A DNA stretch of 64,000 nt, from contig JAPETS010000019.1 of NCBI GenBank assembly GCA_026023565.1, positions 1 to 64,000 on the forward strand, in the 5' to 3' direction. Positions 1 to 64,000 of the stretch are shown here, piece after piece; position 1 is the first letter of the stretch; the number at the start of each line of letters is the position of its first letter. Source of the DNA: Cirrosporium novae-zelandiae (taxonomy: Eukaryota). Under the pieces are notes generated by a model. That model saw nothing but the letters and a program-made list of their open reading frames with translations. It was not told the origin of the DNA and searched no databases. A program made the position numbers and the translations under genes.

Positions 1-295
1 GGGGGGGGGGGGGTTAAAAGGGGGAGAAGAGGGGGAGAAGAGGGGACAGGAGGGGGGTTGATTATATTACTGTTGTTGTTACTGTTGTTGCTATTGTTTT
101 TGGGGGTGAGGTGAGATGGAATAGGTTGAGAGATTTTCCTCATCTCGTGTCATGTTTTTCTTGTTATGATATGATACCCGGCTTGTGGGATTATATCATC
201 TCGTCTGAAATATTCGCGTTGACGCGCTGATGCTTTATTTCCGTGTATCACCAAGTGAGAAATGAGTGTATGACTGACTTGTCTTTGAGAAATAG

Positions 296-1158
296 CCACC
301 TTTACCAATATCCAAAACTCCCTCTCGGCCTGTAACCTCCTTGGTGCTGTTGATGATTCTACCGCTGGTGACCTCTCGCTCTGTGTCGCTGCCTCCGCTG
401 CCATTTCTTCCGGAATCCCTACTTTAGTCGTCGAGGTCAATGGCCCTGGTGGCAGCAAAGAGAGCGTCACTGTTGCGCTACCCACTCCTACTGCCATTTT
501 AGCTGAAAACGCCATTCTTGATAATACTTGGGCTTTGGAAAACGAGCTTCAAGCTCGCCACGCAGGATCAGTTCACAGACTTAAAAATTCCAAGGTCGCA
601 TCTGTCAAGTATGCACCACTAGCACATGGAACAAAGAACGCAAGAGATGCCACAAAGGTTCTTGAACCAAGAGGTGGTTGTGTTGATTCTGAGAGTCTTA
701 CCTGTATCACTAGAACCACGACGGAAACTTTTTACCTAGGCTCAGTCACCCCAACGCCCGAGCCTCCTACAGAAACTTGTGTTGACTCTGAAGGCTTTAC
801 CTGCAGCACGAAAACTACGGTAATAACCATCTGGAATAGAAATGTCGCAACTGCGACTGCTAAGCATGGCCATCACACAGGACCAGTAGCAATAATCGCA
901 AGGCAGGAATCTATTGCAGAAGAGAGTATGGGAAGAGAGATGGTGAAGTTGAATTTGTTTGACTCCTCATTTTCCTCCAGCTTGATTCCAACATCGTACG
1001 TCAGTTTGGCAGTGGACTCAACCCAGACAGAGGATGTGTCACCCACACCACTTCAGTCAGCAGCGGTTTTCACCGTGACTACCACCACAGCCATGACTGT
1101 ATGGGGAGGTGATTGTTTCCAGCCTACCACGATGGCCACGATCAAAAAAGAGACTTGA
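296..1158 (+). CDS. Terminal exon of a Ser/Thr-rich, probably secreted/cell-surface protein (5' part not located)
   Basis: Branch/acceptor CTGAC...AATAG ends at 295. The frame is open 298-1158 and continuous with ORF 535-1158. Thr-rich, with an internal repeat CVDSESLTC / CVDSEGFTC. Confidence 0.5.
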
Positions 1159-1896
1159 TAGTATGCTTCTTGAATTATAATGTTCATTCAAGAACACGTC
1201 TAGGGGTGGATTATGGAGGAGTATTTCGTTCGTTTGAAGCATGTGTCATCCTTTCAAAGGAAGTATGGGCGAATAGTCACTGGTTTGAATTCAAAATAGC
1301 ACGAAGGATATGATAACGACAACGAATAACTTGATTGCGACTAGATTTGAAGCATGAGAAAGGTCGGTGGAAAGGTTCTCGTGGATAGTCCATAATGCAA
1401 TCGTGTTTATTTTCTCACTCTAGGCTTTCGAGATGTTCTACAGAGATGCTTGTAGAGGCCTGTTAATTTCAGATTGTACACACTCATGGTAGGCAATGGT
1501 ACCATCCAACAACATCACGGTTGTTTTCTTATTGCTAGGTAAGATGGGTCACTACTCAATTCGTTGCCAAAATTCAATAGAACTAGTTTCTTGACCAATT
1601 GGCCCGGCTCGGAATAGGATCATTAGACGGATAAAAAGGAGGGGACTGCTGGATAAAAGACTTTGTAGACTTCTAGGATGCTGTAGCAAGTGGTATTTTG
1701 TTAGTAGCCCGAGGGTGGTTCGCATGTTTGAAGGTGGCCGTTCAAGATTCCGTAGTCGGCCCCTTCAACTAAAAGTCCGATCGTCAAACAAGCTCGCTGT
1801 CCTCAACCTTCCACCAGCACCATCTTCAGCAAATAATATCTTCCATTACTTAGTTCATTAGTCAAAGCAGCAACTGCTGTTTGAACGACGTTCGCC

Positions 1897-2622
1897 ATGT
1901 CTCCTAATATGTCCCTTTTCTCCGTCAACGCCATCCTCCTTCTCTCCACCTCGGATGGCTCCAGAATCCTCACAAAATACTACAATGCTCCACACTCTCA
2001 TGCTTCCGCTTCAGCCCACCGACCTGGCTCCAGCAGTGGATCTCATCCTCCTGCTTCGAATGTACCTGGATCAAACCCCTACACCAGTGTAAAAGACCAA
2101 AAAGCATTCGAGAAGGGACTCCTAGATAAAACGGTCAAGAGCAACAGTGACGTGATTCTGTACGACAATCGGGTAGTGTTGTTCAAGCAAGAAGGAGATG
2201 TCATGTTATACGTGGTTGGAGATTCTGAAGAGAATGAGATTTTGCTATTTAGTGTGGTGCTATGCCTAAGGGATGCATTAAATGTGCTACTCAAGTGCGT
2301 TCCGCCCTGACACTGTCCCTACGTTTTTGGAGTCTAGGGTCGATCTCTCGAGTTGCTAGACTAATTACTGACATTTAGAAGCTCTGCTGATAAACGTACA
2401 ATTCTCGAAAACTACGATCTCGTTTCCCTAGCCGTTGACGAAATTGTCGACGACGGTATCATTCTTGAAATTGACCCTCTTGTTGTTGCATCCCGCGTTA
2501 GCAGACCCCCAGCACAAGATATGCCCAACATGAAGAACATCGATCTTAGTGAACAAGGATTGTTGAATGCATGGGAGTTTGGCAAGATGAAGCTGAGCGA
2601 GAGACTGAGACAGGGGCTATGA
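1897..2622 (+). CDS. RET3: Coatomer subunit zeta (COPI); exons 1897-2294, 2379-2622
   Basis: N-term SLFSVNAILLL..RILTKYY, QKAFEKGLLDKT, LYVVGDSEENEILL. After intron GTGCGT...CTGAC...TAG it reads DKRTILENYDLVSLAVDEIVDDGIILE...SEQGLLNAWEFGK..LRQGL*. Confidence 0.95.
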
Positions 2623-3297
2623 TATGGGACAAAAGATACCTGGTTTTGTATAGTTCCATAGGAGTTTGGGAGTGAGAAATAGAGTGCTACGGATCTAGGG
2701 AGATCTGGTATGAATTACTTGTTGGGCTTTGTTGAGACATCCTCCGGTATAAGCCCGAAGGTGCTTTACAAGATGAAAGCTCCAAGACTGGAGCTACATA
2801 GCTGGGATCTGTTCTTGATCATCTCAATTCGATCCAAGATAAGACTACTTTTCAGAAAGTGAGCTTAGATCCTATAAGGCGTCAATTCTGTCTTCCGAGC
2901 TAACAGCTTCCTGTATGAAAAGAATTCAGCCGAAGAATGACATGATGATGAAAAGATACTCTATAAATGTAGCTGGTGATGCATCCCATTTCATCCTTAA
3001 TGAAACGCAGACACGTATTTGGAAACATTAGGGCAAATATGATAGCCCTAAAGAATACCGCTTATGTAAAGGACCTGGTTCCTGATTGCCGACGATAACC
3101 GTGGGGGGTTCTGGATTGTAAAAACGTGGGGAAAGCTTTCTCCGCAATCCACCCAAGTACCTAGGTAGTCAACATTCAAGTCTAAATACAGTGACATTGC
3201 ATCTTGAAGGATTCCGAGCTGACTTCCCATAAGCTTGTCAGCGGGACTCCCTCGAGAATGTAACCTAGAATAATCTTAGATGGAGCAATAACACTCA

Positions 3298-4652
3298 ATG
3301 GCACCCTCAAAGCTGGCATACGCCAGACTTCCTCTCCGCCTATACCATCGTCACCCGAACCTCCACGGACCTCGTCATCGTTTCTACTCTTCTGCTCCCC
3401 CAAACGCCCGATTAAACACCCCAATCGACTACTCCACCACCCGCGTCCTGGCCCACAGCCCCCAATCCGTCCTCACCTCCCTCTCCCTGCACCCCACGAC
3501 CCCCACCAAACGACTCACCCTTCACCAATCCATAAACTCAGCCCTCCACACCGCCCTCTCCACCGACCCCACAACTCTCCTCTTCGGCGAAGACATCGCC
3601 TTCGGGGGCGTATTCCGGTGCTCCATGAACCTGGTCACGGAATTTGGTACGGATCGTGTATTCAACACGCCGCTATGCGAGCAAGGAATCGTTGGGTTTG
3701 CGATCGGGGCGGCGGCGCAGGGCATGAAGGCGATTGCGGAGATTCAGTTTGCGGATTATGTGTATCCGGCTTTTGATCAGCTGGTTAATGAGGCGGCGAA
3801 GTTTCGGTATCGGGAGGGTGCTACAGGGGGGAATTGTGGGGGGTTGGTAGTTAGGATGCCTTGTGGTGGGGTGGGGCATGGGGCTTTGTAGGTTGTCATT
3901 TTCTTTACTGCTTCTAACTGCCTATCCTAGCTATTAATTTCTCGCATTGAGGGAACCTCCCCCCTCTCTATTATCTAACCCCCCGCATTCCCCACACAAC
4001 CACCCCAACTCAACTCAACTCAACTCAACTCAACTCACAAAACCCCCACAGATACCACACCCAATCCCCCGAATCCCTCTTCACACACATCCCGGGCCTA
4101 ATAGTCCTCCTCCCACGCTCCCCCTCCCAAGCAAAAGGTCTCCTCCTCTCCGCCATCGCCTCTCCCGACCCCGTGATCTTCCTCGAACCAAAAATCCTCT
4201 ACCGCGCCGCCATCGAACCCGTGCCCCTGACAGATTACAAAATCCCCTTATGCAAACTCGATGTCGTGAAAGAAGGAAAAGATGTTACGGTTATTAGCTA
4301 TGGACATCCGCTTTATACTTGCATGCAGGCGATTCTGAATTTGGAGGGGGATATGAAAGGGGTTAGTATCGAACTAATAGATCTACGCACGATATACCCC
4401 TGGGATCGAGCGGGGGTGGTAGAAAGAGTTCGCAGGACCGGTCGGGCGGTTATCGTGCACGAAAGTATGGTAAATGCAGGTGTGGGGGCGGAAGTTGCGG
4501 CCGCGATTCAGGAGGAAGCCTTTTTGAAACTGGAGGCCCCTGTGGCGAGGGTTGCCGGGTGGAGCACGCATTCTGGGTTGAATTATGAGAGCTTTAATAT
4601 CCCGGATGTGGTTAGGGTTTATGATGCTTTGAGGAGGACGTTGGAGTATTGA
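3298..4652 (+). CDS. BCKDHB: Branched-chain 2-oxoacid dehydrogenase E1 beta subunit; exons 3298-3887, 4052-4652
   Basis: [63 protein letters not shown] across intron GTAGGT...[22 protein letters not shown]. Arg/Leu-rich N-terminus resembles a mitochondrial presequence. Confidence 0.95.
4006..4035 (+). repeat. (CAACT)6 pentanucleotide repeat inside the BCKDHB intron
   Basis: Directly visible tandem CAACT units. Confidence 0.9.
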
Positions 4653-5015
4653 GTATTGAGGAAGAGGATTTTGAGGTTGGTTGGGTAGTTGGTGGGTGGT
4701 ATTTTGCGGCTTGTTTGGTGGTGGTGATGAGGTGGATAAATAAAATAAAAAAAGTATATGGAAGAAAGGACTGGAAGGGACATGGCAATCGACAACTAAA
4801 GACAGCAGATATCCCCCCCCCCCCCCCCAAAAAAAAAAACCCTAAAAAGAGTCCGAGATTCCTTTTCCTTTGCTCATAACTCATGGCAAAAAGTAAAGCA
4901 AAAACAAATATAACTATAACTATATCTATATACATATACTATACCCCTCCATCTAACCCTCCATCTAATCCTCCCTCCAACATCCAACATCCCATCCCAT
5001 AAACCCGGTTCAAAG

Positions 5016-5086
5016 CAGCAGCAGCAACAGCAGCAGCAGTAGTAGAAGAAGAAGAAGAAGAAGAAGAAGAAGAAGAAGAAGAAGAA
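5016..5086 (+). repeat. Compound microsatellite (CAG)n-(TAG)2-(AAG)n
   Basis: Directly visible, in the low-complexity intergenic region between convergent BCKDHB and SDR. Confidence 0.9.
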
Positions 5087-6054
5087 ACAGAAGAACAATA
5101 ATTCCCCTCCCCCCTCTCTCCCTCTCTCTCTCTCCAATTCCAACCCCCTCACCTTACTTCATCAAGCCCATCCATATCCATATTTACATCTCCTTTGGCG
5201 GCTTACATATTTTCTATAATATACTTACCTACACTACTGCTTGCTGCGTGCGTGCGTAGCTTAACACGTACCCGTTACATGTACTGTATATAACATAACT
5301 CATATTCCATTGGGAAAAACTTTGGGAGAACGAAGTAGGTTGGTAGGTAGGTGGATTTGGGGATTTAAGTTAACTTAATTTTTATATTTATTTTTATTTT
5401 TTTATATTAGTAGCAAGTAATTAGTGATGAAGTTGATGGTGGTAATAATAATAATAAGTAGTTATAACTGACTGTATCTATTTATCAATTTATCCATCTA
5501 TCTATCCATCTTCTCGAGACGGGATATCATAACGGGGTAAACGACTCCTCTGTCCACTTACTCTATTCCATCTTCTACTCTTTATCATTACTTCATCTAT
5601 TCTGATAGTCCCTTGCTAACAGTCCCTGCCAATAGTTCTTCCCCTTCCCACTTCCCTCCCTAATTCCCGATCCCATCCCAACCCCATAAACCCAACCCCA
5701 TCCCATAAATAAACAAAATGCACAATAACATCCCCCCCCATCAAAAAAATCCTCTAAAATTCCTAAAATTTTAAAAAAAAAATTATTCGCCCTTGTAGTA
5801 GCCAGTTATAAATTAAATAACAAACACCCCCCTTTCCCTCCCTCGCTCAGATATGAAATAGCAATATTAATTCATACATCTCTTCTTATAATTATAATAA
5901 TCCCAATCTCTACTTTACCTCTCCCTCTAAAAGCTAAAGTAAAAAAAAAAATATTCGAAGAGATAAATATATATATACTTAGTAACCCCATCTACCCATC
6001 TACATACCCAATCCAAAAAGCCCCCCCCCCTCTCTAAAACAAATCCGCCCCACC

Positions 6055-7141
6055 CTAATAAGTCGCTGGATTCGTACTAACCCTCCCCCCATCCGTAACA
6101 ACAATATTCCCATTAACATAATTCCCGGCCCGACTACACAACCAAAGCACCACCCCCGCCATATCCTCCTCCTTTCCACACCTAGCCGCTGGGATCAACG
6201 CCCCGGGGACCTGTCCTTCCTCCGTCATCGCTATCGACCTCCCATCCGCACCCGCCCCCGCAGCCCGAAACGCCGCCGCCGTCATGGGCGAATAATATAT
6301 CCCGGGTGCAATTCCATTAATCCTCAATCCATAACCCGCCCTCGCAAACGTGGTCGACATTGCTTTAGTCAAATGCGTCACCGCAGCCTTGGAGGCCGCA
6401 TACGCCCACCCCGTAAACGGAATACGGATGAAACTAGCGATGGAGGTCATGACGATGAACTGGGCGCGGGGGAAATCGGAGGGCGGGGGCCGAAGCTTGT
6501 TTGCGGCATCGAGGAGGGGCATGAAGCAAACGAGGGTGTAGAAGGCGCCGGTGACGTTGACGTGGAAGGTTTGGGTGAAGTCTTCCATGGGAGTGTTCCA
6601 CAGGAATTCGCGCAGGGAGGACATGTCGTCGGTTAGGAAGTCGGATATGGGGTTTGAGGGCGGGGAGCGGGGGGGCCCTGTGATTCCGCTGCTGGCGATT
6701 ACCACGTCTACGTGGTCGGTGGTGGAGGCGATTTGGTTGTAGGCTCTTTGGAGGGATTCTTTGGAGGTTACGTCTCCGACGATCGGGATTAGTTTGTTGT
6801 TGTTGGCGGCGGCGGCGTCTTTTAGGACTTGTTCGCGCCGTCCGAGGATGTAGACTTTGGAGGCGCCGTTGGCGGCTAGGGCGCGGGCGGCCATGAGGCC
6901 GAGGCCTGGTGTTGTAATGTGTGAGTTTGGGGTTGGTGGTGTGTTGTTAAAGGAGGAGGGTTGGCCGAGGTGGGGGAATCGGGGGAATCATTCGTGGTAT
7001 TGCATATAGGTATTGATGATGATGATGATGATGATGATGAGGAAGAGCATAAAGCAGAGCTTTCTTACCTGTACCACCTCCAGTGACAACGGCGACAAAT
7101 CCCTCAACAGAGAACAGCTTCCCAGCATCCAAATTTTCCAT
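6055..7141 (-). CDS. Short-chain dehydrogenase/reductase (classical SDR); exons 7141-7069, 6905-6055
   Basis: Spliced N-term VAVVTGGGTG|LGLMAARALAANGASKVYILGRR (TGxxxGxG), catalytic YAASK, INGIAPG, YVNGNIVVTDGG. Intron GTAAG...CAG contains a (CAT)n repeat. Confidence 0.92.
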
Positions 7142-9135
7142 CGTCTCTTTCTTCTAGTAAAAAAAAATATTGAGGCTTTGAAAGCAAGTCCTTATACAAG
7201 GAACATTCAACCACCGTAGATACGATGCAAAACGCTTCCAGTACTCAGAGTTGCTGTGATTTCTGATTAATAGCACATCATCTCTCTTTCTATATGGTGA
7301 CCTTTCTCGACCTAGGTCACCCCACCTTTTTTACGGCAGATCTTCTCTTTCATTCTCGCCTCTCAGGTGTCTCTCCTGCCAAAATACCTGTAATCCTGTA
7401 ATAAAAAAAACGTCCGGAAAAATATCCGTTTCGCGAAATTTTATTTCCGTCTTTTGGAATACGAGCAAGGATGTTTGGGACCAGGTCTGCATCAACTAAG
7501 CATATAACTTGGTTGTTTATAGGCAGGGGATAGATAACCGTCATCTTTGAATAATTTCTTGGTAGAAGTGCTATCGATAAGTTAGACCTGCTATTCAAGC
7601 ATCATCGGGCTATGATTGTAACACAGGGAAAGCCCTCACCGTCAATAATAGCTAGGCTATTCTCTATTCGGACCGGTACGGAATTCTTCCGGTGAAACAA
7701 TTACACCGAAGCCGATGATTTTGTATAAAAATATCAGGCGGTTTGCATAAAAGTTTGCGGCAGTTAGCATAACCAGATGCGCTGTCGTCGCACTTTCGTA
7801 TATGCAACCTAAAATGTGTAAACATGCGCGTTTCGAAATGCCTCTTGAAGCAGGGAATTGAAGGAGGGGTTTTAGATAATACCGTCTCTGGTTGCTTGGT
7901 ATTGGTTATTTCAGCATGACAACAATCTTGTTTACTGATGGTGAACTTCTTCCTTTATCGAATAGATGATCGAGATCAAATATCCCTACTCTTCTGAACG
8001 CTGCCAGGTTTCTTGGTATGGGTTCTACAATTAATCCTTGCACACTTGTCACACTGATAAATATCATGATCCGAGCAGTTCAAACAGATATGGTCGTGAT
8101 GCTGACTGTCCTTCTCTTTAATAATATCGGTGAAGTGAGTAGAATAAATCAACTAGTCCAACTAGATCGATTCCCTCAGCCTAGTCGGTCGACGATCTAT
8201 TGAAGCTCAAGCATGCACCGTCTATGTGGTCTAGTCCATTCCCTCCATTGGCTGCTATCTAAATACAAATAAAGAGGGTCCCATAGCAACATTGGGTTGT
8301 GTCGTTTAGTAAGGCTAGGGGCTTGAATTGAATTTTGGGGTGTTAACTGCGTTCTGAAAGGCTTAAAACCGACAACCCTTTCGTGGTATTAAAAGAGATG
8401 AAGTCAATGGGAGTATAGCAGGGAGGCACGGGTATAATAATAGGCGAGTGAAAAGTAGGTGCTAAGCGGATAATATATGATTTCTTCTGCTGGGTTTCGA
8501 ACCCCGAGCCTCCCCTACCAAGAAAGCCACAACTTGCAAGGAGAGGAGGAAGATGCGGATGAGGTTGAAATTGAAGTTGAGATTGCGATTGAGAATGTGA
8601 CGAGTACAATATAGCTTTCTATAAGAAGTGAAAGTTGTTGAATTGATGAGGAATCTTGTGTCCAGTCTTTGAAAGACTCTTCATGAATTGTAGAATACTT
8701 ACCTGTATTGTGCACTTACCAGCCACTCTCAACACTCCTTTTTTATGTACTATACATTGCATATACATTTAAAGGACGCCTCATCTTCATTATGAATCAT
8801 ACCATAATCTGAGAGAACGAAGTGATAATTTCCTGGAATCGTTTAAAAGAAAAAAGAAAGGAAAGTGTGCTTCTATAGTCAATATTGAATTGGCATTTTC
8901 ATTTCTTTTTGTATATTTGCACACGGTGTAAGGAAATAAAGCATCCTTCATTGTAACATTCGGCGATTAAGAGAAGGGGGATGGCCAGTTGATAGGATAA
9001 GACATTAGAACTCACATAAAAATAATGATACTAATAGCATCAACTTATACCGTATTATTACTCACCTACTGTCTCATAAGCCCTCAATCCATCCGTGCCC
9101 TCAACAAGCAACCAACAAGCAACCAATCAAAAGAA

Positions 9136-9241
9136 GCCGGGTTAGCTCAATCGGTAGAGCGTGTGGCTCTTAATTCCCGCTTGAATTCGCGGGTTGTAAG
9201 AGTTAACCTCAAGGTTGCGGGTTCGACCCCCGCATTCGGCT
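9136..9241 (+). tRNA. tRNA-Lys(CTT) with 33-nt intron (9173-9205)
   Basis: Acceptor stem GCCGGGT/ATTCGGC, D arm GCTC..GAGC, anticodon CTT at 9169-9171, T arm GCGGG-TTCGACC-CCCGC. Intron sits after position 37 and contains TAAGAG complementary to the anticodon loop. A T-run follows downstream. Confidence 0.93.
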
Positions 9242-9758
9242 TTGATTTTTTGGTTGGCTTATGAGGTGTGGATGTAACGTTGAGTTGGGTGTTTGTAGGA
9301 TTTGGAAAAAAAAATTTGTTGGTTTGGAAGAGGTGGGTTAGTGTTAAAGGCCAAGGTTTGCGGGCTGTAAACGGGAGTGGCGGGAAGGGCGGAAAGGCGA
9401 ATTGTCTTCGGCCGAGACAGGTGGAGTAGCCTTTGCATGTTTTCGTTGTTAGCTAATTAGGTCAGCAAGATAGGAGAGCTATGCTTGAAAAGCGAGTATA
9501 ATCTAGAGGTGAAGAAGATATAGCTCGTGAAGAGCGACGTTGTTTGTTGACCACACGTGAATGAGAGGTTGACACCAATTACGATTCAATAACACCGATT
9601 TTTCCTTCCCATTAAGAAACGTATCATCCAGGAGAGAAAACATAGTATAAAGTACATGTACATGCCTAGGCACAGAAGGGGTAGCAAGCCAACATTCATA
9701 ACAAGAGAAGTTATAATAACAATGCCCGAAAGCCATAGAGTCAAGGCTTGCAGTGTCA

Positions 9759-10757
9759 TTAGATATCCGAAAAGCCTCTCATCAGTCGCCCCCTTGAACT
9801 AGGACACACAAGCTTCCAGGCCTCATCTTCTTCCGTCCAAGACTCAACAGACGGAATTGGACCCAGTGGAGTAATCTCCTTTGGATTAATGTTCGGGTGA
9901 CTCTTTGTGTAGCTCTCTTTGATTTGTCGGAAATCTGTCGTCTCCTTGAAGCCAGGAATCCTCCAATATATGTGTTTCAAATATCGATTCAGCTTGGGGT
10001 AATTGTGTCTGATGGTTCCGACGTTCAACTTGAAATGTTGTACGTAGACAGTGTCAAATCGGACAAGAGTTGTATAGGCCTTGATATCGACTTCGGTCAT
10101 TCGTTCACCTAGGAGGAAGTGTTTATCGTTCTTGTTCAAGATAGCTTCTAATTTGTCAAGGGCTTTGAAGACAACCTTGGCGTTGGCTTCATATGTCAGC
10201 TGGTCATCGGCAAAGCCCGCTTTATAGACTCCAATATTGAACTCTGGACCTAGCCATTTGTTCATCTCGTCAATCTGTGAGCGAAGGTCCTCAGGGTACA
10301 AGTCTATGGCGCGTCGTTTACTATGTACCGGCAGCTCCTCGTTGAAAACCGTATTTAGCATGCGCATTATGTCGGCTGATTCATTATTCACAATCTGTTG
10401 GGTCTTTTTATCCCAAAGCACAGGGACAGAGTATCTCCCTTTGTACTTCGGGTCGCTCTTCTGATATATTTCATGCAAGAATTTCGAATGGAACAGATGA
10501 TCGATGGTTGAGCCGGGATATTCGTCATCACTGTCTGGGAAACGCCAGCCATCGGGGTCTTTAGGATATGGCTTGACAATGCTCATTGGAAGAAAGGATT
10601 GAAGACCTTTCAGTTGGCGTGTGATAATCACACGATGAGCAAAGGGACAGAAAAGACCAACGTAGAGATGGTAGCGGTCTTTCTCAGCAGGAAATTCTTC
10701 TGTCCCTATGACGTGCCTCCAAGAGCCGTCGGTAGGAGGTGGTAGTTTGTTTGTCAT
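9759..10757 (-). CDS. Glutathione transferase, omega-like / glutathionyl-hydroquinone reductase (ECM4/YqjG family)
   Basis: FPAEKDRYHLYVGLFCPFAHR, YSVPVLWDKKTQQIVNNESADIMR, NIGVYKAGFA, TLVRFDTVYVQHFKLN, YTKSHPNINPKEITPLGP. Single exon. Confidence 0.93.
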   Translation of the reverse strand: MTNKLPPPTDGSWRHVIGTEEFPAEKDRYHLYVGLFCPFAHRVIITRQLKGLQSFLPMSIVKPYPKDPDGWRFPDSDDEYPGSTIDHLFHSKFLHEIYQKSDPKYKGRYSVPVLWDKKTQQIVNNESADIMRMLNTVFNEELPVHSKRRAIDLYPEDLRSQIDEMNKWLGPEFNIGVYKAGFADDQLTYEANAKVVFKALDKLEAILNKNDKHFLLGERMTEVDIKAYTTLVRFDTVYVQHFKLNVGTIRHNYPKLNRYLKHIYWRIPGFKETTDFRQIKESYTKSHPNINPKEITPLGPIPSVESWTEEDEAWKLVCPSSRGRLMRGFSDI

Positions 10758-11941
10758 GATTGAATGAAAAGCTTCGAATCCTTTTGCGATTAAGAAAGAT
10801 GTCCTAATGAAATATACTTGTAAATCTGAAAGAGAATGGAAGTTGAGTGAGGATGGAGGCGGGGGAGATTACCAATGGTGGGGTAACCAAAGGTACATTG
10901 GTTATGGTTCGTCATGAAACGTCACGGGACATTGATTCAGCTCAGAACGGAACGACCAATATACCATCTTGCCTTGAGTATTTGTTTTCTTGAAGCCAAT
11001 TGCGAATTGGAAATCATGCCAAGTTATCACTTTATTGTACTTGTAGTACGAGAATTCATCGGATTTTGACCCTTCCCGGAACCTTGTCGATTCCGACAGA
11101 GAAGCTTGTCTCAAGTACTAAGATCCACAGAATAGGAGTTCCTTCACCTTCAAAAATTTAGTACCTTTTCTCCTCCCTTTTGACCGTTGGAAGTTGATTT
11201 CGAAAATCGGACGGGACGGCAATTGAAGTTATGTTGAACCTCCCTGTAAACACTGGAGACCGGCTATTGTCTCTCCACATCTGTACTTTAATGTTATTGA
11301 TATTCTTTCCCCATCCTCTGGATGTGGAAGGCTACTGGAGGTCCACGTTTGCTTATGTGCTTTTCTTATGATGACCTCCATTCTCCAGGGCTTGTCATTG
11401 GCATTTTCATTGTATTTCCTTTGGCGAAGAGGGATAGATATCAACCATAGTTTGATGATCCGCTATGATCCGCTATGATATGCTGTTATATGCTGTTGAG
11501 TTGATGATGTATTTAGACATGATTAGGTGAATGCTTACAGCGGAGTATCTAGTTCTTATCTCTGGCTTTCTGCGTAATTTGAGGGTCCAAGGCAATGTGG
11601 GTGTTAAGTTACTAGGTGTTGATTGTGATAATGCTTGTACTCGAGTACACATTTCGTCAGTAAAGTTTTGTCCAAGCCGGGGAAATTTCCCGATTAGGTT
11701 TAATGGCATGAGAATTAGGAGAGAATTCCTTGATGTTGTGGGTCAGGGAAATTCTAGGACGGCCGAGGAAAGTGTGAGAAAGTTAGGGAAATATCGGGCA
11801 AGTGACCACGAATGATTTCTGTACAATTCGTCAGGGCTTTTGTGTGATGTCATAAATCCTACCTTGGTCAATGATTGGCTGCATAGGTAGCTGTACAACT
11901 AGTACCACATTGGGTAATGCCGAGGGAGTCGCTTAGCCAAT

Positions 11942-12371
11942 CTGGAGACCCCAGTCGCCCCTCGGCTAGAGCCTTAAAGTGGAGTAGCACAGTCCTGTTG
12001 AGGCCTTAGTCTTCCCCAGACTTTAGGTTCCACCCCCATTCATCTCATCCAACTAGAATTTGATAGTTCCTCCCATCAAAACCAACTACGGCAATTGATC
12101 AATAGCCATCCAATGAAGAATCGTCAGATAATCAGCCTTCACCATCTCAACATTTAGGCCACGGAACGTTTGTCGCTGGAAATACCAATAAGGATGGCTA
12201 GTTCGGTGGAATTGAGCATTTGTAGTACATACCCCGAGTTACCGACATATCTCCACGTCTCTCCGTATTTAACTTTTCTTCTAAGCAATTCCTTATTTCC
12301 TGTTAGCTGTATCAAGATGAAGGCCTGTATGGTCTGATGGTATCATTCTGGGGATGGGAGATCCACCCCAG
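11942..12371. promoter_or_regulatory. Cluster of SYGGRG (CreA/Cre1-type) motifs upstream of the inositol transporter
   Basis: Matches at 11942, 11949, 11979, 12014, 12251, 12348, 12366 (both strands). Function is inferred only. Confidence 0.4.
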
Positions 12372-12521
12372 CCTTTGGAATGACTATATAATATCTGATA
12401 TTCCCATCTGTTCACTTCTCTTGTCTAGTCATTCCCTAAATGACTCTTCACTTCAACTGTCACCACCACCTTGTTGATACTCTTGCTCTTTTTCTATCAT
12501 CTTGTGTATATTATATTCATC

Positions 12522-14251
12522 ATGGATACAAACAAGGACACGAAACAGGAAGACGTTGATTTTGGCACCATTGCCCATATTGAGTCCACTGTAGACAATA
12601 ACATTGACCACCAAGAAATCCTGAACGATGTCGACCTCGATTCGATTGAAACCACAAAGCCGGGAGCCTTCATCTGGCTTGTCGTCCTAACTGCCGCTGT
12701 CGGTGGTCTCCTTTTTGGATACGATACCGGTGTTATTTCAGGTGTCCTGGTCGTTATCGGATCCGATCTCGGCAAAGATCTCAGCAGTTCGGATAAGGAA
12801 TTAATTACTTCCCTAACTTCAGGGGGGGCATTTGTCGGTGCTATCGTTGCTGGTATGATGGCTGACCGGTTTGGGAGAAAGTTAGCCATCTGGATCGGCT
12901 CTGTATTGTTCACTGTTGGTGCCATCGTTCAAGCTGTGTCCTACAATCTGGCTCAGATGTCCGCTGGTCGGTTTATCATAGTAAGTTTGGAAAGCCCTCA
13001 TTAGGCGGTCGAGACCTAATCGTTCATAGGGTCTTGGAGTGGGAGCCGCAGCTATGGTCGTCCCTCTTTATATTTCTGAATTATCTCCAACAAGATTCAG
13101 GGGCCGCATGGTAGCTATCGATGTCATCGCCATCACCGGTGGCCAGGTTATTGCTTATTGTATTGATGCTGCGTTCGAACACGTCTCTAATGGCTGGCGA
13201 TATATGGTTGGAATTGGAGGAATTCCCTCGGTCCTGTTGGCTATTTTTCTCTTCTGGTGCCCCGAGTCACCTCGCCAGCTGATTTATCACAACAAACCCG
13301 ACGAATGCGCAGCCATACTTAGAAAAATCTATCCAAATGCCACCGAGAGGCAGGTAGAGAATAAAGTCCTACTTATCCAAACCGGTGTCAATGAAATCAA
13401 GGCCCTTCATCAAGAGATGACACCATACAAATCCTTGAAGCAGTTGTACGGTGTGCCTGCCAATTTTAGAGCTTTGGTGGTGGCTTGTGGTTTGATGGCG
13501 ATTCAACAGCTGTGCGGGGTATGCATTTCAAATCTTTCCAACATTTTTGATAAACTAGGCTAATGCTGACATTGCCATTTAGTTTAATACTTTGATGTAC
13601 TATTCTTCGACGCTTTTTGCTATCGTTGGTTTTAAGAATGCCGTCGCTGTAGGAATCGTGGTTGCAGGCACAAACTTCATCTTTTCCGGCATTTCCGTCA
13701 AATGGATCGACCGCATTGGCCGTCGAAACATCTTGGTCTGGACAATGTGGGGAATGTCAGCATCTCTTGTCCTCGCCGCAATTGCCTTCTCTTATATTCC
13801 TATCAACCTCGACACCCTTGAGCTTGAGACTGATGACGCGGGTTGGGCTGGTATTGTTGTCCTCGTAGCAATCATCCTCTTTGTCGCTTTCTACGCTTCT
13901 GGCCTTGGAAATGTCCCATGGCAAGCCACTGAGCTTCTCCCTATGGAGGTTCGTGCGATGGGTACTATGATGGTCACATGCACTAATTGGGGTATAAACA
14001 TCATCATCTCATCAACATTCTTGTCCATGATGAAGGGGATGACACCATCTGGTGCGTTTGGTCTCTATGCGTCTCTATGCTTCTTTGGTTGGATTTCTGT
14101 CATTTTTTGCTACCCTGAAGTAGCACAGATGACACTGGAACAAATTCGATATGTCTTTGAGGATGGCTTTGGCGTACGCAAGGCAAAGCAATGGCGAAAG
14201 CAGCACAAGGATGAACTTGCAACCAGGAAAGAGAAAGAAGGGATAGTTTGA
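12522..14251 (+). CDS. MFS sugar porter, myo-inositol transporter (ITR-like); exons 12522-12980, 13030-13518, 13583-14251
   Basis: GGLLFGYDTGVISG, ADRFGRK, GRFII|GLGVG, VPLYISELSP, ITGGQVIAY, PESPR, QQLCG|FNTLMYYSSTLF, DRIGRR, GLGNVPWQ..ELLP.EVR. Canonical introns restore the frame. Confidence 0.92.
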
Positions 14252-15434
14252 ACAAACGAGTCCAAATGCTATGTGCTGTAATGTAACGAGGCGTTGGAAA
14301 TATGGGATTATTGGCGGGCTTGGGGGAAACTCGGGCAGCTTATGACTTGTATTTATGCTGACCCGACATTGACCTGTATATCCTAACGAAATGAATATAT
14401 CTCCACATTTAGACATGACTTCCAAGCCCAAACCACTCTTTCTGCTATCGTTAACTGCCTATAAATTGTGATATTTTCTTCTATTCAATTTCTGGAGAAT
14501 AAAAAACGGAATAGTTTTCCGGTCTCTTCCAAGATCTGCTTGAAGGGCTTTGTGAAAAAAGTCATTTGGCAGCTAGATTCAACCGTTTCTTCGTTGGTTA
14601 AGCGCTTTCTCGCCGACAATTCCCCCAGAGTTTCTCCATGTTCTCGGCTTGAGGGAATCGGGTATTGAACTTTTTACATAACCGATGACTACCCCTGTCT
14701 GTCGTGGGGTTTAGATTCAGGGTGGGTAAACTGCGGCTATAGAAATGCATTCCACACGACTTGACTCTGGCGAAGATTTCCTTCCCTAGCAATCAAGGTA
14801 TAAACTAGAACTTGGTTTCGGTAGTTGGACCTTCCCCAACCTTCCTCTTAAGAGTCTGGGGTTAATTAATAGCAGCCATTTGTTGTATCTTTCGAACTAT
14901 ACGGGGAAGAGCTCGGCGACTGAGGTCCCGAGCCTGAAACGAAACTCCAATAAAGACAAATTATTCTGCGAGAACCTTCAACCACTATTTGCTTTCTTGC
15001 AAGGGGTAAGGGACCACTCTGATCGTGGCAAGCAACTATAATGCATTGACTATGTGACAGCTTGAGTCCCAGGGTGCAATTCCTGTCCAAGCTTCAATGG
15101 CCGTCATAGCTTTCACGCCGAGATGAATTACCCCCAGAACTCCGCAAAGTGCGGTGAGTTGTGGGGTTGTCTACTCCTTCCAAGAAAACCATGAACGACA
15201 ATTGATCAATATATATATCCGTCCTACTAACAGGCTTTTCTATTGTGCAAGTACGCTATCCACTCTCATTAGCATCTATTTCCATTTACCTAACCTCGGG
15301 GAAATAAGTTTCCAAATCCTTTCCAACTAATCCTTCCTCCTCTTGAAGTACTTTATCTACTTTATAAAAGGCCGACTGCTCTGCTCCTTGTTTTCACCAT
15401 CTACACCCATCTTATCCGCTAGCTATCATCTAAA

Positions 15435-16584
15435 ATGGGTATCAAGAAGCTCCAGACTGCCGTTGCTGGTCTCGGCCGCATGGGAAAACGACATGCCACA
15501 AACTTCCTCAACCGCACTCCACGCTGCGAGCTTATCGCCGCTTTCTCCCCTGATGCGACCGAAATCGAATGGGCAAAGGAAAATCTCGAGCCTTATGGGG
15601 TTACCCTATATACGGACTATAAAAAAATGTTGGAACACCCGGGATTGGAAGCCATGGTTGTGTCAACAGCCACCCCTGTGCATGCAGAAGAGACAATTCA
15701 GGCAATTGAGAAAGGCTTGCATACTCTGTGCGAAAAACCATTGAGCTTGAGTGTTGACGTGGTGAGGCTGCCCTGATTTGCGTGAGATTTGAGTTGATCG
15801 TACACGAGGGGAAGCTTGACCGTATTTACTAATAGACACATAGTGTAAAACGGTCATCGAAGCCGCAAACAAGCGCCCAGATTTGAAAGTCATGTGTGGT
15901 TTCTCTCGTCGTTTTGATCAGTCCTACCGAGACGCTTGGAAGAAGATGGATGATGGTCTCATTGGCAGTCCTTGTGTCATTCGCAGCCAAACTTGTGACA
16001 AAAATGATCCTTCTGGTTTCTTCATCGAATACGCCCGCAAGTCTGGGGGTGTTTTCGTTGACATGTCCATTCACGATATCGACCTCACCTTGTGGTTCTT
16101 GGGTGAGAACCTCCAACTTAAGAGCGTTTCCGCGTACGGTATTACGTCCAACATGCCCCAGCTGCAAGAATTTGGCGACTGTGATAATGCTGTGGGAGTC
16201 GTCGAGTTTTACGGTGGGAAGCTTGCTCATTATTTCTGTTCACGAATTATGGCACACGGACAAGAAGACAGCACCGAGGTCATAGGAACGGATGGTAAAC
16301 TCGCCATCAACACGAATCCTCAAAGCAACCTTGTCTTGCATTCGCACCCTGGTGGCGTCTCTCGCGATGTGCCCCCGCATTATTATGGTCGTTTTGAGAT
16401 GGCATTCGTCACGGAAGCGAACGAATTCACTGCCGCATGTCTAGATGACACCCCCTTACCACTTAGGCTGTCTACGGCAGTTATAGCAGTGGAGATTGGA
16501 GCCGCTTTACAGGAAGCATTGCATACGGGCAAGTCGCTACATTTCGACGAGAATGGAAAAAGGATCGAAAGGGCCTCGTTATAA
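15435..16584 (+). CDS. Gfo/Idh/MocA NAD(P) oxidoreductase, myo-inositol 2-dehydrogenase-like; exons 15435-15761, 15844-16584
   Basis: AGLGRMGKRH, LCEKPLS, VMCGFSRRFDQSY, SGGVFVDMSIHDID. Intron GTGAGG...CTAAT...TAG. Confidence 0.9.
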
Positions 16585-17435
16585 AGGGATAAATGTCGAG
16601 GATGATTTCGATTTGGGACTGTAAGAGGGTTAATAATGATCACAAGTATGATTGTTTATGAACCGGGGAGTAGCATTGGGATATATTTCGGTTTCATGAT
16701 TAAGGAACCTAGATACTTACTGTGTAACTAGACTATGAAATTTTGGACAAAAATTGCAGTGGTTTTGGAACTGGACATGTCTCGAGTCTATTATGTCATT
16801 GAGGTAGGACAAAGCATCTGCTATTGCTGTGTATCTATCTTGTGCATCTGAAAGTAACTAAGAATGGCTAACTCTCCGGTATCTCGCGATGCAGATAGTC
16901 AATGACGAATACATTAGTTGGATTCGGTTAGTTCCTCAGTTCAGTTGGATTTTTGACTGGAAGAGAACTTTGAAGAGAATCCTTTGTGTTCATCAAACAA
17001 ATCTTTTATTCAATTACGTTGCTTATTGACTTTTCTCTTCCTTGGTTTAACACGCTAAGGACGTTATGGGCATGATGGTTCCGGTGTTGCTTAGATATCA
17101 ACTTCCGTCTTTCGGCTCCTGGTACTCTTCTTGTAGGAATTGATAGTTAATCGATACGTTTCTCGTCTTCTGTACTTCTTGCTCTTAGTTGGATCCCCCC
17201 CCATCCATTCATTCATCTTTATAATAATAATGTCATCATTGAACATCTTCAAGATGTTTTGACATTTAACCAGAAACTACCACTCCACTCAATCATGACT
17301 TAGCTAGGTGCTATCCCTCGTCTGAGGTCCTCTTAACCCTTGGTTTCTAACCGTTTCCAATTGTGAGTGATTAAAGAAAAATTAATTTGTATAACTCAAG
17401 CTGATGCGATTTCAGCCTTTGACTCAATCTTAATC

Positions 17436-18748
17436 ATGAGTTCCTCCTCGAAACTGTCCGCTGCGGCAGTTGCTAGACAACAGCCACTCACTCCTCTATC
17501 ACCCGCCACGTTATCGATGCCCGCAGTCCCAGAGAAGATTGTCGCACTGCCTATAACTCCCCCAGATTTCGGTGAAGTCGAAGCCGCCGCCATAAGCGTG
17601 CAAGCTCTTTCGACAGCTGTCCATGTCATATCCACGGAGCGATTTGCGCTTGAACATCTTGAAGATTTATATCAAAATGATCCTATCGCACGAGAGGGGT
17701 TTGCGCATGCCGTTGAAAGTCTGTGCAAATCCATAACAAATGGTGGAAAGTTGGTTATCAGTGGAGTTGGCAAGAGCGCAAAGATTGCTGAAAAGATTGT
17801 GGCTACGATGAATAGTTTGAGCATCCAATGCTCATTTTTACATCCCATTGAGGCTCTCCATGGTGATCTTGGGATGATCCGCTCGGTATAAATAATTATC
17901 TATCCTCGAAAATAATCACTAACATTCTAATTCCGTAGATTGACACCATCCTTCTTATTACTTTCTCTGGACGAACTCCAGAACTCCTCTCCCTCCTCCC
18001 CCATCTTCCTTCATCTTGCCCGCTACTCGTCCTGACCGCTCATACTGTCCCTCATACATGTCTTCTCTTAGAGCGTCGCTCTAGTAATTCCATCCTTCTT
18101 CCCGCTCCGATTCCCGTTTCCGAACATGCTTCATTCGGCATTCGTGCACCTACGACCTCTACCACCGTTGCGCTTGCTTTGGGCGATGCTCTGGCACTTG
18201 CTGCTGGAAGGCGCCTGCATACAATTCCCGGTCGTGGGCCTTCGGAAGTATTTCTGGCAAATCACCCTGGTGGCGCTATCGGGGCCAGTGTGTCGGAAAC
18301 GGGACCAAAACGGATAAGCCATATTGCGACATTGGTTCGTAATATTAAAGTGATATCAGCCGTGGATGATGAGGTTCATGACTCCTGCCTTACTGATATT
18401 GTATGTGCAGCTGTTCGCTCGCCTGGAGGATGGGTTCTTACTGATCCGTATCGGGTTATCGCACCAAGACAAATCCAGAATGTAATGAAGGGTGCTTCTA
18501 ACCTCAATGCCCCAATATCAAGTTTGGACAGAAGCGTCATTATTGAAAAAGGGGATTGGATTTCTGTTCTAGGTAAATGGAGCATTGAGGAATGCCGCGA
18601 GTGGATTCGTCGGATGCGAGAAGAAGAAAGAGGACGAGGGTTCTTGAAACAGGGAACTATCTTGGGGGTAGTAGATGAAGAGGGCACTGTGAGTGGTGTA
18701 GTTGAAATCGAGGATGTTTGGGGAGAAGACTGGGGCGAGTGTGGATAA
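17436..18748 (+). CDS. SIS-domain sugar-phosphate isomerase (KpsF/GutQ-like); exons 17436-17885, 17939-18748
   Basis: LVISGVGKSAKIAEKIVATMNS, FLHPIEALHGDLGMI, ITFSGRTPEL, APTTSTTVALALGDALA, NHPGGAIG, degenerate CBS-like C-terminus GVVDEEGTVSGVV. Confidence 0.9.
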
Positions 18749-21700
18749 CTGCTGGATACAGTGGCAAAAGAAAACTTATAGACGGATTTTGGGAGGATAC
18801 TTTTGAGCGCTTTTTGGGAGCCTTTTGTGGAGGTTTTTTTGTGGATGCTTTTTGGGGAGGCTCCTTTACTTGAATAGATTCCCTTATGGTTGGCTATATT
18901 CTTTTGGGCTTTTGGCAAAGCGAAGATCCTACGCAGGCGTGGTTCTCGGGTCAAATGGAAAAGTCCTTAGAGAAGAAATGGATGGTGGGAATTTTTGAAG
19001 CAAGTCTTGCGATCATTGGGATCCATCTATCCATTCATCTCATCGTCATTGGCCCCTACCTGCCTACATTTAAATCTCTTACGCATCGTACAAGAGATAT
19101 CATTCGATTTTTGGCATGACAGATTTTATCTAACTCTGCTAACGGAATTGCAGGTACACCAGAATACTTAAGCTGTCTTCGTCGTTCTATGTGAGCTTTA
19201 TTCATCACGTCTGGGTAAGCAGTATAACGGGTAGGGATGGAGCATATCAACATGGTATGGTATACATAACATCAGATTTTCAATCACTAAGTATCCTATC
19301 TCAGCCCAGACTCTCCTGCTCATGGACCTCCCTTTAGGTTCTCAAGAGATGCGATGAATCCCATTTCCTAATCCGAACACAAACATCCGAATTCTCAATG
19401 ATACCTACTATGAAAATAGACTCTCTACGTCTTAATTCCCTGGAGCTTGGCATAACGTTCCTCCTGCCGCCCCTTTGAACATTCCACTGATTACGTAGTA
19501 CCAATAGCTTTCTGAGCACAGCTATTCCAAATTCAAACCTTCGCTCATTCAAAAGGTCAACCCTGGTTTTGAAAGTTCGCCTTCATCTAGTATTTAACGT
19601 TCCTTCTGTTATGGAACCTCGTCGGGATATTTGCTTGCGATGTTCTTTTTTGATTCGTAATGCCTGTGCCAGAGGAATATGACTATGCATTATAGTGCTC
19701 TAATACCGGCTTCTTTGATCAATACCTCAAGGATGCCCCTTACTAGAGAGTGAACTTGATATACAAGTTTTTTATTATGACTTAACGAAATCGAGGATCG
19801 ACAAACCACCCCCTGAGTATACTTTCTTTCAACTTGAAGGGCCTACAGTCTGAATTGACTGTGCTCACTGGCCTCGGCCCTTCGAAAATCTGGAAAAGGG
19901 CCAAGAATTGCGTGTCTTATGTTGAGTCATAAAAGATAATGGGGTTACACTGGTAGGATGGTATAACTCATATCCCGACACCATATCAGACGAAAGGGAA
20001 CATGTATGGTCCGTGCGCGGGTATCAACAAATATCCGAAACATTAAGCGAAAGCATTACGTAGATACTTTTTAGATGTTCACGTCTTGCTAATACATAAT
20101 AGGTAAAAGCAAGATGGTTTCTGTTGATATAAACTGGCACCACCATCCATAATCAGGCTCATTATTATTATTATTATAATTTTACCTCTTGCAAACGTTG
20201 GACGGCTCGTCTGATATTCCTCCTGAGGGGCTACCAGCATCAAAGGATATGTCTGTCCTGCAAATATATTGTTTGCAGACATGGCAGTACATGCAAGAAG
20301 CCTCTTTGCATAATTTTCCTTTTTCTTTTTGCTACCAGCATCAATGGGTGAAACCTGTTTACTCGTCCAGCAGACCGGTATATTCCTTTCATGTTCATGA
20401 TTGCTTGGTGTCATTTCCCTTATCTTCAAATACTCCCACATGATCTAGGGGGGGTCATGCCGTCGCTCTTTGGTGATGTAGAGATCATTGTGTTCAAAGG
20501 TTTGTCGCTATGTTTGTGTGCCAGACGGGAGGATATGGGGAGGAAGTCAATGGTTAGCCCCCTGACCCCTGCCGGAAGACAGGAAAATGGCTTTATCTTG
20601 ATAATATCTTGGTAGGTGGAAGGGTGGAGATTGAAGAGGATGATCGGGGTATGGGAAGCACAATCATGCTGCTATACTAGACTTCATTGTTTGGCAGTTT
20701 CAGCTGGATGGTACCAGTGTAGCGTGAGTTGTTTGTACCACCCTTGGACCTTCAGTATGACTGATTGATGTACACAGTATTGTGAAGTATAATCTCGCAT
20801 GAGCTATAAGCTATGACCGTGCTGGCATATCCTGCTTGAGGGAGGGTGTGTTTGAGTGACTATGGTCTATACGTCTGCGCTCGTGCTTTGACCCACATGC
20901 CGAGCTGCGGGTACTATTTTTTTCATCCCTCAGAGTGACTTAAATATCGGACGAATGTGAATAAGTAAAATTCGACAACACTGGTGATATAGGGGATAGC
21001 ATGCACGTGACAAATTCACTACTATGGAAACATCCATGTTTGAGGGTAATGCATGTAGCTACCTGCTGGTATGCACATGCTCTTGTTTGATACAGGATTC
21101 TGTCTGGATTGATCAGAAGGCTCTTTGGGTATCTACTACCAGAGTGAATTGTCACCGCTGTGGTGCTGTGGTGCTGGTTTCAGGCTGCTTGCAAAATTAT
21201 AAATATCTCCCTTTTCCCCTCTCAAATCCTGACTTCTTATTGCCATTCTTTTTTCATTCCTTAGAATGGCTTTGCCTAGATTTATCCACCAGAGACACCT
21301 TTCTATTACTCCTTTATATATCCCTTAATTACAATGATCTCTATATAGATTTTTAACATATCTGTGAGTAAATACTATGATAAGTACATCCTTCCTCATG
21401 ATACCTTCTCTCATCTTTAGGCTTCGGCATGAAACACATTGAAACTGCATGGATGTTATTGCCCCATTCGGGCTGAAGCCAAGTGGACCGATTCATATGC
21501 CAGTCTTCCCAAGATCTTGGTCACTGCATCAACGATGACAGCATTAGGGAACAAGGTAACCAGAAGGTCTATAAGTAGGCTCGTACAAGAACCCATGGCC
21601 GCATCGTTCGATATACATCGGAACTAGTACAAGTTTCTACTTATCAACGAGCATGACTTGGATTCCACTTCGATGTTTTTTTTTTTGGGATTTCAGCAAA

Positions 21701-21923
21701 CAACTGGTTGAAGATCTCCCTCTCTCTCAAAAAACTTTGCTACGTAGATATCAATTACTCAGATTGGGGACTGATTTTCAAGACCCATACTCCCAAACAC
21801 AACTGGAATGTTCTTTTTATAAGCACATTGATTCATTCCACCCCATCATCGTCCTCGTTTCTTCTTAAAAACATTCATTTTAAATCATTTATTTGTTTAA
21901 TCTGTTCTTTTCATTAACCCTAA

Positions 21924-22408
21924 TGTTACGGTTCCCTATTAGGTTAGGCCATTAGGGCATAGACCCTAGGCTCACCTTATAAGGTGAGCCTCCACCCTAG
22001 TCTAGGACATCAACCAATCTACATATCACCAGTCAGAACCTTGGGCATTTCCATGACCTGAGGCTCCCTGACAAGTGGTAGCATGACTGAGTTCGATCAA
22101 GGCTCACCCTGGTCACCAAGATCTTACTGATCTACCAGAAAGCTCGCTTTCACCACCAGATTTTGCCGTTCTTAGGGATTGACCTGAGGTTATATCCACC
22201 AAAATCAAGCATTTTCTGACTCCCACCTCCTCCCCCGCACTTCCCCACCACCACCAATTAGCTCATGGTTATCCATCTAGCTCAATATTCACCTTGAATA
22301 AGCTCTTGATTCCTAGGAATCTCGCACTTTCTACTCACTATCCCCTATCCAATCTACATATCACCAGTCAGAACCTTAGGTATTTCCATGACCTGAGGCT
22401 CCCTGACA
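21924..22408 (+). mobile_element. Internally deleted (TRIM-like) LTR retroelement: 150-bp 5' LTR, 3' LTR remnant, 5-bp TSD CCTAA
   Basis: 5' LTR 21924-22073 (TG...CA) followed by AGTGGTAGC (PBS-like TGG). Its last 60 bp recur at 22349-22408 with 2 mismatches. CCTAA flanks both ends (21919-23, 22409-13). Confidence 0.85.
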
Positions 22409-22587
22409 CCTAAACAAATCTTCGGGGATTAACATTCCTCTCCATTGGGGCCATTCTGATGGTAGACTGCTGCCGAGTCCAAAAAAATTAGGACCCCAGG
22501 TCTGAAAGGGGCGTTAACTAAAGGCCGACCCAGATGATTTGCAGCCTTGGGATCTTGCTTTAACTACGCGTTCGAGTAATCGCGCTA

Positions 22588-23836
22588 TTGAGGGTCTGGC
22601 AGGACTATTACCAAGAGGGGAATCGCTACAAATCATCAATTGATAACATTGTGGCAACCAAAGAATCTACCGAGGCGAAAGATTTCGAGGAGAACATTGA
22701 AATGTTGGATGTAGGAATGCGGATGAAGCCCCAGCCCCACCCTAGCCAACAATATTTTTTTTCTTTTGGGTGAGTGGACCAACCTGTCGCTGATGCTCCC
22801 CAAGCGTAAGTCCGACCTTCCGGAACGTGAGAAGCTGAATGAATTTCCGCCCATCCACAACCAATCTACAGAACAGCCAACATGTGCATATTGCAAGGCC
22901 AAATACCCCCAACTCTTCCAAGTGCAGATACCAGGCGGGAAACCGATGGTGAGAAGACCGTCAGACTGCTCGTTCTATGCATCCCCCACTGACATAGACA
23001 ACCGAATCCCGGTCCAAAACCAAAGGGAGCGGAACTGCCACGGAATCCGAGGCAGCTCCCCTGGAGGAAACACTGGGGGAGGAGAAACGCCGTGAAAAGG
23101 GCGGAAGAGAAGAAGGCTGCTCGAAAGGCGAAAAAAGCGGTCACCACCTTGAGGTTGCAGAAATGGTCGATTAACTTGTCCTTGTCCTTACATAGAAGTA
23201 TTACTCTGGTCTCTATATCAAAATCGCTTAACAAGGTTCTCATTGGGGGACTTACAATTCCCCAAGAAGCTATAAACAAAACTCGTGACAAGAAACCTTT
23301 CTGCCTCTTTATAGGGCCTCTCTTCTTATTCATTGGCCCAACCTGTTGATTTTTATGTTACAACTTTTCTTTGAGTGCTCATGGAGATTCCCGAGTCCCT
23401 TAATGTTATCGTGCAGACATTTGGCCTGATAGATTGCATGGGCCAGCTCATCGTGCCCCTCCTGTATATTCTCCACACCTGGCGCACCAACGACCGCGCC
23501 GTGGAGTATAGCAACACCTGAAAATTCATCTAGTAGGTGCTGTCCGCCGATTTAGGCGGAGACAATGACTATGAGAAGCTTAAGCTTGCGGAGGAGGTCA
23601 TCCAGATCCTGTTCGGCTAGCATTGCAGCAGACTGTTCTGGAAGGATTGTGCGGCCCGACCTTGGGCCGATGCCGCTACTGATCAGGAAATCCCCCCCGA
23701 CCCCAAGTTTAGTGAGGTTAAAGGCGACCGCTTCCGAATTAGGACCCTCCAACCCGGCTCTCATGCTCCTGGCATTGAGGGAGAGGATGAATATTCGCGG
23801 GACAAAGGTGAGGCGACTGGGGTTGCCCAAACATAA
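22588..23836 (+). pseudogene. Degraded ORF of unrecognised family (Cys-containing CAYCKAK segment; C-terminal EKLKLAE..LFWKxCAAR domain)
   Basis: Protein-like translation broken by frameshifts and in-frame stops. The C-terminal part 23573-23800 has a ~70%-identical paralog starting at 30738. Confidence 0.6.
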
Positions 23837-26764
23837 CTTGATTCTAACCGTGTTACCTACGACACAAAATTCAGTGAAAAGCATGCAATTTTTGGGTGTA
23901 TCATAATCCCGAAACAAACTCCTTCAATGGCCTTGTTGCCATATCTTCCCCTGCAGGACAGGGAAGAAGTTTGGGTCACCGCTAGGATATGCATTCAACT
24001 CCAAAGTAAGATCTCTTATGATTTATTATCTACCCCACCCTCACCTACTTTCGATAAATCCTGCATCATGGGTCTCTTGGTGAACCTTTCAAAAACAGGA
24101 GCATCCACTGTTGACACTCTACCACGCTTAGGCGTCGCGCCTGCGGCTCCAGCTGCCTTATTCGACCCCCATCGCTTTAGGACATTCTTCCTATAGCTCC
24201 TCTTAGTATTCTAATACCCACCAGTTCATTGCTGTGAGATACTCGACTTGCCTGTATTATCTCGTCCCTTCTCTGGCTTCTTCTCTCCCTAGATCACTCT
24301 TCTCTCTCTTAAACACTCCTCTCTCTTGCAAAGAACTCCTCGCCGAACCGTTTAGCCTCCTACATAATTATTCAATTATTCTAATATATATTTATTAATA
24401 TACTATTACCCAATCCCAGATATGGCTATATATATAAAGATAAAGAAGGTTTACTAGTAGTAGTAGTCTTTTCATCTTGGTTGCTAAAACTTGTCCTCCT
24501 TTATTCTCATAGCTAACAGCTATCTTTTGTTTTTAGAACGCGATTGAAGCGAACCGTTAAACTGGGTTCTAGCAATGTTATATCAATTCAAGAAATTTAT
24601 TCAGAAATATATACAAGAGAAAGAATGCTGCTGAGATGATTTAGTTCATCCTATAATTTCTTTTCTAAAAAAGAGACGAGATCTCAACGGTAATTTCTTG
24701 ATCCAGAGGCCTTTCAGTTGCCCCTGTGATCACTCCACTGTGAACTTCTTCTAACACTTGAAGGTGGATAACCCTCTGGGTGAAATCGTGTCAGCCAAAT
24801 CAACTACAGCAACTACATCCATCACATCGTATGTCTCACATCACGGATTCGTGATGTAGCTTTGGGGTAGGCCGTAGACATGATGGATGGGTCGTCTCGA
24901 AGCCTTGGTTACTGTAGCTACGAGCGAGGAGAAGGCTGCTACGACATGGCCAGAAAGTCTACCTTGATACGTCTGTGATGCAGATGTACATTCAAGAATG
25001 GATGTGTCATCATGAAAGTTGCACTCATCTTTTCACCTTGGATGGTCGCAGGATCCATCCAGGTTGGATATGTTTGAATGAGCGTTGCTCTCGGTTCTTG
25101 ACACTCCTTGACCGATGAAGGTGGATTACCACCTCAAGTTCTGATTCATCAGAATCAGAGGAATCGAATCCAGATTCAGACTGGGAAAATGACTCCGAAT
25201 TTGACGATGCAGCGTCCAGAGAACCTCTCGAAATTCAATATAAAGTCCGGTGCTGCGGAAGAAGTCACTTTTGCAAAATTGGAAGAAGAAGAGGAGGAGG
25301 AGGCAATTCGGTAAATCAATGACTACCAAAGGGGATAACTTCGACCTAAGACGAGATGAACTTTACTATTAAGGGGGGGCACAGGCATATAGTTGGAACT
25401 GACGAACAGAAAAGGCAAGCCCGCAAATAGCACTAGTGTTTCCTACACAGGTTATATCCACATACCCTCCAACAAACTCCAATAGTCCAACTTCAAGTTG
25501 ATTTACGTGATGACACGGTTGCGTAGATACCGAATCAATCAAACCATAAAGAGAAAACCCATGTTACACAGTCGGCTCCCCTCCTCGTCTCCTCTCCTAG
25601 CCCTACCCAACAAGCGCTTTGATAGCAGTGGCAAAGCAAGTAGGGTTAACTCCTTGATCACCTTTCAACAAGGGTTGCTCCCCCCATCAACAAACCCTGA
25701 AAAGTCTAGACCGGCTAAATACATAAATCCATACAAAGGCCCCCTTTTCTTTTTATATAACTAGATAGCATTGGCTTCACTTTTTGATCCATTCCTCTAC
25801 TTCAATTACAATTATCTTTCATTAGAAAATAACAATTTTGATTACAGAACTCTACTCTCTCCCATGATCCTCCAATTACCTGAAAATGAGGTCTCAGATT
25901 CATGTTCTATATATAATTATTATTATTTATCCAAGGAAAAATCGAAAATCAAAGCTTTTTTTATACTGTATTTTACCGCACTCTCGTCTAGTGAAGCTAA
26001 TGCTAAGGCTGCACTCGCACCTTCAGACGCAGCAATTATAATGAATCTACCTCTAAAATTCTCCTCTGTCAATCGGACCCTCCATCTCCCCTCCCCTCCT
26101 CTACCCCATGATGCCCGATTTTGACATCTTCGTCTCCTTACTAGAACAGAGGCTCTCTCCAAACCCTATTCCTGTTCGGGGGGAAGCAAGATTTCATGAT
26201 CTCCCTTCTTGGAAGACTGGACGAATGAGGATGCAAGAAAGGAACCAAGCCATCCTTATACTCTGGCCGAGGAGATTGACGCGTGTAAGAATTCCTCTAA
26301 TTTTTTTTACGAAATCTCCGACAACCCCAACGCGCATGGCGAATGGATATGGTATTTATTTATTTATTCATTCATACCGTGGACTTAACGAAAACGACCG
26401 TACAGTGTTGTATTCTGATTTAAATAATTCGACTGATCCCTTCAACTATCCTTTCATCTAGACTAGGTTTTGTTTCGTTGGGAAAATGGAAGCAGAGACA
26501 AGAGACTCCGTGAAGAGGAAAGGGGACTCAGCTGCCAAGGAGTGAAACCACCATGCTGCCATTTTTGCGGCGCTTGAACCAAGGTGACTTTGGCTCCGAT
26601 GCCCCTGATGAAGAGTTCTAAGCGGGCAAGGGGACAATATGATCATGCCTTCCAAAGTCGCTTGTTGCTTGTTCATAGCCAGGGGGCCAGAGATGTCGGT
26701 TGCGATCCTCATTCCTACTCATAGAACATCCTTTATATCTTCCAAGCAAGCAAATCAGCAGGCA

Positions 26765-28950
26765 GGCGGATAATATCCCCCCAACAAAATTGCTTAGTCT
26801 AGCTTAAGGGGTGTCGGCTACTATTTTATCATCATCTTATCTTCGCCCTCATCCTCACCCGTGCCAACACTGCCGGTGGAGAATTGATGGCCGGTGACCT
26901 AATTCATGATAAGAGATCTCAAGCAGACAGCCGAGTAACAATCCAATACAATTGATTTGGTTTACTCTGGAAAGTGAAGATGGACAATAGAGATTCAATC
27001 ACAGCACCAAAATTGCTGATTCAAACTAGAAGGCCGGTGTCGATTAAAACCCCCGTCTTGTTGATTCAGCTGGAATCATCATCCAGATCCAATATCTCAA
27101 AGGGTGAAGTCACTAGGAAGCTTCTTCACCAATGATGCACAAGTCTCAAGAACCGAAATAACATCCCCCAAAGCGGCTTGTCGCTCGTTCCAAAAAAAAG
27201 GGCAAGGAATACCGGTTACGACTCTTATCCTCGTCATCCCCATCCTTATCCTCACCCGCCCTAACATTGCTCAAAGCTCCAGGTTCCAGTGGCTTCCAAA
27301 GGAATTGATGGCTAGTGATATATAACTTATAATATAAAAAAAACTTTCAAGCAGATAATTAAATAATATCCCCTCAACAAAATTACTATATTCTTAACCC
27401 GGGAGCCAGGAGGTGCCGGTTGTGACCTTTTTTTCTCTCGTCAATTTCAATCGTGCTGGTGTCGATATCCAGATCTAATACCTCGAGGAAAATCTGTAGG
27501 CCGTGGCCCGGGCCATAACAAGAAGTACCAAGCAACAAGCTCGTATCCCCAAAAGCCGCTCGTTGCCTAAGAAGCCAACAAAGCGTCGCAAGTGCGGCGA
27601 GTCCAAGGCACCCAGGGCTGCAGCCGAAGAAGCCTCCACGCCAACTGATGATGATCCTCCAAAGAGAAAATGGGGAAGACCAAGGAGGGCACCAACAATC
27701 AAGAAAGAAACTTCGCCAGATCCAATCTCTACTCATCATTCTCATCGTTTATTCTTAATCAGGAATGCCGGTTAGAACTCTTACCCTCGTCACTTTCATC
27801 CTTATTCTTGCCAGCATCCCAGGCATCCAATATCAATACCTCGAGGGAAATGTGTAGCCCGAGGACTAGGCTATAATAAGGAGTTCTAAATAAACAACCA
27901 GTTTGATCCTACAGCCACTGACATCTCAGCGAAAATAATTGGACCAGACGCCAAGGTACGTTAATTTTATGTTCTTGTCTAATAAATAAACTAAAGTTTA
28001 TTTTCTATTTAGGAGTCCTTATGGGCGATCAGCCTATTTGCGGAAGATCGATTATCCAATATAGAGTTGGATATCATGCGTGCGAACAAATCTTGACTGA
28101 CGATCGAAACATCGACTACTGGCATCTATATCAATATCGATATCCAACCTCCTAAAAGAAATCCGTGGCTAGTAACCTAACTGATAATAAAGAAATTTCA
28201 ATTACACTACAGAAGAACAACACAATCAGCCAAAATTACTTATTCCCAAATAGTGTCCGTTACACCCATCATCCTTTATCCTCATCCCCATCCATGCCAA
28301 CACTGCTGGTATCAATATCAATAATCTAAATTCAAATCTAATACCTCGAGAGAAACCGGTGATCAATGACCAACCCAATGTCAGACGAAGAGTTCCAAGC
28401 AACGAAATAGTAATCCTCCCTCAAAATTTCTTATTCCTAATCAAGGGGCTAAAGGGGTGCTGATTACACCCTTCCTTCGCTAACGTCCGCATCCATTCTC
28501 GTCCTCATATCTATCTCTGCCAAAACTGCTCTGCTGGAACCAATATTCAAAGCTCGAGTAGAAACACATGGTTCAGTCAGGGGTGGAAAAGGAAAAGATT
28601 TTTTTCTTCAACTGTTTGGTCTATCTGTCTGTCTGCTGTTGGGTCCGGCAGATATTCTCTTTATTATTTATTATTATATATACTTTTATATTATCGGTGT
28701 TGTTGGTGGCAAGATGCTTGCTGGATCCGCTCGTCATCGTTCGTCTTCATCCCCATCCGTTCCAACACTGCTCTGCTGGCATCAATTATCAATACCCATA
28801 TCAAACTTCAGATCCAGAGTTGAAGCTGTGTTTCTGCAACCGTTTGGTTTGTCTGTCTGTGAGGTCCGGTGGTTATTCCCTCTATTAGTTGTTATATACA
28901 CACAAAAGATTTTATTTGAGAGTTCTATGCTCTTATATTATCGTTGATGT
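26765..28950 (+). repeat. Degenerate tandem array A (irregular ~200-450 bp units, same orientation)
   Basis: Recurrent motifs: CCAACACTGC (26864, 28297, 28762; variants ~27260, 28520), AATACCTCGAG (27477, 27835, 28340), GAATTGATGGC (26881, 27302), ATAAYATCCCC (~26770, ~27158, ~27363). Confidence 0.7.
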
Positions 28951-29260
28951 GTTGGCTATTATATGCTCTCCTGACTACATCCGTTTTCCTCTTTCGATGT
29001 CTTTACCACTTCTTCCACATCTACTCATAGTACCGAAGTACCCACGTTGCGAAAACGTTTCCTATAGTTTACTGCATGCTTTCCAGACCAACATCCCAAT
29101 TCCCATCACTTTATCCATATCTACCTACTTTTACCCTTTCCATCCCATTCCTCCAACTCACACAAATTCTTATTTCTCTAACCTTCCATACAATCATCTT
29201 TACAATCCTTATTGCAACTTGAACCACAATTATCATTAGACGACAAAGTATATTACAAAC

Positions 29261-29887
29261 ATAGCTCCACCTAAGAAAACTGATGAACCATCTCAGCAAC
29301 CTCAGAGAATTTCTTAGAGGATTGCTGAACAACAGAAAAGCAAAAATCAACGTGCCAAATAAAATACGCAAAAACTATTTTCATCAAACCCTCAGATAGA
29401 TACACAGCAGCGAGCACTACCTATAGTAGCACTGGGCCGTACATACCGGAACATGGATCAGTTCACCCAGTACATAGAAACTCTGGAACCTGAACCGCGC
29501 TACCAAATGCAGCTGGCAGCGGCTGAATCATTAGAATCGGGAGCTATATACCTGGGCGACTAGGCGGACCTGCTATGGAATTACATTAAATTAGACACTG
29601 CTTGAACTAGGACTGGAAGAACATCGCAAACAGTAGAGGCTAACTTTTCAGAGTTACGAGAAATAGCCTCCCAGGGTCGAAATATCCAAAAACGACGACA
29701 GGAAGCTATCAGCAACATCGGTACAAAGTACAAAGACTTAGGCAAAATCCTTGAGCAACACAATCCAGAACTAGTGACCGGACCATACCTGAAAGCTTTG
29801 CGAGCTGTACTGCAGAAGAACTACCAAAAGGCTCGCCTATGGTGCGAAAACGACATCCTCACCCTTATTACGAGCTTTCTTTCTTAA
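29261..29887 (+). pseudogene. RIP-like inactivated 208-codon ORF of unrecognised family ((M)APPKK...LWCENDIL)
   Basis: Single frame from ATA (probable ATG>ATA) to TAA, with premature stops TAG 29315, TAA 29360, TAG 29561, TGA 29603. Intact ATGGCTCCACCTAAG start copy at ~34223; WCENDI copies at ~30199 and ~31333. Confidence 0.65.
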
Positions 29888-30731
29888 TAATATTCACTTC
29901 TTATTCTATCACTACCATCATGGATTATACTATTCAAACTTGCGCGTGGGGTTTGCCAGTGCCAGTTCCGAAAGAAGAAAATTATATTTTTTTGAATTAA
30001 GAATTAGTTTTATATATACACACATGTATAACAAAAAAGTTATTTGAGAGAGCGATATGGTATGGCTCTTATATGTTACTTCATGCTTTCCTGATCACAA
30101 TCTTTTTTCCCTTCTTTCTCCGTCTTTCTTAATCCATCATCCCTTATTTTTAAACTCTTCCCCGATACCCACACATCGAGCATCAAAAGACTCGCCTTTG
30201 GTGCGAAAACGACATCTTCGCCTCCCTAATAAGCTCTTTAGATCCGGTCATTCTTGCTCTTTCACATCATCTTGGATCTGGAACCTCCAAACCACAAAAC
30301 GCCAGATGGAAAACACGAATGGGCTTGCTTGTTTTTTTTTTTTGAATCATCGTGCTGATGCTGAGAAAGAAAGATTATAATCAAGATAAACTTTCTATGG
30401 TTATATTTTTTTCTTTTTTCTTTTCTTGTATTTCTTCTTCCATTTTTGCCTCTAGCACCAAGACCCGCGCAGTTATGGAAATTCGGGGAATGGATTTATT
30501 TTGCTTATTACATACAGTCAAGTAACGTTGCCAACCCTCCTAAAAAATCATACCACCGAACCAAAGACCCAATATCTACCTTAAAAATCATGCACACACA
30601 CATATATGCGTGCAGAAAGAGAATGTCTAAAAACTATAATCCCCCTTTTACCGTTAGCTTATTATTTTTTCAATATCTTTACTACACCCTCTTCGTCCTC
30701 GTCTTCCATCAAATACCAAAAGCTCACTAGT

Positions 30732-31013
30732 AACGACGAGAAACTCAAACTGGCGGAAAAAATAATCCAAATCCTATTTGGCTAATATGGTAGCCGGCTT
30801 TTCTGGAAGAACTGCGCCGCTCGACTATAGATCGACGCCGCCACCGAACAGAAGAGTCCTCCTGATCCTAAATTTAGTGGTGTCTAGGGCGAGCGTTTCT
30901 AGGTTAGGACACCCCAACCTGGCTCCCGCGCTCCAGGTGTTGGTGGAAAGGAAGAGTATTCCCGGTACTCTGGGGCAGCGAACGGCATTCCATTCAATAG
31001 CTATGTAGGGTGA
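30732..31013 (+). pseudogene. Second copy of the EKLKLAE..LFWKxCAAR..PPDPKFS domain
   Basis: Translates NDEKLKLAEKIIQILFG*YGSRLFWKNCAARL*IDAATEQKSPPDPKFSGV*GERF*VRTPQPGSRAPGVGGKEEYSR; ungapped match to 23573-23800. Confidence 0.75.
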
Positions 31014-32781
31014 CTGCAAATCGGGGTAAAGCAGTTGATAAGATCGTAGAACTCTACACTACACTACTCTACACTACATCACTGTCTGTGTGGACCCACC
31101 TTTATATGGATGGATTATAATGCACAGTACAGCCTCGGTTATCCTAGAATTACTTCCGAGAAAAGAAAGATTATATCACTAAATTGAAAATCAATTATAT
31201 AGTACGCAAAAGAATCCATTCGAGAGAGCTGTATGGTATAGCTCTTATATTACTGTTGAATACTTTCACTACAAATTTTCAGTTACACTCCATCCTTCCT
31301 ATCGTCCACCACCAAGAAGAACCCACGGTCCATGGTGCGAAAATGATATCTTCCCACACTGCATGCTTCCTCTCCGACCAGTGAGGGACGAGACGACCAA
31401 GGACATCCTAAGCGATCAAAGATTTTCCTATGCCTCTAACATTCTTGACAAAGAGATGAGAAGTACACTATACACTCGCGGCCAATTCGAGAATTAACTT
31501 CTGAGAGAAAAAAAAAGATTGGGTTATTGGAATTAAAAGTTAATTATATACTACCCAACAAGAAGTTATGCCAGAGCCATCACATCACGCTCTTATATTA
31601 TTTTTTTACTTTGCAAATATTAAAATCAACTTCACTTCATTTCATGCTTTCTCTATCGTTTGAGAGACGCTTCGTATAGCTCTTCTTTTCTTTCCTCCCC
31701 CTCCTTAACAATTGGAATGTGAGTTGCAATACCCATTATACCAACAAAAAATAAAGAGAAAGAGGTCAATGTTCCCAGATCTATAAAAAGCACACATAAC
31801 TAATCGTTTAAAATCATCCCCGATAAACGCGACACCAGACGCCCCACTATCGATAGGATATATAACCACCCTACTACTGTACGATATATATCTTGGTTTA
31901 AAAACTGGAGCATCCCTAGTGAACTTGGTTCAAGATGTCTTTCCTAGCTAAACCATTGAACCCTTCCTCCAGTACAATTTACAAATGAAGGGAAGTTTGT
32001 TGGTGGCACAACAAGGCTAAAGGACCTGACAAACCCACCTGCGCAAACTATCCAAGACCCAAGAAGGGAAAGGGACTAGTAATAAAGGTAAAGGCAGGGC
32101 CAAGGCGTACCTCAAGGCAGCCAAAACCTTTAGTTGGTTGGTCGCCTGGGCTATCGGCATGCCGAAAACCAAGAACAGGAAGATGGGTACGATCAACCTC
32201 AAGGATTCGTCACGACCACGAAAATGGTGGTTGGACTAACCAACCAACCTTGCTGGCTGAAGAATATCGAAATTGATTGAAAGTAATACAACTCACGAAG
32301 CTGGGACTTTTAAACTTTGTGTTACTTTAGGACTTCACAGAGATTTTAAAGTGGTTGCAAATGCCGTGCTTTATTCTTCATTCCTTTTGAAATTATTGGC
32401 AAAAAGGGTATGGAGGGTAAAACTCACAATTCTAACCAGGCACTTCATACCTTGAACCTCTTACAAGGTGCCGTCCTCTAAGGAAACGAAAATTTAAATA
32501 CAACACACAAAAAGATATTTTTATTCGAGATCTCTACATAATATGGCTCTCATATTATTCCGATGATCATTATTATTTCCCTGACACAACAAATAAGTTT
32601 CCATACGATCTTTCCCTTTCCTCTTGCTCGTTCTTTTCTATTATTTCTTCTCTATCTTTATTTTCTAACACTTTATAAAACTCTTCCGCGATTACGAGGC
32701 GTGTGTGTGGGTTTTGTTTTGTTTGTTTTTCAAAAAATAATACTAATTCTGAAAAAAGAGTATCTCTATCTAAGGATCTAG

Positions 32782-33277
32782 TGTTAGAACTTTAGTGTTT
32801 ACGGTCTTTAGTGACCGTTGGTAGAGTGATACCCTCATAGTTAAGTTTCGCTCAGCAATCCACAACAACAAACATATTCATCAATCAGTAAGATCATTGA
32901 ACTAAAGATCGATTTCGCTATTTCGCCTACGATGTATGCTCAATAATGTGAAATGACTACAGCTGGCCGATGATGGCCACATACGCTCACAATCTCGAGG
33001 CCAGTCGCCGCCCTGGGCGTGGAGAATCTTGGTGGTGCTGCTGGAAGATCTGCAACAAGTGCATAGTCGTCGCAGAGTAAGTGGGGTCGATGCTGGTAGG
33101 AGGCTACTTCGCCGCAGCGGGGGGGAGTATTCCTCCTTGGTGCTTCTCGCCAGAGTTATGATGGATATTGCTGGATTCTCACGAATCAGTCTCCCGTCCA
33201 TTTGCTCCGACTCGCTTTATTGATCTTCGCAATCATTGACCGAACAGGTGGTGCATTATAGCACCACACCATCTACA
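32782..33277 (-). mobile_element. Probable solo LTR (~496 bp) inserted in array B
   Basis: GC-richer insert bounded by TGTTAGA / TCTACA, with a TATA-containing hairpin GTGGTGC-ATTATA-GCACCAC near one end. Removing it restores ~290-bp array spacing. No TSD recognised. Confidence 0.4.
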
Positions 33278-33749
33278 CCTCCTAAAAATCCCACTATATA
33301 TGGATACAAAAGAAGTTAATTTGAGAGCTCGACGCTTTTATAAATCGTTGGTTATATTGCAACACAATTAATCAACCTCATTATATCCTTTTTCCCCAAT
33401 AATATCTTCTACTTCCCACTCGCTGGTTTCTTTTTGCCACCATTTCTATTTTTATTTCTTATACACAAAGCCCCTTTCCGATTCATTCGAAGCAAGGTGC
33501 GTGGGTGGGTGTGCTTGTTTGTTTTGTTGAATACTCCGGAGTAAACTCTAAGGAGGTTAGGTTAGATTACTGAATTACGAATTAATTATATAGGCAACAA
33601 GGATTTATCCGAGGGCTCTCTATGCTTTTTATAGGTTATCATTTTCTGATATTATAGCCAATTTCACCACAATCTTTCCAACAATATCTTCTACTTCCCA
33701 TTCTATGGTTTTTTTCCACCACTTCTATTTTTATTTCTTAACACAAGAG

Positions 33750-33904
33750 CAGGGAAGGGAATAGACCAGACTGACCAGACCCTAGGGCATATGCCCTGAG
33801 GCTCACCATATAAGGCGAGCCTCCCATTTAGCTTAGCACACCATCCAATACACTTATCACCAGTCAGACCTAGTCATTTATCCATGACCCTAAGCCCGCT
33901 GACA
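33750..33904 (+). mobile_element. Diverged solo-LTR relic related to the 21924-22073 LTR
   Basis: Colinear blocks TAGGGCATA..CCCT, AGGCTCACC..TATAAGG.GAGCCTC, TATCACCAGTCAGA, TCCATGACC, ending CTGACA. Confidence 0.75.
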
Positions 33905-36900
33905 ATATGAATGTGCTTGCTTATTGAATAACAATGCCACAATACTGAAGAAAAAAGGGTTATATCACCGGAGTAAGAATCAGTTATATATTACACAAAA
34001 AAGAATATATTCAAGGGGTCTATACTCCTATATTATCGTTGCTTGGTTGTTGTTATTATTTGCAACACTATAGGATTTCCATCTCAATCTCATTCCATTA
34101 CTCAAATCCCCCTTTCCTTACTCTCTCCTTACCCTATTCAACCCCTCACAAAAATTACTACTAAAGCACCGCTGCTTGTCATAACATATTATCTTATTCC
34201 ACAATCAAATAAATCAATCAATATGGCTCCACCTAAGGACAGTAGAAGCAAAAGTTCTGCCCCCTCAGCGTTTTTCAAAACGTATTGCTCCTCACCACAT
34301 TTTTTTATACCATTTCTTTCTTTTCTTCTCTTTTTTTCTCTACGCTTATTTTCGACCACTTCTTTCTTTCTCCTCTTTCCCCCACACTCATTTTTCCCTC
34401 GCACTTCTGCCATCCATTTCTAGCACCAAGTTCGGCGGTGCTAAAATGCGTGGGGTTTTCTTTGCTGGCTAGTTGAATACCAGAGTAAACTCAAAGGAAG
34501 TCAGTGAGACTTATATTATATAATTGAAAAATCAATTTACTCTCGAGAGAGCTATCATGCTCCTATATTAATATTATTATTGTTTTTGTAATACAACAAT
34601 CCTAGTCCCTCTATGCTTTCGAATCATTCCTTTTTTCCTTCCCACCCTCTAAGGTTATATATCATCAGACTAGAATTATCTTCACAGGAAATCCATTCGA
34701 GAGCTCTTATGGCAAGGGCTCCTATATTATTATTTATCTCTTGATTTTTGTTATTTGTTATTTTGCAACACAACCAATTCTTCCTTCCCTCCTATGTTTT
34801 TTGATTATTTCTCTTTTCTTTTTACCACCTTCAACCCCGATATCCCCAAACCAAAACCCTTTCGGGGTTGGAAAGTTGCTGGTTTTGCTGATTTCCTTTT
34901 TTTTTTCTATCAAGAGAAGAACACAACCGAACCTGAGGAAGAGGTAGATTCAACTGGTTGCTGCTCGATTTACTCGCTACCGCTCCAACTTCCTTGTCGC
35001 TGTTCTTTGCAGACGGACAGACTAGCGTTGAAAAAAAGAAGAAACTTTGATAGAAAAGAGCCCGCTGGTTTTACCCCACAGTTCCTAGGAGGAAAGTCGT
35101 GGGTCTCTGTCTGTGTCTGGTGTGTTATGCTTGTCTGTCGCCAAACACGACAGCGACAGCGATAACAAAGGCAAATACCAAAGAAACCAAAGGGGATTGC
35201 CACCATGAGGGAGGGGGTATCGACCCGATCGGTACCCTTATGTACCTTAGATACACTTGTGAGCGGTCCTTCATACGGTACCTGCATCAAGGAGGAGAAT
35301 CCAACAGTGTCGCAAACACCCTTGAAATCATCTATTCGGGTCGTGGTCGTGGTTGTGGTCGTGGTTATGGTCGTCCTGCTTACTTAAACAATATCCCTAA
35401 TGAAAAAAAGGGGGGGTTTTTCTTTTTAATATTATAATATCTCCTTCCTCGGACTGGCTCATTTATCCCCAAAGCATTCCTCTCAAATTTTCAATAAAAA
35501 CAACAACATTGGCTTTTACTTCGTGAGATGAGAAGCTTCTCTTCTGTGTTTACAGAAAAAGAAGAAGAAAAAGGCTTTTCTGGATGATGACGAGACTATA
35601 TTCCGTCTTTTGTGGATATTTATATATGTGAATTCTGGAGTTTGGAATACATCTTTCATGGATTGCTAAATAGAGAAAGCAGAGAGAGGGAGAGATAGAT
35701 TATCAAGAATGGATTTTCTCGCTCTACGAATTGTTCTGCCAGCACCTGCTACCTGGCTGGCTGGCTCTGTCACTCGGAAGCTTAGTTATCAAAGTTGGGT
35801 TTTTTCATGGTATTGATTGGCTGTTTTAGTTTTTTTTTTGGCTTTGTTTGATATATACGGTGGGGGGGAGGGTTTGGTTGGTTAAGTTCAAGACAAGAAC
35901 TTGTCTGACCGTGTCGTGTCATGTCCCTGTTGTGTTCTTTAGGATGCAGTTCTTGCATCGGGAGTTACACCGTTGTTGTCGTTGCAAGCCTGATGAAAAC
36001 TACAACAAAACGACAATCCTGGTGCAGCTAAAGCCGTGGACATACCGACCAGAGAAGATGTGATAACCCCATCGCTTCAGTTCAAAAATCTCCTATTCCG
36101 AAGAAGAAGAAGAGCAGGGGGGGATCATTTCCTACCGGGCGACAGCGTAACAATCTCTTTCATCTCACAACATAGTGTGGGTCCCATTCATCGGGAAAGC
36201 TACCGGGGGGGTGTCAGACACCCCCATATCCAAGCCTGTTGCTTGCTGTGTGGACTTCGGGTGCAGACCCTCCAGAAATTGGCTGGGGGTCTTTTGGAGT
36301 TTCCCTGTCATACGGTTTCTGGAAGGCAGGGAAGAAATTCAAGATTTATGGCAATGATCTCATGGCACTGATAGACCGATTCCTCGGAGGACAACATACC
36401 CCAACACCACACGAGCCATTCAGACCTCCACAACAATGGCGGCGGTTCTTAGATAGATGCATAGAATTAATGTAACCCGGGTGAGCCTGAACCACGCAAA
36501 AAGCTAATCGATGGGGCGTCGTGTCTGGAGCAAGAAAAACAGGTATTTAGATATTTAAATAGTATAACGATGGAAATTGATTCGCTAATTTTGAAAAAAT
36601 AGGATAGTTTGGCCATGATCTTTTGGGGAAAGATAGACATGCGTGTGTGGACAACTAAGAGAAAAAGGGTTATTTGCTATTGTTTATCTTGATGGTTTAG
36701 CAGAGGAGGGGGAGGAATAGGATGGTGGTGACGATGTGGGTTTGAACTGAGCTTGTTTACTAATTCTCTCTGGGAATTTTACTACTATGTGTGTTATGGA
36801 TAAGGGGGTTTTGAGAGAGGGGGAGTATTGGTGATGACGGTGGTGGTGGGGTTCTGATATATATTCATATACAACGATTATGAACAACAGGTACTCCATA

Positions 36901-36964
36901 ACGAAAGGAGTCTATAGGGGCAGGTTGGTCGCATCATCCCGTGGTTTTTGATTACTACGCTGTA

Positions 36965-36991
36965 GTGTGTGTGTGTGTGTGTGTGTGTGTG
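36965..36991 (+). repeat. (GT)n microsatellite
   Basis: Directly visible. Confidence 0.9.
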
Positions 36992-38345
36992 GTCCTTTAT
37001 CCTATCCTCAGACACTATCAACCAAACAAACCTCCACGAAGCAAAAGATCCTGGACAACCTCTCTAGTCGTCTACTAAGGAAGTTTGGGATATAGTTTTT
37101 GTTCTTTTCGCTGCTTTTCTTATCAGTGAAAGCTGGGAAACCAAGACGAAAGATAAAGATACTTCAAGTTGTGAATCTGATAATATTATTGGCTTGATAA
37201 TTTTCATTATTTAATCTTCGGATGGGAAAAAAAAAAAAACCTTTGATTTAATTTATTTTTTCGGGAAAATGGGGGTTTTATGTATGGTTATTAGGATAGA
37301 GAGAGAGAGAGAGGCCTTAGCAATCAAATTATATTTACTACCAACTAGTAAGGCCCTGGTCTCAGTAGGAGCTTTTACCCAGGGGACATTGTGTAAACAA
37401 ATAAGCAAGTAACCAAGGAAAGAGGTCTGGCTAGCTTGCTGGATGGTACATGTTCATCATGAACAGAATCTGTTAAAGAAATAAGTAAAGTGGTGACGGG
37501 TTAAGCGAGGTCTTTTAATCGGCAAAGGGTTATTAAGTATACAAAACCCCTTTTGGAAAGGGGAATTAGAAAAGCAATAGAAGCTGTGTATCTATCAGAG
37601 GTGAAAAGGTGTCATATGGAATATGGAAAATAATATGAATCATCGATATCAAACAATCAAGAAGATATTAGCAAACCCGCTTGACAGCTTATAACAAAAT
37701 TGGGGGAGGCGGGAGTACAATAAACTATAGAGTAAAGAAAAAGGGAATAAAAAATATCTTTTCTTTTTTTTTTTCGTTAGTGTGGTGACGATGTGTATCT
37801 TATTGTCTTTCTTATATCCGTTAAAAAACGAAGTCAAAGTTCCTTCTCTGGACATAAACTAATAGATATTGCAATTAATGTTTTTTAGTTTTTCTTACTT
37901 AGTGTTAATCACGTACAGCATCCCGTGTTTTGCCTAGTTTTTTTTTTTTTTTCCCCTGCATTTTCCTCATACTTTATCTACTTCAGTATAATCACTTTCA
38001 GCGTAGAGAGTGGCATTGAAAACACTTCGTCACAGATCCAAGGGTTGCTATTAGATTAAGGTTAATTATTCCGATATCCGAAATGCTCTTTTACCAAGCA
38101 CGTGCCAAGTAATCTTATGCGGCCATCCTGCGGGCCGAGTGAAGCTAATGTTGTAGTAAGTTTACAAAGAACTATATTTCAACTTTCGTAATCAGGTAGT
38201 TGCAAGAAGAGGGAAAGAAATTTGGATAGGTAGTGACGGCAGCCCACGCCTTGGTTGACTACTAATATTGGAGATATCTATGTAGCTATCTAGAGGCCAA
38301 CTTCTGACATCGCGTCCTGGGCTATCTTGTTATAGTCCTATGTGA

Positions 38346-39275
38346 TTATACCCTGTGCTCAAATCCCCGACACCCGCTTTCAGCTAAAGCAACCATCAAG
38401 ATCCAGAAAAAACCTTGCAACCAAACACAGATCGCTAATGTTGCCTCTTCTGCCCCGCTACAGTCCGCACTGTCCGAACTGGCTTTCGTACACGTCGCAT
38501 CGCTATACGTCTCACAATTTAGCATCCCAGTTATATCTCCCGTATTAGCATCACTATAACTTTCGATGGAGATATGACTGCACGTATCATCGAAGACGGT
38601 TATATCACTTAGATTGTCAGGCAAATCTGTGCTATCGGCACTTTCAGACCAAGCCGATGATACGTTGCAGAAGTTCCCAGAATCGCCGTCGTAGGCTTTG
38701 AACTGCTGGATTTCGAAAATCCAGCATGCTCCGCTGTAGAGGCTTAGTCTCATGAACTCGTAGATTCCAGTGTAAGTATCACCAGAAGTGTCGGTGTATT
38801 TTGGCATCTTGCTGGTAGTGGTAGTCGCGGTATTGGTAGTCGAAGCTACAGCACTGGTGGCTGCACTCGCGGTAGTGGTAGGAATAGAGGTGTAGAGCGA
38901 AATGAGTTACGAGTATACCCACGTCGCATGGTCATTATCGATCGAAGTGTCTGTGGTTAGTGTTGCGGGCTAGGTCTCCCATTGACAAGTAACGCCAGAA
39001 GGAGCGGCACCGATGAAAGTTGTCGACGATTCCGTCACGATGCATCCGTCTGCAGTTGAACATGTCCAGTCGCACTACGAATCATCACATGCAGTTGAGC
39101 AGATGCTTGCAGTTTCCGTCTCGCATTCATTACTATCATTACCATCGCTACCACTTCCACTGACACCGCCGTCTATTCCAAATGGAGAACACAACAGACA
39201 AGGATCATCGCACCATACACGGCATTTTTGTCCGCATCCTGACCATCCTGCTATACACGTAGGTGTTGGTGATCC
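38346..39275 (-). pseudogene. Fragment of a Cys/Thr-rich secreted-enzyme C-terminus (as seen on large fungal glycoside hydrolases), 3 premature stops
   Basis: One frame: GSPTPTCIAGWSGCGQKCRVWCDDPCLLC...ECETETASICSTACDDS*CDWTCSTADGC...TTTTSKMPKY...LNCETYSDATC. Stops at 39077, 38972, 38909. No catalytic N-terminus seen. Confidence 0.6.
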
Positions 39276-40360
39276 TTAGTGTCCATGACGTAGTCTTAGT
39301 GTTCAACACGGAGTCTATCGTTGTCTACGACCACGGATGAGGAGGAGGCGTAATAGTGATCGTAACAATGAGCTTAAGACATGGTTAATTGAAATTCTAA
39401 CATCCTGGATAGCTCTCATTCAAGACGTCATAAATTTCTATAAGGGAAGAGGGAGTCGAATGGTCTCATCCCATATTGGTCAGATGATTTGGTGGAGTAC
39501 ATCTTCGAGCCGGAATATAGGAACGGGGTAGGCTTTTGCGACGTTGGAGGCTTTTTCGCCGGGTACTCAAACTGATACCACCCGCATGTACCATAATTAA
39601 CTCTATGTCCAAGAGCTTTCACGTATGGCGACAACTCTGTCAAGTTAGGTAGCCGAACACCCAAGGACAGATACATCCAAGGAAGTACTTCCTCGATGTT
39701 CAATCCTCTACCAATGAGCCTTTTCACCCTCTTGCTGACCGCAGCCAAGCTACCTGATTTTGCCTGTAAGTTCTACCAGCACCCCCCTTCTTTTGCCAAG
39801 CAATCCGCACAAGACTGAAGAATCCTACAGATTCATGCTCAGAACAGGTTCAAGCCGTGCAGTCGCCATCTGTTGTTTTTTTGAACCCTTCAAGGAGGGC
39901 TACGGAAAAGCGATAGCAACCGATTTTCAATTACTTGGGTTTTTATATAATAGGATGGGATACCATCATTCCATCGAACGAGTAAAAAATGATAGAAGCA
40001 GCTCTTGTCATAACAACTATAAATCATCTCATGGTAGCCAGTAGAAAGGAGTTAAGTTATCCGTACATTTGCTAGCTTTAACTACACCATCCACTCTCGA
40101 AATAGATACTAATGTCAGGAATACCCGGAGGTAGATAGGGGCTATTAAAAAAAGTCTGAGATGATGCAGTTAGGACGGATTCATGGGAAGAAAGAAATGA
40201 AATGGATCATGGAAGCTGCAGGTACTTGAAATATGGCCCAAGGGAATAAATACCATGAGTCCTAAATCATTCTAACCCTAATTTTCTATTCCCCATGGAG
40301 ACTCTTCTCCCACAACAGCAAACCCACCAAGATCCGAAAACACAGTATTTGTTAATCAGA

Positions 40361-42815
40361 TCAAGCAAAATCTAACCCCTCAACCTTCCCTAAAAACCCT
40401 CCTTCCTCTCCTAGCCCCTGCCGCTCCAACAAAGCATCCACATCCACACCCCCACTAGTCAAATACCGCTCACTAACACCCATATTAACCCTCTCCTTCA
40501 ACAACTCCCTCAGCTCCGCCCTCCATCCTGCTAGCTCCCCTTTCGACACCCCCCGAGCTTCAATCTCTTTCTTTCTCCTCCCATTCCCCCTCCCCTTCTT
40601 CTTCCCCCCGGCCTCCATCGCCTGGAACTCATCGCTGTCATACTCCACTCCTAATTCTTCTGCCGCAGTTCGTAGCCAGTCGCCTTCGGTGTTTCGCTTT
40701 TCTTTAGCCATTTGGGAATCGGCTATTTTTTTGGAGAGGGTGGCCCGCGGTCGGATACGCGAAATGAGGCGCGGGTTAAGGTCTACGGTATTCATACCTG
40801 CGGCTTTTGTGTCGGTTTTGGAGGCTGCATGTACCTTTGCTACTAGTCTTCGCATGCCGAGGACTTCTTCAGGCGCGCAGAGAATTATGCTGGTTCCGGT
40901 GTTTTCGGCGCGGGCTGTGCGACCAGAGCGGTGCACGTACATGTCTGCGGTGCGAGGGAGGTGATAATGAATAATCAGTTCGATTCCCTTAATGTCGAGA
41001 CCCCGGGCAGCAACGTCGGTGGCAATCAGAACATTTTCTGCTCGTTGGGGGTCCGAAAAGCGTTCTACGGATCTTAGACGAGCTTTTTGGGCCATCTCGG
41101 AATGGAGGGCAAGGGATTGGATGTTGAGGTTTTGGAGGAAGGGATTTAAGCGACGGACAGCGGAGATGGAGTTTGTGAATATGAGGGTACGGGCTTTAGG
41201 GTAAAGGAGGAGGACGGCATAGAGGTGGAGGTCTTTTTCCATGGCGGGGCAGGAGAGGATGGTTTCTCGGAGGCCGGTAGCGAGTTGCGAGATTGGGTTT
41301 GTGTCGATAAACTTTGGGATGGATTGGAAATTGAGCTTTTTGAGGAGGTATTGCATGGATTCTTTTTGGGTGAGGAGGTCTCCGCCGCGGGAAATTGCTT
41401 TGCCCGATAGCTTTTGCTGCAAGCTTTTGGCAAAGGTGGCGGAGAATACAAGTGTTTGGCGTTCTACTTTGATGGAGGAAGGAGATTGACCTTCATCATC
41501 GTTGTCATCGTTCAGGCCTTCTGGAGTAGCTCCAAGATCATCATCGTGTCGGTCCAAAGCATTGAGAATTTGCTCCACTTCTTGAAAATGGCCCTCGCTA
41601 AGCAGGCGGTCTGCTTCATCGACGACAAGAAACTTGATCTGTTGAAGCCATTTTGATAGACCTTTCCCTTCACTGATGATTTCCCATAATCGGCCGGGTG
41701 TTCCAATAACCACATCAGCATGCCGTAACTGGCGCTGCTGCTTTTGAAGTGAAAGACCCCCTGTCAAGGTAGCAATTCGTGGAAAATTAGCCACTGCATT
41801 CTTACAGAGGTTTGTAAGATGAGATGTCAATTGGTGAGCAAGTTCACGAGTGGGGGAAAGAATCAAGGCAAGTGGAGGTCGAGTGCTATTTTCCGAATTC
41901 GCTTTTTCGCTATCATCGTCATCGCGATGCAGTTCAAGGTAGTATTCTAGTATCGGAATACCGAATGCGAGAGTTTTCCCCGAGCCAGTCGAGGCTTTGC
42001 CAATCACATCATGTCCTGCTAGTATTTTGGGTATAGCTTGAGATTGGATTGGAGTAGGATTCGGGAATTTCATCTTCGAAAGGGATGAAAGCGTTGCCGC
42101 AGAGAGATTCAGAGGTCGCCACGCCGAAACTGCAAAAACAAATGTAAGGTTAGGATTGGAAAAAGTAGATTGGGGGTTGTATACCATCGGCATCTTCCTC
42201 ATCCTCGTCTCCCTTCTCTAAAATGTCAAATGGATTTGTGGGTTCAGGAGCACCCGTGCTTATTTTAGAAGCTTTCTTTAGCTGTTTTTCTTTCTTGGAA
42301 TCCTTTTTCTTGTTTTTCTTGGTGTCCACTTTAACATCTGGAGTCGTAGGATTTGCGCTTTGTTTCAAGATAGACTTGGGATGTAGCTCCTCATTTTCCT
42401 TCTCATGAATTTCCTCCTCATCACCAAAGCCAGACCATTCATCCGCCGAACCATCTTGGTCATCATCATTGCCTGTGTCTTGTTCCGTCTTCTGCAATTC
42501 CTTGTCCGATTTCACTTTGAACTCGAGAATTCCAGTAGCCTCATCTCGAACAACATCGACACCTTCAATCTCCTCCAACCCATAAAAACCTTCAGCATCT
42601 TCGAATCGGTCGGGTAGAGAAATCGCCTGCCACGCTAAGGAGTTGACTGGAACAGCTTTGCGAACAGGTCTGGCGGCCTTGCGAGATGATTTGGAAAGTT
42701 CTTGGACCGTTGAAAGCTTCGTATTTTGGGCCTTGGAGACCTTCACTCGCTTACGCTGATCCTTTTGTGAGATATTATTAGTTTCTCGCTGTCGTTTACC
42801 CGTGGTTGGCGCCAT
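40361..42815 (-). CDS. MAK5: ATP-dependent DEAD-box RNA helicase MAK5/DDX24; exons 42815-42185, 42129-40361
   Basis: GFYGLEEIEGV N-terminal motif, PTPIQ, ASTGSGKT, SPTRELA, TPGRL, DEAD, SAT, ATDVAARGLD, YVHRSGRTARA. A 55-nt GT-AG intron joins EEDAD|VSAW. Confidence 0.95.
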
Positions 42816-43015
42816 TGTTATTGAATAGTGGGATTTTGAAATTTGCGCTGTTAGAAAAGCGGAAGTCGGAGCGGGGAGTAACAAAATTCCATCAGCCCTA
42901 CCACGAACTTGATTGGTTCCACACGAACGCCGGTTCTTAACATCATTTTCAAATTAATTCAAGCACAAAATACTCAAAGCGCTTAATCCTCTTGGTGTTT
43001 CATTAGGGTTACAAG

Positions 43016-44182
43016 ATGGGTAAAGCCTCCAAGGATAAGCGCGATGCTTATTATCGTCTTGCCAAGGAACAGGGCTGGCGTGCTCGTTCTGCCTTCAAAC
43101 TACTGCAGATTGATGAAGAATTCAATCTATTTCAAGATGTAACAAGAGTTGTAGACTTGTGCGCGGCACCAGGAAGTTGGAGCCAAGTACTTAGTCGTGT
43201 GTTAATTCAACGTGAAACTCTCGGCAGACGAGCATGGGCAGAGAAACATCGAAAGTTCAATCAAGGCACTTTAGATATTGAAAGTTCCAAGACCGATGAA
43301 AACGAAGATAAGGTGCTAGAAGGAGAGGTCTTGAAGCCCAGAGAAAATGTGAGGATTGTGGCGATCGACCTACAGCCTATGGAGCCTTTGGAGGGGGTTA
43401 CTCAACTCACCGCGGACATTACACATCCTACCACTATTGAGCGGCTATTGAAAGCGTTAGATCCAGACACCTACGATTCTCGAGATACTACTGCTCAACG
43501 ACCGGTGGATTTGGTACTCTCGGATGGAGCTCCAGATGTTACTGGCTTACATGATTTAGACATCTATGTCCAGGCACAACTACTGTGGTCGGCTTTGAAC
43601 CTAGCTATGTGTGTCCTCAAGCCAGGTGGGAAATTCGTGGCCAAGATTTTCAGAGGAAAGGACGTCGATCTCATCTATGCCCAGCTGAAAGGGGTTTTTA
43701 AGCGTGTACACGTTGCCAAGCCGAGAAGTAGTCGAGCTAGCAGTATCGAAGCTTTTGTTGTTTGCGAAGGATACTGCCCGCCTGTAGGGTTTAAACCTAG
43801 TTTGGAGAACCCATTAGGGGCGGGTGCTAGATTGCCTAGCAAAGAACCGCAAATGGATAACAAGAAAGCAGAATGGGTCGATGGAAAACGGCGAACAGTT
43901 GGAGAGGATGGAATTACTATTCTTGAGTTTGAGTCGAATGATGACAATCAGAATTCAAGCGATAAGGACAAAAACCCAGACCATGGAACTGAGAACAGAT
44001 GGGTTGCCCCGTTTTTGGCTTGCGGAGATCTTTCTGGCTGGGATGCCGACGCCACATACCATCTTCCTTCAAACCATATCACTTTAGACCCGGTTCGCCC
44101 ACCAACAGCGCCGCCCTATAAACAAGCATTGGAGATGAAAAGAGCTGCTGGTGGTGGAAATGGAAAAACGATCAAAACGTAG
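43016..44182 (+). CDS. TRM7: tRNA (C32/G34) 2'-O-methyltransferase, FtsJ family
   Basis: [92 protein letters not shown]. Confidence 0.95.
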
Positions 44183-44252
44183 AGAACTGTCCTTACACGC
44201 CATGTATACTTTTGCCTGTTCGATATTTTTCATGTCTGATGGTCCGAATACC

Positions 44253-45245
44253 CTAAGCGACTGGCTTGATACCCTTGTGAATTGCTGCAATACCGCCAGT
44301 CAGATTTTCCCATCCCCTGACGCTAGGCACGACAAAGCCAGCCTTGCGGATCATATCTTGGAATTCCTCCTGCGAGGGAAATTTCTCTATACTTTCAACA
44401 AGGTATTGATAGCTGTCTCGGTCTCCAGTAACGACTAGACCAATTAAAGGGATAGCGCCGAAGCTCCACCTCTTATAGATAGAATCAAATATGGGCCATT
44501 GCACCTTAGAGAATTCAAGGCATGCAAAGACCCCTCCAGGCTTGAGCACTCTGAATGCCTCATTCAAAGCGGCCTGCTTGTCTGTAAAATTTCGAATCCC
44601 AAAAGCGACCGTGTAAAGATCAAGGGAGTTGCTTGGTATATTCGGCATATACTCTGCGTTTGCCTCCATGAAGCTTAAGCGATTGCCACCAGCCCAATCA
44701 GTGTCCATGCTACGTTTCTTCCCTTCTTTCAGCATATCTACATTGATGTCGGCGACCGTAACACGAGTGTCAAAATCGTTGTTCACATAGGTAGCATGCG
44801 ATAGCATCCGGAATGCAATATCGCCAGTACCTCCAGCGACATCAAGAATATTCCAGCCTTCTTCCGGCTCTGCCGGCGCTGATAACGACGAATGAAGTTT
44901 GGATCCAGGGTTAATTGACCGTACGAAGTGATCTTTCCACAAGCGGTGGATTCCGAGAGACATGAGATCGTTCATGGTATCGTAGCTTTTCGCGACGGAA
45001 GAGAAAACATGGCCCACTATTTAATTGTAAGTTTTGATTCAGAACTGAGAGCGAAACGAAATAACACCTCTTGCCTGTTTCTCAGATTCCGGGATCGTCT
45101 CGAATCCAAAGTTGGTGGTCTTCTCATTGAATTGCTCCTGAGCTAGCCGAACAGAGAAAGAGAAGCATCTGTAGGGTTGCTGGCGATTAAGCAAGCTACG
45201 GCTCAATTGCCTAGAAAAGTTTGCACTGAATGGTCGGGGAGGCAT
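44253..45245 (-). CDS. COQ5: Ubiquinone biosynthesis C-methyltransferase; exons 45245-45068, 45016-44253
   Basis: TNFGFETI..KQAR|VGHVFSSVAKSYDTMNDLMSLGIHRLWK, LDVAGGTGDIAFR, YTVAFGIRN, RVLKPGG, SYQYLVESIEKFP. Mitochondrial-like presequence. Confidence 0.95.
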
Positions 45246-45568
45246 TTTGGATCCTGTGGTCTTGTGATGGAGGATAGATCGACAAGGTACCTAACAAGTT
45301 TGATGGGATGAAGTTTGATGAAAGTTAACATGTTCCCCATAAGGCTGAGGCTAGTGCCCAGTAGAGTTGAGGATGCATGTGGGACATAGTGGTCAAAGCT
45401 TCTTTTGTGCCGGCCTTAAACTGGCCCGGGAGCTTCCCCGCATCTTGCTTCCATCCCGTGGCCTTGACCCCTTGTGATAACTGTTTCTCCTCCCACCATT
45501 ATAATGCCATTTTTCTAATCTATAATTTCTGGGTGAAACGTAATTGAATCCATACAGTATCTAAAGTT

Positions 45569-47205
45569 ATGAATCGGTCAACATTGGAAATAAAATCTCT
45601 TTGGAATCATGGCTTCCACCCCGCATTCCGTTCCTCTAAGAGACATATCATCCCTCGAGCTCCTAGGCGGTGGGGATCTGTCTCCCAAAGGCCAGGCTCC
45701 GATCAGTCAGTCAATGAGCCAAAAATATCTACAATGTCATTGACCTTGCTCCTAGTGTCCATTTCCCTGGTGCCGTCAATAGCAAATTTACCACCAATCT
45801 CTCTTTTATCCATCCTGGCACGCACCCCGCAATACCTACATACCGAGTCATGGATTCCGATGGCATAATAGTCGACAAAGCCCGAGATCCACCTAAAGTT
45901 GGCAATGAAGAAGTTTTGGAGTGGTACCGAAACATGGTAACAGGTGCGTTGCATTTCTCAAATCAGGGAGGAAGGACATTCCGCTTACATTCATATGGAG
46001 ATTGTAGTTAGCATTATGGATTTGATAATGTTTGATGCACAAAGACAAGGTCGGATAAGCTTTTATATGGTTTGTCTAGAGAGATGACTGTTCTTTGTTC
46101 TAGGAGCTAATAGCTGGTTGAAGGTCTCTGCAGGTGAAGAGGGAATAGCTGTCGCTTCTGCGGCAGCTTTATCCCCTGACGATGTTATCTTTGCGCAGTA
46201 TCGGGAAGCAGGGGTCTTTCAACAACGAGGGTTTACCCTTGACGATTTCATGAGCCAACTCTTTGCAAATAAACATGATAGCGGGAAAGGGAGAAATATG
46301 CCTGTCCATTATGGCAGTGCCAAGCTAAATATCGTAATTACGCACCCTAAGCATTTCTCTTCGACAATTCTTGTGCTAATTACATGTCTTGATCATAGCA
46401 CACGATCTCTTCGCCTCTAGCAACCCAATTACCCCACGCTGCTGGCGCCGCATATGCCCTCAAAATCCAAGACGCTGCGAACTCCTCCACATTACCTCGA
46501 ATTGCAGTCTGCTACTTCGGTGAAGGCGCCGCCAGCGAAGGAGACTTTCATGCTGCTCTTAACATCGCAGCCACCCGATCCTGCCCAGTCGTCTTTGTCT
46601 GTCGGAATAATGGCTATGCAATTAGCACGCCTACCTTGGAGCAGTATCGTGGTGACGGGATTGCAAGCCGCGGTGTCGGGTATGGAATTGAGACGATCCG
46701 AGTAGACGGAAATGATGTATTTGCGGTCCATGAAGCCATGCGCAAATCCCGCAAGATGGCTCTTGAGGATGGAGGGAAGCCCGTTCTATTGGAGGCAATG
46801 TCCTACCGTGTATCCCACCACTCCACTTCCGACGACAGCTTCGCTTATCGAGCGCGTGTCGAGGTGGAAGAATGGAAACGGCGCGACAACCCTGTGGTCC
46901 GTCTCCGCAAATACATGGAACACAAAGGCATATGGAATGAAGAGAAAGAAAGCGCATTGAGAATTGAAACCAGGAAGAAGGTGCTAAAGGCATTTAGGAA
47001 GGCAGAAATGGAGAAGAAGCCCCCGCTGAGAGAATTGTTTGAGGGTGTCTACGAGAGTATGAGTGAGGAGTCAAAGGGACAGATGAGGGAGCTAAAGAGG
47101 GTGATGGAACAGTACCCGGACGAGTACGATGTTACTGGATTTGAGGAAGGGGTTGATGGGTTGGGGCCTGCTGCTGACGGCCCGCAAGGAAAAATGACGA
47201 AATAG
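45569..47205 (+). CDS. BCKDHA: Branched-chain 2-oxoacid dehydrogenase E1 alpha subunit; exons 45569-45705, 45756-45943, 46008-46069, 46124-46333, 46399-47205
   Basis: FPGAVNSKFT, AQRQGRISFYM|VSAGEEG, QYREAG, GKGRNMPVHYG, ISSPLATQLPHAAG, TPP motif GEGAASEGDFHAALN..RNNGYAIS, YRVSHHSTSDDS. Four GT-AG introns keep the frame. Confidence 0.95.
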
Positions 47206-50200
47206 TGATAGCAAACACATGGGAATTAAAATAAACATGTAGATCAAGCTCAATGAAAATGCCAATTAATTAAACCGCCCCCCCTGCTGATTGAGGCTCG
47301 GATACGCCGCCCAGTACCCAACATCAAGTCCAAAGGTTACATATAACACTTTTATCATATTACTTCATAATTCTTATTATCGTTTACACAAATATTAGTA
47401 AGTATACGCAATTTCTTACGCACACTAAACATTCTCAATTTCTTCAGCCCTTCAATGAATAAAATTGGTTGATTTTTATTATATTCCGTGTCTGTTACGG
47501 AGTAGACTAGTCGTCGGTTCTATGACTTAGATATCGTTGCCCCCCGCTGGTAACAAGCGGGTAGTCTAACCACGGCATTTTGGCTTAGCAACAGACTACA
47601 AGTCAACATCTAGCTTTCCCCGTGTTCGGTGTTCAATCAGTATGGGGGGTAAAAGAAGGGATCCCCTGCCAATTTTTCGGCACAAATAAAGTCAGTCGGT
47701 TGATTTTTATTGTTGTTCGTGTCAATCAGTGCTGATGACCGATAGAAGGGGTTCCGGTACTACGCAATATGACTTGGTGGCACAGCATGCTTCTCCGTGG
47801 ATAACAGTGAAGTCACAGCTTTAGTGACAAGGGTCTAGGATCTTTTTTTTTTTTTTTTTTTTTTTTTTGGTTTTGTAATACGCAAATATATAATTGAGGA
47901 TTTTTATAGGAGCTCATTCCTTCGCTGCTTTGAAGTATTGGCTACCGGATCATGTTCATTCTGTTTAGATATTGGAGGGACTTACTATAACCCTAATATT
48001 TTTTTTGTATCGATACTTTGCTTTCTAGTCACACAAGTGTGTCTAGTTTTTTCATGCGCTGCTTAGAGAACCCGTACAATTTCATCGAGTGTATAGCCAA
48101 TAGGACTCCTTAATGACCCCGTATTCACTAGGTGAGAGTGGCGCTGATAAGTTTACGTGGAATTACAAGGTGACAGATATCATTAAGCATATCAGAAAAT
48201 CCTTAAAAAGAGCCTCAAAATGGTTTTTCGGCTGCTCCGGCCGGAGGTGACCAGCCAATCACAAGCCAAGCCACACTTAATACCAGAGGTTTATAAGGGT
48301 AACCAGACAAAAACTGCAGAGCATTAACTTCAATTTCAGTGAAGTTTTATTAATATCGCACCATAGTCGGGCCAAATACATGAGGCGTAGTAGAATTTAG
48401 GTACCACAATAAAACCATATATGTTTGCATTTATATAGTCAAGCTCCGATGTATTTTACTATTATAATTGAATAATAGTATAACTGTAGCACACCTGAGG
48501 AGATAATGCTTAATTGAAGCACAACTAAGTCTCACCGTTTGAAAGTTACTTATAGATTGCAAGGATTCTTAATCCTTCATCTGAAGGACAGGACGAGGTA
48601 TGAGATGTCCATGCTCCTGGCGAGCTGTGGCAGCCTTTTCCTCCTGAAACAATATATCGTATGCAGAATTACCCTCGCAGTTATTGTTATAAAGGAAGGC
48701 GCAAGGGGGGTATACGAACCTACCTCTATAACGACGAGGGGGTTTAAGAATAGTATAAAAGGCCTTAAAGGGCCAACAGAAATAGAATCAATCAAGTCGT
48801 TCGCCAAGAAATCATAATAGTTATCAATTCCACGTATGAACCCATTGTCAATGTTCAGTAAGTGTTTTCTGCAATAGTCATAAGGCTATCGTGCTCACAT
48901 TCTCAAACAGATATCTTGCAAGAGATTTATTTTGACCAGCCGTCCCACACCACCACGCTCTGTTCATTCTATCGATTGAGATGGAGTCTAGGCTCGACGA
49001 TCTGAGCGAAACTCCAGATAGAAACTTAGATGCTATTGAAAATCGGGGGACTTCCTCGGTAGACGAAATTGGTTCCATAGGCAAGGCTAAGTTGGCCAGA
49101 CAACTTTCATCCATAAATGCGGAACCCAACTCCAATACACTGGCAGTCGAGGGCGAGCAAATTAAAGCAAACGAAGATATTATCCTTGATGAACAACCTC
49201 GACAGAATGAGCGCATCACCAGCATGGACCTATTCCTTAGCGAGTGGTCAATGCACTTTGTAGATCTTGGCAAAGACAAGGAGGAGGCCGGTAAGGTACA
49301 CCATAAAAAACGCGAGAGAACAAGAAACCAGGATCAGCCGAAGAAAGGCAGAAATAAGGATCCGCTCAGAAGTAGGTCAATAGCAGCCAACTTTCCAAGG
49401 TTTCGCTCTTTTCTGTATCTTGATATTTTTCTCTAGGGCATGGTTCCAGCTAACTAGAGTATAGAGCATATGCAAAACGACAACAAGTCAGATGATCTTC
49501 GAGGAATTGGATCTTTGTTCAGAAGTCATCCTTTTGGGGGATATAAGTGTTAGATTTAAGTGATAAGAGAGAATCAAGCAGTAATAGATGTTAGATGATT
49601 GTTTTGTTGAGTGTGTAGAATAAGAAAAAGAATTATTTCTGTCAAACAAAAGCAAAGGTACACAAGGTCTAACCAAATTTAGACTAGTCTGTACTCCACC
49701 AAGTTCATCACCAGCAAACAAAATCCTACCTATAACCACCTAGGTATATTCCATTCACAATGGACTTCATATACGATGTGCTATCTCTTACCTTTACATC
49801 AGTCTACCTATGTAGATGGGTATTCAGCCGCAGCTCTTCAGTGTATCTAGCAACCACCAGCAACCACCAGCAACCACTAGATGCTACTCCTTTTCTTCGC
49901 CATCGTTTGACTGTTCTGGGGGCACTTTCCAATTGACCAATCACCTTTACGATTATTTCTCGTCTATTGATTCTTCAGCAGTGTATTCCGAAGGTTAGTG
50001 AATAAAGGATTTAGAGTATATGGATCAAACAACACGGAAAACTGGAGCTGGCAGATGACAAACTGCATATTATTATTATTGAAGAAGAAGAATAAGCAGT
50101 CCGCTCCTTAAGACATTACCAACAAGCGCAAGTCTTTGACATTTAAATAGAAGATCCGACCTTAGCCGGAACTTAAAAAATAGCAGACGTGAAACCCCCA

Positions 50201-53200
50201 AAACACAGTGGCCTCGACAGCGATATCAATTATGATTGCAAACAAGGAGATGCCTCAAACTCAACGACGCTTTTGTTTCTCTGCAGCTGATACCTAGCCC
50301 CTAAATAGAAATTCTCCTTTTTCCTCGTTCGACTTAAATCGTCCATACTCTTGTTGCCTGAGTTATTATACCAGGACCAATCGTCATACAAACTCTAGTC
50401 ATGGTTCCAGAGATTTTTGTTATCCGGTATACAATGCATTGTGTTAAAGGGCTCTTACTGATCCGTACTCTCCTGATGAGTCGAAAGCCAGCTTCCAACT
50501 TCTTTCAAATTGATTGGAACGTCCTGAGGAACGGCTATTGAATGCAAGTCTGCCATGAAATTTATATCGGGAGATAATCTTCCAGAAAAAGAGTTTTCCT
50601 GATATAAATCTATCCAAACTCCATATCAGCTATCTAGAAACGCAAGTCTCCACGATAAAGCACACATACCTTCATTCTGTCCCGACTGTGTGAAAGAGCT
50701 GGCTCCTTTTATCCCTTCATTCCTTTTTTCCTCCTTGACTCTTTGACCTGCCTTGGTGGAATCAATGTGCTCCTTTATAGACTGCTCTCTTTCTATATGG
50801 CTGATCCCGTCCTCTCCCTTGGTACTATTGCTCTGGGAGGACACTATTAGATGGTCGTCGTCGCTGGATTGAGTGTCCAAAGCATTTATAAAACACATCG
50901 GCGATTCTTTTATCGGCTCCTCTAAATATCGCTTGAGCTGGTATGACATGTTTTCAGGACTATTTTGGTAGTTCATTTCACAATGCCAGCGATAGCAACA
51001 CCTAGTGATTAACGGAAGCATTTGTCAGCATACATTCTCAACTTTGTTCTCTTGATATTCCATGTTCGTGTGAGACTTACAGTTTGAGAACTGGGTGTCT
51101 AAGCTCCTATCAGCGAGTTCCACTGTCGATGCAACTTCGGAGGATCGAAATAAAATATCAAGAGTGCTAGAGCCGTATGATGAACATCATATTCAAATTG
51201 CGAGGGACATGAAATATTTATAATGGAGAAAGATGCTGAGTCGAATGCACAAGGGCCTGTCAGAGTCAGTCAAACTTGAGAATCAGCCAAATCCAGGACG
51301 GAAGAGATTCTATTCATCTTCCATACACCGCCGAATTTGACAGCTGGCAATGTCACAGCCATCACAGAACCCGTGAGCATGGTAACCGGACCGATCCCTT
51401 CGAATACTAATGTCGCTGATGATTGCCAGTGCGCGCCCTAAGGAGGCAGAGTGAGACTTGATAATTTCCCTGGTCCTAGTAAGGTTCTAGTTAAACGGTC
51501 AAGCCCTTGACAGGGAGCTTTTGGTATAAAATCCTTTTTATAAATTTTTTATTACACTATCAGGTAAGGTTTTCTGAGCGGAGTTAGCTACATGAGATGA
51601 CTAATTTAGATCAATACATACTGGATTCCTTAATCAAAGTTTCTCCTCGAAAGTGCGACAAGGCTTCAATTGCCAACACCACAAAGGCAAGTACATTGGT
51701 ATAGGTTATTACTTCGTTCTGTGTGGTATACAAGGCTATTGACAAGGATGTTGGAACATCCTTGTCTAGCTAGCGAGCGCCTCAAAAACAACCCCACGGC
51801 GGATGGTGGACGATATTCCGGGTGTTACCAATTGACATCCCCGAAGCTTTGAAATCATCAATTGATTTTGAAATTTTGCTCCAGATATGGGGATTGATAT
51901 ATATTTCTTAGTTACCATAAACGCTGTCAAAACTATAATTTGAAGCGCCCAGGATAGCAGATGAGAAGAGTGGGAGTAACAAAAATGGCTGTAATTTCAT
52001 TATCATGCCTCGCTTGAGATATCATCATCAAATGAGAGCCTGGAAGAAGCGCCCATTTCTGAAAATCTATTAGGACGTTTCAACTCTGTCTTTGTTCATA
52101 GAAATCGCCCAAAAAAGATCACCAAATAGCCCTCGGTGAGCGCATTCCCAATCCTTGATCAATAGCCATAATACTCCACTATGAACACTGCATTGCAATG
52201 GTAGTTAATGCTCGTTAACTATTAGGGTTAATAAGTATCTAGGTATACCATCAGTTGCTCGAGTAGATTGCGGACATGGTGAGGGATGAAAAGAGAATGC
52301 TTACAATGAGGATACGACGACTTAGGGCTGGTAGTAGCTACAAGAGCCCTTCTCTTGTTTCTTAGTGCTTGGCTATCTGGTAGCCTCGTAGCCTCGTTTT
52401 CCCCTCTCCTGTCGGCTGCCTTCAACTTGGTCTTCGTCTACTCTTTCTAGTACCAAATTCATCGGAGGCGCAATGTCAGAGCATCGCTTCCCCTAACTGG
52501 ACAACCTGCCGAGCAGAGTATTGTCAGGCGACTGAAGAGTGCGTAGTTCCTGTCAAAGGAATACTTCACTGTGGCGGTCGAGCCCTTGAGCCAGTCAGTG
52601 ACTAGGCACAAGCCAAACAAGCGCTCAGACCTGCAGACCTATGCTTAATGGCCACCAAACCGTCACCAAAAAGTAATTGAAAAGCGGGTCTTGCGATAAA
52701 AGCGAATCTAAAAAATCTCGAAACAAAGGCAAGCCCTCCAGGCCCTTGCTCGTAATAATATAAGCATCTTAGATTCAATTCTCACCCCCCCTCCCCCAAA
52801 TACTTACAATGAAAATCTCGCCACTTTCACTTACGATTTACTATCTCAGTCAATTTCAAATTTAATTCTAGGTATAAATAAGTTTAATCTTAGCTCTTCT
52901 TTCATTAATTTATGTAAAATTTGTGTCCACTTTGATCTGTTAGGAATGACCAAGGACTGCCTTGATGACTGACATTTATGGTAGGATAGGATAGAAAAAG
53001 TATATTGCGCGGTTGGCTCTGCTGGCTTTGCCGCAAGCTAACCCAAGGCCATGGTGCGGAACTTCGGGAGAGATTTAGGATAGGTAGCCCTGCGATGAAC
53101 CACGGGTCCGATATGGATACGTCCATTCCTACACTTCCAAATCCTAAGAGTGGTAATCTCCGATAGTAGACCTCGTTGAATGGGCTGGACCCAGACACCT

Positions 53201-54640
53201 GGTCATTAATACTATAGATACACACTGGTCGAGCCCATCAGACTATATCGGGGGTTCTTAACACTTCCTCGATAAGGATGTATCTTTGCATAGGACTAAA
53301 ATAGGGTTGTGCTACCTGAAAGGTTGATTCTTTCAGCCAACAGGAACATTGGTTGTTCTTCTAGAGCCTTCTTCGGGGATCTGACATAGGGATACCGTAC
53401 GGAACCAGCCAGCTACCAGGCTCTCCATAATAATGGAGGCTCTTTTTGAATTAACTAGCTAACATAGTCCTGGTCTTCACAAGTTTGCGAAGAATTATAT
53501 TTTATCTATTCTAGAGATGATAATAATTCATTTTATTGTCCATATATCCCCTCTAGACTCCTAAATCATCACCCGTACAGAAAGTACCGAGGTCGCCGCT
53601 GTCGACTTCTTCCACTCACGGGAGGCGGGCCGCATATATTTGACCTATTCACCCCCCTTAACGCTGCATAATTATCCATGGCAAACTGACTCATTACCCA
53701 CCTACTCACTTACTCGCTATCTGAAGTGCCCAAAGGCTTGACACAACTCAGTCGGTGTACTGTAGCGCCAAAAAATAATAGAGAAGCCATGCGTGCTTGC
53801 GTTATGTGTCCTGTCGATCCGGAACCAGTTCCCCCTCCTATCAGCCTTCAACCATCCCGTTCCTCAATTTTCAACACGCCATACCCTAAACAACCCAAAA
53901 ACTCGTAAAATTCCGAAAAAGAAAATAAAAAAACATATCCTTAGCGCGCATAGGGGAAATGTAAGCGCCAAACCCCTGATCCCAGCAAATTGTGCATATG
54001 GAAATAGATGCATCCGAGGTTGTTTCAGAGAGGTAAAAGTCGTCCGTCAATCACTGTGAATCCCCTTCCTTCCATGAATTTTTCTCACTTTTTTCTAATT
54101 TCACCGTTTTTTTCTTTTTCTTTTTTCCTCAAAAACGGGTTGTTTGGTTTCGGAGCCTTGCGCGGCGCGCCTTTCGATGTGACAAAAAACCTAATAACGG
54201 TCTGGCCCATCAAGTACAGTGTGGATACGGCCGTACAAGTTATTTGGAACCAACCAACCAACCAACCAGGAAGGCATCAGCATATTTGCACTCGGTTGCG
54301 TTCCAAAATATTCAATCCAATGCAAATCAACACCCCACCACCTAGCTACCTAGCTACCTATCTGCCTGGCCTAGCCTTGGATCCTCCTACAGGTTGGGTT
54401 GAGCGCGCGCGAATTTCGCTTAACAGCCACATAAGCAGAAACCGCCAAGAGATATGCAGGGGGTAGATGGGTGATGATAGATGGACTGACGACAAACTGA
54501 TATTTAATTAGTTCTATCCAGTTTTCAGTAATCTTAAACGCTTCTCTTTGCGGAGCAACGAAAAATAAACTAATTCAATTTAATCCTTACTGTGGATTTG
54601 TTGTTAGCAAATGATACACGATAGTGGGGATTCTCATTGG

Positions 54641-54691
54641 GGACCCCATTGTGCCATTGAGGACCCCATTGAGGACCCCATTGAGGACCCC
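54641..54691 (+). repeat. Minisatellite of 12-bp unit GGACCCCATTGA
   Basis: About four degenerate tandem units visible. Confidence 0.75.
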
Positions 54692-55603
54692 GGGGAAAGA
54701 GGATAGTCAAACTAAAAAGTAACTAGTAAGGTTGTTTGTACTTTGTACATAACAAATTTTGCCCAATAATAGCCATGATAATTTAAGGTTTTGAGGCCCA
54801 ACTAACTGCATTTATTCATCAGCAAAAAATGGTTTTTTTAATACCCTTAGGAAGTATTTTATCTGACCTATTTATTCCAAGGATATATAACCTCAGCAGG
54901 TCTTGATATATTAGGGTAAATGAAATAAATAACTCTTGTTTAAGCCAACTAATTCATATTACCTGAACCGCCGCCTTTTATCAAATGCATGTATGGTACT
55001 GTGGATGGATGTACTCGTTTTAGGTTTTGACCGCGCGCTAAAAAGCGCCTACCGAAACCTCTTTTTTATACTTGGCCTTTTGCTTGGCCTTTTTTTTTAC
55101 TTTACCATAATACCCTCCTACTATACAGTACATACCTTTTTAATAATCTTTAATTATGTGTCATACATGATATATATACACACAACCTTTACCTATTAGT
55201 GTGTATGTGTGTGTGTATGGAGGTTTATTTATATTTTGTGGATAAGTTTTTGAGGAGATTTTTTTTTAAAGAAAGGGAATTTGAAGAGTTAATAGTAATA
55301 TAATAGTAACTGGTACACACCTAATAAAGGTGGGGGGTCAATTTGTATGTGTGTGTAGAAGTGAAATTTTATTATCTATACTAAAGGTTATTTATACTCG
55401 GTATCCGCTTAGTGCGCGTAAACGGGTTTCTAACTATCGCCCGTTTACCGTACCCGTACAATCTATTCGTAACGGTAACGGTAACGGTAACGTTATCTTA
55501 TATAAATAACCTTATCTACTTTCATTAATCTACTCGAGTATATATATACACGTGAATTAATTACTACTGAGTTTTACTTTTTAAAATTTTGCTACCCCTA
55601 TGA

Positions 55604-55818
55604 AATCTCCCACTCTGTACCACAAATGGCGCATGCTTACAGGTCAAACTGGGAAGGGTCAATTGGGCCAATGATAATAAAGATCGTGAGGCTCGGTATA
55701 ATGAGGCAAAGAAGTTGATGCCTGAATCTACCTGAGAATAATGATCTAACCTATTATAAATCCTTATATGGATATCCCCTGCAAAGCGTGCGCCATTTGT
55801 GGACAGGAGTAGGAGATT
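55604..55818. mobile_element. MITE-like element with ~35-40 bp imperfect terminal inverted repeats
   Basis: Left AATCTCCCACTCTGTACCACAAATGGCGCATGCTT versus reverse complement of right end AATCTCCTACTCCTGTCCACAAATGGCGCACGCTT. No ORF; TSD unresolved. Confidence 0.65.
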
Positions 55819-56989
55819 AGACTAGTTTCTTTTTTTTTTTTTAGAGGAAAAGGTGGTAAATCCTTTGAGTTGCTTTGTGTATTTAAGGTGGGTGTTCGGT
55901 TCGGTTCGGTTCGGTTCGGTCCGAACATATACGACAGGGGTTGAAATCCTGTATAGGAATTATTCTATTTTAATTTTAATTGACCAAGGAGTTTTTGGAT
56001 TTGTTCATTAATCAATTCGAACAATGTTGCAGTGTAGGTCGGTGGGTCGGTAGGTAAGTAAGTGTATGCATTAATTAGGTGGGCGTTAAAGCGGTCTTTC
56101 GTGCGCTGTGTGCAAGGCACTTGTACCTGGCTCGAGTGTGGGTAATTACTGTACAGTAAGGTAGCCCTAATGGGGGTTGTTTTTGTCTTACTCGAGTGCA
56201 ACACACAGTAGTGGTTCGTCATAATTAGAGGAACACTGATGATAATTACCAGTGTGATCAATCACTAATTAGTGCTTTTGGGAATCGAACACAACCTGGT
56301 ATTTACTATATGGCCATCCAACAGCTGGTTCGTTAATTATGGCCTTACAAATACTTAATTACTGTGGTAGCCTTAAGCTTAAAAAATACGAACTAAATTT
56401 ACTGTAATTACTGTGTGGTATGAACAATAATTAATTAATGGGAGCATGATATCTTATCTTATCGTACAGTATCTAACCTTAGCGCAAATAGCAACGAAGG
56501 CTACTCGAGCACTGTACATCATTATAGTAGTGTTGCCAAAAGCCACTATCACTCACTGACCAAGAGGTACAAGTACCAGATTAAATAGAAGATCCCCATC
56601 TTAGATTAGATCGAATGCGTGCCACGCTTTGGCCTAGTTTCTTAAGTTTTGGTCTTTCCTTTATATTTAGGTTTTAATTCATTGCTTGGAGTTGAAGCTA
56701 ACTTTTTGAAGTGTAATTATTGCACCTTTGCCTTTTTAAGGCCGTATGAATTCGTTATTAGCCTTGACGTCTCCAACAAACGAAGGTAATAGAAAATTAT
56801 TGCTTTCAGAAATTGCTGGGATGGCATTGCCTTCAGTCTCAATGAGGCTCCTAAGAACCACGACGAGGCTTCAGTGACGAGCTATCCCTACATGGTAGCA
56901 ATCCTTCGGAGCACCCTCTCATTGCCATCTCCTCCATCATTACTTCTGGCTAGGAAAATAATTATATTCAGGGATCCCTCGTTCTTTCA

Positions 56990-57141
56990 CAGTGTTGTCT
57001 ATGGACCAGACCAAGCTTTTGGATAAACCAGACCGACACCCCTGGTCGGTCTATAGACCAGACCAGACCGGGCCTCGGATTTTGATAGACCGACCAGACC
57101 AAGGGGGCCGGCCTGGTCGGTCTGGTCCATCGACAACACTG
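56990..57141. mobile_element. hAT-type MITE (152 bp)
   Basis: TIRs CAGTGTTGTC(T/G)ATGGACCAGACC, internal GACCAGACC/GACCGACC subterminal repeats, 8-bp TSD TTCTTTCA / TTCTTTCG (7/8 match). Confidence 0.85.
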
Positions 57142-57794
57142 TTCTTTCGCATGTATGGTCCGGATATTAGCCTACCTTCTCCTGCCGAGATACATGCCTA
57201 ACTGCTCATGATGGATAGAGTTAGGTTCACAGACTATGAGCTTTCGAGCCTTTTGGTTAGCCGTGGTATACGGTGGATAGATTACTATCGTCGAAGAGCA
57301 GTGCTTTTAGGCAATCAAACACTTTCTTGGTGATGCTGTTCCGGTATCAGAGGTGCATAGTTGGCAAATAGATGGTAAAGATAGATTTATTTATATGGAA
57401 CGAATTTAAGACCCAACGTTGGAGTGCTGAGGCTCTCTGAACGCTACCCAACGGCATGATGTGTGCTATTAGTTCCGTGGTATCCTCAACTCTTACATAA
57501 GCTAAAACGAGACTCTCGTGCTTTTATTGGCAAGCGAAGCTACTTTAGGTGATACCCTTTATTAGTTGCCGTTTGTATAAGGCGTGTATTAGTCACCAGC
57601 CCCTCGAAGATTTTTATGTACGGAGAATGGGGCCTTGAATTTACAAGGGATCCGGTTAAAGCGACAAGAAATCGCCTGATTCAAAGGTTACAAATACCTC
57701 CAAAAACAATGGTGATGTGCTCCCATCTCAGCGTCTAATGCCCTGAAACATAGTCCTGAGGTGAAAGTTATATGGTTATAGTAAAATGAATCAA

Positions 57795-60074
57795 TTAATT
57801 ATTCAGAAAGTCGTCCATAATCATACCCATATACGCATCATAATTGAAAGGCATCGTGTTGGTATATTCTAGAAGCTCATCGACATGGTCTTGACCATAA
57901 GTTTGTGTCGAAAAGTCGCTATTTCCCTGAGACGGTATGTTATGATTCGATAGACCTTCAATAGCTGAAACACAAGGTACGGAGTTAGTCTCAATAGTTG
58001 GATTTTCTCTACTTATACTCGCACCCTTCAATCCTGTCGCGGCAAGAGCAGTCTCAATACTTTCTATTCGAGCTGAGATGATTGATTTACAAGCCATCCT
58101 GGAGAGACATTCGAGCCCCTTGTGGATCTCTGCGAGATGTTTGTCCCGCTCGTTACCGAATTGGCCATCAAGGATTAAAGTGAAACATGAAGTTTCGATG
58201 AAAAAGGCATTAGGCGGTAGATTCTAGTCGAAAAATTTAGTCCATTGCCACTGAGAGAATGGTGCAAGTATGATCAAAATGGGGCATATACCTTTACCAA
58301 AGAGTCAGTGATGAAGATTTGCGCAAGCGTTGATATGATCATTTTTGCGGAGTGGACGGCATATTGGGATGCTTCTGGTAATGAGAGCCCATTGTCGATG
58401 ACAGTGGAATTCTTTGGGTCTAAATCATTTCTTGTAGAAGAGTTTCGAAGTGTATTCTGTAAGACACGGAAAATTAGGAAAGGTCTATAGTTGATGAGAA
58501 TTGCATAATGGTATACTGAATGATTCGTTAACTCTATCATATAGGTGAAATTTGACTTATAGACACTTACAAATGACTGTTAAACAGCTAACATCATCTA
58601 GTTGCCGGCTGTTTTCCCCATGGACCAGCAAGCATTTCCCTGAGGTTTCTATTGCAACCCTATCAAGATGGTGATGAAAGGCTTGCGAGGATTCCCAGAG
58701 CACGTTGAGCTCAAGCTTCTTTTGCTCTTGAAATCTTTGTATCTCAGAGATCACTTGGGTGAGTTTTGCTACTGATGAAAGGACAGGACAGGAGTCACTT
58801 TCCGCAATGAGTGTCTCGGGGGAAAAAGAGGACGGTTTCCCCAGCGTGAAGCAAATATATCTACAACAGATTTATTGTTAGTAAACGCACGAGTAGAAAC
58901 CTCCGTTTGGGGCTCCATGTGTCTAAATAATACAACTGAAGGGCCTACTTCTCAAAACCGTATACAGCTAGAAGTGTTGTTTTCGCATCTGGTCCGGCAT
59001 TCGACTGCCAACCCGACGAAAACACTAGATTCTGCAGGCCAGCAGTAAGCGGCTTGCGAACAGCTGATCCTGAACACAGGTATGCCAGCTCATGATGACC
59101 CGCATGTGACAGATATTGAGCGTGAATGCTTCAGAGATGTCAGGATCACTATTCGTCGAGATGTGAATGGGTCACTTATCAGAAGAAGATCATTTTGAAT
59201 GACTGAAAGACTGACCATTCCAGAGACCATGTTTGCATATAATTGTGATTTTTTGTAAAAAAAATCGCCTAACTCATGATGCAATGTGCAGGTAGCTCCG
59301 ATGGCTAAGATGGCGAGCACGTTGGCGCGGTCAGCTGCTGCGATTTGAATCATGATTGGTAACCCATATAGATCGCACAGGCAGATGTTCAGGAGATCAA
59401 TGTTCTGAAGTGGGAGAAAATACCATAAAGTCGATTTATACGAGTCTAGAAAAAGTCTGCAGAGTTGTACTGGGATGGCTGAAAAGTCAGTGTAAGTCAA
59501 GGATGGAGTCCGTGGAATTGATAGTGATGTACTGATCTCCGAAAATATCCGCGATCGGTAGTGAAAGAAATCCATAGCCAAGTTGCCGTCGATGAAATTT
59601 TCATTATTGACCTGTCGATAATCCACTGACTGCATAGCGTCAAAGAGGTGCTGTAGCATGGCTAGGCTAGATGTTGGACCGTATAATGCTTCGGCATTGC
59701 TCACAGGTAACACATGTGTGACATGAATTGATTTCAAGATTCTTCGGATAATGACGCTTTCATGAGTCCTAGAGGATGGATGCATCGCTTCTTCCCGTTG
59801 CGAACTAGAATCATGACTGGTAGAGTCGTGTCTCTGGGTTTTCAATGGCTTAGCCCCTGGTCGTCGTCGTAAGATATTGCGAAAAGAGCATCGGGTACTC
59901 TTTTCAGTACACCGACAGCAAGGATTGGCACCATCACATCTCAGCTTTCTTTTCCGGCACTCCTCGCACGCTTTATGAACGTACGGCTGTTTGCGTTGCG
60001 CTATGGTGACATAAGAATAGGCTGATGGAGATGATAGGAAGAAGATAGTTACTTTTATGTTTCATAGACTCCAT
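57795..60074 (-). CDS. Zn(II)2Cys6 transcription factor with fungal-specific TF (MHR) domain; exons 60074-60053, 60000-59180, 59121-58949, 58860-58571, 58515-58292, 58223-57795
   Basis: ACEECRKRKLRCDGANPCCRCTEKSTRC, LYGPTSSLAML, GSAVRK..AGL, ICFTLGKPSS, YHYAILINYRPFL. Four GT-AG introns plus one AT-AC intron give an uninterrupted frame. Confidence 0.88.
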
Positions 60075-61049
60075 GGTCAGAACCTTTTCCTAGCTCTATT
60101 TTTTTATAAAATCACTTTAGGTGTGGCTATTAGCTACCTCTCACATCGAATTGGAGGTCTCATGGGTAGCCAAGCCGATTCTAGAGCTTAGAATTAACCA
60201 CCAGAGAGGGCACAATACCGTATGGTTTCAAGCATAAACGGTGGTGATGCACTAGACTGGGTGACTGATTGTCAGGAATTGGAAGAAGTCTAAGCCACGG
60301 TGGGTGAAAAGAATTGGGAAACTCGAAGGCCCAATACTGTATATCTACTTATATTTACGAGCAGACGTTTTCCAAATGATAGAGGTTCCGTTTAAACCTT
60401 ATTTTCGGACTAATGATCAGCATAGCACAAATAAGGCATAATCGAACTGTATAAGGGCCTTGGCGTTCATAGCATTAAAAGTTCATAAAAGTTGTGGGGA
60501 ATATTAATGTGGCTCGTGCACCAACAGTATAACGAAATATGACGAAATCCCCAGCATTTGCCGGATAACTGGCATTTCTGTGCTAGAAATTATCAACACC
60601 TCGCAAACAACAAGAACGCGACACAGAAAAGAGAGTGCTCTCCTGTGAATTTATTTCTCATCTAAAACAACAGAAAATATCCAGTCGCCCACTCGCAGGT
60701 TAGCTATCTTTTCTGTATCTGTTTTCCCTCCTTCACCGAAATACTTCAGTAAGACTACATGGATCGTCTCTTAGAAATTATTAAATTACTTCCATCATTA
60801 CAATATAACCCGTAACAACTCGACCAATAGCTCTAATAAACTAAAACGTTGTCGCCATAGGAGACAATCAGATAGCCAGAAGTATCGCAAGAATGAATAA
60901 GACAGTATATGATTGATCAGAATATTGTAAATGCTAAGTGTGAGACCAACAATAATAGAGCTCCGATAGGAAGAGCAAAAATGTCGAAAACAGAAGATTT
61001 AATAACCGTTAACCGGATAGGCTCGAGCAATCGCAAGGATATTACCGTC

Positions 61050-61660
61050 CATGCCGGTCATTAATCTCATGAAAATACGGATCTGGTCAAGGCTGAGGGA
61101 CTTTTGAGCCTGCGGCAACTGAAACTGGTCTAGAGATGCTTATAAAAACGTGAAGAATATCCTAGCCAATAAATATTACCTACTATCTTTGATATGGCGA
61201 AGTTTATGCTCAACGGAGACAATATTCTTAAATGGACAGGACTAAAAGGGATGACATCGGTAAAAGAATGATATCTACGGAGAATGGTTCTAGTTGCATT
61301 AGAAAAGTGTTTCAAAGATGGACAAATAAGTCACTTATAGGTAAAGTGGTTATAAACAAATATGAGAACATTGCTAAACACAGATTGTCACATCAAGAAA
61401 TAGTCTTTTCTGCAGACGGATCCGTCAAAACGAAACATGGAAAGAGCAAATGGCACAGCGAAAAAGTAACGACGAAGTCTTGCTAGAATATTTGAACAAA
61501 GAATAAAAAGGCAGAAGAACGCAAAGCACGGAAGGTTGCGTGAGATCATTGCCGGTAGGAAAACCGAAACAAATCAGTACCTACAGCTCAAAAGCGGACT
61601 TGTAGTGACAGTAGGACATTTTCATCAGATCAAGTGACAGGCAGACACCAAATACTAATA
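61050..61660 (+). mobile_element. Possible relic of a pogo/Fot1-like transposase
   Basis: Stop-riddled frames give LLSLRQLKLV..IFDMAKFML..IGK(E*)YLR (CENP-B HTH-like) and KRTCSD..GH (terminal Zn-knuckle-like). No DDE core or TIRs seen. Confidence 0.3.
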
Positions 61661-62221
61661 ATATAGCGAACTGGAGCGGAAAGTTCATCCTCTAGTGGTC
61701 AAATGCTAATAATGGAAGACCCAGAGGAGGGAGTTAATCATGCATCTGAAAGAGAAAAAAAATAGATATATCGCCTGGGTTAAATCAGTATAAATAAAGA
61801 AGAAAGTGATGATGAAAAGTAATTAGACAGATAGGACATATAGACCTAGGGGGTGAAGATATAAAGAGTACAAACGGAGAAAAGGGATGGGGCCAAACCA
61901 TACCAGCAAGGCATTGGTAGGCGAGACAAAGCATTAAATGGGTATTGGGAAAAGGAGTAGGCTGGAGACGCACCTTATAACCACACCGCCCAACACAGGC
62001 ACATTCTCATATATATACTATCATAGACCGATAGCCTAGATATATTACAACGGAATCAATCAATCAATCAATCAAGTACACCTACAGTAGTAGCAGCGAG
62101 AGAAATAGGATAGATTAAGAGAAATCCAAGGCGAGGCATTGCTCGACACAGATTAGATCTAGGAATTCGGAGACGGGTTGAATATTCACTCAGAGAAGAC
62201 ACTCTTAATTGAGTCGCGCAA

Positions 62222-62618
62222 AATTCCGAGTGGATATTCCAATTAAAAGCCGAATGTGGACCACTAAAAACTTGATGAGTATTGAAAAGGAGTACAAAAT
62301 CATGTGTGCAGAGGGTGGAATTCCGTCTGATCCAAGCTCTCATGCGGAATTACGACCCACCTAATTCCGAGCTTCTATCCATGTATCCAATTGCCTACGT
62401 CGTTTTGGGATGGCCAATTCCGAGGATATAAAATAAAAGGGACCATGAAACTTAGAGAGTGGCTAAGACATCGTTTGACAATTAATTGAACCCTAGACTC
62501 GCGTTTATCTATTCTAATAGGACAAAACCAACGTTTTGTATTTTGTATTGGGAGTGTCTCGAGATTCTATTATCTTGAGATGTGTACCCACATCATGTTT
62601 CCTACGAAGAAAATTCCG
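62222..62618. promoter_or_regulatory. Six AATTCCG/CGGAATT motifs, candidate Zn2Cys6 binding sites
   Basis: Exact 7-mers at 62222, 62319, 62345 (reverse), 62363, 62416, 62612, i.e. 220-620 bp upstream of the hydrolase ATG. Confidence 0.55.
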
Positions 62619-62840
62619 TGATTATATATTTTTTAAAACGTATATTTTCTTCCCCCCTAGATATGTTCCATATGGCTACAACTAGGTTTAAATAGCAAGT
62701 CAGCCCACTTGTCGATCTAATTTCTCCTGTTTCCTTTTATATTCCATACCTTAGGTTCTTGTTCTTTCACTGCAACTTATAAGATCTCTATTGCTTTCCC
62801 CCTCTTTCTCTTTCGTTTTAGATCTCTTCAATCTTCAAAG

Positions 62841-64000
62841 ATGGAGAGCATTCCTATCTCCCCAAGTGCCGTAACCTCTGAAGCGTCGCTAGCTAATACC
62901 AGCTACGTAGCCCTTCCAGAAAAGGCCACCATCGTCAATGGTACCCTGAAGATCTACGGCAATGACGCATATCCTGTCCCTTACCGGCGTGCACTCGCCC
63001 TTGATGCTGCCCGTGCTCGCTACCCTGGCTTTAATCAAACTACCTATTACCTCAAGAGTGGAACTCTTCGCCTCAAAGGTGCCAAGCCGTTATCATGCGA
63101 CATCATTTTCGAGCGTGACGTTGCTATGACATTGCGCGATGGAACTATTATATATACCGATATCTTCCGCCCTACTGGATCCCAGAAGGTACCCGCTATT
63201 GTCGCTTGGTCTCCCTACGGTAAGGAAGTTGGCGGTCAACGGTTGGATGATCTACCCAGGCGCTTTGGTGTTGCCGTCGACGCTGCTTCTGACCTTGAAA
63301 AGTTCGAGGCTGCAGATCCAGCCTATTGGGTTGCTCAGGGTTATGCAATTATCAACCCTGATTCCCGTGGCTCTGGTATGTCTGAGGGCAACATAACTTA
63401 TTGGGGTCGTCAGCTTGCGGAAGATGGCTATGACTTTATTGAGTGGACTGCCCAGCAGGCATGGAGCAACGGAAAGGTTGGCATGTCCGGTAACTCCTGG
63501 CTTGCTATCTCACAATGGTTCATTGCAGCTGAGCAGCCCCCTCATTTAGCTGCTATTGCTCCCTGGGAAGGTCTCACTGATCTTTACCGCGATGTTACCA
63601 ACAGAGGTGGCATCCCAGCTCCTGCCTTCGAGGAAATGATCATGGCAACCTTAAGCGGTAATAATCTAATCGAGGATCGAGCTCGTATGATCATAAAGGA
63701 GCCAATTATTTCCCCTTATTGGCAAGATAAGATCGCTCAACTCTCCAAGATTAAGGTTCCCGCCTATATTGTGGCTAGCTACACCAACGTGCTTCATACC
63801 CACGGCTCCTTTCAGGCCTTCCGCGATATCAGTTCCACTCATAAATGGCTCCGCGTCCACAACACAAATGAATGGCCTGACTACTATGACTCCGCTCACG
63901 TCCAGGACTTGAACAAATTCTTCGATTGCTATCTTAAGAATATTGATAACGGTTGGAAGGAGACTCCTACTGTTCGACTCGCAGTGCTTGATCCTGGTCA
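62841..64000 (+). CDS. CocE/NonD family alpha/beta hydrolase (peptidase S15 / X-Pro dipeptidyl-peptidase-like), 3'-truncated by window end
   Basis: Open frame from ATG 62841 to the window end: DVAMTLRDG.IYTDIFRP, WSPYGK, DPAYWVAQGYAIINPDSRGSGMSEG, WSNGKVGMSGNSWLA (nucleophile motif), HLAAIAPWEG. Confidence 0.92.
   Translation, partial: MESIPISPSAVTSEASLANTSYVALPEKATIVNGTLKIYGNDAYPVPYRRALALDAARARYPGFNQTTYYLKSGTLRLKGAKPLSCDIIFERDVAMTLRDGTIIYTDIFRPTGSQKVPAIVAWSPYGKEVGGQRLDDLPRRFGVAVDAASDLEKFEAADPAYWVAQGYAIINPDSRGSGMSEGNITYWGRQLAEDGYDFIEWTAQQAWSNGKVGMSGNSWLAISQWFIAAEQPPHLAAIAPWEGLTDLYRDVTNRGGIPAPAFEEMIMATLSGNNLIEDRARMIIKEPIISPYWQDKIAQLSKIKVPAYIVASYTNVLHTHGSFQAFRDISSTHKWLRVHNTNEWPDYYDSAHVQDLNKFFDCYLKNIDNGWKETPTVRLAVLDPG

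Follow-up and report, generated by a model that had tools for sequence, protein, structure and literature searches.

The 21.6 kb that separate a SIS-domain gene from a DEAD-box helicase gene in Cirrosporium novae-zelandiae are probably an old intergenic accumulation of fragments from retroelements and genes, which was amplified on the spot through tandem duplication and deletion and most likely has no present function. We analyzed a stretch of 64,000 nucleotides (hereafter the window; contig JAPETS010000019.1, positions 1 to 64,000), in which this island had been described by an initial annotation as the remains of one unrecognised multi-ORF element family. The single-family reading fails, since the pieces come from unlinked sources of different classes: they trace to an LTR element, a LINE, a Ty3/gypsy ORF, a SNF2-like family, and two host genes, and the relics thus largely correspond to unrelated genes and known TE families at unlinked loci. 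What stands is the broader description of decayed, mobile-element-derived, and tandemly amplified DNA, as seen in the repeated relics, the arrays, and the LTR and LINE pieces.

The gap runs from the end of the SIS-domain gene at 18,748 to the end of the DEAD-box gene at 40,361, and the two flanking genes are convergent. The left flank (17,367..18,748, + strand) is an intact gene with one intron and a Pfam SIS_2 match (E = 6.7e-4) below the cut-off; the right flank (40,361..42,953, - strand) matches Pfam DEAD (E = 9e-42) and Helicase_C (E = 7e-25), and the name MAK5 was given to it by the initial annotation. No intact gene was seen in the 21.6 kb between them, where the longest stop-to-stop frame is at most 186 aa. 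Pfam gave no match to an RT, integrase, DDE, or recombinase domain in 24 six-frame read-throughs, which covered the whole island minus two gaps of ~640 and ~200 bp (the + frame of the larger was scanned against Pfam separately), and no mobilising gene was found in the island. Rfam returned 0 matches in the island at E up to 1, and no tRNA was detected.

The entire 21 kb had been considered to be made of relics, all on the + strand. This holds for a repeat core of ~13 kb, whose pieces are on the + strand, but not for the outer 8 kb, which are single-copy: in an own-genome search that scores top candidates only and cannot detect heavily RIPed copies, neither 18.76-21.9 kb nor 33.92-40.35 kb gave a match beyond the window's own array. 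The spacer to the left of the core (18,760..21,900) is unclassified, with an own-genome self-match only and no Pfam match. On the - strand, 38,346..39,330 holds the relic of a protein rich in Cys, Ser, and Thr; it is single-copy, is interrupted by in-frame stops, has no Pfam or Atlas match, and is presumably similar to the C-terminal region of a protein secreted by fungi.

Within the core, 21,924..22,408 (+) is an internally deleted LTR retrotransposon remnant. Its 5-bp target site duplication (TSD) CCTAA was read from the sequence, and its layout comprises a 150 bp 5' LTR (TG..CA), a PBS-like TGG stretch, a short internal piece that matches contig C1, and the 3' half of the second LTR. This LTR accounts for 35 of the 41 own-genome matches, and its dispersed copies carry TSDs of their own. 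The TSD of the element itself indicates a separate insertion. A 5'-truncated LTR of a sister subfamily is located at 33,777..33,914 (+; 89% identity to C83:88-216 and 77% to the first LTR). The LTR insertions seen by the initial annotation were confirmed, at 21.9 and 33.8 kb. By homology to an element with ORF1 and an APE endonuclease ORF2, the segment 22,454..23,146 (+) is predicted to be a LINE fragment, including the 5' UTR and the start of ORF1. Its DNA is 67-70% identical to C57:89.3-89.9 kb, and the C57 copy encodes an ORF2 with an Exo_endo_phos domain (E = 4.5e-6) and breaks off after the endonuclease, with no RT match. At the protein level, a comparison of one 118-aa frame gave no alignment.

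Two relics with an EKLKLAE sequence (at 23,573 and 30,738; 70% DNA identity over 231 bp) are predicted to derive from an atypical SNF2-like ATPase of fungi, of which they keep remnants of the C-terminal lobe. Copy 1 (23,321..23,879, +; in-frame stops) covers the C-terminal helicase lobe and tail, while copy 2 (30,728..31,007, +), recognized by DNA similarity to copy 1, is a tail relic inside the array termed B below. Copy 1 aligned with the SNF2-like family at E = 8e-8 (P0003) and, in a further alignment, at E = 1e-8, and its DNA is 76% identical to C83 over 425 bp. The assignment rests on P0003 and on L091, a metagenome contig, and not on our A1 profile, which includes the C96 copy and therefore scores the window in a circular way. 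P0002, the top library match, is repeat-rich and aligned outside its helicase and was therefore left out; 12 family matches remain, of which 11 have Helicase_C. The family carries helicase C-lobe motifs V-VI, and motif VI is decayed in the window relic. Members from Pezizomycotina (e.g., Schaereria dolodes MMC06_005454 and Aspergillus steynii P170DRAFT_481285) share with the relic a homologous Helicase_C region, including Q-x-x-G-R-x-x-R-x-G-Q and the downstream helices, but unlike intact members the window retains the decayed 3' part only. No N-terminal SNF2 ATPase lobe was found in the window; the C83 copy has one (E = 5.5e-6). SNF2-like relics occur on four contigs of this genome, including C83, C96, and C41, and both window copies have a stop at one position that encodes Gln in C83 and C96. 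Copy 1 is followed by an unclassified 119-aa open frame (23,837..24,196, +) with no Pfam match and weak unnamed Atlas matches. A word-index search returned one SNF2-like family member and 33 generic SNF2 proteins. A viral origin of the family was set aside; viral contigs yielded one weak locus.

The ORF extending from MAPPK to WCENDI (29,261..29,884, +; 208 codons, four stops, start codon decayed to ATA) is, judging from sequence homology, probably a homologue of an extra sense ORF that a Ty3/gypsy family carries downstream of its integrase. Four other copies are present in this genome (three on C36 and one on C90; 36-41% identity). In C36 an RT_RNaseH domain (E = 7e-7) lies upstream of a MAPPK-type ORF; by eye, integrase-like motifs precede the ORF in two of the four copies, and the other copies have upstream DNA in common. 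In a RIP-aware scan against five Ty3 regions, matches within the island were confined to 29.2-30.1 kb. Searches covering Pfam and this genome assigned no Pfam family to the ORF. As initially annotated, there are two MAPPK starts, the second of which (34,223..34,285, +) ends after ~20 codons, and three WCENDI ends (near 29,840, 30,199, and 31,333). An extra ORF between the integrase and the 3' end, kept in several copies, is likewise found in Boty of Botrytis (brtn) and among plant aORFs; for gene23 of maize Grande, an upstream promoter of its own is described in PMC7264820. While brtn and gene23 are antisense, the MAPPK ORF is sense and, unlike both, is detached from its element and tandemly repeated in the window. 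Amplified tandem repeats of the Retand type are reportedly known.

Two co-oriented repeat arrays had been reported in the island, and both were recovered. Array A (26,650..28,860, +) consists of seven degenerate co-oriented units of about 200-500 bp and is found at this locus only, while array B (28,870..34,940, +) has ten units, comprising five seeds and five non-seed matches (E = 1.7e-6 to 0.086), and extends past the third LTR, that at 33.8 kb. When the window was compared with itself at high sensitivity, 18-41 kb yielded 29 rows, all of them direct, against one distinct pair in the control region (41-64 kb). Array profiles detected no unit outside this locus among the comparison loci examined; array A had one match (E = 0.21) in 226 kb of further genome stretches, for which the array B rows were empty, and, elsewhere, two short unclassified matches (C49 and C63). 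Each B unit is ordered as a TATA-like tract with a short imperfect hairpin, a pyrimidine-rich leader, and variable cargo; the hairpin is followed by TC(C/T)TATAT, and a GT-rich end motif closes several units. These units may represent promoter-leader-ORF-terminator modules with differing cargo. The hairpins are weak, with an AGAG/CTC-type stem as the best fold in seven of ten copies and z below -2 in two of ten.

The remaining core pieces include two short sense copies of host coding sequence. The first is a 61-bp copy taken from where the coding sequence of a C2H2 zinc-finger gene ends on its 3' side (24,887..24,947, +; C96:86.4 kb, 93% identity, E = 1.1e-17); the source gene has a weak zf-C2H2 match, and the copied stretch appears to be its last exon. 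The second is a 47-bp copy of a host-gene coding stretch (26,290..26,336, +; C13:767.5 kb, 87% identity, E = 2.9e-6). Two ORF relics are unclassified, one Cys-rich and then acidic in translation (24,981..25,320, +; no significant Pfam match) and one between B units (31,889..32,494, +; no Pfam match in three frames). The AT-hook ORF of the initial annotation was recovered in part: a basic 90-aa ORF with an AT-hook-like GRP core is read directly from the sequence in array A (27,500..27,769, +), but it has no Pfam AT-hook match and no second significant copy in the genome. No source was found for array A, the AT-hook ORF, the WCENDI end, or three ORF relics.

The island had also been described as silenced by RIP, and this claim was not upheld by the computed indices. 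With the thresholds given in PMC3778014 (TpA/ApT at least 1.1; (CpA+TpG)/(ApC+GpT) below 0.9), the composite index was positive in 0 of 21 one-kb bins, with a product index of at most 1.04 and a substrate index of at least 1.04 in the island; in the rest of the window, these thresholds do mark the 55-56 kb bin as RIPed. The relatives of the MAPPK ORF on C36 and C90 lie in AT-rich, heavily RIPed blocks, whereas the window copy is un-RIPed and the island has normal GC and no RIP signature. Along the MAPPK region, the window retains C/G at 226 of 777 columns relative to C36 and the reverse is seen at 18, an asymmetry inflated by an alignment matrix that rewards C-to-T and G-to-A. RIP silencing of the island was rejected on the basis of the indices and of this polarity. 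Some RIP did act, as indicated by SNF2 copy 1, in which most stops are at CpA codons. According to PMC3778014, RIP requires more than 400 bp and 80% identity; most of the pieces are shorter than 400 bp or less than 80% identical, which would explain their escape from heavy RIP.

Based on these homologies, we propose that independent pieces arrived over time between the two convergent genes, namely an LTR element, the 5' end of a LINE, the 3' region of a dispersed SNF2-like gene, a Ty3/gypsy accessory-ORF region, and short host coding copies. Many of them would most likely have come as reverse-transcribed cDNA fragments, brought in through template switching, the patching of breaks, or the insertion of retroelements, and cDNA arrival would have left the pieces in sense orientation relative to one strand. 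The accessory-ORF unit and the unit next to it would then have gained copies on site through unequal recombination among repeats, as suggested by co-orientation, locus-specificity, and the shared stop. Trimming of these repeats by deletions would have produced arrays A and B along with the second SNF2 piece and the three WCENDI ends, with slow decay by scattered C-to-T changes. The TE graveyards of filamentous ascomycetes are likewise gene-free gaps of truncated LTR, LINE, and gene fragments, and PMC3248453 describes "complex transposons" that formed where one locus received several insertions; the island differs from such graveyards in its strong co-orientation and its two locus-specific arrays. 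All seven polarised core pieces are sense on the + strand, which by random insertion would have a chance of ~0.016 (2 x 0.5^7, a post hoc hand calculation), making a purely random graveyard a poor fit. No second locus with two island pieces in order was found among the loci examined, in a search that is weak on RIPed copies.

The co-orientation of the seven pieces, together with the dominance of retroelement parts, could also be explained if the 13-kb core were one composite chimeric cDNA, Ty3-derived or LTR-flanked, inserted once and then expanded, although we consider this unlikely. Such a cDNA, built in an equally doubtful step by repeated template switching among co-packaged RNAs, would account for the same-orientation LTRs of one family near both ends (21.9 and 33.8 kb) and for the purine tract before the third LTR. 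However, the first LTR element has a TSD of its own, the outer LTRs are 77% alike and belong to different subfamilies, and array B runs on beyond the third LTR.

It is quite improbable that the island represents one large unrecognised cassette, Starship-like or new, with the SNF2-like ATPase as its core gene, and for the island as a whole a single cassette is largely refuted. The dispersal of SNF2-like relics over four contigs is in line with a mobile cassette, as are the Cys-motif ORF upstream of the SNF2-like gene shared by C83 and C41, the intact family member head-to-head with an OrsD-domain gene on L091, and an intergenic relic in another fungus (L101). Nevertheless, the window holds a 3' fragment alone, without the N-lobe or the upstream Cys-motif ORF; the other SNF2 loci have neither arrays A and B nor MAPPK; the two OrsD matches in this genome are on other contigs, near contig ends; and no recombinase was matched. 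The second ORF of the OrsD neighbour on L091, used as query, gave no match in this genome. Literature searches returned no paper that describes the family as mobile; a gene with SNF2_N and Helicase_C domains, mentioned in 10.1101/721753 for a supernumerary chromosome of Colletotrichum, is a candidate member. Like Starships, the island is a large block that is poor in genes and resembles an insertion in a filamentous fungus. Starships carry a tyrosine-recombinase captain (DUF3435) at the 5' end; the six-frame read-through of the island gave no Pfam match to this domain, a search that could miss decayed copies, and the island has no typical cargo match or second copy. The hallmarks of both systems suggested initially, Starships and Helitrons, were not found.

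Less probable again is a non-autonomous Helitron-like element, in which fragments were captured by end bypass and arrays formed by rolling-circle replication, as the short sense host-gene fragments and tandem units might suggest. Helitrons begin with 5' TC and end in a 3' hairpin plus CTRR, and the B-unit hairpin with TC(C/T)TATAT is reminiscent of such ends, but these hairpins are weak, no hairpin with a CTRR end was seen (among the 25 longest of 44 inverted repeats, plus 15 shown), and no dispersed copies with shared ends occur among the loci examined. A PF14214 (Helitron_like_N) search of the genome gave no match, and its control matched nowhere either. The Pleurotus Helitrons HELPO1/2 also captured host sequence, as described in PMC4289320, and the island has a resemblance to their subterminal-type hairpin; in contrast to them, it has no RepHel match, CTRR end, or dispersed family.

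We give even less weight to the idea that array B is a capture array, in which a promoter-hairpin repeat derived from the internal promoter of a Ty3 accessory ORF would have served as a repeated entry site for pieces of sense cDNA (SNF2, LTR, and other ORFs). It is just as improbable that this array would form an integron-like, transcribable record of mobile elements, or that the upstream LINE and host-gene pieces would have been captured likewise. If co-orientation did reflect ordered cDNA capture into a promoter array, it would amount to a novel mechanism by which fungi keep a memory of elements or give birth to genes. Finally, a domesticated cluster, in which a co-opted Ty3 extra ORF multiplied in tandem into small expressed genes that afterwards became pseudogenes, is hardly likely: the window copy escaped RIP while the four element-borne copies did not, and the units are co-oriented with a promoter-leader-ORF-terminator appearance, but every copy is broken and there is no Rfam or tRNA match. 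The variant in which the locus is a single-strand source of small RNAs against retroelements shares this low standing, its fragments being sense to each other.

Read as a decayed intergenic patchwork, the island matters little in itself and has two by-products. It holds the sole readable copy found of a Ty3/gypsy accessory ORF whose element-borne copies are RIPed beyond recognition, and it draws attention to a SNF2-like family that is little described, is met repeatedly as scattered relics, and may be carried by an element yet to be characterised.

The island is a real feature of an ordinary kind with one leftover polarity, and beside it stand two modest by-products, a readable Ty3/gypsy extra ORF and a poorly described SNF2-like family. 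The window, which is the start of contig C40 in a 31.4-Mb fungal assembly, has a GC content of 35-50% throughout. Since the SIS-domain gene on its left (+ strand, ending at 18,748) and the MAK5-like DEAD-box gene on its right (- strand, ending at 40,361) lie on opposite strands, the island is the gap between convergent genes. Its pieces are of heterogeneous origin, with local direct repeats, no RIP signature and no mobilising gene detected. The repeated motifs and two arrays of the initial annotation are present: array A (26.8-28.9 kb, 7 units) and array B (28.9-34.8 kb, 10 units). When the island was compared with itself at high sensitivity, all 29 rows of repeats were direct, and a 23-kb control yielded a single distinct pair. 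The proposed ~21 kb of relics holds for a repeat core from 21.9 to 34.9 kb and not for the flanks, which in the own-genome search matched almost nothing but themselves (18.76-21.9 kb, only itself; for 33.92-40.35 kb, a single B unit was the one other match). Nor do all relics lie on the + strand, as a Cys-rich relic outside the core (38.35-39.33 kb) is on the - strand. The reported lack of RT, integrase, DDE or recombinase motifs agrees with Pfam, which detected no domain of a mobilising enzyme when 24 six-frame read-throughs, covering the island minus two short gaps, were scanned, with sensitivity falling on decayed frames. Starship features and Helitron 5' motifs were used for comparison. 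Two stretches of array A (26,942-27,002 and 27,993-28,132) match intergenic DNA on contigs C63 and C49 at 79-89%. A short ORF at 24,981-25,120 with two similar W-x-C-x4-C motifs is probably a zinc-binding relic.

Most genome matches to 21-35.5 kb (35 of 41, with 39 of 55 candidates scored) belong to one 150-bp LTR family, the remainder being the SNF2 relic (2), a LINE (1), a host gene (1) and unclassified (2). The LTR element at 21,924-22,408 (+ strand) contains a PBS-like stretch and is flanked by a CCTAA target-site duplication of its own, and is therefore a separate insertion. The ~700 bp directly 3' of it match, on the DNA level only, the 5' end of an element on C57 whose second ORF carries an APE endonuclease domain; a domain search of that copy found no RT. 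Two host coding stretches, whose source genes are unlinked to each other, are present in sense as copies of 61 bp (93% identity) and 47 bp (87%).

Such pieces would have arrived largely as cDNA and then been reshaped by unequal recombination and deletion, a course of events that we consider fairly probable. Seven pieces (the LTR element, LINE, SNF2, two host pieces, Ty3 ORF and a third LTR) are sense on the + strand, with a post hoc chance of ~0.016 that would not hold if some arrived together and so were not independent. Array B units look like a succession of TATA tract, weak hairpin, pyrimidine leader, cargo and GT-rich end. Because this co-orientation and unit layout are left over, rival readings were retained. 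Capture as a retro-composite would suit the shared sense, but the LTR element with its own duplication is a separate insertion, and we regard this origin as unlikely. Complex nested elements are described in PMC3248453.

The 208-codon ORF beginning MAPPK has four further copies, all of them within AT-rich stretches on C36 and C90. As judged from sequence, it is an additional ORF, in sense, that belongs to a Ty3/gypsy family, because pol- or integrase-like sequence precedes element copies: the C36 copy lies 3' of a RIPed pol in which an RT-like FIDDV motif and a match to RNase H are recognisable, and a second copy lies likewise 3' of integrase-like sequence. Extra ORFs in this position are already known, such as brtn of Botrytis Boty (PMC7264820; 10.1101/2021.04.13.439636), although brtn is antisense whereas the MAPPK ORF is sense. 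The island matches these Ty3 elements only at 29.2-30.1 kb, and the WCENDI end is missing from the C36 copy. A weak alignment (score 82) weakly suggests that the B repeat derived from the internal promoter of the Ty3 element. C36:1-89 kb and C90:54-95 kb hold nested RIPed retroelements, at 10-30% GC and centromere-like.

The idea that RIP silenced the island found no backing in the composite index, positive in none of 21 one-kb bins. RIP does operate in this genome, with GC down to 10-27% on C36; across 777 aligned columns the window kept C/G at 226 and C36 at 18, in an alignment whose matrix favours that direction. Stops scattered at CpA codons of the SNF2 relic suggest that light RIP acted on the island. 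Pieces shorter than ~400 bp or below 80% identity are poor RIP substrates (PMC3778014, PMC4165359). Elsewhere in the window, 55,001-57,200 holds a RIP-positive bin (product 1.26, substrate 0.73), a pair of 35-bp inverted repeats (55,604-55,818) and a short repeat (57,058-57,150) that recurs on C83 and C68.

The EKLKLAE relic belongs to an SNF2-like family. Its less decayed C96 copy (P0001) found 13 library proteins, one of which was dropped as a repeat artefact; 11 of the remaining 12 carry Helicase_C, one with SNF2-rel too, and the named ones are proteins of Schaereria dolodes and Aspergillus steynii. Alignments of the window relic to two independent members reached E 8e-8 and 1e-8. Relics occur on four contigs (C40, C83, C96 and C41), the C83 copy keeping part of the N-lobe, and those at C83 (8.6-14.4 kb) and C41 (1,076.7-1,079.9 kb) have in common an upstream small Cys-motif ORF that is absent from the window. 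By eye, the C83 Cys-motif ORF seems split by an RT/RNase H-like fragment (no Pfam match). At one locus, metagenome contig L091 (1-3150, 7509-11372), an intact SNF2-like gene stands head-to-head with an OrsD-domain gene, possibly as an undescribed helicase-bearing element. Given the dispersed relics, the common ORF and this pairing, the SNF2-like gene may be part of a dispersed cassette. To that extent the initial view of the island as one cassette survives, but its pieces match LTR, LINE, Ty3 and host loci, and it holds only a 3' scrap of the SNF2-like gene (two copies, one stop in common) without the upstream ORF, so that a single cassette is very improbable. Our literature search, largely outside subscription journals, found no paper on this SNF2 subfamily as element cargo; AcademH, KolobokH and Helitron are fungal elements bearing helicases (PMC10799480). 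A Helitron-like origin is very improbable, as the hallmarks given in PMC4289320 were not found among the inverted repeats listed. A genome profile search for the Helitron helicase had no match, its control also matching nowhere. A domesticated or small-RNA locus is very unlikely.

The own genome has two OrsD matches, away from the SNF2-like relics; both (C56:836-949 and C73:172,819-172,962) are less than 5 kb away from the end of a contig, a position resembling that of telomere-linked helicase genes. Downstream of the OrsD-domain gene on L091, an ORF has a spaced R..H..Y pattern that is tyrosine recombinase-like by eye (no Pfam match). An unrelated metagenome contig of fungal origin likewise carries, between genes, a relic of the SNF2-like family (L101:10,001-10,500).

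Follow-up and report, generated by a model that had tools for sequence, protein, structure and literature searches.

Array B lies inside a 16.5-kb gene-free zone (21.8–38.3 kb) of the 64-kb window, as we term the whole stretch of DNA analysed, and consists of ten copies of a core of about 110 nt, all on the plus strand and all confined to nt 28869–34751 (Table 1). Near 36 kb the GC skew changes sign, from -0.19 to +0.17. The initial annotation had proposed at least ten co-oriented units, and its anchor spacings (1136, 1176, 348, 957, 788, 290, 400, 535 and 159 bp) were reproduced exactly. Searching the window with GCTCTTATATTA (up to two mismatches) returned 11 plus-strand matches, eight of them at those anchors (28929, 30065, 31241, 31589, 32546, 34024, 34559 and 34718), one, at 28682, inside a core-deleted copy, and two, at 13788 and 38047, unrelated; the remaining anchors, 33334 and 33624, are diverged forms picked up by profile search. 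The motif GCTCYTATATTA (up to one mismatch) was matched seven times, on the plus strand and in the array only, against 0.82 expected, a count reached by none of 100 shuffles. An nhmmer profile built from the ten copies recovered ten matches, all on the plus strand (E 2.8e-19 to 1.4e-11), the first match beyond them having E 8.6. This search is circular; in the non-circular leave-one-out test all ten left-out copies were recovered (E 1.6e-12 to 0.031), and nothing outside the array fell below E 1.8. As far as this sample goes, a single locus in one 64-kb window, the scan with the core profile confines the family to one place.

The repeat unit measures about 290 bp and is made up, head-to-tail, of an upstream module AB (GCGTGGGG..TTGAATAC..), the core and a CT-rich tail F; towards the left of the array longer variants occur. 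The three modules directly adjoin one another across nt 33252–34060 with a period of 290 bp. AB was mapped in six places and F in five, plus a weak one, and exact TTGCAACAC was found downstream of three of the ten cores; the motif order initially described is complete in some units and absent as a complete order from the rest. Against 0.2 expected, the motif TGCGAAAAYG has four occurrences, one behind each of cores 1–3 and one where the decayed ORF described below ends. Leftwards, the unit at nt 28262–28491 of the older array A, used as a single-sequence nhmmer query, matched nt 26840–27052, 27234–27431 and 27436–27553 (E 6.6e-5 to 1.7e-6), as well as nt 28731–28830 (E 7.4e-6). The extra unit at nt 28499–28701 matches nt 28734–28966 over query positions 8–215 (E 2e-13); its sequence, ..TATATAC/TTTTATATTATCGG, lacks the GAGAG..CTC stretch. 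The unit at nt 30309–30486 carries AB (nt 30309–30379, E 8.8e-13) and F (nt 30382–30486, E 1.8e-11), both values being circular, with no core detected there by either the nhmmer profile or the leave-one-out search.

Table 1. Features of array B and its left neighbour, in window coordinates; LOO, leave-one-out. E values of modules AB, H and F come from module-profile mapping and are circular for the entries starting at 29027, 29938 and 30309.
Feature	Position	Strand	Evidence or remark
Array A, older co-oriented ~200–240-bp units grading into array B unit 1	26840–28733	+	
Extra unit, palindromic part of core deleted	28499–28701	+	nhmmer
Core 1	28869–28966	+	nhmmer E 2.2e-13; LOO E 9.4e-8
Module H' (TGCGAAAACG piece), after core 1	29027–29082	+	E 5.6e-8, circular
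Decayed ORF P0001	29261–29881	+	ATA replacing ATG, 4 in-frame stops
Module H, end of ORF frame (..RLWCENDI..)	29817–29891	+	Module map, motif count
AB before core 2	29938–29988	+	E 1.8e-4, circular
Core 2	29973–30102	+	nhmmer E 1.3e-14; LOO E 4.1e-5
Module H after core 2, repeating last ~32 ORF codons	30142–30253	+	tblastn, module map
Unit with AB and F, without recognisable core	30309–30486	+	
Insert, copy of 23568–23816 (frame end ..EKLKLAE..IQILFG* and 3' flank)	30733–30981	+	
Core 3, top profile match	31155–31272	+	nhmmer E 2.8e-19; LOO E 1.6e-12
Module H after core 3	31308–31394	+	Module map, motif count
Core 4	31507–31617	+	nhmmer E 1.9e-12; LOO E 5e-6
Unique ~840-bp interval, including claimed gag-like frame 31989–32273	31618–32458		
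Core 5	32459–32579	+	nhmmer E 9.4e-16; LOO E 0.031
F then AB	32581–32764	+	F 32581–32699, AB 32695–32764
Unique ~490-bp insert, between AB and core 6	32765–33251		Module map
Core 6	33252–33362	+	nhmmer E 1.4e-11; LOO E 0.0056
F then AB, clean head-to-tail junction, core 6 to core 7 (period 290 bp)	33373–33567	+	
Core 7	33547–33654	+	nhmmer E 1.7e-13; LOO E 4.7e-6
F of unit 7	33659–33750	+	Module map
Insert, LTR-like repeat fragment, also at 21953–22074 and 22349–22408	33783–33905	+	
AB and core 8	33899–34060	+	Core nhmmer E 9.3e-17; LOO E 8.3e-9
Second ORF-start copy (ATGGCTCCACCTAAGGA, MAPPK..), 200 bp after core 8, behind CT tract	34223–34261	+	
F then AB	34291–34509	+	Module map
Core 9	34477–34593	+	nhmmer E 1.8e-12; LOO E 0.0053
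Core 10	34647–34751	+	nhmmer E 2.1e-14; LOO E 6.4e-5
Weak last F, array right end	34778–34870	+	E 0.021

The MAPPK reading frame reported as cargo was recovered as the decayed ORF P0001, together with the second copy of its start after core 8. The P0001 frame runs for 207 codons with just four stops, against 15 and 13 in the other two plus-strand frames of nt 29255–29900. A full HMMER search of 1.84 billion representatives gave a single match (E 2.4e-5; query 55–169, target 18–132), namely the N-terminus of P0002, an orphan protein of 609 aa; BLASTP aligned the two at 33% identity over 102 aa, with the P0001 stops X101 and X115 opposite Q (TAG) and W (TGA). Its frame and homology identify P0001 as a truncated pseudogene belonging to an orphan, fungal-type family of proteins, with P0002 and P0003 as relatives. 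The ORF start motif has two matches in the window (0.00 expected); the second ATG copy depends on a 17-nt match, and the 5' leader flanking it aligns weakly, with no BLAST match at E<0.05. Pieces of the ORF end recur after cores 1–3, residues 175–206 being found again after core 2 (tblastn, 48% identity, E 1.9e-4). Homology with P0002 stops near residue 169, so that the shared ORF end may be in-frame unit sequence and not gene.

We consider it rather probable that array B, situated in a gene-free zone of a fungus-like genome, arose by tandem duplication of a gene promoter and 5' region and is now decaying and without function. The ancestral segment would have comprised the upstream region and 5' part of a gene of the P0002/P0003 family, in the order GT-rich AB, AT box, GAGAG..CTCTT inverted repeat with TATATTA box (the core), pyrimidine-rich leader, ATG and coding sequence. 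Unequal crossing-over would have multiplied this segment head-to-tail, and most copies would have lost their coding part to deletions, which left the ~290-bp short unit, itself amplified on the right side; other repeat fragments, one of them LTR-like, would then have inserted at no particular point of the array, and all copies would have drifted to near saturation. The core would be merely the portion retained by most units; its past as a promoter, as well as the order of duplication and deletion events, is what we infer.

The best-kept blocks of the core, TTATATA (0.886) and GCTCTTATATTAT (0.838), are most simply read as putative relics of an ancestral core promoter. The core blocks are followed by a CT tract whose best 40-nt window is 0.82–0.88 pyrimidine, 116–147 nt before the two ATG positions, and similar tracts (0.78–0.85) precede the GST, SDR and MFS ORFs of the window. 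In PMC3730340, gene-proximal plus-strand CT tracts are described in Aspergilli, and core promoters of filamentous fungi have a TATA-like box with a plus-strand pyrimidine tract between it and the ATG. Array B resembles this layout in having AT/TATA-like blocks, CT tract and ATG co-oriented in two of ten units, and some real ORFs of the window have a CT tract similarly spaced ahead of them; it departs from it in that eight of ten units have no ATG behind them and the profile searches found the element upstream of no other gene in the window. The array is also like degenerate tandem or segmental duplications, or minisatellite-like arrays with pseudogene fragments, being co-oriented, head-to-tail and restricted to one locus, with high copy divergence, internal deletions, later insertions and one disabled gene fragment; unlike such described cases, neither its unit family nor its orphan gene family was found described earlier.

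The ORF body (residues ~20–175) is present in one unit only, so that the gene fragment could have been inserted in an already existing satellite instead of belonging to the ancestral unit. In that case an old non-genic ~290-bp satellite would have received a 5' gene fragment, as it did the LTR-like and other fragments, with partial re-duplication later, and the core would have had no promoter history. That the ORF segment is flanked by H copies (nt 29027–29082 and 29817–29891), that the short units follow one another cleanly head-to-tail with no coding remnant and that array A extends the repeat leftwards without ORF traces all fit this order of events. We nevertheless hold it to be unlikely, as the ATG motif is repeated after core 8, co-oriented and preceded by a similar CT tract, the ORF-end piece occurs in three further places and the best-kept blocks, TATA-like in sequence, precede both ATG positions. 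Satellites of gene-poor or pericentromeric regions that are broken up by pieces of retroelements offer a likeness, in the tandem array in a gene-free zone with an LTR-like fragment; array B differs in its size of only ~6–8 kb, its about 10–12 very diverged units and the lack of any homogenisation seen, except in one pair of tails matching at 86% (nt 33396–33468 versus 33678–33746).

As for conservation, the core had been described as better conserved than the spacers. Over the same unit pairs (ten each), pairwise identity was 0.560 for the core versus 0.600 for F, and 0.556 versus 0.543 for AB, the modules being about equally diverged; these values are near the shuffled baseline (0.52–0.55), so the comparison has little power. 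The claim survives for the two TATA-like blocks: the best 13-nt block was matched in only 1 of 300 simulations of uniform decay, and 8 of 300 reached the observed column variance. Uniform divergence and occurrence at one locus had been named as the signs of simple neutral tandem decay, and this is largely what is seen, with near-uniform divergence across modules, a single locus in the window and a slight surplus of conservation in the two blocks; among the options first offered, that of an old satellite or tandem decay is supported. The excess conservation of the best block would also fit present-day constraint. A core selected as a cis-element, that is, a binding site marking a chromatin domain, replication origin or regional centromere, would agree with both simulation results, with the turn in GC skew and with a zone (21.8–38.3 kb) free of credible Pfam-bearing ORFs. 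We find it improbable, however, given that at least two units miss all or half of the core (nt 28499–28701 and 30309–30486), that copies 5, 6 and 9 can hardly be recognised (E 0.005–0.03 when left out of the profile), that the whole core is kept no better than F or AB, and that low-complexity TATA-like blocks can be kept or regenerated by mutation bias or slippage.

The core contains an inverted repeat (GAGAG..CTCTTATATTA) with an AT box and a TATATTA box, and its arms are paired in the minimum-energy fold of the RNA model in eight of ten copies, with several G-U pairs. The semi-palindromic character initially noted is real in this respect; it is also weak, DNA hairpins ranging from -0.6 to -5.0 kcal/mol (z +0.5 to -4.3), and carries no covariation. 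The paired share of cells was 85% versus 84% after shuffling (221 of 500 shuffles reached the observed value) with no double changes, and a second register gave 70% versus 69.5%. Small structured RNA genes, or a transcript leader hairpin kept for its fold, could account for the paired arms; the low-complexity GA and CT arms pair in shifted registers, and an Rfam search returned nothing at E<=1, so with the flat pairing counts we regard this as scarcely credible.

Two inserts of the array are pieces of sequence present also at 21.9–23.8 kb: nt 30733–30981 share 69% identity with nt 23568–23816 over 249 nt (E 3.6e-35), and nt 33783–33905 share 77.6% with nt 21953–22074 over 125 nt (E 5e-17). By the module map, insert sites fall in five positions, downstream of H, downstream of F and at the AB–core, F–AB and core–F junctions, and this variability shows that the inserts are not site-specific cassettes. 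A repeat-delimited cassette array with the core as site-specific recombination site had been suggested, and conserved co-oriented cores between intervals of differing content are what such an array would display. Besides the shifting insert positions and the missing covariation, it conflicts with the cargo, which is broken or fragmentary (a truncated pseudogene and fragments of window sequence, without intact genes), with three successive units devoid of any cargo (nt 33252–34060) and with the Pfam search, in which the 123 stop-to-stop ORFs of 21.8–38.5 kb gave no credible domain and no recombinase; we accord it next to no probability. At E<=0.01 three of these ORFs matched Pfam entries, none of them gag-like and each scoring far under the curated cut-off. 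Bacterial integron arrays, with their attC hairpins, are comparable in the imperfect palindrome repeated in one orientation between variable intervals; array B is eukaryotic, has no integrase, no fixed insert site and no intact genes as cargo, and, unlike in attC, its palindrome pairing is not conserved beyond sequence conservation. The earlier view that the array is not CRISPR was right.

A cluster of short non-autonomous mobile elements (solo LTR, MITE, SINE or Helitron end) might be suspected from the repeat debris in the zone and the inverted repeat within the core. This is very improbable: ten of ten copies share one orientation (chance 0.002 if insertions were independent), the remaining ~58 kb of the window hold none, and units adjoin head-to-tail with flanking modules in common. 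A Helitron end is defined by CTRR after a hairpin, and the core alignment has no conserved CTRR end there. As to the cargo as first listed, the MAPPK ORF, the EKLKLAE copy and one LTR-like fragment stand, and the gag-like relic lacks support, its ORF having no Pfam match at E<=1 and the zone no gag-like Pfam match. Neither unique interval resembles anything elsewhere in the window, and Pfam gave no match for nt 32765–33251 and none at E<=1 for nt 31618–32458; the frame in the latter compares with one at nt 22727–23092 at E 0.06.

Array B consists of ten cores of about 110 nt, whose anchors and nine spacings, as reported in the initial annotation, were all reproduced. The sequence GCTCYTATATTA, with at most one mismatch, occurs seven times versus 0.82 expected, and none of 100 shuffles reached this number. 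A profile built from the ten copies gave exactly ten matches, all on the plus strand at 28869-34751, a test which is circular and was therefore repeated in a leave-one-out fashion with nhmmer: each of the ten omitted copies was found again (E 1.6e-12 to 0.031), seven of them below 1e-4 and three between 0.005 and 0.031, and no core copy was found elsewhere in the 64-kb window, the best outside E being not below 1.8. The cores thus represent one family by a non-circular test. They also show what is expected of a tandem array, being co-oriented (ten of ten, with a chance of 0.002 if the insertions were independent) and head to tail at one locus, where the GT-rich upstream module AB, the core and the CT-rich tail F abut each other with a period of 290 bp (33252-34060). 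As judged from the sequence, the feature is real but ordinary, that is, a lineage-specific, heavily decayed tandem array carrying a pseudogene fragment and repeat debris.

No more units were found by iterative nhmmer starting from the full 295-bp unit, the model of which shrank, and extra, very decayed units within the long intervals, considered by eye, were dropped for absence of profile support. Searching metagenome contigs with the core pattern retrieved six loci, taken as chance because the profile match was confined to the search pattern (model ~66-122, E 0.004-1). A dispersed mobile element (solo LTR, MITE or Helitron end) was also rejected, given the single orientation of all ten cores and the absence of copies elsewhere in the window; no conserved terminus follows the hairpin in the alignment of the ten core copies (A1). 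The statement that the array is not CRISPR holds, with spacings of 159-1176 bp and repeats 50-70% alike versus the short, near-identical and regular repeats of that system.

The content of the window is eukaryotic and fungus-like, with housekeeping ORFs that are interrupted by short gaps (GST, SDR, a DEAD-box helicase, the FtsJ and COQ5 methyltransferases, and a sugar transporter divided into three pieces). Array B is located within the largest gene-free zone of the window (21.8-38.3 kb, 16.5 kb), flanked by housekeeping genes on either side, and the GC content of this zone is about 0.40 versus 0.44-0.49 in the genic flanks. Among the 123 stop-to-stop ORFs of at least 55 aa searched at 21.8-38.5 kb, no credible Pfam-bearing ORF was found; the three that matched Pfam at E<=0.01 fell far short of the curated cut-offs.

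The MAPPK ORF, initially listed as cargo between cores, is a real frame of 207 codons behind core 1 (29261-29881), but one of a pseudogene and not of an intact gene. It has only four stops, compared with 15 and 13 in the other two plus-strand frames of a slightly longer stretch (29255-29900), and carries ATA where a second copy (34223) has ATG. Its translation with X at the stops, P0001, was compared exhaustively by HMMER with 1.84 billion representatives, retrieving a single protein, P0002 (609 aa; E 2.4e-5, query 55-169 on target 18-132), to which it is 33% identical over 102 residues by BLASTP. P0003 (927 aa), 57% identical to P0002, matched the window by tblastn (E 1.1e-5). Both are hypothetical proteins without a name, and they are the only two members of this orphan family found in a collection of 5.8 billion clusters. 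Two of the four stops in P0001 lie opposite Q (TAG) and W (TGA) of P0002, as expected of single transitions in a once-open frame. Significant similarity to the P0002/P0003 family is therefore combined with disabling changes and with truncation, as only the N-terminal ~115 residues (18-132 of P0002) are covered, the remainder of P0002 being not found in the window. No Pfam match was obtained for P0001, P0002, P0003, P0004, P0005 or P0006, a word-indexed protein search with P0001 gave no match and ESM Atlas no usable match for P0002, and none of 128 pattern matches was confirmed as a P0002 relative in metagenome contigs. What the array keeps is the 5' remnant of a dead gene, from an orphan protein family of which only two members are known.

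Other units also contain parts of the same gene. Two copies of the start motif ATRGCTCCACCTAAGRA are present in the window (29261 and 34223) versus 0.00 expected, the second being located 200 bp beyond core 8. Core 2 is followed by a repeat of the last ~32 codons of the ORF (tblastn E 1.9e-4). TGCGAAAAYG has four occurrences versus 0.2 expected, one at the ORF end and one behind each of cores 1, 2 and 3. Both ATG positions are preceded by a pyrimidine tract, with a best 40-nt window of 0.82 at -147 and of 0.88 at -116, respectively; this is comparable with the tracts before some of the real ORFs in the window (GST 0.85 at -111, SDR 0.80 at -94, MFS 0.78 at -124). In PMC3730340, plus-strand CT tracts close to genes are described for Aspergilli, and the tracts of the array fit this description. 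A TATA-like box, a pyrimidine tract and one of the two ATG positions follow each other on the same strand in two of the ten units, the other units being without an ATG remnant.

The simplest account starts from the gene. A segment with the upstream region and the 5' part of a P0002-like gene would have been duplicated in tandem, deletion derivatives without the coding part would have been amplified as a ~290-bp unit, fragments of other repeats would have been inserted, and all copies would then have drifted to near saturation. The core would correspond to the promoter-proximal part, its AT box, inverted repeat and TATATTA box having preceded the pyrimidine tract and the ATG. According to the main rival, the array began as a non-genic satellite, into which the gene fragment was later inserted like the other fragments. 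This is in accordance with the ORF body being present once only, between two copies of module H (a piece of the ORF end), and with the homology to P0002 giving out around residue 169, short of the H piece that other units share.

The modules were mapped with module profiles, the E-values of which are circular. Units on the right side are of the AB-core-F type, and those on the left side are longer and H-bearing; the motif order originally proposed is entire in a few units and incomplete in the rest. Further left, array A (26840-28733) contains co-oriented, very diverged units of ~200-240 bp (..CATCC..CCAACACTGC..GGT..ATCAA..). Homology between the last of these units and the sequence immediately upstream of core 1 makes arrays A and B one continuous tandem zone of roughly 26.8-34.9 kb.

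Positions of modules, atypical units and the LTR-like repeat
Feature	Position	Remark
Module AB, GT-rich, upstream	29938, 30309, 32695, 33494, 33899, 34440	GCGTGGGG..TTGAATAC..AGTAAACTC.AAGGA
Module F, CT-rich tail	30382, 32581, 33373, 33659, 34291; 34778	weak at 34778
Module H	29027, 29817, 30179, 31308	..GGTGCGAAAACGACATC..
Core-less unit	30309-30486	AB directly then F
Unit without palindromic part of core	28499-28701	matches 28734-28966, E 2e-13
LTR-like repeat	21925-22074 and 22349-22408	ends ..CTGACA

As regards the other inserts, the EKLKLAE cargo was found again, 30733-30981 being a 69% copy of 23568-23816 on the same strand. In both, the frame ends ..EKLKLAE..IQILFG*, is followed by similar 3' sequence and has no Pfam match; several frames are similarly identical, so that coding constraint is not indicated. 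Where LTRs had been listed, one LTR-like fragment was recognized (33783-33905, a 77.6% copy of the repeat at 21953-22074). The left copy of this repeat shows, two bases on from its end, TGGTAGC, which resembles a tRNA-iMet primer-binding site and is taken by us as a lead only. The youngest duplication observed within the window is that of 22014-22073 and 22349-22408, which share 96.7% identity over 60 nt. The supposed gag-like relic (31989-32273) is not supported, having no Pfam match at E<=1 and only E 0.06 versus the frame 22727-23092. Intervals 31618-32458 and 32765-33251 had no match elsewhere in the window.

A repeat-delimited cassette array with a recombination site in the core had also been suggested. 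On the contrary, the inserts occupy five kinds of positions (after H, after F, AB/core, F/AB and core/F) and three consecutive units have no insert, which argues against site-specific cassette insertion. The cargo consists of a truncated pseudogene and repeat fragments, and no recombinase was found near the array, none of the three zone ORFs with sub-threshold Pfam matches being one. A conserved semi-palindromic core between variable intervals can, as a caution, mimic a cassette system, and is explained here by tandem duplication, deletion and insertion.

The semi-palindrome itself was retained in so far as, in eight of the ten copies, the RNA minimum-energy fold joins its arms, GAGAG(C) with (G)CTCTT, although the pairing is without covariation. 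The DNA hairpins have little stability (-0.6 to -5.0 kcal/mol; z +0.5 to -4.3, with z <= -2.6 in three of ten); copy 5 has a different DNA hairpin, copies 6 and 7 have essentially none, and some copies pair in a shifted register. When 3' letters were exchanged among the sequences of A1, 84% of cells were paired in the main register versus 85% observed, a value reached by 221 of 500 shuffles, with 0 double changes; in the alternative register 70% were paired versus 69.5% in shuffles, with one double change. The pairing is thus attributable to the conservation of two low-complexity arms. A structured RNA family was rejected, both registers being close to shuffles with regard to compensatory changes and Rfam giving no match for the core at E<=1. 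A heat-shock-element-like reading of GAA..TTCGAGAG was dropped by eye, since its spacing does not agree with the consensus of that element.

The core had been described as visibly better conserved than the spacers. Pairwise global identity, with gaps counted, was 0.577 for cores (45 pairs), 0.587 for F (15), 0.552 for AB (15) and 0.602 for H (6), a comparison that is weak because these identities are near the noise floor (shuffled baselines 0.52-0.55). Matched unit pairs (ten each) gave 0.560 for core versus 0.600 for F, and 0.556 for core versus 0.543 for AB; in units 6 and 7, the tail reached 0.78 versus 0.50 for the core. The ~110-nt core does not generally exceed the surviving AB, F and H modules, and the variable spacers are mostly non-homologous material, inserted or deleted. 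What stands is a local and modest excess of conservation in two TATA-like blocks, TTATATA (0.886) and GCTCTTATATTAT (0.838).

For the 125-nt core window, uniform decay was simulated in 300 runs, in which ten copies related by a star tree acquired indels and substitutions, were realigned by MAFFT with unchanged settings and had the same mean column conservation as the real copies (0.628). One simulation attained the value of the best 13-column block (0.838), eight attained the core column variance and 23 the best 45-column block; the best 22-column block (120/300) and the columns >=0.9 (78/300) were unremarkable. The TATA-like blocks are also low-complexity, and mutation bias or slippage could favour them. 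The slight excess of the core would be left over from past constraint or reflect its composition, and the two best-kept blocks provide a concrete candidate core promoter, predicted from sequence, for the P0002/P0003 family. In ascomycetes, repeat-induced point mutation (RIP) gives high TpA/ApT and low (CpA+TpG)/(ApC+GpT) compared with the surroundings. The indices of array B (0.91 and 1.16, respectively) are like those of several genic 2-kb windows (e.g., 0.94/1.10 and 1.08/0.95), and RIP was rejected as the cause of decay for want of a specific signature.

Alternatively, the TATA-like blocks and GAGAG..CTCTT would be under present selection as a binding-site cluster organising the 16.5-kb zone; such a cluster may be, for example, a small regional centromere, a replication origin or a chromatin boundary, undescribed for this lineage. 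The excess conservation of the 13-nt block is compatible with this reading, and so is a turn of the GC skew near 36 kb, where the cumulative skew has its minimum: the plus strand of the zone is C-rich until ~32 kb (skew about -0.19 at 24-32 kb), and the skew is +0.17 at 36-38 kb. We nevertheless regard present selection as very improbable. The results likewise speak against a mobile-element cluster, against RNA genes and against a cassette system, each on direct tests, and indirectly against present-day function.

Minor features of the window include a tRNA match of 106 nt at 9136-9241 (49.3 bits), which is unrelated to the array, is presumably intron-containing and was the only match of the Rfam gathering scan; ARAGORN reported none. 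A 26-nt poly-T run is located at 47843-47868, and 36965-36991 is a perfect (GT)13.5 microsatellite.
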